From the NCBI GenBank assembly GCA_020137815.1, contig CM035353.1, positions 7,626,001 through 7,690,000 on the forward strand: 64,000 nucleotides of DNA, written 5' to 3'. The stretch comes from Hormiphora californensis (taxonomy: Eukaryota > Animalia > Ctenophora). Shown here piece after piece: positions 1-64,000 of the stretch; the stretch's first letter is position 1; each line of letters begins with the position of its first letter. The translations under genes were made by a program, and so were the position numbers. The notes below the pieces were generated by a model. The model did not search any database. It had not been told where the DNA came from and saw only the letters and a program-made list of their open reading frames with translations.

Positions 1-410
1 GAAGATGGTTGAGAACTGAGAAGATGATGGGCTTTAGTGTGGAGGAGAGGGATACGGCAAACCTGTTTATCCTAAAGTCCCAAAAGAGATTACAAGTGAT
101 CTCAGTTGCTTCATTGGCCCTGGGAGTCTCGAGTTTTTCACCTTGGCGAGACTGGGAACCTCATTCCTTGAGAAGCCTGTGAATGAGTGGGAGCTTGACT
201 CGAGCTACTTCGAGGCTAAGAAAATGGCTGTCAACTTAGCAGTAGTGAACGATGCTGCGGAAAGGGGCGTGAAACTTGTTGCCGACTTTAAGGACACTGG
301 AAAAGAAGGAGGACAACCTCCAGGCCATCCTCCAAACTGTAAAGACAAAGGCCAGGGTTCCTGATCGACGAAACCAGAAACAGGAACCAACAAGATGGTA
401 CCTGATGTAG
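1..410 (+). pseudogene. C-terminal relic of a DNA-transposon-derived protein (VVNDxAERGVKL family)
   Basis: ORF 143-364 reads FLEKPVNEWELDSSYFEAKKMAVNLAVVNDAAERGVKLVADF. This motif is typical of the C-terminus of a widespread invertebrate transposase-like family. The frame is broken after the motif. Confidence 0.55.
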
Positions 411-577
411 AATTAGCATTTGTTTGGTGTGTGTGTGTGTGTATATGTGTTAATCTATCGATAGCTATCTACTTAACTTTTTACTACGACGTTGTTTCAA
501 TTTATATCACCTATTTTTCCTTGTGCATGGTCAAAAATATCGTTTTTTGTCAATAATTCGTAAACGGTTGACTTTAG

Positions 578-1200
578 GCTATATGTTTCTCCATATGGAG
601 CACTGGAAACACCTGCTTTAATAGCTGCGATTGAAGAAGTTGAAAGAGCGGGCCTGGAAATTGATGGTATAGTATCTGATAGATGTGCTACTTTTGCAGA
701 GTAGATGGCCAAGATGCGAAGTTTGATTGAACATCACTTTGACAATTGGCACCTGATAAAGAATATCAAGGGGAAGCTTACACCTAAAGGGCTCCAGAAA
801 TGGACAAAATCTATTGATGATGGCCATATTTGGCATTGCCTCAAAACATGTGGAAATGATGAAGAGAAGCTGCTGAACATGTTACACAGTTATTATATTT
901 ATAATTTACTCCACCTTCTCAACATCCACGACTTAAAAACAAAGATAGCACAGAAGATGTGGGAGAAGATATGTGCGATGAAAGTTGGTAACACTAAAAA
1001 TATCAAGACCTACGGAGCGCTGTATCCCAATGTAAACCCTCTAAGTATGGGTAAATGTTACCATTCGAAGTTTACCAGGAGGCAAAAGAGGAAAAAGTGC
1101 AAGAGTTTTTTCCACACGGGTCGACTGGAGTATTTTCACAGTTCGAAGCTCCTTCTCCTTCCAAATCACTATCAGAACGAGACGATGGAGGTGTATACGG
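578..1200 (+). pseudogene. Degenerate Kolobok/Mutator-like DDE transposase
   Basis: Read through an in-frame TAG at 702-704, the frame gives LETPAL..GLEIDGIVSDR..HHFDNWHLIKN..WTKSI..HIWHC..CG..HLLNIH..CYH..HTGRLEYFHS. This is the motif order of Kolobok-type transposases. It has a stop codon and an internal truncation. Confidence 0.7.
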
Positions 1201-2559
1201 ACATATATTTATTTAGGAGTCTATATATAATTTAGTTTGTAATTGAGTGTCACATAAACTTAGTTTAGGTAACAGATTAAACTGCTAACTAATGATAAAA
1301 TAATACAGCCCCGATAAAAGAGATTAAAACACTAATAAAATGTGATAGTTTAAAAAAGGTAAAAGAAAGATGCTTTAACCAATATAACTCCCTCTTCGGC
1401 CTCTACAGGAGGGGAGAGGGGACGAAACAATTTGATGTCAGGTAGATATTACTTATTATTTCGTTCTTTCGAGTTTGAGTAGGGGATTCGTGATCGGGTG
1501 TTGTGAGCCTGGCAACACCCACATTTAGTGGGAGTTGCACGCCTCATATTTCTGTCTGGGCATATGGTGTATCGCGGCGTGGCAATCCCCCACTTTTTTC
1601 TCCCTTTCTACGTAGCGAGCGGAGATTGCCACACTGCGATGCATTCTGGGCGCCGAGCGTTCGGGCCGCTCGGCTCGGCTCGCCAGGGGAGATATCAGGG
1701 ACAGACTGGGAAGAAGAACCGACAACCAGCGTCAGCCCCGGGAGAGAGATAGCCGTCCCCGGAACCCAGCGCGGACCATCAACTTTGCCAGCCTGACCAC
1801 GCAGGAGGCCGTCATAAGGGCCTGGGACGAGAGAGTGGGGTCATTAGATCCTGAAGGAGTATTCCCCCCTCAGGCATTCGCCGCCCACCACGGAGGCGCT
1901 GGCCCGAATCCGGAGAGCCAGAGGAGAGTCCGCCGAGGTGCGAGCGACTGCATATGCAAACAGCTGTGCAGATGTGATAGGAGTATGGAAAGAGGTCAGG
2001 GCCTTCGAGGGTACCATGGCGGGTACGCCTGCCACCAACAGGAGGATAAAGGGGCTATTCATAATAAAGGGTCAACAGTTCTTTATACATTTATTACATT
2101 TTAAAACATTACAACCTATCCATAATGCATTATAACATATCCCTAAGGCTAATTATAGATATAATCTTTAACACAGACCATCATTTCTGTGGTAGGTGAT
2201 AATCGAGTCATTATTTGATGTGTTTAATTCTGCAAGATAGAATACATGCTTTCTCCCTATTTATGGAAGTAATGCACGTGATGCGAGTTAAAATTTGAAT
2301 TGATTTGTATCATATATCGTATTATTTAGCAGAGATCCACTACATGCCTGTGTTTAATTGTGTTTTGTTGTCGCAAGATATCATCTTTTCAGTTTTATTT
2401 TCAGTTTATCTCTAGAATCTAGATCTATTACATGCTGGTTATTGCTGATTTTTTACTGGGACCAATTTTTTCATACGCAGCGTTTTCTATTTTATCACCT
2501 ACGTACATACATATTATCTTTTTCTGAGCATTTCTTTTTGTTTTTAACACATTAACATA

Positions 2560-2660
2560 TTTTTCAGTAACTTTGTAGTTCGGTATCATCTTTTTCAGTA
2601 ACTTTCTAGTTCGGTATCATCTTTTTCAGTAACTTTCTAGTTCGGTATCATCTTTTTCTA
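2560..2660. repeat. Short tandem repeat (~31 bp, TTTTTCAGTAACTTTCTAGTTCGGTATCATC), resuming at 3177-3233
   Basis: Three copies here and two more after the MITE at 2898-3178. Confidence 0.8.
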
Positions 2661-2897
2661 ACTCAACACTTTTTTAGCTACTTAGCATGTCACAAGTACA
2701 GTATACATGTCTCCAGGTTGCAAATGGCAAGTTGTTATGACAACAAAGAACTCACATCTGGACAAATAGCAGCTTGAGGAAGATGCTAAACAATTGTAAG
2801 TATTAATCATTAGCACAAACACGCACATACATACATACATACACATAGTTCGAACTTGCCACATAGTTTTAGGTTATTGCGGGGATGGAGGGGGTGA

Positions 2898-3178
2898 TAG
2901 GGTCACCACACACCAAAGTTAAAATTAAAATTAAAATTTTGATTTTAAAATCGCACACACCAGCGGCCGTAAAAATTTTTCTCCCCATTCTAAAAGTAAC
3001 AATCTCACGCACGATTTTGACGGTTGCGTTGGATGACAAAATTTTAACACGCCGTCAAAATCGCGCACGAGATTGTTACTTTTAGAATGGGGGAGAGAAA
3101 TTTTAACGGCCGCTGGTGTGTGCGGCTTTAAAATCAAAATTTTAATTTTAATTTTAACTTTGGTTTGTGGTAACCCTA
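2898..3178. mobile_element. Palindromic MITE (TAGGGTCACCACA...TGTGGTAACCCTA), hAT-like termini
   Basis: Imperfect inverted arms of ~125 bp around a short spacer. No clear TSD. Confidence 0.75.
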
Positions 3179-5585
3179 ACTTTCTAGTTCGGTATCATCT
3201 TTTTCAGTAACTTTCTAGTTCGGTATCATCTTTAATCTGTTTTCATCTTTAATCTGTTTCATCTTTATTTTTTCGTCAATGGCATCTAATTTCTACGAAT
3301 TCCCTCAAACATGATGACACTAAGTATAATGTATTGAACTTAAATGTGGGTGGGAACATGTATTGTTGTGTAGAGGGGCATAAGAAAGACTGTAAACCTC
3401 GAGATTATGTCCTGTATCTCGATGGATTGAGTTGGGGGACCACCCTCGAGACATGGGAAGAAGATGGCATTATCCCATCACTCATCAGGGCTGTTCCCCA
3501 GTGGAGAGACCAGGAGGTGTGGGTACCTGAAGTATAGCAGACCAGAGAGGACTCGGAGGACACCGCTGTACATATTGATAACTTATGGCAACCACCAATC
3601 CAAGATATAAACCAGTTTTCTCCGATACTGTGGGAACAGCAGGAATCAAAACGAGTGCACCAAAGGGAGCTAACAGTAAGATTCATTGCTCCAGATTTCT
3701 ATGACAGTACTGAGTTTTGACATGTAGGGACGAGGCTGGCAACAAAGGGGGATGAGAGGGGGGTAGTTCAATTCAGGGAACCTAGGCGAGGGAGCCTAGA
3801 ACAATCAACATCGGATGCCACGCTCAGAAAGAGAGTTGGAAGAGAGGAAACTCCTCTGAACTTCCAACCGAAGAGGCAGTGGTTTATATATGGAAAAACA
3901 CTGGATAGGACAAGATGCTTTCTCACTGACCAAACTGGCCTTGTTGATGGGAAGAAATCATCATGGGAAAAAGTCTCTGACCCTTACGACGCATCATTTG
4001 GTGTAAGAGTACAGCTATGGAAATCCTTGTCCCTCTTGGCAAAATTCTGGCGAGTATACCAGAGAAACAGATAAGAGATAATTTCCTCGGGAACCCGTGA
4101 AACATTGTTTTTTCAACGCAATTGAGTTTGAAAAGTACTATCAGGCGGCACGAGCGTTCTGTAGTCTAACCAATAACTACTATATACTAATCTATACTAA
4201 TAGATTTGATTTATCTTATATTATGTAATATGTATGGAATATTAGGGATTAGAAAATTGTTACAATACAACATTTCCAGACAGACAGAACAAAGTGCTCA
4301 CTGGGGGATGTGCAACAGCACAACACACACTCTACAATAACAGGCCATTCAAGCTCGCGAGGAAACGGACGAAAACTGGGAACGAAACTTCTCCTCCCAC
4401 CCAAAGCACTCTCCCCCGCTAGCCCCCGCTTGTCAACGTAAATTGTAATTTGTGGTGATATAAAGTAATTCAGACATAATCATTCAGTATAAATTTTATC
4501 GATTCTACATTCCTGCCACGAATCCTGACTTTTTAGTTTTAGCCAAACTGACGATGAGTCGACGGAGAAGCTTTTAGGAGGGGATCAGCTCACCCAGGCA
4601 AGGTTCCAGGCAGTGAAGGAGTTAAGAATGTTGGAAAAGGGAGGGATGTGCCGCATGGAAACGGCGTATGGAACCAGGCACGCCCTACTACAGGTACATA
4701 ATGGTTTCTTTTCTTAACAACAGAGTTTGTTATGAACATTACAGTATAGTAACCTACTGTCACACAACTCCCTGCAGCGCATCCTTGAAGACTACCGGGG
4801 TGGCAAAACACTTGACAAGGCCACATTCAATGGTGTGTGCAGATGGGGAGAAAGGATGTCATCAAATTAAAAGCCAATGATAACTTTGGTAAGTGTGAAA
4901 ACATGGCAATCATCTATTTTAGGTAAGAAATATATTATATTTTTTCAGAAAGCCCTTTCCAATATACTGCCCTTTTAACGTAAAAGGCACTAAGTCACTT
5001 TTTTCCATTTCGAGATATTCGCCTTTAAAGATTTTTGCTCTTACTCATTGTAAAACGCAGTAAGTCAGCAAAATTTCACACAGACGCGTAAAAGGCAGTA
5101 AGTCACACGAAAATTTTTTAGAGGGCTTGACTTACTGCGTTCTACCCCAAAACTGACTTGCTGCCTTTTACGACGATATGAGTGTACAAAAATAGCATCT
5201 TTACACACGAACCCCTGACACACCAAGACCGAGGTCCCGATCAGAGGTTGATCAAATAATTTTGGAAAAAATAATTAAAATAATTAGAACAAAGTGGATC
5301 AGAATTAAAACTAATTTACTGGAAACAACTTAACTTAACAAAATATGTACAATGTTTGTCAATCAGCCTTTAGTCTGTCTTTTAATTGACCGATAATTGA
5401 GTATTGTCCCTGTAATTCACTGTCTTTCTGTCGGACGTATATGATCTTTTCAAATCTTATTTCTCTGAGAGAGAAAGAAAGAGGGAGAGAGTGTGACAGA
5501 GGGGGAGAGAGATCAGAGAGATAGAGATCAGAGAGCGAAAGAGAGAAAGAAAGAGAGAGGGGGAAGTGATCAGAGAGATAGAGAT

Positions 5586-5628
<43 letters not shown>

Positions 5629-5830
5629 GGGGGGCCATCGGCCAAAGTTAGGGTACCGTTGCCTTTTTTATGGCTGCACCCTCCCCTATCTTTCCCTTCC
5701 TCCCAGTATCTCTCCATCTCGATTCGAGAGAGATCAACGACAGACTGTGGCAGACAGAAAAAGAGAGGGACATGACAGAGAGAGAGAGAGAGAGAGATAG
5801 AGATAGCTGATAGAGAGAGAGAGAGAGAGA

Positions 5831-5880
<50 letters not shown>

Positions 5881-6396
5881 CATATGTTTACTGTTCAACT
5901 TACCCCTATGTACATTGTTTTACCTACCTTTACTCCGGGCCCTCAGATCCAACAGGATCCGGGCTCGGGGGATTTAACCCTGTTCCCGCATGGGGGGACC
6001 ACATACAGCACTGTACTGAAATTCGCACCACCGTATGTGGTGCCTCTAACTTCAGTTCTCACTAGCACATTTTATTGGAAGAAGTTTCAAACGATCACGG
6101 AAACAATTCGCATTTTTAAATATCAAATAATATCACACACCGTGCGTCTGAGGGCTTCACGCAGGAATCCCGCACTTAAGAAGCCCCTCTAGATGTAGCT
6201 AAGTTTTACAGGTAAATAAGTTAAAAATATATCGTTGTTGCTGCTAGACTAGATTAACAGTTAGAGAGGGGGGAGCCACGGGGAGAGGGGCGTCCCGCAG
6301 CAGTAGCAGCGGTGAGCAATTGGAACATTCATGAAGTGAGAAGGTGAAGGTGATGGAATAATTATAGAATATTGTCGATATCAATATCACTGCAAT

Positions 6397-6654
6397 CTAT
6401 CTCTCGAGAGATTTAGTCTTCTCTTCGAGGGTAGACTTCTCAGCTTTCAGTGAGTTGTTCTCCTCCTTCAGATCAGTCAACTGGGAGGTAAACTTCTCCA
6501 TCACAACCCGGAACATCATGGCGATCTGAGCAACATGGGTCGCTGGGGGCTTATCTGAATATGACTTCGCAAGTTTACTGGCAATCTCATCATTCTCGGC
6601 GTCAAGAATTTTCTTTAATAACTCGGGATCGGTTCCTCTTACTAGGCCAGGCAT
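6397..6654 (-). pseudogene. Short coiled-coil ORF, possible retroelement ORF1/gag fragment
   Basis: 85 aa with protein-like composition, ending in heptads (QLTDLKEENNSLKAEKSTLEEKTKSLER). No diagnostic domain. Confidence 0.3.
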
Positions 6655-7439
6655 GTTGAATTAGTTGGGGGACAAAATAGGGTGGTGAAGCGTCCTCAAA
6701 GGGGGGTGAGGGCAGGAGCTCAAAAAGTGTGACAAAATGTAGAGCAACAACGATATCATACAACACTTTCGGTGCAAACTCCAGTACGCACTGCCGTATG
6801 TGGTGCCTCTTACTGATAAATATCGGTGGGACTATCAGTACACAATCTCACGTGAGCTTAGCTCAGAAAAGATCAGTACGGTGCTGTATGTGCTCTTCGT
6901 ACTGAACTGAAAGGTCACGTGGGGGTCACGTGCGCGCACTAGCCAATGACAGACCTGCATCTCACAATACACACACACACCCACACCACAGCAACCAATA
7001 AGAGGCGCACGCACTCTCACTACGACAGAAAGGGCCACACCTAGAACAAGCGCGAGATTATCCGACATATCGAGAAAATATGTGCTGCAATCGGGAAAGA
7101 TAAGAGAGAGATAAGTGGAGATAAACATAACAAGAGAGAGAAAAGGAGGTAATGTGAAACCCAAACTAAAAAGGCCCACCTCAGGTGTCGTCGCGCGTTA
7201 CATACATGGTTGGGTTGGGTTTTGATGGATTGGGATTGTCAGCAGTTAGTGAAATCGCGCGTACGCGCACTTTTCTTTGTTTGAAACAAAGAAGGATCTG
7301 GTTGTTCCAAAATCCACGTCCCCGAAAATGAAAAACATTCATCTGTCATCACCGTTGTACTATTCATCATTTATTCATTGTTAATTAAACCGAAACACTT
7401 GATATACGATATTGCTTGTGAAAAAGTAGTAAAATGTAC

Positions 7440-10400
7440 AATCAACAAATTTTAAAACTTCTCCTCCCCCAAACATTTTCCCCTTTTCCTCGGGCCCCCT
7501 TTCCCTCTTCTGGCCCCCCCATTTTCTTTTTAAAAATTTTAACTCCATAAAATTTTTCCCCTTCTCTTCAAAATTTGAGGGGTCCCCCCTTTCCCAACCC
7601 CTTTCTTCCCCCCCCTTTCCCTCCTTTGGGTCCTCTTCTGTCTCTCTTTACTACCCCTTCCACAACCCGGGGCTTGCCCCAAAAAGGACCCTTCTCCTTT
7701 ATTTTTCTCTTCTTTTCCCTTTTCCTTTTTCACTTCCCCTCCCCCTTCCCCCCCCTTTTTCATCTCCCCCTTCCCGGAAAACCAACCCCCCAGGGGGGTT
7801 TCCCCCTCCGGGAGGGGGGAAAAAAAAAAGGGGGGTTCCGGGGGGCCCCCTCTCCTAATTTTACAGGGAAAGGGTCCCACCCTAGCCCCCAAGCGGGGGA
7901 GATTTCCCTTCCCCTTTTCTAGCCACCCGGGTGGGGGGGGTGAAAAATTAAGGGGGAAAATAAAGGGGTAAGGGGAAACAAAAAAGGGAAGGCGGGGGGA
8001 CCCCGGGGGGGAAGGAAAAAAGGAATTTGGGGGGGAAAGGGGGCCCCCAAACTAAAAAAGAAAGGGAAAGGAAAAAACCTCGGTGCGCCGCGGGGAAAAT
8101 TTGGGGTTGGGTTTGAGGGTTTGGGATTTCACAGAGTGGGGAGGCCACTTTTTTTTTTGGGCAACAAAAAGGGCCGGTTTTAAAAAACCCCCCCCAAAAA
8201 TAAAAACTTTCACGTCTACCGTTTTTAAATATTTTCTTTGGGAATTAACCAAACCAACTTGTTAAGGTTTATTGGCCATGGAAAAGGTTTAAAATGTACC
8301 TTCAAAAACCGGGGCACTCTAAAAAAACTTACCCAAAAAAACCAAAAAACACCCCCTTCTTTTCCTCTCCCCTCCTCTTCCTTCTAACCTTTCCTCTCCC
8401 CCTTCCCATCCCCCCGGGGGCTTCCCCTGGGGTACGCCTCTCCCCCAGGGGGGCCATCCCTTCCTCTCACCGCCCTTCCCAAACCCCCAATCCCAAAAGT
8501 CTCCTAGCCCTCTCTATTAGTTTTTTCTTTCCTCGCACACAATAAGGGATTTTGACCCGGGCCCGGGAGACAGAAAGGGGGAGAAAAGTGGAAAACCCCT
8601 CCATTCTTTTTGGCTTTCTTTGATAACCTGAAAAAAGTTTTTTCCCTTTAAAAATTCGGGGGTTGAAACCCCTATAAAATACAGGGCAAAGGTTTGGGGT
8701 TAAAAAAACGGTTGGTAAGAAAAAAGGGAGGGGGACCCGGGGGAAAACCCCCCCCACCCCCTCACCCCCCAACCCCCCCCCAAACCCTCCCCCCCTCTTG
8801 GTGTCTCTAATGATGATCGAGGGGGTGATTCTGGGGGAGTGGGGACAGTTTCCTGCGGGGAAGGGGATTTAAGTGATGGGGGGTTCAAAATCCAACCAAA
8901 AGGAAAGAGCGGGTTCCAAAACCCCCCCAAGGGAGAGGGGGGGGGGTTTTAACCACAAAAATTTGGGCCCCATTGCAACCTAAAACCACCCCCCCCCCTG
9001 GCGTGCCCCAAATTTCCCCCCGGTTTTCCCTTAATTATACAAAAACATCCCCCTGGCGGCAACAAAAACGGGTCCCCAGGTTTTCTAAATTAAAACAACA
9101 CATCCCCCTGGTTTGCTAAAAAACTTCCCCCGGTCTGCAAAATTTAAATACACACCCCCCCGGGGGCTTTACAAAACCCCCGGGCTGCTATCTTAAATAC
9201 AACAACCCCCCGGGGCTGCAACAAAACTTTCCCCGGGTTCTGCTAAAAACTATACACACATCCCCCGGGCTGGCTACAAAACGTCCATAGGCTGCTAAAT
9301 TATACCAAAACCCCCCCCTGGCTGCTCCCAAAACTCCCCAGGCCCCCTTCTTAACTATCCCACACCCCCCCCCGGGGCCCTGCTAAAAAAACGCCCCCGG
9401 GTCTCCCTATAACTATACCCACACCCCCCTTTGGCTTTCAAAAAAAACGTCCCCGGGCCCTTTCTATAATTAACACCCCTCCCCGGCTTTCAAAAAAAGG
9501 GCCCCCAGGTCTGCTATAATTATACACCCTCCCCCGGGCTCCCTACAAAACGCCCCAGGTCTGGTTAATTATACAACATCCCCCGGGCTGCTAAAAAAAC
9601 CACCCCGGCCCTGCATAATTATACACACACCCCCCGGGCTGCTAAAAAAACGCCCCCGGGGCGGGCCTAAACTAACACACACCCCCCGGGGCCCTGTTTA
9701 CAAAACGTCCATAGGTCTGCTTAATTAAAAACACCCCACCCCCCGGGTTTCAAACAAAAACGCCCCGGCGGGCTATAACTATACCACAACCCCCCGGGCT
9801 GTTTACAAAACCCCCCCCAGGCCCTCTATAAAAATACACACCCCCCCCGGGTTTTTCCTAAAAAAACCCCCCCATTTTTTCTAAAATTATAAAACACTTT
9901 CCCCCCCCCGGGCTGCTAAAAACCCTTCCCCATTTCCTTAAACTAACCACATCCCCCGGGCTGCCCCAAAAACGTCCCCAGGGCTGCTTAAACTATCCCC
10001 CGGGTTCCCCCTTTTTTTGTTTAAAAAACGTCCCCAGGTCGGGCATAATTATCCCCAAAATTCCCCCGGCTGCTAAAAAAACTTCCCCAGGCCTGCTAAA
10101 ATTATACACCCCTCCCCCCAGTTTCTAAAAAACGTCCCCAGGTCTGCTAAATTTATAACACACACCCCCCGGGGGCTGCTAAAAAACGTCCCCGGGTCTG
10201 CTAAAACTATACCACCCCCCCCGGGGGCTGCACAAACGCCCCCGGGTTTCTGCAAATAATTAAAATCCCAAAACATCCCCCTGGCGGGCTACAAAACGCC
10301 CCCAGGTCGGCTATAACATACACAAAAATCCCCCGGGCTGTTTACAAAACGTCCCCAGGTTTTGCTATAACATACACCATCCCCCCAGGCTCTACAAAAT

Positions 10401-13400
10401 CCCCAGGTCTTCTATAATTATACACCACCCCCCGGGGCTGCAACAAAACGTCCCCCAGTCTGCAAAAATTTATACAAACATTCCCGGGCCGTGTTAATTT
10501 GGGCAATTGATTGTCTTCATCGTCTTAAATTTTTGGGGCCTTTTGGGGTCTGTTTCATATACCTTTCCCCCTTTTCGAGGCCTTTTTTATCAATAAGGCA
10601 TTGAATTTTTCCCCTTTTAAATTTTTGGCCCATCATTATATTTTTTTCCCAAAATTTTGGGGTAAAAAACCTGAAAAGTGCCCGTGTGGAAAATAGAGAC
10701 GGATGGGGAACTATGTAATACTATTTAATACTATGAAATACTAGTATTTTAAAACAGGGAAAAAACCCCCTTTATAGAAAAAAAAAAACCCCCGTCAAAT
10801 TATTGAAACTAAAAAAAAGTGTTCTTTGATGTCCTGTGTTGACTGTATAATGGCTGGAATGATTATTTTGCAGCAACTTAAACTCACCGTTAAATTAAAA
10901 AACGCTTAATGATCCGAAATTCCTAAAGGGGGATGAGGGGGTTTAGTCTCTGCCCCCATACACCTGGGGAATAGGGGGGGAAACTCTGTACTGATACAAA
11001 AACCGGGGGGGGATGGGGGTTTGATCTCTGACTGATCAAACCCGGGGAATGATGGGGGGTTTGAAACTCTGCACATTTCTCCCCCTGTCCCCTATCGAAC
11101 TCTGTCCTTTCCCTCCACCCTGTCCCCATCTCACCCCTGTCTCTACTCCCCCTTTTCTCTAAACTCATTCTTTCTCCATCTCACCCCTTCTTGGGCTCCA
11201 TCTCACTCTTTTCTCCAATCTCCATTTTACTTCCCTTTTCCCATTCAAATTTTCCAAAAACCCCTTTTAATTCCCCCTTAACTTTTCCTTTTTTCCCCCT
11301 TAATCCCCCTTTTTTTCCCTTTTCACTCTTTTTCCCTCTCTTCCTTTTCTCTCTCTCTCCTCTCCCCTTTTCCCCTCTCTCTCTCTCTCCGGGTCTCTCT
11401 CCTTTCTCCCCTCCCCCCTTCCCTCCCCTCTCTCTTCTCTCGTCTCGCTCTCCCCCTCTCCCCCCCTGCCCTTTCCCCCCTTCCCCCCCAGTTACCCCCA
11501 GGGGTTTCCCCCCTTTACCCCCCCCATTACCCAACCCCCCAAAAATTTCCCAAACCAAATTTCAATGACGCCACTTTAATAAAGCGTTTTTACCGGGTTT
11601 CCCCTTTAAAAATTTCAGAGAGTGGCAACAAATTTTGACCCAAAAGGGAAAACAAAAGGGGTTTAAAGGGGAAAGACAAAGGGAATGACAGAGACAAAAA
11701 ACCAAAATATTTTTTAAAAAGAGGAAATTTGAGAGGGGAAATGGGAGGAGGAAATTTACCAGATAAATTTTAGTGCCGTTAAATGGGTTCCCGTTGGGTT
11801 TTTTGGGCCTTTTGGTTTTGCGGTTTGGGTTTGGTTTGTCCTGGGTTTCCCCCTGGCCCGCCCCCCTTGGAAGGCGCCCTTTCCCCCGGGCCCCGCGCCG
11901 GGGCCCCGGGGTCGCGCGTCGCGGCTCGCGCGCGCGTCGCGCGACAGCGCGAGCCGCGGCGGCGGGGGCGGCGAGGGGGCCGGCCCCACCCAGGCGCCCC
12001 CCGGGGAGGGCCCCCCGGGGCCGCGCGCCCGCGCTCCCCGCCCCAGGGAAGCGCCGGGGGGGGGTTTCCCCTTACCAGGTCTGTGAATCCCCTCAATAAA
12101 GACTGCCCGGGGAAACTGATGAGAACTGCTGTGAAAGGTTTCCCCCACCGAGTGTTTAGCTCATAGTAGTTTCCCTTTGCCCAGGGAATTTGGGTTCCCC
12201 CCGGGAAAGGAATCTGAGAGAGTAAATTTGTTATTAATCATTTGATAAAATATTGAAAGGGGGTCCCGGGTTGAGGGGGTTTTTAAAAGGGGGGTTATAA
12301 TGGGGGCTGTTTGGGGGGGTTAAAGGGGTACAGAGGGGGGTTTGAAGGAACTGAGGGAAAAGGACTCCGGGGTGGGGTTTGGGAAGGGTTTCCCATGTTG
12401 CTTTTGTAAGATCCAAGGTGGTAAAACTAGTTTTTGGGTTCGCAGAAAGGGGGGAGAGAGAGAGGGGAGAAAAGAGAGAAAAGAGAGAGAAAGGAGAGAG
12501 GAGAGAGAGGAAGAGAAGAGATAGAAAAAAAAGGGGAAATAAGAGATAGGAAAAAAGAGAGGAAGAGAGAGATTTAGAGGAAAAAAGAGGAGAGGATAGA
12601 GAGAAAGTGAAGGGAAAAGAAGAAAAAAAGAATAAAAGATTGGGGAAAAGAGGGGATTTGAAGATAGAAAGAGAGAGATAAAATCGGGCCCAGAAGAAAA
12701 ATAGAGGAAGGGTATAACGATGAGGAAAGGGTAGATTTGGGCCCCCCCCCCCTTTTTCCTTGTTTTATTTTCTTTTGGGGGTTTTTTTTGTCCTTTTAAT
12801 TTAAGAAAAAAAAAATATATAGATATACCCAAAGGGGGGGTATAAAAGTTATTAACCCCTGATTTTAGAAATATATAGTTTATCCCCCAATTTTATTTTA
12901 AAAACATATTTCTAGAATGAAGAAACTAAAGATAATAAACTATAAATAAAATATTTTATTAAAATATAAAAAATCTTTTATATATTTATATAAAAAAATA
13001 TATTAATAGAAATATAGAAAAATTAAATATTTAAATATATATAAATAATAATAAAATTTTTAAAAAATAAATATTATATAAAAATATCTAGGATATATAT
13101 TTTCATAAGATTTTTAAAAATATAAATTTTTAATTTCTATATATAAAAAAAATTGTTTTCCAATTTTAAAAACAAATTTTTACAAACTATATGGGCCCCC
13201 TTTTAAAATTGTTTTTTTTATTTTTTCCCCCCCCTACCCATCTTGATTATTTTATTCACTTGCTCGTCTCCCTTGACTGGTCCCGAACGGAAACCCCCCC
13301 CGTTAAATTTATCTTTTTGGGAAAAATTTTCCCCCGGTTTTAGGTTTCGATAAACTGAAGAGAAGGGTGTTTCTAAACGCTAAAGAATTCGGTTTTTTAA

Positions 13401-14420
13401 AATTTAAACCGAAACATCCTCCCAAAACCCCTTTAAATTATTAGGTTCGCTTTTTTCTTTTTAAAAACTTCACAAACCTTTTTTCTTTTAAAAAATTTTT
13501 AAATTTTGGGTTTTTTCCCTTTTTGGGTTTTTATAGACAAAACCCTTTTAAAACACGTTTTTTTGCTTTGCCCCCGTGCTGGGGGAAAGAGTCCTTATTT
13601 TGTCATTTCCTTTCCTTTTTCAAAAGTTTTTTTTCGGGGTAAAAGCTGTTGGGGTCCAGAGTCAAAAAACCCCCTTTTGTCCCTCTTTTGTCGCACTGTT
13701 TGGGTATTTTTACCCTTGAACCAAAAGCTTTTTTAAAACCCCAAAAAGGGTCAAAGCAAGATAATTTCAAAAGAAGGTTCAAATTTTTAGCAAAAAAATG
13801 CAGCCCAAAAAGACTTCCATTTAAGACTGAAAAATTACAAAAAGAAAATTTGGAAAAAAACGGAAAAAGAAAATTTTAAAGTTTGAAAATTTTTTAAAAA
13901 AACGCGCGCCCCCAAAAAAACTTTAGGGGATTGTTTTTCGGGGTCGCCGCACGGGTTTTTTTGTTTGGTTTTCATTTAGAGAGAGTCCGGTATTTGAGGG
14001 GGAAGTTTTTCACAAAAAAATTAAAAGGTTTTTTTAGTTGTTTTGAAGGTTTTTTATTTTGTTTGTTCAGAAAAGAGGCACCACTACACTCACGTACAGC
14101 TGAAGTTTCCAAACCGCAGTATGTGGTGCGACGTTTGGGATTTTCCCCGTGCGATGGGTCCCCCAGGGGACCTTCGGCCCCATGTGGGAGTGGCTGTAGT
14201 GGCCCCCAAAGGGGAGAAGAAGAGAAAAAGGGGAAAAAGGAAAAATAGAAGAGAAGAGAGAGAGAGAAGGGGGGGAAATTTTTTTTTTTTTTTTTTTCCC
14301 CCCCCCCCCCCCAAAAAAAACCCCCAAAAAAAATTTTTTTTTTTTTTTTTTTTCCCCCCCGGGGGGGGAAAATAAAAAGAGGGTCTTCCTTCTCTCTGAT
14401 CACTTCCCCCTCTTTCCCTC
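7440..14420. other. Low-accuracy (homopolymer-inflated) assembly segment
   Basis: Abrupt switch to pervasive runs of C, G, A and T. Recognisable repeat units are corrupted by homopolymer changes. All ORFs are low-complexity P/G/F/K strings. Confidence 0.8.
8985..10490. repeat. ~50-bp minisatellite (approx. CATCCCCCGGCTGCTACAAAACGTCCCCAGGTCTGCTATAATTATACACA), ~30 copies
   Basis: The unit recurs regularly despite sequence noise. Confidence 0.8.
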
Positions 14421-15910
14421 TCTCCCTTTTTCTTTCTCTCTGAAAAAAAGATTTGAAAAGTCATAACCGTCCGACAGAAACAGTGAATAAGGGGACAAAA
14501 AGTGGTGGGTGATTGTAAGGAACTAGACACGGAGAGACATTGACAATGCTCAATTATCGGTCAATTAAAAGACAGACTAAAGGCTGATTGACAAACATTG
14601 TACATATTTTGTTAAGTTAAGTTGTTTCCAATAAATTAGTTTAAATTCTGATCCACTTTGTTCTAATTATTTTAATTATTTTTTCCAAAATTATTTGATC
14701 AACCTTTGATCGGGACCTCGGTCTTGGTGTGTCAGGGGTTCGTGTGTAAAGATGCTATTTTTGTACACCCATATCGTCGTAAAAGGCAGCAAGTCAGTTT
14801 TGGGGTAGAACGCAGTAAGTCAAGCCCTCTAAAAAATTTTCGTTTGACTTACTGCCTTTTACGCGTCTGTGTGAAATTTTGCTGACTTACTGCGTTTTAC
14901 GAAACAACTAGCAAAAAAGCTTGTTATGCTTGTAGCTCGTTCAGTTTTCAAGATCTGAGTATGAGACTCAGCTTATCTGAAAGAGCTTCAAATTCTGAAG
15001 AAGAAGGTACCAATATCTCAATTTTCGTAAAAATTGACTTAGTGCCTTCTACAATAAAACGGCAGTATACGCAATGACGATGGAGCTAATATCGACCTTA
15101 CCAGGATTATTTACCCAGATCCAGAGATGGGTGGTATGTGAGTGCCACTCATCAGTTTTTAGGAGCTATCTTCTGGGCAATATTAAAACTGTGCGAGTTT
15201 ATCATGCATTGACATTTAGCTCGGTTATTTCATGGCGTGTGATACAGCAGTTTTATTTAGTTCCATGGCGCTAAACTTAAAGTGTAAGCGATGCGACATG
15301 CCCTTACCCCTTCTCGAGGGATAGAGAATTGAAAAGACACCAAACATTCATTCATCAGATGAAGGATTAGTACAATCAGTACAAACAACAAAGTGGAAAG
15401 ATTTGCAACTCTCACGGAGAAGCATCTTCTGTAACACCAAAACTCTAATTTTTCACTACGAATAAAGATACAGTTTTGCTGAACGAAAAACATATTTACT
15501 ACCATCAGATACAGACTCAGTTGCATGTACACTAAACTAAAAATTGTAAACTCAGGACTCCTGAAAGGCTCCGGGCTATTTGAACTAATGAACCAGCTGA
15601 AAATGAGCTAATCCGGAGCAGGAAACATTCTATCCAATGTGATACGAATTACATCAGCCTCACATCTATAAGTAAAAGTGATCCTTGCTTGTGGTACTGA
15701 TAGAGATGAAACAGGATTCTGGAAACAAGACCAATCCCAAGAGAAGTTCCCGTGTCTATATACAGGACACGTAATATGTAACATAATAACGGTAAATAAT
15801 AGTAAAACTATTTATTGAGAATATTGTGTAGCTACAACCATTCACATCAACACCTCACTTCTCCACCCGTCCACCACATATCTCACATAACTCCATCACC
15901 GCCTTCACCA

Positions 15911-16215
15911 ATGGAATTCATCCAGTTGAACTGTAACAGGAGAACAGAGGCTTTAATTGGCTTTAACCTAGACCAAGACACCTTCTACCTTCTCCAAGAA
16001 CCATTAACCACAACTAATGGGATTAAGGTCACCCTACATCAAGCAGCGATATTTCAAGACCAGAATCTATCCCGGAGAGTAAGGTCCTGTATTGCGCTGT
16101 AGAGAAGCAACTCCATTACCAAAAATGCCTCCTTGATGTCCACCTTTACTAACGAGGACATGACAACGATTAGATACAAGAAGGTTATCTTATAAATCGT
16201 TGTATATGCCTTTAT
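15911..16215 (+). pseudogene. Non-LTR retrotransposon APE endonuclease N-terminal fragment
   Basis: MEFIQLNCNR...FYLLQEP...RVRSCIAL*...STFTNEDMTTI matches the QxN, LQEP and RxxI motifs of LINE AP endonucleases. It has in-frame stops. Confidence 0.65.
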
Positions 16216-17966
16216 ATATTTAATCACTACACTACTAGAGCATTGTTGAAGGTCCCGTGTATATATAATATATATACAGGACACGTAATAATAACATAAT
16301 AACGGTACATAATAATAGAAAGATAATTATTTGAGACAGAGATAAGACATTGAAATTTCTCACGTTGCTACGTCTCCCATTTCATAGCAATTGCAAAGAA
16401 ATGGGATATGAAGCTAGCAATGTTATGTCAAATATACCGGAAAAGATTGGGGAACGCGGGAAACTAAAAAGAGCACATGTCTGGCGTGATGCGCACACCA
16501 CGCACTCACAAAACAGAGAACATGTCCGCGCGTTACTGCAGGTATTGCCGCTAATGTGCGACAACATTTGTGACACTATCGAAATGTACAACGGAAGCAT
16601 GCCGGATTTAAATTGAACACAAAAAAAGTTCTGTGACCAAATCGATGAAAACTTCAAAACTCTTGCAAAACAGAACAAGGTATAGTAAGGTTTATATTTC
16701 CTAGCATCAGATGTTAGGCAGGAAAATCGGGGGGAAATCGGTTCAGAAAGAACCCACAGTCGGGCAAAAATCATAACGACTCGCCCTATATCAGGGTACT
16801 GAAATGCAATAGAAATAAGAATCTAAAATTATGCAAAGCATGCGTCCAATATAGAGAGGACGGGATAGAATGTAAAACTGATAACCTGTTAGCGGTACAT
16901 ATTATATGGCTAATATTTGGTGTATACAAACGCTGATATTGTTAATTGATTGCAGATACGCAAGACACTGTCAATGGGACACCATTACCAACTCCCGGGG
17001 GGAGTGCAACTAAAAGTTTGATAGATGCCACTAACACTTCCTAACACCCAGTGAGACGTTAGGAGAATGGGTCTTCATCATGTATATAGACCTGACATCA
17101 ATTCAGACGACATCAACGGCATGGTGGGTACAACCGAGGAAGAATGGATCTGATTATTATAAGATTACGTTCAACATTTAAAGGAAAGGAGCAAAGAAGC
17201 CTAAACAAAAAGCTGAACATGGAGAAACTCAACTAAGAATTGGAAGACAATCCAAAATACGGAACATCATAAATGATAAAATATTGATTTTGAATTAGCA
17301 TTGATTTTGAATTCCAATGAGTAATTAAAAAGGAACGCAACACGAGGAACATCCCCGGAACATCTAGCAAAACGTTGCAAGTAACAAGTCAGCCGACTCT
17401 GCAGAACAAGTAGAGGCTACAATTATATCGTGCTGGACTATTACACAGCAAGATATCAGTGAAAACAGTACTGCCACAACTGGGCAATTCGATAACACAT
17501 CCTATTCTGCAATCTGAGGAGGTTTCGACTTACATCCAGCCGCTTTAAGGACTTGACTGGACTGGCGGAGAACGCACCATATATGCATCACGATTATTTT
17601 CAGATAAAGAACACTAAGAATTAGGTCGGACCTAAAGTCGGATTCATACACGATGACTTAGAACTGCAGCCGGATTGCCTGTGGAAGGTCCTGAATCTAA
17701 CTAACAGTTATACGATGAGAGTGGAAGCGATCCCAAGACTAATCGAGAGTAAAAAGAGAGTGACGAGGAATTTTATAAGTAGAAAAATAGCCATGACACA
17801 AATTTTAATTACCAAATTAACTTCTTAGCGAGACACTTTGAGAATGCAATTAATCAATTGTTGTACTCGACACGTACACAATTGTTTTTAAGACCTTGTT
17901 GTTTCTTTTTTACATTATATTTCAATTATTATTTATTACTTCTGTTAAATTGGAGCTCAAATCTTG

Positions 17967-19112
17967 GGCAGGTCGGTAGAACTTCGACAGAATTTAGGGT
18001 AGGTCAATTTAGGGTAGGTCTGAATTTAGGGTAGGTCTGAATTTAGGGTAGGTCTGAATTTAGGGTAGGTCCGTAAAGTATCGTTTATCAAAGCATTGCA
18101 ATTCGACATTAGGTTCTGATTAGGTCGCTGAACCGCGTCTCGTATCAACTCATTTCAATTCGATCTTAGAGACCGATTAGGACCCTGAACCACGTCCCGT
18201 ATCTCGTATCAACTCACTGAAATTCGAGGTTAGACACAAATTAGGTCCCTGAACCGCGTCCCGTATCTCATATAAACTCATTTCAATTCGATCTAACAAG
18301 GGTGCTTGTAGTGAGAATACAGTATCGGTTCAACACGGTATCAGTAAAAAACGGTAAGACGAGACCAATCAGAGCGCCAGATTGACAACACGTGACACCG
18401 AAATATATATGTATTTCAAATACATATGTATTTCAGAAACCGTAATGGTCAAATACCGTATTATTCAGACACCGTATTCCCACTACAAGCAGCACTGTTA
18501 GTCACCGATTAGGTCGCTGAACCACGTCCCGTATCTCGTATCAACTCATTGAAATTCGAGGTTAGACACAAAACAAACGAATTGTTTTTTTTGCAACTCA
18601 GGATGGAACTAGTCTACGTGCATAAACTAATAAGTGAACAGTCAAACAGTCCTAATTTCATTTGATGCAATGCCAATACGGAACACAGTCTACCGACCTA
18701 ACTCAGTTCACCTACTTTAAGTAGTACTTAGTCTCGGTGACTAAGATGGAATTGCAATGAGTTGATACGAGATACGAGACGCGGTTCACGGACCTAATTT
18801 GTGTCTAACCTCGAATTTCAATGAGTTGATACGAGATACGGGACGTGGTTCAGCGACCTAATCGGTGACTAAGATCGAATTGAAATGAGTTGATACGAGA
18901 TACGGGACGCGGTTCAGCGACCTAATCAGAATCTAATGTCGAATTGCAATGCTTTAATAAACGATACGTTACGGACCTACCCTAAATTCAGACCTACCCT
19001 AAATGCAGACCTACCCTAAATTCAGACCTACCCTAAATTCAGACCTACCCTAAATTCAGACCTACCCTAAATTGACCTACCCTAAATTCTGTCGAAGTTC
19101 TACCGACCTGCC
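17967..19112. mobile_element. Non-autonomous foldback DNA transposon, Merlin-like (GG termini, 8-bp TSD)
   Basis: TIRs GGCAGGTCGGTAGAACTTCGACAGAATTTAGGGTAGGTC and its inverse. Subterminal tandem AATTTAGGGTAGGTCTG units and ~60-bp internal repeats. Flanks are AAATCTTG (17959-66) and AAATATTG (19113-20). Confidence 0.85.
18297..18497. mobile_element. Nested 201-bp MITE, PIF/Harbinger-like
   Basis: Inverted ends TGCTTGTAGTGAGAATAC and GTATTCCCACTACAAGCA. It interrupts the host repeat CGATC-TTA-GTCACC and is flanked by TAA and TTA. Confidence 0.7.
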
Positions 19113-20917
19113 AAATATTGAAACGAGTAGTTGTTTTAGCTCATAGATGGAATCGAGAGTTAAGTGTGTCAACTATCAATTAATTAAAAATAGGCATGAA
19201 CTGAGAGGGCTCGATGTGTTGATCAAAAATTGATTAGGTTTTTTTTTAACTTACTGAAATTAATTCCAATAATATTGGCAATATCAATTATTTACTATTT
19301 GTATATACTACTTTTAGGGTGGCGTCTATCTCGACATGCATGCTGCCGTTGTGAATGCCGACCCCGCCTCGAGGAACAATCGTATCTTCTTTCTTCCCAC
19401 CCAATACCTCAGACCACTGACCGTACATACACTTCCTTTCAGCTCCGATCTGCTACCCGAAACATCATCAAATCTCTCACCCCAGACTACGATAGTCAAT
19501 CCTACCATATCGATCATTCGATCTCTGGCGAGCTGCTGGTTTCAGAGAGGCCCTTATCAGTTAAACTACACCATGCTATGCGCTTGCCCAACCAGTGCAC
19601 GACAGTGTCATCCTCAACATAATGTGTTTTTATATGATCAGTTATTTTTTCAATATTACAATTGTTTCAGTAAAATATCCATATACCTACACCCCTTCCA
19701 CCTACATTTAACCGGACCCCCTGGTATCCGAAATAACACCTCCATTTCCCTCTAATCTCTAATATGATAGCTATTAAATGACAAAGAGATCATGAAATTA
19801 TGACAGAAAAAGAACCGCGACCAAACAGCACTATACCACTCAAACAGGATCAAATTTTAGGGATCTCATATTTAAGATGTAGGGTTCATAAGTGGTATAA
19901 CACCTGCCTTTAGCCTTACAAACATGAACGGCGATATCTCGACACTCGACAGGTATTTCAAACAAACGAACCCAAACAGGAAATCAAAAACTTCCCGGTC
20001 TTCAACAGTTAACCTCGTTCTTTCTTGCTTCCTTTTGAGGCGCACGCTTGTTCGTTTTCAAATATCCCACTGTAGTGTCTAGCATGACTATCATGGACCA
20101 TGCTAATGACACAGATCCAGCCGTCTTTGCTGCTGTACTCTCTTAGCTGAAAGAGGATGCCAGAACACCGGTAAACAACGAGATACAATGTTGGAAACTG
20201 AACTGATAGTAATATAATCATTTATATATACCACTTTATAGTGTAAAATAATGGAGATACCATCTCTACAGATTATTACCTTATTAATCAATCATATGCT
20301 AATGACCCCGTAAAAGGGAGACGTGTGATTGAAATCGAGAAAGGCTTGTTCTCACGGACCATGAGGTTAACATGATCAGCAACAAGAAAACAAGCAAGAA
20401 AATAAAATTCGAGTAATATTAATCAACCCTACACAACCCACTATTACTATATTTGGGAACATATTGCCTAGCTCGAACTCGCAAGCTTCGCAAATGTAAA
20501 AGAAGAGTTAGAACATAACAGGGAACATCAAGGCCCAGGGGTGGGCAAAGTTAAAATATGGGTTGCTTCCATTGCTAACAATTCACCGATTTCGGCGGTC
20601 GAGCAGGGACGGCGCTCGTGGGTGTCTGGGTGTCCGCGGACACCCAGACCAAAAAGACGGAGAAAGAAAAGAAGGAAAAAAAATCAGAAAACCGAGTTGG
20701 CAAACGTTGCTGGCCCCCAGGATAAGGCAGCGCTTTTCAAAAAACCGAGAAGAATTCAAAAAAATTGATGAAAACTCATATCAAAACTGCGAAATTTTGG
20801 ATTTGCGCGGCAGAGCATAAAGAGGGTTCTTCCGCGCGCCACAGTGCATTTTGACAGGGTTCACCAAAAAAATTGCGCGTGCGCGCAGAGGATTTTTTTT
20901 TCTCGTGATCAGAAAAC

Positions 20918-21448
20918 GGGCGCGATTATAATCTGGGTGCCTTGCAGCGGCCAGCGTTAAAATCTGGGTGTTTTGGGAGTGCTGACAAACGGTTTTTTAG
21001 GGTTAGGGCTAAAGTAGGGTTAGGGTTAGGGTTGGGGTTGGGGTTGGGGTTAGGCCTTGACATTCTCTACCAGATAAACTTTGAATCAGCCAAAACGGTT
21101 GAGTGGTTTGGCGGTTAGAGCCATTTTAGTGAATCAACTTTTTTGGCAGCGCGCACCTGTAAACAGGCCTCCAAACACCCAGATCGTAACGGCGCCCCCT
21201 TGCAGCCTGTTTACAGGTGCGCGCTACCAAAAGAGTACACTTAGACCGACTTTTTTCAGACGGCTATAGCCATGGAACCACATGGCCGATTTGAGTAAAC
21301 TAAACGGTATCAGTTAGAGAATCGATAGCCCTAACTGATAACCCCAAACCAAACCCTAACCAGACCCTAACGGATAGCCCTAACCCGTCGCGCGCGCCAA
21401 AACTACGAATTGTTAGCAATGAAAGGCACCCAGATTTTAACGTTTTCC
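20918..21448. mobile_element. Non-autonomous MULE-like element with telomere-like subterminal repeats
   Basis: 9-bp TSD TCAGAAAAC (20909-17 and 21449-57). TIR core AATCTGGGTGCC / GGCACCCAGATT. TTAGGG-like runs at 20996-21053 and CCCTAA-like runs at 21329-21385. Confidence 0.8.
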
Positions 21449-21738
21449 TCAGAAAACTTTCACCGTTTTTTCGGATTGGTGTTTTTTCGGATTGGTGTTT
21501 TTTCGGATTGCTGTTTAAAAATGCCAGAAATTGGGGGGGGGGGGGGGCTTGTAACCCCTGGACCCTGTCTGCGGGGGCTCTGCCCCCTACGCCCCTGGAC
21601 CCTGCTTGTGGGGGGTTTCACCTCCCTGACCGAAGCTACCGCCCCTGGCCACGGACACCCAGGGACTTGCTGGGCCGAAGGCCCAGCGCCGTCCCTGCGC
21701 TCGAGAAAAAAATCCAAAAAATAGCACGGCCTACTACA

Positions 21739-21895
21739 CTAAAGTCCATTTTTATTCAACTGTTCACCCCCCAACTCGTGCGCGTGCGATATTTTAATTT
21801 ACGCTGCGCGCGCTACACGTTAACATGTGATAGACGCGCAAAAAAATTCCGCGCACGACTTTGGGGGGTGAACAGTTGAAAAAAATGGAGTATAG
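21739..21895. mobile_element. Small palindromic MITE
   Basis: TCCATTTTTATTCAACTGTTCACCCCCCAA and its inverse TTGGGGGGTGAACAGTTGAAAAAAATGGA. Confidence 0.75.
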
Positions 21896-22774
21896 CCCTC
21901 GAGATAATTACCTGGTAGCCCTTCTCACCAAGGGAAAGTAGGTTCATTTAGGCCATCTCACTGTTTTTTTACGCGGAAGCCCTGCTGAGTGCGTTGTATG
22001 ACTTGTGAATTGTACATACTAAAACTTTTTTGTAATCTTGTAATCTACTGCAGTCCCTTTCAAATAAAGGAAATTAACGAGTTGTCTGTAAATAAAACCA
22101 TGTCAGTGCGGTATATAAACTGTAATTATGTATATGTTTATGTTTATTGAATCTAAACTAAAAACTTACACCACCCTCTAAAAAGATAGAGCTCTGGCGT
22201 TTTAATTCTGAGCTTCTCTCTGTTTTGGGCGTTTATCTCTATCCCCTACAACCCTGCCGGGGTGATCGTAGCGAATCGAATGTTGCAGCCCTGCGAAGGG
22301 CCATAGAGAATTGTTCTCCGATTTGGGGATCTGGGCTGAGACTGTTGGAGAATGTGAGACACTGAGACTGAGAAAGACTGAGAAAGACTGAGAAAGACTG
22401 AGAAGTGAGAGAGACTGGGCGAGACTTGCACTGAGAGAGGCTCAGATAGGCCAATGGATGTCCGTAGTGATGCAAAAAGTGGCCGACAAAGCTACAGAGA
22501 TGTCAAATTAGGTCCAAAGATTATTGCCTCTACCATGGCCCATAATCTTTGGTTCCAGAATATTTAGGAACAGAACCATGATATGTATGAATTGTTTTAT
22601 CCAATTTAGTTCATCGGCACTACGATGGTTTACCTATTACGTGGTTATATTTTTAATATTTTATTAATTAACCAATTATATAACTAATTGTCATGGTATG
22701 GCTACTAGTACCTGCAGATGTATAATCACACCCCGTGTAATGTAATTGCAATCCCCAGTGTAGGATGATCTTTG

Positions 22775-22788
22775 GTTGCCAGGGTAAC
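22775..22788. promoter_or_regulatory. RFX X-box motif just upstream of the ninein start
   Basis: GTTGCCAGGGTAAC fits the GTNRCCNNRGYAAC consensus and lies ~30 bp 5' of the predicted ATG of a centrosomal gene. Confidence 0.5.
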
Positions 22789-22816
22789 TACAGTAAGGGA
22801 AGCTGAGCTACACAAC

Positions 22817-46024
<23,208 letters not shown>

Positions 46025-46588
46025 AATCCGAATGATTTTGACTGTTGACATAATGTCGTAGAACTAGACTAGATCAGAACGTCTAGACTCTAGTTGATAA
46101 ACGAACTTTGTATGTACAAGTCTGTGTACATAATCAATGATTTTAAGTTATTTTATACGATTTTATCCATGGTTATTAATTATTATCCTATATACTTAAT
46201 AACACCAAGAATGCTTTAGAACCATTTATAGTCATAAATTGGTTTTGTATAAAAAGTATTGAAAATGAAATGTACAGATGATTTCTACCGTCGTTTAACT
46301 AGTAGAAAACAGTTGTAAATAGTTTTAATTTTTATACTATTTGAAAAAACATATGGACTTTAGTTTTTGCTAAAACATCTCACTTCATAGAGCTTGAAAC
46401 TCCGAACCTAACGCGCGCGAATTATTTGCGCGTACCAATTTTATCTCAGCTTCGCGCGCGCTCAGTTTATTCAACTCTCCAAATAAAAATCCTGGCCAGG
46501 TCTCGCGAGATTTTTTAAACTTGGATTTTTAAATTCCGCTTTCATTTTCCGGATGCTGGAATTTCGGTCGCGTCCCTTTGCGTGCCTA

Positions 46589-48152
46589 CAGGGTGTCCCA
46601 TATATTCTGTGGGTCGGTTGGCGAGCTGTCACGCAAAAACGGTGATAGTTGTGTGAAAACAAACTACGGGAGTGTGCTGGATTAATTCCTTCCTAACCGA
46701 TTGCTTTGTTTTAAATTAAAATTTCAAAAGTTCATTTTTCATGAATGAACATTGCTGCCGTTCATTCATGAATTCTGAAATATTGTTTACTTTGAGTGAG
46801 TAACTTTTCTTTGGCTCGCAATTATCTTTCGAATGAGCACCATAAAAGTCAAATTGAAGCACCAGGTCACATGACAGTTGAGAAAATGAACATGCATGAT
46901 TTTGGCTCTTTCTGCGACTTTCAATCAGCTGTATCACCGCTACCTTATCTTCAATCTTTTTGAAACTTTGGGTGAACATTGGTTAAGCAAAGATCTTTCC
47001 TCACAAGAAAAATCAAGGTCATAACTCAAAGTTCATTTTTCAATTTTGGTATTTCATTCCACTCATTCAGGAACCAACATCCCTAAAATGATGAAAAGTG
47101 TTGGGTTTTGTTTGGCCCATGTCCTGCAATGACAGAGAGGTGTAGTAACGTGTTTCCGAGTTAGTTAGTGGGCGCCATGTGATCATGGCGATATCTGACA
47201 CCTTCGTTGAGCAATAATCAAGAGATTTTCTCTAATTCAAGCATGTGATTCGGGATTTCTACGATTGGTATCATGCAGCAATGTGAAGAGATCTCATAGC
47301 ACCTCAAAAATGATGATTAGTTCAATGAATTAAGTTGATTTATGATCGAAAATGGTCGTTTAGTTCAGTGTGGCATCGTGTTTTAATCTTTTTGATCATA
47401 AAACAACTTAATTCATTGAACTAATCATCATTTTTGAGGTGCTATGAGATCTCTTCACATTGCTGCATGATACCAATCGCAGAAATCCCGAATCACATGC
47501 TTGAATTAGAGAAAATCTCTTGATTATTGCTCAACGAAGGTGTCAGATATCGCCATGATCACATGGCGCCCACTAACTAACTCGGAAACACGTTACTACA
47601 CCTCTCTGTCATTGCAAGACATGGGCCAAACAAAACCCAACACTTTTCATCATTTTAGGGATGTTGGTTCCTGAATGAGTGGAATGAAATACCAAAATTG
47701 AAAAATGAACTTTGAGTTATGACCTTGATTTTTCTTGTGAGGAAAGATCTTTGCTTAACCAATGTTCACCCAAAGTTTCAAAAAGATTGAAGATAAGGTA
47801 GCGGTGATACAGCTGATTGAAAGTCGCAGAAAGAGCCAAAATCATGCATGTTCATTTTCTCAACTGTCATGTGACCTGGTGCTTCAATTTGACTTTTATG
47901 GTGCTCATTCGAAAGATAATTGCGAGCCAAAGAAAAGTTACTCACTCAAAGTAAACAATATTTCAGAATTCATGAATGAACGGCAACAATGTTCATTCAT
48001 GAAAAATGAACTTTTGAAATTTTAATTTAAAACAAAGCAATCGGTTAGGAAGGAATTAATCCAGCACACTCCCGTAGTTTGTTTTCACACAACTATCACC
48101 GTTTTTGCGTGGCAGCTCGCCAACCGACCCATAGAATATATGGGACACCCTG
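46589..48152. mobile_element. 1564-bp near-perfect palindromic Tc1/mariner-type non-autonomous element, copy A
   Basis: TA-CAGGGTGTCCCATATATTCT...AGAATATATGGGACACCCTG-TA. Arms of ~755 bp around a ~50-bp spacer. Confidence 0.92.
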
Positions 48153-48727
48153 TATATTCTAAAACAGAGCTTTATTGACTATTTCTGTGTTACATACCCA
48201 TCAGAGGGGTATCCAACCATTATTTGACTTCTGAGGTAGAATTCTTAGAGTTTTAAAGTTTAATCTCCTGAGTCCTGACACCGCTTTCGAAGGATGGTAG
48301 GAGTGCTCTGGCGCTTATAGAGTAACTTTGTATGACGTTTATCACTCTTACTATTTTAGTCACAAAGCGGGATGTTAAATGTACATTTTGATTGATTGAT
48401 TGACACTCAGTGCCAGCTGAACTGAATACTGATGCTGTTCACAGCTCGTGAAGGCTTTTATATTGGCGGTAGGCGTACAATATACGCCAATTACTGCCAA
48501 TATATCCATGCCTTGTAAGCTTTTTCGTTAAATCTAGTACATAGTGTGCAACTGCATTTTCCACTTTTAATATTTTCACTATTTTCAGAGCTAGCTCAAT
48601 GTGTTCTTGGCCTTACTCAGCACATGCTAAGGTTCAAGTATCACACCCGCACACCCATCCCCCGAGCCACTTTTAATCAACCCGCTATTCATCCACTTCT
48701 CCCCTGACCCCGTTCTCTCCCCTGCAG

Positions 48728-48787
48728 GATCTGTGCTCTCTCAACTAACAAATCGCAATTACCCAGGTAGTAGGTTGTGGTAAGTAT
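48728..48787 (+). promoter_or_regulatory. Non-coding leader exon ending in a U1-complementary 5' splice site that overlaps the U1-70K ATG
   Basis: Acceptor CTGAC..TTCTCTCCCCTGCAG at 48727. No ATG in 48728-48779. G|GTAAGTAT occupies 48779-48787. Confidence 0.65.
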
Positions 48788-49993
48788 GACCCAATTTTTA
48801 CCAGCAAATCTGCTGGCCCTTTTTGCACCGCGGGACCCCCTTCCCTATCTGCCCCCGCCGGCACCCCGCCACAACAACGAGGAGTCAACACTTACTGGAG
48901 TCGGTATGTATACTAGCCTGTTTGAGGATCCTGCGGACACCCCTGAGCCGGTAAAACAACCCACCAAGGCAGAAAGGAGAGAGGAGAAGCGACAGGAGAA
49001 AATAGAGCGTCACACCCTTATTGTAGAGAGAGGTATTGCCCGGTGGGACCCACATAGTGACCCCAATGCCACAGGTGATGCCTTCAAGACGGTGTTTGTG
49101 TCTCGTATTAACTACGACACTAGGGAGGAGAAACTACGACGAGAGTTTGAGGAGTACGGGTATATTCGCCGTATCCACATGGTTACTAACAAAATGGACG
49201 ACAAGCCCCGGGGGTATGCGTTTATTGAGTACGAGACTGAGAAGGGAATGAGAGGGGCCTTTAAGTATGGGGATGGAAGAAGATCGATGGAAGAAGGGTC
49301 GTTGTTGATATTGAGAGAGGGAGGACAGTGAAAAATTGGAAACCCAGGAGGCTAGGAGGTGGTCTTGGTGGGTCCAGGATCGGACCGCCAGAGGTCAACA
49401 TCACACATTCCGGAAGGGTAGATCCCAAACAATACAAGGAGAAACTGGAAAAGGCAGAAGCTTTGCGCATTAAGTCACTCAACCCTGATCCTGAAGATGA
49501 AGATGGAGAAGGAGAGAGGTCACCCTCGCGAGAAAGGTCGGAGAAGAGACGAGATGATGATGATCGGGGTCGTCGTGATGACCGGAGGATGGTGAGGAAC
49601 GATAATGATTCCAGATCCAGAGGGAGAAGTGACGACAGGAAGAGAGATGATAGGGATGAAAGGAGGGGGAGGGATGACGGACGGCGGGATGACAGAGGCA
49701 GGCGTGACGATGATAGGGGGCGACGAGACGATGATAGAGGACGGAGAGATGATGACAGGGGGAGGCGAGATGACCGGGACGATGATCGTAGGAGGAGGGA
49801 TAGAGATGATTCTGATCGGTACGGAGACAGGAAGAGAGATAGGCGGGGTGGTGATGACGATCGAGAGAGGGATAGGAAGAGGAGGGATAGGGGAGAAGAG
49901 AGGTCAGAGGATAAAAGTAAAGATTATGATGGACTGAAAGTTAAATCAGATGAAACAGGTGCCCCTGACCAGGTTGAAATCAAAGCTGAATGA
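48786..49993 (+). CDS. SNRNP70: U1 snRNP 70 kDa protein (intronless; apparent 1-nt deletion near 49278)
   Basis: [25 protein letters not shown]-terminus, [30 protein letters not shown]1 RGYAFIEY. After the frameshift it continues [31 protein letters not shown] into an RD-rich tail. Confidence 0.95.
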
Positions 49994-50123
49994 ACTGTCT
50001 GACGTATTTTTAACATCTACCTCTCTCTTACAAAATCCCAGTTATATCAATCTCGTGTCCACGTGTGTAACATGTCTTATTTTATGATACAATATATTTA
50101 CTGCATCGTGTTTCTATGTGGTA

Positions 50124-51617
50124 TATATCAGCAACAATAACTCCCCTTACTGCCCCCTATATCAGCAACAATAACTCCCCTTACTGCCCCCTATATCAGC
50201 AACAATAACTCCCCTTACTGCCCCCTATATCAGCAACAATAACTCCCCTTACTGCCCCCTATATCAGCAACAATAACTCCCCTTACTGCCCCCTATATCA
50301 GCAACAATAACTCCCCTTACTGCCCCCTATATCAGCAACAATAACTCTCCTTACTGCCCCCTATATCAGCAACAATAACTCCCCTTATTGCCTCCTATAT
50401 CAGCAACAATAACTCCCCTTACTGCCCCCTATATCAGCAACAATAACTCCCCTTACTGCCCCTATATCAGCAACAATAACTCCCCTTACTGCCCCCTATA
50501 TCAGCAACAATAACTCCCCTTACTGCCCCCTATATCAGCAACAATAACTCCCCTTACTGCCCCCTATATCAGCAACAATAACTCCCCTTACTGTCCCCTA
50601 TATCAGCAACAATAACTCTCCTTACTGCCCCCTATATCAGCAACAATAACTCCCCTTACTGCCCCCTATATCAGCAACAATAACTCCCCTTACTGCCCCC
50701 TATATCAGCAACAATAACTCCCCTTACTGCCCCCTATATCAGCAACAATAACTCCCCTTACTGCCCCCTATATCAGCAACAATAACTCCCCTTACTGCCC
50801 CCTATATCAGCAACAATAACTCTCCTTACTGCCCCCTATATCAGCAACAATAACTCCCCTTATTGCCTCCTATATCAGCAACAATAACTCCCCTTACTGC
50901 CCCCTATATCAGCAACAATAACTCCCCTTACTGCCCCCTATATCAGCAACAATAACTCCCCTTACTGCCCCCTATATCAGCAACAATAACTCCCCTTACT
51001 GCCCCCTATATCAGCAACAATAACTCCCCTTACTGCCCCCTATATCAGCAACAATAACTCCCCTTACTGTCCCCTATATCAGCAACAATAACTCCCCTTA
51101 CTGCCCCCTATATCAGCAACAATAACTCCCCTTACTGCCCCCTATATCAGCAACAATAACTCCCCTTACTGCCCCCTATATCAGCAACAATAACTCCCCT
51201 TACTGCCCCCTATATCAGCAACAATAACTCCCCTTACTGCCCCCTATATCAGCAACAATAACTCCCCTTACTGCCCCCTATATCAGCAACAATAACTCCC
51301 CTTACTGCCCCCTATATCAGCAACAATAACTCCCCTTACTGCCCCCTATATCAGCAACAATAACTCCCCTTACTGCCCCCTATATCAGCAACAATAACTC
51401 CCCTTACTGCCCCCTATATCAGCAACAATAACTCCCCTTACTGCCCCCTATATCAGCAACAATAACTCCCCTTACTGCCCCCTATATCAGCAACAATAAC
51501 TCCCCTTACTGCCCCCTATATCAGCAACAATAACTCCCCTTACTGCCCCCTATATCAGCAACAATAACTCCCCTTACTGCCCCCTATATCAGCAACATTA
51601 ACTCCCCTCACTGCCTT
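50124..51617. repeat. 34-bp minisatellite (ATCAGCAACAATAACTCCCCTTACTGCCCCCTAT) x44 ending in the CCAR1 acceptor
   Basis: Direct reading. The last variant unit ends CCTCACTGCCTTAG|AATG. Confidence 0.95.
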
Positions 51618-51620
51618 AGA

Positions 51621-54600
51621 ATGTCAACATGGAACTCCGCAGGTCGGAGTGTCCCAGTTACCCCTGATGGTAAGTAAAGTCTTCTTATTACAACACCTCA
51701 AATCCCCATGTTATAACCCCCTGTTACCTGTATCTGACTTCCCCCTGTTATCCTCTTGTATCTGACAGGAAACTACCAGATAACACTCCTCCTCCACCAC
51801 ATAGATAATACCTCTCCCCTACCAGGTAACTACCAGATAACATCAGAAGGGTATATCACCAAGAAGTTTCAGGGATATGGGTGTATTGATAAGAACACTA
51901 TGTTCAACTTCTCTTGTGTTCAAGGTATGTCTATTGTCTAGTGATAGTCTAATGTTTGTCTAGTGATAGTCTAATGTTTGTCTAATGTTTGTCTAATGTC
52001 TGTCTAATGTTTGTCTAATGTCTGTCTAATGTTTGTCTAATGTTTGTCTAGTGTTTGTCTAATGTTTGTCTAAGGTTTGTCTAATGTTTGTCTAATGTCT
52101 GTCTATTGTTTGTCTAATGTTTGTCTAATGTTTGTCTATTGTTTGTCTAATGTTTGTCTAATGTTTGTCTAATGTTTGTCTAATGTTTGTCTATTGTTTG
52201 TCTAATGTTTGTCTATTGTTTGTCTAAGGTTTGTCTAATGTTTGTCTAATGTCTGTCTATTCACCCCTCTTCAGGAACTATTCCCAATGTTGGTGATAAG
52301 GTCAGCTACCAGGCAGAACGTGCCACTGCCGCCTCCTGTTGGAATGCTACCCTGGTTAAAATCATCAAGTTCTCACAGACCCATGAACAGCAGGTAAAGT
52401 TCAGATCAGTAGTAATATTCAGGGTGAGGGTATCACAATGTTACTAAGTGTGATTGGTTAACATGTTCTCCTTCCTTTACAGCAGAAAAGTGTGCCACAA
52501 AGGTTGTCCGGTGGACAGAACACTACCACAAATCAGATCTCTGAACCACCCAAAATGTACCAACAACAACAGCAGCACTACCGCAATTCAACGGTACTAT
52601 AGTTACCTGATTACATGTCAACCGTAGCTGAAGACGTGAAACACAGTGTTCTCGAAAGCTTCTTTCAATTTTTAATTAATATAGTACCATTATATCATTA
52701 TTTATCTCGTGTATTGCTGGTCATATATCACACATACAAAAAACAAAAACAAAAAACAATGCACCAGATCACATTGTCCCATATGACACTGTCAGTAATA
52801 ATATACTCTCAGGAGAGTGGATCCAGGTTCTCTAAAGGTGCTCAACAACAAAAACAACAAAAACAACAGAGAGGTAGTGGTGGTGGTGGTCCATACAACC
52901 TGATGCAGGGACCTGCTACTACTGGAGTGCGATCTCGTCAGGATATGTGGTCATATGGCTCAGCAGGATGTAAGTGTATCGAGGCACGCCGTGGTGTCCT
53001 TGCACACCGCTCTATAATGTGGTTCACGACCCAAAACCAGTCCTGCTGCACACATTATTCATTATCCGTGGAGTTGTCTAACACAATGTGTTCCCAGACC
53101 ATTCTGCTAAACGGCCTCTATTCAATCGGAGATCGAGTGGAACCAGCAGTTCTGGTAGCTCTAGTAGCAGGAGTAGATCACCTGCCAAGAAGAGGAAGAA
53201 GGCACGATACTCAACTCGATTTGCTCGCTTCAATCTGACCAGGTCAGTTCACACTATGTACAGGGTGTCCCATATATTCTCCGGGTCGGTTGGCGAGCTG
53301 TTACGCAAAAACGGTGATAGTTGTGTGAAAACAAACTGCGGGAGTGTGCTGGATTAATTCCTTCCTAACTGATGGCTTTATTTTAAAATTAAATTTCAAA
53401 AGTTCATTTTTCACGAATGAACATTGTTGCCGTTCATTCATGAATTCTGAAATATTGTTTACCTTGAGTAAGTAACTTTTCTTTGGCTCGCAATTATCTT
53501 TCCAATGAGCACCATAAAACTCAAATTGAAGCACCAGGTCACATGACAGTTGAGAAAATGAACATGCATGATTTTGGCTCTTTTTGCGACTTTCAATCGG
53601 CTGTATCACCGCTACCTTATCTTCAATCGTTTTGAAACTTTGGGTGAACATTGGATAAGCAAAGATCTTTGCTCACAAGAAAAATCAAGGTCAAAACTCA
53701 AAGTTCATTTTTAAGTTTCGGTAGTTCATTCCACTCATTCAGGAACCAATAACCCTAAAGTAATGAAAAGTGTTGGATTTTGTTTGGCCCATGTCCTGCA
53801 ATGACAGAGAGGTGTAGTAACGTGTTTCCGAGCTAGTTAGTGGGTGCCATGTGATCATGACGATATCTGACACCTTCGTTGAGCAATAATTAAGATATTT
53901 TCTCAAATTAAAGCATGTGATTCAGGTCTTCTGCGATTGGTATCGTGCAGCAATCTTGAAAGATCTCATAGCACCTCAAAAATGATGAAAAGTTCTATGA
54001 ATTGAGTTGATTTATGCTCAATAAGATTAAAACCGATGCCACATTGAACTCAACGTCCATTTTCGATAATAAATCAACTCATTTCATTGAACTTTTCATC
54101 ATTTTTGAGGTGCTATGAGATCTCTCAAGATTGCTGCACGATACCAATCGCAGAAGACCTGAATCACATGCTTTAATTTAAGAAAATCTCTTAATTATTG
54201 CTCAACGAAGGTGTCAGATATCGTCATGATCACATGGCACCCACTAACTAGCTCGGAAACACGTTACTACACCTCTCTGTCAATGCAGGACATGGGCCAA
54301 AACAAAATCCAACACCTTTCATCACTTTAGGGTTGTTGGTTCCTGAATGAGTGGAATGAACTACCAAAACTTAAAAATGAACTTTGAGTTTTGACCTTGA
54401 TTTTTCTTGTGAGCAAAGATCTTTGCTTATCCAATGTTCACCCAAAGTTTCAAAACGATTGAAGATAAGGTAGCGGTGATACAGCCGATTGAAAGTCGCA
54501 AAAAGAGCCAAAATCATGCATGTTCATTTTCTCAACTGTCATGTGACCTGGTGCTTCAATTTGAGTTTTATGGTGCTCATTGGAAAGATAATTGCGAGCC

Positions 54601-57600
54601 AAAGAAAAGTTACTTACTCAAGGTAAACAATATTTCAGAATTCATGAATGAACGGCAGCAATGTTCGTTCATGAAAAATGAACTTTTGAAATTTAATTTT
54701 AAAACAAAGCCATCAGTTAGGAAGGAATTAATCCAGCACACTCCCGCAGTTTGTTTTCACACAACTATCACCGTTTTTGCATGACAGCTCGCCAACCGAC
54801 CCGGAGAATATATGGGACACCCTGTATACAGCAGGAACTGACCGAATCAGGGAACACTGGTCCCTGATTGGCTGATAACCAGTCACGTGGCCTAAATAAC
54901 GAGTTCTGATTGCAATTGGTTGTTTACTTGTGTCGGTCGGTTCCTACTTGATACTTCCTAGTATACAGTTTACATGATAGTTGTTATGTTATCTTGTTGC
55001 TGAGCTCCATCATGCTCTCTTTTCGGAGCGTGTTCGTCTACACGTTGCGCGTCGCGGGTGCACGAGCTAGCCCGGGTGAGCGAGCTAACAGTGGTGAACT
55101 TCCATGCGATATACTGCATCGCGCGCATGTAATTGCACTATTGTTAGCTTGTTCGCCCGGGTTTGGTACAGCATGCGGCGCGCAAAGGTGAGACGAACAC
55201 GTTCCGAAAATGCAGGATTACACTCCCTCTTACAGGTATTATATTATACATGGAGAAGTGCTGCAGAGGGGACTATCTTCTTTAACAGGTATACAGAATA
55301 CATCACTCTCTCTCTCAATCCTCAATGAATACATTCCACCGCTATATTTATAACACTGCCTCCACTATATTTATAACACTGCCTCCACTATATTTATAAC
55401 ACTGCCTCCGCTATATTTATAACACTGCCTCCACTATATTTATAACACTGCCTCCACTATATTTATAACACTGCCTCCACTATATTTATAACACTGCCTC
55501 CACTATATTTATAACACTGCCTCCACTATATTTATAACACTGTCTCCGCTATATTTATAACACTGCCTCCACTATATTTATAACACTGTCTCCACTATAT
55601 TTATAACACTGTCTCCACTATATTTATAACACTGTGACCTCCACTATATTTATAACACTGTCTCCGCTATATTTATAACACTGCCTCCACTATATTTATA
55701 ACACTGTCTCCACTATATTTATAACACTGTCTCCACTATATTTATAACACTGTGACCTCCACTATATTTATAACACTGTCTCCACTATATTTATAACACT
55801 GTCTCCGCTATATTTATAACACTGCCTCCACTATATTTATAACACTGTCTCCACTATATTTATAACACTGTCTCCACTATATTTATAACACTGTGACCTC
55901 CACTATATTTATAACACTGTCTCCACTATATTTATAACTGATATATTTCAGTTGTTGATTGAAGAAGATAGTTCCACGCTCTCTCCTCTCCTCCTTAGCA
56001 GGATACAACACGCGGTCACACCCTTTAACTGTTTCAGAGATCTGTACAAAAATAAAACATCCCCCTCGCTGTTTTTTAATAGGCCCCCTCTCCCTCTGTA
56101 CTTGTGTACTGCCCAACCCCCGCTATCTACAAATATCCCCCTCCCCCTGACTAATGCCCAACCCCCGCTGTCTACAAATATCCCCCTCCCCCTGACAAAT
56201 ACCCGACCCCAATCATGCTAATGAACACCGTTTCTCAAAACTAACCCGAACCCCCGAAAGGTTCCCCTGTCCCAAAAACACAGAGTTGTCTCCACTTCTT
56301 GAAGCCTATTTGCCCCCAATATTGTATATTTTATCTTGACAGATGTTTGTCGCTCCGCTAATTCTCTAACTCCCTCCCAGGGATAAATTCGATACGCTCA
56401 CCCTACAGAGAGAGTACTCAAACCTCTACATCCCGTCTGATACCAGCCTAGTGATCAGGTAACTAGACAGGGGCTAACTCACCTTAACAACAACAAGAGG
56501 ATCATGTCGGGGGGTGGGGTTGTTAGGTACACTTGTGTTGTCATGTACTGTCAGGAGACTCTGAGATACCTATTTGATTGTTGGTTTGGTAACGTACCGT
56601 CTCTCCCCAGGCACGGGGTACTAAAAGATGGCGGAGTTATCCCCTATACCAATATTGTTCGATACCACGTTATGGAACAACCCGGGGTATGTATATCTCC
56701 TTCCTTACTTTTTACTATTTCTACCGGCAGTAGAAGGCTGTGGGAGACAGTCTGACCAAGACGATCGCTATTCATCTCTCCTGACACCCCCCCCCCATAT
56801 AGGAACCTGTTGTACCTACGGGTAGCAAGACTATGAAATGTAAAGTCCTCCTACTAAAGTCCCTCTCAAAGACCAAACTGTATCACAGTGTACTGAATGA
56901 CAAGAGTGATCACTTCTTTAAACTCCTTCGATTCTGGTGTTGCAACAACGAGAAAGAGATAACTGCATTCGGTTAGTTGCAGTTGATCCCAAAATCTAAA
57001 TCATCCGAAATATTCTGAAATATTTTGGATCATCCGAAATCTTCTGAATCATTTTGCCACATTGATATGTTGTCAAGTTGTATAACTCTTTACAGGAGGT
57101 GGATGGAGTGCTGAGTTAGATGGTAGTGATCCGACAGACAAACAAACCCAGATAAACACTGCTGTTAGGAACGTTAAGAGTCAGCTTGGTATTGACCTCT
57201 CTTACTGCAAGACCTGGTACAAGATCAGTGAGGTATGTTCATCTGTTTGTGACAGGTCCCAATTTTAGTTTTAATCACTGTAATCCCACCTCCAGTCAGT
57301 ACGAACCACTGTAATCCCCTCCAGGTAGTATATCACAGAGTGAGTGATAAGAAGTCTGGAGCAGAGCACGATGAGAGAACAGTGTTGTTCCTTCCCAGTG
57401 TGTGGGACTGCCAGCCTTCTCAGGAGGAGTGGGATCTTGTCAAGGAATTCGTGGTAAGTAGTGACTACTGATACTAGCTGGGACTGAAATTATCTGAAAC
57501 AAAGATTCAATCTTATTCAGAAACCCAAATACGACCCTACAACCGGAGAAAAGATAGAAGACGAAAAGAAAGAGGAGGCAGCTGCAGTAGACAAAGTAAA

Positions 57601-60600
57601 GGATGAGACTAAAGAAGAGACTAAGGATGAGACTAAAGGAGATGCTAAAGAAGAGGAGAAGGCTGAAGAGATGGTAGTTGAGGAAGATAACGGAGAGAAA
57701 ACTGAGAAAGCTGAGGAAGATAATACTGAAGATGTTACTGAAGATGTTACTGAGAACCGTATCAAGAATATGAAGGTACATTTTATTGTGTCATCCCCTG
57801 GTGAGCCTCCCCCTGTCCTAATGTACATATAAAAGTGGAACTATTTAAACCAAAGCTAACTGCTAACTGTTACCAGGTAACTGAGTTACGAGATGAGTTA
57901 GAGAGACGAGGATTGAGCACCAAGGGGTTGAAGATACAGCTAACGGCACGGCTACTGAAGGCTTCCAAGGAGGAGACCCTCAAAAACACCAACTCAGATA
58001 ATGTAACTACTGTTGTAACTTGTAACTTGTGCCACTACATGCTGTATTGTGTCGTCCTGTGCTAACATGACTCGTTACTAGGTAGTGGTAGGGGAGGGAA
58101 CAGTAGGGGTACTGGGTGAGGAGAAGATGAAAGAGTTGGCTGGTAAAATGGGCCTTACCCCTGGTGTAGCGTATGATCTACCGGAGCTGTCCTCCATTGT
58201 ACTTCGTCCAGCAAAGGGTAAATATCACACACCTTCTCAGCAGGAACCGACCGAAACAAGTAAACAACCAATCAGAACTCGTTATTTAGGTCACGTGACT
58301 GGTTATCAGCCAATCAGGGACCAGTATTTCCTGATTCGGTCGGTTCCTGAATATCACACACCTTCTCAATCTTATTACAACTTGTGTGCCCTTCTTACAG
58401 TTAGACAAACTACTGGACCCTACCAAACAACCTTTATACTCCAGGTATTGAGATTGATGATTTCTCTCTCTCCTCTCTACTCGACTACAATAAGTCTGAT
58501 AAGAAGGAACGTGTGTTTGAAGTCTCTATGTTCGCTGAAGTACTCTCCGAGCTATTCCAGGTAATTTCTCGAATGATACCAGAGATATATATCAACCTTT
58601 TGAAGGAACGTGTATTTGAGGTCTCTATGTTCGCTGAAGTACTCTCCGAGTTATTTCAGGTAATTTCTCGGATAATACCAGAGATATATGTATATATCAA
58701 CCTTTAGAAGTAAAGTATTTCTCTCTACTCACTTCCCTCTACTCACTTTTCTATCTTCAGAGGCACTTTGGTTTGTTGATTCTAAAGGCCCTAATAGCAC
58801 TAGAAGGAGGTGATGACGCACTGGGTAGACAGCGTGTTGCCAGTGAGACAGAAGATAACGGTAGGTAACACAAACATTACCAACACACTACTAGTACACA
58901 GTTGTTGACACTGATCGTTACTAGGTAGTCGTTATAATGTACCCCCTTAATCAAGAAATACTGGTCCCTGATTGGCTGATAACTAGTCACGTGACCTAAA
59001 TAACGGGTTCTGATTGGTTGTTTGCTTGTTTCGGTCGGTTCCTGTAATGTACCCCCCTTAATATCAGGTACTGCTAAGGAAGTAGAGAAGAAGAAGGTTG
59101 AGACGTATATCTATCGACCTGATGTGATGCTAGCCTTCCAGTTCTTTGATCGTAACAGGACTGGGTATTTAGAGGATGAGGATCTATTGAACATCATCCA
59201 TAGTACCGGGCTCTCAATTAGTCGGGGTCAAATCATGGTGAGATAATGTACCGGACTCTCAATTAGTCGGGGTCAAATCATGGTGAGATAATGTACCGGG
59301 CTCTCAATTAGTCGGGGTCAAATCATGGTAAGATAATGTACCGGGCTCTCAATTAGTCGGGGTCAGATCATGGTGAGATAATGTACCGGGCTCTCAATTA
59401 GTCGGGGTCAAATCATGGTGAGATAATGTACCGGGCTCTCAATTAGTCGGGGTCAAATCATGGTGAGATAATGTACCGGGCTCTCAATTAGTCGGGGTCA
59501 AATTATGGTGAGATAATGTACCGGGCTCTCAATTAGTCGGGGTCAAATCATGGTGAGATAATGTACCGGGCTCTCAATTAGTCGGGGTCAAATCATGGTG
59601 AGATAATGTACCGGGCTCTCAATTAGTCGGGGTCAGATCATGGTGAGATAATGTACCGGGCTCTCAATTAGTCGGGGTCAAATCATGGTGAGATAATGTA
59701 CCGGGCTCTCAATTAGTCGGGGTCAAATCATGGTGAGATAATGTACCGGGCTCTCAATTAGTCGGGGTCAAATCATGGTGAGATAATGTACCGGGCTCTC
59801 AATTAATCGGGGTCAAATCATGGTGAGATAATGTACCGGGCTCTCAATTAGTCGGGGTCAAATCATGGTAATGCACAGAGTTCATTCTAGTTGTGATACT
59901 CTCCATGTGTTACTAACTCCTCCTCTCTCACTCTCTACTCGAAATATTAACTCCCTCTCTCACTCTCTACTCGAGATAGTAACTCCCTCTCTATTCCAGA
60001 CTATCCTGACGAAGGTACTACACAATAAGAACAAGTTATACTACCGGGGTTTGTGTGAGAGGGCCACTGCGGGGTCAAACAATATGATTCAACAAGAGGG
60101 TGTCTCTCTGAAGGAGATAGAAGAGGTCTTGTTACTGGGCTGTAACTCATCATCATCCTCTTCACCATTGGTTAGTTGATCCTTCCCAGTCCTAGTTGCT
60201 CCCCTAGTTACCCCTCCCCCAGACTCCAGTTGCTCCCCCAACTAGCTCCCCCTAGGTACCCCTCCCCCCAGTTGCTCCCCTAGTTGCCATGTTTGTGTGG
60301 CCCACTTTCATTCCAGATCATTCAAAACACCCCGTACCCCCCAGGTGGATTATGTAGAACCAGAGGAGACAGCAGGACCACCACCAGTTGCACCTGCACC
60401 TGTCAGTGACGATCTTGTGCTAGTCTCAGGTAATATGAACCTCCCTAACATACACCCCTTCTATAGTAACAATGTTATTAACATTAGGGTAAACCGGGGC
60501 AATTCGAACAACCGGGGCAATTCGAACAATGTACTGCCCGTCTCTCACCTAGTTAAGCTATCATAATGACGTCATCCTATCTCCAGAAGAAAACTGCTCG

Positions 60601-61802
60601 TTCGAGCCTGCCCGTTACCACTAAATAAGCTCTAGATCCGGTTTAAGTTGGTCAATTTCCGATTTGAAAAAACCAGCTGAAAGCTAATAATATCAGCTTT
60701 CAGATGGTATAAAAATTATTTAAATATTCGCATGTTTTCATTCCAAATTCTGGTAAATTAAGATTACCGGGGCAATTCGAACAACCGGGGCAATTCAAAC
60801 AGGGGCAATTTGGTTAACACCCGGGCCAATGATGTGCAGTTCTTTGTACCACGTGATCACGCGTGATACCGGGGCAATTCGAACAAGAACGACCAGCGTG
60901 TAGATTGCGTGTAGATTACATTGTTCGAATTGCCCTTACCTCTAACAACACCAGGCGGGTATCTTCTTCTGGTGTTGTGAGGACGTTCACGTGACTCCCA
61001 CGTGACGAAATAAAGCACTCCTATTGGTGTTATCCGAATTGCCCCGGTACCATTTTTTCCGACCAAAATTTTTAAATTAGTTATTTAGTTAACTAAATGA
61101 TGGTCCCTAGAGTTGAAATTTATCTTATTAGAAAGATAAAATAATGAACTTTAATCCTATATAATTTTTTTCATTGTATCTTTTTTTAAATGGGAGTGAG
61201 AACCGATTAAGTAAAAAGTTAACCATTTTGCCCCGGTTTACCCTAACATTAACAACTATCCTGCTACACTGATATACCTCCCTAACATACACCCCTTCTA
61301 TAGTAACAGTGTTATAAACTACTATCTTGTTCAGGTTCCTATGTGATGAGGTCTGAGCTAGCAGAGCTACTCAACAAAGCTATGAAGAAGGTGTCTAGTT
61401 TGGAGGGGAAGATAAAAGAAGTTGAAAAAGAAAATGATAAACTCACTAGAGGTTCGTTTGATGTGCACCACCCCTTTCCCTCCCCCGAGTCAACTGTTGA
61501 AATATCACTAGTATAGGCCCCACTCACTACCCTTTTTATTTACAGATGTAAGAGACTCCAAGGATTCCCAGACGAATTACAATGACCTGGAAAAAGAAGT
61601 GAAAACAAGGAAGCGAGAATTGGAAATCTTGGGGGTGGAAAAGACACGGTCTGAATTGTCGCTTCGAAAACACACCAAGTGTTTGGAGACCGCACGAGAG
61701 GGTCTACAGGGAATATTAGCGGATGTCATCTTAACCTTGGCAAAAAGGGAGGAAGTGAAACAAGAGAGTGACCAAAAGGACAAAGTGAAAGTTGAAAAGT
61801 GA
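51621..61802 (+). CDS. CCAR1: Cell division cycle and apoptosis regulator 1 (CCAR1/DBC1 family), multi-exon
   Basis: S1-like domain (GYITKKFQGYGCID..VQGTIPNVGDKV..WNA; 51826-52390). RYSTRFARFNL..YSNLYIPSD. DBC1 domain (GGWSAELDGSDP..INTAVRNVKSQLGIDLSYCKTW; 57096-57232). SAP domain (MKVTELRDELERRGLSTKGLK). SLLDY..ERVFEVSMFAE. EF-hand (AFQFFDRNRTGYL). C-terminal coiled coil ending in TGA at 61802. Confidence 0.92.
51935..52260. repeat. 11-bp intronic repeat (TCTAATGTTTG)n
   Basis: Direct reading. Confidence 0.9.
53261..54824. mobile_element. 1564-bp palindromic Tc1/mariner-type element, copy B (spacer in opposite orientation to copy A)
   Basis: Same termini, TA TSD and length as copy A. Inserted in a CCAR1 intron. 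Confidence 0.92.
54832..54946 (-). mobile_element. hAT-type MITE, copy 4
   Basis: Reverse-orientation copy with a small internal insertion, 7 bp from the palindromic element. Confidence 0.85.
55020..55210. mobile_element. Small GC-rich inverted-repeat element
   Basis: TTTTCGGAGCGTGTTCGTCT...AGACGAACACGTTCCGAAAA. Confidence 0.5.
55339..55937. repeat. 23-bp minisatellite (CCACTATATTTATAACACTGYCT), ~26 copies
   Basis: Direct reading. Confidence 0.95.
58241..58349 (+). mobile_element. 109-bp hAT-type MITE, copy 5
   Basis: Intact TIRs, flanked by the 19-bp direct repeat AATATCACACACCTTCTCA. Confidence 0.9.
58503..58705 (+). repeat. 99-bp tandem duplication of a CCAR1 exon end plus donor
   Basis: KERVFEVSMFAEVLSELFQ|gtaatt occurs twice in frame, with donors at 58561 and 58660. 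Confidence 0.9.
58949..59044 (-). mobile_element. Truncated hAT-type MITE, copy 6
   Basis: One TIR is lost. Flanked by the ~17-bp direct repeat TAATGTACCCCC(C)TTAAT. Confidence 0.85.
59203..59870 (+). repeat. 45-bp tandem array x15 of a CCAR1 exon end plus donor
   Basis: Unit GTACCGGGCTCTCAATTAGTCGGGGTCAAATCATG|GTGAGATAAT. Donors run from 59238 to 59868. Confidence 0.95.
60487..61243. mobile_element. Non-autonomous DNA transposon (GGGTAAACCGGGGCAA TIRs)
   Basis: Perfect terminal inverted repeat and repeated ACCGGGGCAATTCGAACA motifs. Flanked by TAACATTA on both sides (8-bp or TA-type TSD). Confidence 0.8.
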
Positions 61803-62727
61803 TTGTTACAAGCTTTTGAGAGACTGTGAATGAAATAATTTTATGTTTTTACTGAGTTGAATTTTAACTCCTGAAACCCTGAGTATTTGAGTGGACAGTC
61901 CGGTAAACAAGGTTGCCCCTTTCTCTCACTCCTCAAGGAACACTGGTCACACAATGAGGTGTGAAGCCTCCATTGCGGATAAAGACGTAACGCGCCGTGA
62001 CATAGCCACTTACAAACCCAACCAAACTTCGCGCTCAATGTTCACTCACAATACGCGCGTCATGTTACACTCAGTGCGCGTTAATTAGCGCCGATACCCC
62101 TGCAGAAAGAGCTGTGTCGATGGCGCGTTACGTTAAGTGATGTTGAATGTTGAGCAATCACTAATAACACATCGTCATCACCGAATTCCTCTCAAATGTT
62201 CCAGAACTATAGACCATGAGTCTCTTTCTCTCCCAGCGAGAGAGAGAAAGGGACTCAGCGCCATAGTTACCACATACCCGGGTTGGTATGGAGGTTTGCT
62301 GAGCGTACCCCATGGTTTAGTGACAAACAAACAAACAAACAAACAATCGTCATCACACCCAATGAGAGAGAAAATAAAAATAAGGGATTTGGTTGTCAGA
62401 AATCAACAAAAGAAAGATGTGACATATTTGTACAATTTCAAATAATCAAGTTAAAAGCTCAACAACTGTACCATACGTTGTAACAGATTTATAATTGTAA
62501 CACTCTCACATCTAGATAAAAGAATAGTTAACGTATACCAGACACGTTAATCACTGAAGCTTTAGTGTTGCCGAAGCAGGCATAAAAAGTTTTTAACTTG
62601 TAAAATAAACATCACTTTCATCAAATTGTCATTTGCTCGACCCTCTCTGTCAGTAGGGCTAGAACAACTAACTAATTATCTTGTCTCTCTGAGTACAACA
62701 ACTAACTAATATGGATCAAGACACCTC

Positions 62728-64000
62728 TTAATACCTCATACCTGGTTTTTTGAACACCAAATCATCTTCATCATCACTACTGTCATAGTCTTTCAACAGT
62801 TTCTGGAACCCTGACCTGTCTACCCCGTCCCTGGACTGGCCTCCACCCCTACACCTTACCACTACAACTATAGCTAGATAGGTGACTGGGAACATCCCTA
62901 CAATAGCCAGTAAGATAACTACAGAGACTGGGATCTGAGTACTGGATATCTTCCGTAGTATTGTCTTAGTAAGAGAGTTATCTTTAGTATCAGGGGTAGG
63001 AGGGGCAACTGAGGATGGGATAAATCTCCATACTTTATAGGGAGCTGCTATCTCTCCGGCAAATAACCCAAAGCTTTTCAGGTGTGTTATGGAGTGAGGT
63101 GTGTTCAGTGGAGAAGGGGAGGAAGGGGATGCTGCCTTGATCGTACCTGGAACAATATATGGTGTTATTTTGTGATTATATCCCTCTCTTATCAAGCTAT
63201 GTCATCTCTTTCACCCCCAGTTTCTGTATTACCATTCTATTACCTGTTGCAGGATCGATAGTCATTATTTTGCTCTCCCTATACCCCCCATCAGTGACGT
63301 TAACAGCAAAGAGTGCTGGAGGGTCAGTAGAGAAATCGACGCTATATACTGATCCAGGAATAGGGTAGACCCTGGTAAAGTTACCAGATATGTAGTTCAG
63401 TACATGGACCTGTAGGGGGACACGGGGGTGTGTGTTAGGAGGATGATAAAGATAGTTAGGAAGGATTAGAAGAGATTTAAGTATGATATATTCACCAGGA
63501 ACCGACCGAAACAAGTAAACAACCAATTAGAACTCGTTATTTAGGTCACGTGACTGGTAATCAGCCAATCAGGGACCAGTATTTCCTGATTCGGTCGGTT
63601 CCTGATATTCACCTGTCCGTTTTCCCTATCAGCAACATGTATCTCATGGTGTATAGGGTCGATGGTCAGGTCGTGTACCAACCCCATGATACCAGGCTGA
63701 AATTAGGTGTCAGCATTAGGTGTCAGCATTAGGTATCAGCACTCACCATTAGGTGTCAGCATTAGGTGTCAGCATTAGGTGTCAGCATTAGATGGCAGCA
63801 TTAGGTGTCAGCATTAGGTGTCAGCATTAGGTGTCAGCATTAGGTGTCAGCATTAGGTGTCAGCATTAGGTGTCAGCATTAGGTGTCAGCATTAGGTGTC
63901 AGCATTAGGTGTTAGCACAGTGTTGGAACTACACATCAGTGAGAGGTATAAATTGAAACATTACCTTTCCCTTCTCTGTCCCTGATTCTCCATACTGAGC
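62728..64000 (-). CDS. Peptidyl-alpha-hydroxyglycine alpha-amidating lyase / PAM-like type I membrane protein, 3' part
   Basis: Exons read AQYGESGTEKGK | PGIMGLVHDLTIDPIHHEIHVADRENGQ | VHVLN..VYSVDF..LFAVN | ..NTPHSIT..FAGEIAAPYKVWRF (NHL repeats with the PAL VADRENG motif). A hydrophobic TM segment follows, then the tail GFQKLLKDYDSSDDEDD resembling the PAM cytosolic GFDRL-acidic motif. The 5' end is outside the window. Confidence 0.8.
63496..63604 (+). mobile_element. 109-bp hAT-type MITE, copy 7
   Basis: TIRs present and 8-bp TSD ATATTCAC. Confidence 0.9.
63702..63916. repeat. 13-bp intronic minisatellite (TTAGGTGTCAGCA)n; on the minus strand each unit carries a branch-like CTAAT before the acceptor
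   Basis: Direct reading. Confidence 0.9.

Follow-up and report, generated by a model that had tools for sequence, protein, structure and literature searches.

This locus of Hormiphora californensis raises the question whether the whole U1-70K ORF can be removed as an intron from a transcript shared with CCAR1, and whether U1 itself sets the choice between the two products, as an earlier note on this DNA had proposed. The window, i.e. the whole stretch of 64,000 nt that was analysed, contains the features of Table 1. Removal of the ORF between a shared leader and CCAR1 is the reading followed here, at a rough probability of 0.45, and U1 feedback on top of it is doubtful.

Table 1. Features of the U1-70K/CCAR1 locus in window coordinates (PWM: acceptor score, on a scale on which real acceptors range from -8.7 to 11.2)
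Feature	Position	Strand	Basis
Pyrimidine-rich acceptor upstream of leader; probably used for SL (or cis) splicing	48710..48727	+	sequence; PWM 9.0
ATG-free 52-nt leader, predicted to be common to U1-70K and CCAR1	48728..48779	+	RNA contig X13, sequence
U1-complementary donor overlapping the U1-70K ATG	48779..48787	+	9 contiguous matches to consensus
Intronless U1-70K (SNRNP70) ORF, ~402 aa	48786..49993	+	sequence, DNA and RNA runs, Pfam
Acceptor-like site in codons 2-7	48791..48804	+	PWM 10.0
Acceptor-like site near U1-70K ORF end	49959..49972	+	PWM 8.6; nearest good partner for donor
U1-70K 3' region, likely poly(A) site	49994..50123	+	sequence; RNA contig ends
34-bp minisatellite, 43.9 copies, unit without ATG	50124..51615	+	sequence
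Acceptor 1 nt before CCAR1 ATG	51609..51619	+	sequence; PWM 1.2
CCAR1 coding exons (~22): S1-like, DBC1, SAP, EF-hand, coiled coil	51621..61802	+	profile, tblastn, RNA

The U1-70K gene and its RNA

The ORF has the make-up of a U1-70K protein, with a U1snRNP70_N domain (PF12220, E 6e-23) and an RRM (PF00076, E 7e-13), after which follows an RD/RE-rich tail. In the assembly it is broken by a frameshift of 1 nt near 49275, but DNA run X6 and RNA run X9 each carry one extra base at this point, which means that the real ORF is intact and that the frameshift is an assembly error. U1-70K has no introns, as had been read from the sequence before, and it is expressed: contigs from three RNA runs agree with the locus with few differences. 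The 3' region lacks AATAAA (AATATA is found at ~50091), and RNA contigs from two studies end at 50038, 50067 and 50071 while the DNA continues, a weak hint of a 3' end.

Two acceptor-like sites lie inside the ORF. The first is only 25 nt past the donor, compared to 79 nt for the shortest counted CCAR1 intron; the P. bachei gene model P0003 seems to enter the U1-70K ORF at this site. The second, at 49972, is crossed unspliced by three RNA contigs, and no 48779-49973 joint was seen in the RNA contigs examined.

The leader and the donor on the start codon

The sequence bears out the earlier description of an ATG-free leader that ends in a U1-complementary donor. The donor (G followed by GTAAGTAT) occurs only once in the 64 kb, counting both strands, and its final AT opens the U1-70K ATG (48786). 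It is the longest consensus U1 match on the + strand of 22.8-62 kb; the best of the 21 candidate CCAR1 donors reaches 8 contiguous matches versus 9 here, and the CCAR1 donor at 57454 has identical letters from -3 to +7. Under Markov models of the 27.7 kb of unmasked window, the chance of GGTAAGT in the 58-nt leader is p = 0.003-0.004, and that of GGTAAGT in the exact register before an ATG is 7e-5, both values being post hoc and uncorrected for the number of genes read. GTAAGT is present eight times on the sense strand of the 27.7 kb of unmasked transcribed sequence (expected by chance 6.7-8.4; antisense count 5), seven times at the end of an exon (by eye in most cases) and once as the U1-70K donor, so that idle sense-strand donors look rare here, with a sense/antisense contrast in idle copies (1 vs 5) that is too small in number to be firm. 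Across 40354-51670 there is a single GTAAGT on the + strand.

The strong acceptor at 48727 indicates that the leader is the target of SL or cis splicing rather than a transcription start, and with an acceptor 52 nt upstream of the donor it is a definable exon. An RNA contig of run X13 spans 48745-48995 without a joint (i.e. it reads through the donor), from which it follows that the leader is part of U1-70K RNA. At 48779, three RNA runs showed neither a joint nor a loose end, X13 alone among them spanning the site (at a depth of ~8); the array stretch lay outside the RNA alignment, where a joint across the array could appear only as loose ends. SL-bearing RNA at 48727 was not seen among the RNA contigs, which contain no SL read of this species. 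In DNA run X6 no substitution is listed in the 58-nt leader, which is not significant against ~3% upstream; the leader folds no better than its shuffles (z -1.37), and Rfam gave no match in the window.

CCAR1 and the minisatellite

The pyrimidine/AG stretch before CCAR1, CACTGCCTTAG, has 51619 as its last position, and CCAR1 opens with an ATG at 51621, in agreement with the earlier reading. The S1-like, DBC1, SAP, EF-hand and coiled-coil parts follow in the order of a CCAR1/DBC1 protein, DBC1 and SAP above the Pfam cut-off and the S1-like exon weak (E 0.008, below cut-off). Mnemiopsis CCAR1 matches 51825-61727 by tblastn, and the distance from Met to the S1-like part at its N-terminus is 17 residues, the same as here. 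The splice between exons 2 and 3 is visible in RNA run X13, and exon 1 is covered in none of the four runs (nothing in X7, X9 and X22, and just 51888-51925 in X13).

Between the U1-70K stop (49993) and the array (50124-51615) lie 131 nt, so that the earlier description of ~130 bp and then a minisatellite holds. The minisatellite unit resembles the stretch preceding CCAR1 and is acceptor-like: all 44 array AGs are candidate acceptors, and 43 of them outscore 51619 (5.6-6.8 vs 1.2).

Relatives and the intron-7 switch

The linkage of U1-70K to CCAR1, which the earlier note had wished to see in relatives, recurs in one P. bachei gene model (P0003), where U1-70K (intact, at 98%) is joined to CCAR1 exon 2. 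Conservation of the donor fared worse, as neither of the other two ctenophore-like U1-70K mRNAs whose 5' end is visible has it. These mRNAs (L001 and L002) belong to the same clade, with proteins 74% and 68% identical; an SL-like end stands 8 nt and 3 nt, respectively, before the U1-70K ATG, and GGTAAGT is absent from both. The L001 junction was considered as a combined acceptor and donor and dropped, AG/GT being present in 7 of 19 CCAR1 acceptors.

A comparison of L009 with L007 points to an intron-7-type U1-sensing switch in U1-70K, so that the vertebrate switch appears to be present also outside vertebrates. The ctenophore-like P0125 diverges from P0008 at the same codon as this switch and probably carries it. 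In the window, U1-70K is continuous at the RRM intron-7 codon; with the intron that houses the known switch lost here, a replacement sensor becomes plausible.

The A1 scans gave no confirmed candidates among 147 stretches in viral contigs and 70 in prokaryote genomes, and 12 loci from 103 metagenome stretches, i.e. 2 ctenophore-like loci, 8 transcripts of another clade and 2 genomic contigs with introns, the latter having no CCAR1 match. None of the ten JGI members in the P0008 cluster is among these 12 loci. No fused U1-70K/CCAR1 protein was found in 154 CCAR1-like proteins (the best 150 of 741 plus 4 Mnemiopsis isoforms). Protein searches returned no locus-tagged Mnemiopsis U1-70K, and the searchable supplements of PMC11797021, PMC6278862 and PMC10876535 make no mention of one.

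Comparison with known systems

In the intronic-polyadenylation feedback of CstF-77 and PCF11, the gene for a processing factor reads the activity of its own machinery. Likewise, in the USSE feedback of U11-48K/65K (PMC3798272 and PMC5473595, in their accessible parts), competition between splicing and 3' end formation senses the machinery itself, as in the model considered here. With CstF-77, PCF11 and U11-48K/65K it is the short or alternative product that is non-productive, whereas here the intronic 3' end would give a productive mRNA.

In function, the proposed model resembles the vertebrate U1-70K/U1C intron-7 switch (accessible part of PMC3798272), in which U1 at 5' splice sites in U1-70K pre-mRNA lowers productive mRNA. 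There, a mostly unused donor cluster activates a poison acceptor and the product is directed to NMD; here the intron is gone, a single strong donor overlaps the ATG, and the mRNA of another protein is predicted to result. The U1-70K gene here has neither an RRM intron with poison acceptor and premature stop nor a donor cluster. In anatomy, a donor and the first acceptor of another gene enclose one complete ORF (48780...51619), as in the cholinergic locus unc-17/cha-1 and in unc-60A/B of C. elegans (PMC3875643, as far as accessible). Whereas those nested units are entered through an acceptor of their own, the ORF here is contiguous with the leader and would be reached when the donor goes unused; its product belongs to the very machinery that recognises this donor. 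The literature search, with subscription papers mostly outside its reach, found no U1-70K/CCAR1 link, start-codon donor or cnidarian switch.

A proposed shared transcript and its rivals

Following the reading of a removable U1-70K ORF, U1-70K and CCAR1 would be made from one primary transcript, which SL trans-splicing probably caps at 48727. Read-through of the donor would lead, after 3' cleavage near 50.1 kb, to U1-70K mRNA; in RNA escaping this cleavage, the donor would be joined to the CCAR1 acceptor region (for which SL trans-splicing may compete) and the whole U1-70K ORF removed. More intact U1 snRNP would increase donor use and suppress the nearby poly(A) site, thereby favouring the CCAR1 product, and the start-codon donor would in this way replace the lost intron-7 switch. 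A likely origin would be the insertion of a processed U1-70K copy directly downstream of the donor in a CCAR1 5'-untranslated intron. Of this model, the sites, the intact and expressed ORF, an RNA contig that reads through the donor and the loss of the RRM intron are seen in the data, whereas co-transcription, use of the donor and the effect of U1 are inferred. The strength of the donor, the rarity of idle sense-strand donors, the definable leader exon, the short spacing of the genes once the array is removed, the linkage in P0003, the RNA contig ends near 50.07 kb and the presence of the intron-7 switch outside vertebrates speak for it. What the earlier note required of the anatomy is present, and U1-70K RNA has the leader and reads through the donor, while its expectation of a donor shared with relatives has not stood up in the two mRNAs compared. 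Against the shared leader, an acceptor right before the ATG is expected from SL trans-splicing anyway, in Schistosoma the SL competes with upstream cis donors (accessible part of PMC5832876), and 51619 is weak and preceded by the 44 array AGs. A near-perfect donor is, moreover, a poor graded sensor, which speaks against the feedback; in the vertebrate switch it is weak sites that carry U1C dependence (PMC3798272, in part). That pleurobrachiids lost the intron-7 switch and rebuilt the feedback, with U1 over the start codon excising the ORF, CCAR1 mRNA as by-product, a ratio set by U1 and no NMD waste, is put forward as a somewhat unlikely proposal.

The same sites could belong to an operon-like pair on one transcript, in which U1-70K is cleaved and polyadenylated near 50.1 kb and CCAR1 is capped by the SL at 51620 or at one of the array AGs, the start-codon donor being unjoined to CCAR1 and either an unspliced U1-binding site (which holds back U1-70K RNA or aids read-through) or there by chance. 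The group practises SL trans-splicing, with an SL copy in the window at 36872-36912 and at least 56% of Hormiphora Iso-Seq reads bearing the SL (PMC8527503, accessible part), so that the CCAR1 acceptor is usable without any upstream donor; its position 1 nt before the ATG fits this well, as do L001 and L002, where an SL-like end stands close before the ATG. The pair shares with the SL-resolved operons of Ciona and nematodes (PMC2760879, as far as accessible) same-strand neighbours, little unique DNA in between, an acceptor just before the downstream ATG and a single-exon upstream gene, a class in which Ciona operons are enriched. It differs from them by the 1.6 kb from stop to acceptor and by the unpaired strong donor upstream: the 1.5-kb array exceeds the working definition of <~100 bp, and with the array removed only ~135 nt would separate the U1-70K stop from the CCAR1 acceptor, a spacing that is operon-like. 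However, the strongest U1 site of the region (p ~0.003) is then left unexplained, the literature search found no paper on ctenophore operons, and in the classical view an upstream donor disturbs trans-splicing (accessible part of PMC5832876). The operon-like pair is nevertheless a serious possibility, to be held with reserve. Two independent genes are distinctly unlikely. In that case the CCAR1 promoter would lie within the array or in the 3' portion of U1-70K, CCAR1 would be SL-spliced from a short outron, and the donor would either be a chance occurrence or serve U1-70K alone, for instance through splicing to 49972, which would produce a short non-coding RNA. The site at 49972 is indeed the first good acceptor past the minimum intron length, and the argument that no obvious promoter is present between the genes is weak, since ctenophore promoter signals are not known to us; the 131 nt are, however, the only unique non-coding DNA between the genes, and the RNA contigs that cross 49972 unspliced, without a joint to the donor, speak against such use. 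Finally, the intronless ORF with its assembly frameshift could be taken for a processed pseudogene that lies within a 5'-untranslated intron of CCAR1 and stems from a parent gene with introns at another locus. This is hardly credible, since X6 and X9 lack the frameshift, the RNA of all three runs matches, X6 (82% likeness) has no loose end inside the ORF among the matches listed, and the P. bachei ORF is intact; with ORF and RNA as found, the refutation by a pseudogene copy that the earlier note allowed for fails.

Significance

Should the leader indeed be spliced to CCAR1, regulation of a core spliceosome gene would work by excising the complete ORF, and a second splicing factor would be made instead. 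Together with an intron-7 switch outside vertebrates, this would mean that U1-70K feedback is older than vertebrates, and that, once the intron had been lost, another kind of device took its place. The locus would then be a natural test case, in ctenophores, of how a cis donor, a poly(A) site and SL trans-splicing compete.

Locus anatomy and the donor on the U1-70K start codon

The leader (48728-48779), the candidate donor (48779-48787) overlapping the U1-70K ATG (48786), the 34-bp minisatellite array (50124-51615) and the acceptor that precedes the start codon of CCAR1 (51621) all lie in the sequence where an earlier note on this DNA had placed them, and its naming of the downstream gene as CCAR1 is borne out by Pfam domains and by a tblastn comparison that used Mnemiopsis CCAR1 (P0134) as query. 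The distance from the start Met to the S1-like stretch is the same in the Mnemiopsis CCAR1 N-terminus as in the window, which supports 51621 as the start. The donor matches the U1 consensus at 9 contiguous positions; from 22.8 to 62 kb this is the longest match on the + strand, and the candidate donors of CCAR1 (n = 21) reach at most 8. These counts assume a canonical 5' end of ctenophore U1. The CCAR1 donor at 57454 is identical to it from -3 to +7, and the probability of GGTAAGT arising by chance within a 58-nt leader is 0.003-0.004 (post hoc). Within 27.7 kb of repeat-masked sequence, GTAAGT occurs five times antisense and eight times sense, seven of the latter at exon ends (57454 called via homology, the rest mostly by eye) and the eighth being the U1-70K ATG donor, a distribution that, in these small numbers, fits avoidance of idle donors.

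In the proposed mechanism, U1-70K and CCAR1 would be co-transcribed and the donor on the ATG joined to the CCAR1 acceptor (predicted junction 48779-51620), giving a CCAR1 mRNA with a shared leader. U1 binding would favour this splice in two ways, i.e. through splicing itself and through suppression of the nearby poly(A) site; suppression of poly(A) sites by U1 is established in vertebrates. Co-transcription is probable and, given this, it is somewhat more likely than not that the donor is spliced to a CCAR1 acceptor to an appreciable extent; together these give the shared-leader architecture with the predicted junction a probability of roughly 0.45. Feedback by U1 is plausible as a question separate from the architecture, and overall rather improbable. 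The features of the locus are real, and one conservation test is negative.

Features of the window, with scores on a matrix built from 19 CCAR1 acceptors (one further acceptor, with no AG at its assigned coordinate, excluded)
Feature	Position	Strand	Score or remark
Acceptor at leader start	48727		9.0
Acceptor-like site	48588		9.9
Acceptor-like site	48804		10.0
Acceptor-like site	49972		8.6
AGs of the array	50124-51615		most 6.4
Acceptor before CCAR1 ATG	51619		1.2
1.57-kb element that is its own inverted repeat	46587-48157; 53256-54828		copies 92-93% alike; directly upstream of U1-70K; within CCAR1 intron
Tandem copies of CCAR1 exon end and its donor	59203-59869		45 bp x 14.8
Duplicate of part of an exon and its donor	58503-58689		99 bp
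Long EF-hand/coiled-coil gene, ninein-like by eye	about 22800-46025	+	
Gene nested in one intron of the EF-hand/coiled-coil gene	about 41900-43870	-	antisense

RNA evidence and rival explanations

The RNA runs are low-depth assembled contigs from mixed marine samples. A jointless contig of run X13 (48745-48995) indicates that U1-70K RNA contains the leader with the donor read through; CCAR1 exon 1 was reached in 0 of 4 runs. In a second X13 contig, exon 2 of CCAR1 is joined to letters that match exon 3, and no RNA run has coverage over 48361-48726; X13 thus contains true mRNA of this animal. The single RNA contig across 48779 has neither joint nor loose end there. Contigs end at 50038, 50067 and 50071, with the DNA continuing beyond, a weak hint of a U1-70K 3' end near 50.1 kb.

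The main rival, an operon-like pair with spliced-leader (SL) trans-splicing on CCAR1, is a serious possibility, if a doubtful one. At least 56% of Hormiphora long cDNA reads carry the SL (accessible part of PMC8527503). For U1-70K itself, the strong score at 48727 suggests that the leader starts at an acceptor, a feature of SL-spliced 5' ends. In Schistosoma the SL competes with cis donors (PMC5832876, in the portion available), so that a mixture of SL and cis splicing on CCAR1 is possible. The array unit contains no ATG and is similar to the pyrimidine/AG stretch preceding CCAR1; other arrays of the window likewise adjoin splice sites. If the array is left out of account, the CCAR1 acceptor lies only about 135 nt beyond the U1-70K stop, a spacing that favours co-transcription regardless of which splice comes next; that the genes are independent, with a donor that affects only U1-70K or is there by chance, is unlikely. 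A frameshift interrupts the U1-70K ORF (48786-49993) near 49275. It is an assembly error, since a DNA run (X6) and an RNA run (X9) both have one more base there and the U1-70K of P0003, a Pleurobrachia bachei gene model and the closest protein (98% identity), is intact; that the ORF is a pseudogene is highly improbable.

Another apparent frameshift, near 41370, may be a further assembly error; the assembly is noisy, e.g. over about 7400-14400, where sequence quality is very low and raw long-read noise is the likely cause. An exact match to 41 letters of the Hormiphora SL (PMC8527503, accessible part) lies within an intron (36872-36912) with no GT after it, and is likely a reinserted trans-spliced RNA rather than an SL RNA gene. 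Together with the closeness of the U1-70K ORF to P0003, this match assigns the window to a pleurobrachiid ctenophore.

Ctenophore relatives

The expected linkage is found in P. bachei, where P0003 continues from U1-70K into CCAR1 exon 2, followed by a second U1-70K copy, perhaps one duplicated in assembly. The U1-70K tree has one clade of seven ctenophore-like proteins (support 100/99; 19 rows, midpoint root). The prediction that relatives keep the donor failed in both clade mRNAs with 5' ends (L001 and L002), which lack GGTAAGT, so that a donor on the ATG is not general within this clade; their SL-like ends lie 8 and 3 nt, respectively, upstream of the ATG. Compared with P0123, the ctenophore-like protein P0006 runs on, at residue 254, into what is probably an intron downstream of the RRM, hence not every ctenophore U1-70K copy is intronless. 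Protein searches found no Mnemiopsis U1-70K among NCBI entries, though CCAR1 is present with an NCBI locus tag; the gene may be unannotated there.

An apparently older switch and the loss of its intron

In vertebrates, U1 on cryptic intron 7 donors activates a poison acceptor while the rest of the intron is left unspliced, a switch called conserved among vertebrates (PMC3798272, accessible part). Two U1-70K sequences, L007 (the coding form) and L009 (511-1479), are 99.4% identical, and L009 departs from frame in the RRM at non-GT sequence, meets a stop after 6 codons and returns to the ORF after TTTAG. It holds 12 clustered GT(A/G)AG sites (shuffles: mean 2.2, maximum 8 in 2000), and judging from sequence it appears to be an unproductive isoform with a premature stop in a non-vertebrate. 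Both fall outside the ctenophore-like clade and outside the bilaterian rows; from their SL-like ends they are presumably hydrozoan, and the codon of departure is, we assume, the vertebrate exon 7/8 border. At this codon (residue 157) the ctenophore-like P0125 diverges from P0008 with Cys-Lys-stop, as would be expected, judging from the protein, from reading into a GTAART donor. In a genomic U1-70K from a eukaryote (L011:3277-4094), this codon is likewise the site of an intron, which contains four GTAAG sites.

The window gene has no intron at this codon and has thus lost the element carrying the known feedback. This loss makes it more likely beforehand that a strong U1 site on the start codon took over that role, and it accounts for the lack of the ATG donor in relatives that possibly retain the intron. 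The proposed arrangement would work like the vertebrate switch but, having neither intron nor donor cluster, is not a member of that type; unc-17/cha-1 and unc-60 are similar (PMC3875643, in the part available), whereas the nested ORF would here be entered by ignoring the donor. A literature search, with most subscription papers and several supplements beyond its reach, found the arrangement nowhere described. The vertebrate exon-7a switch itself appears far older than the accessible text of PMC3798272 states.
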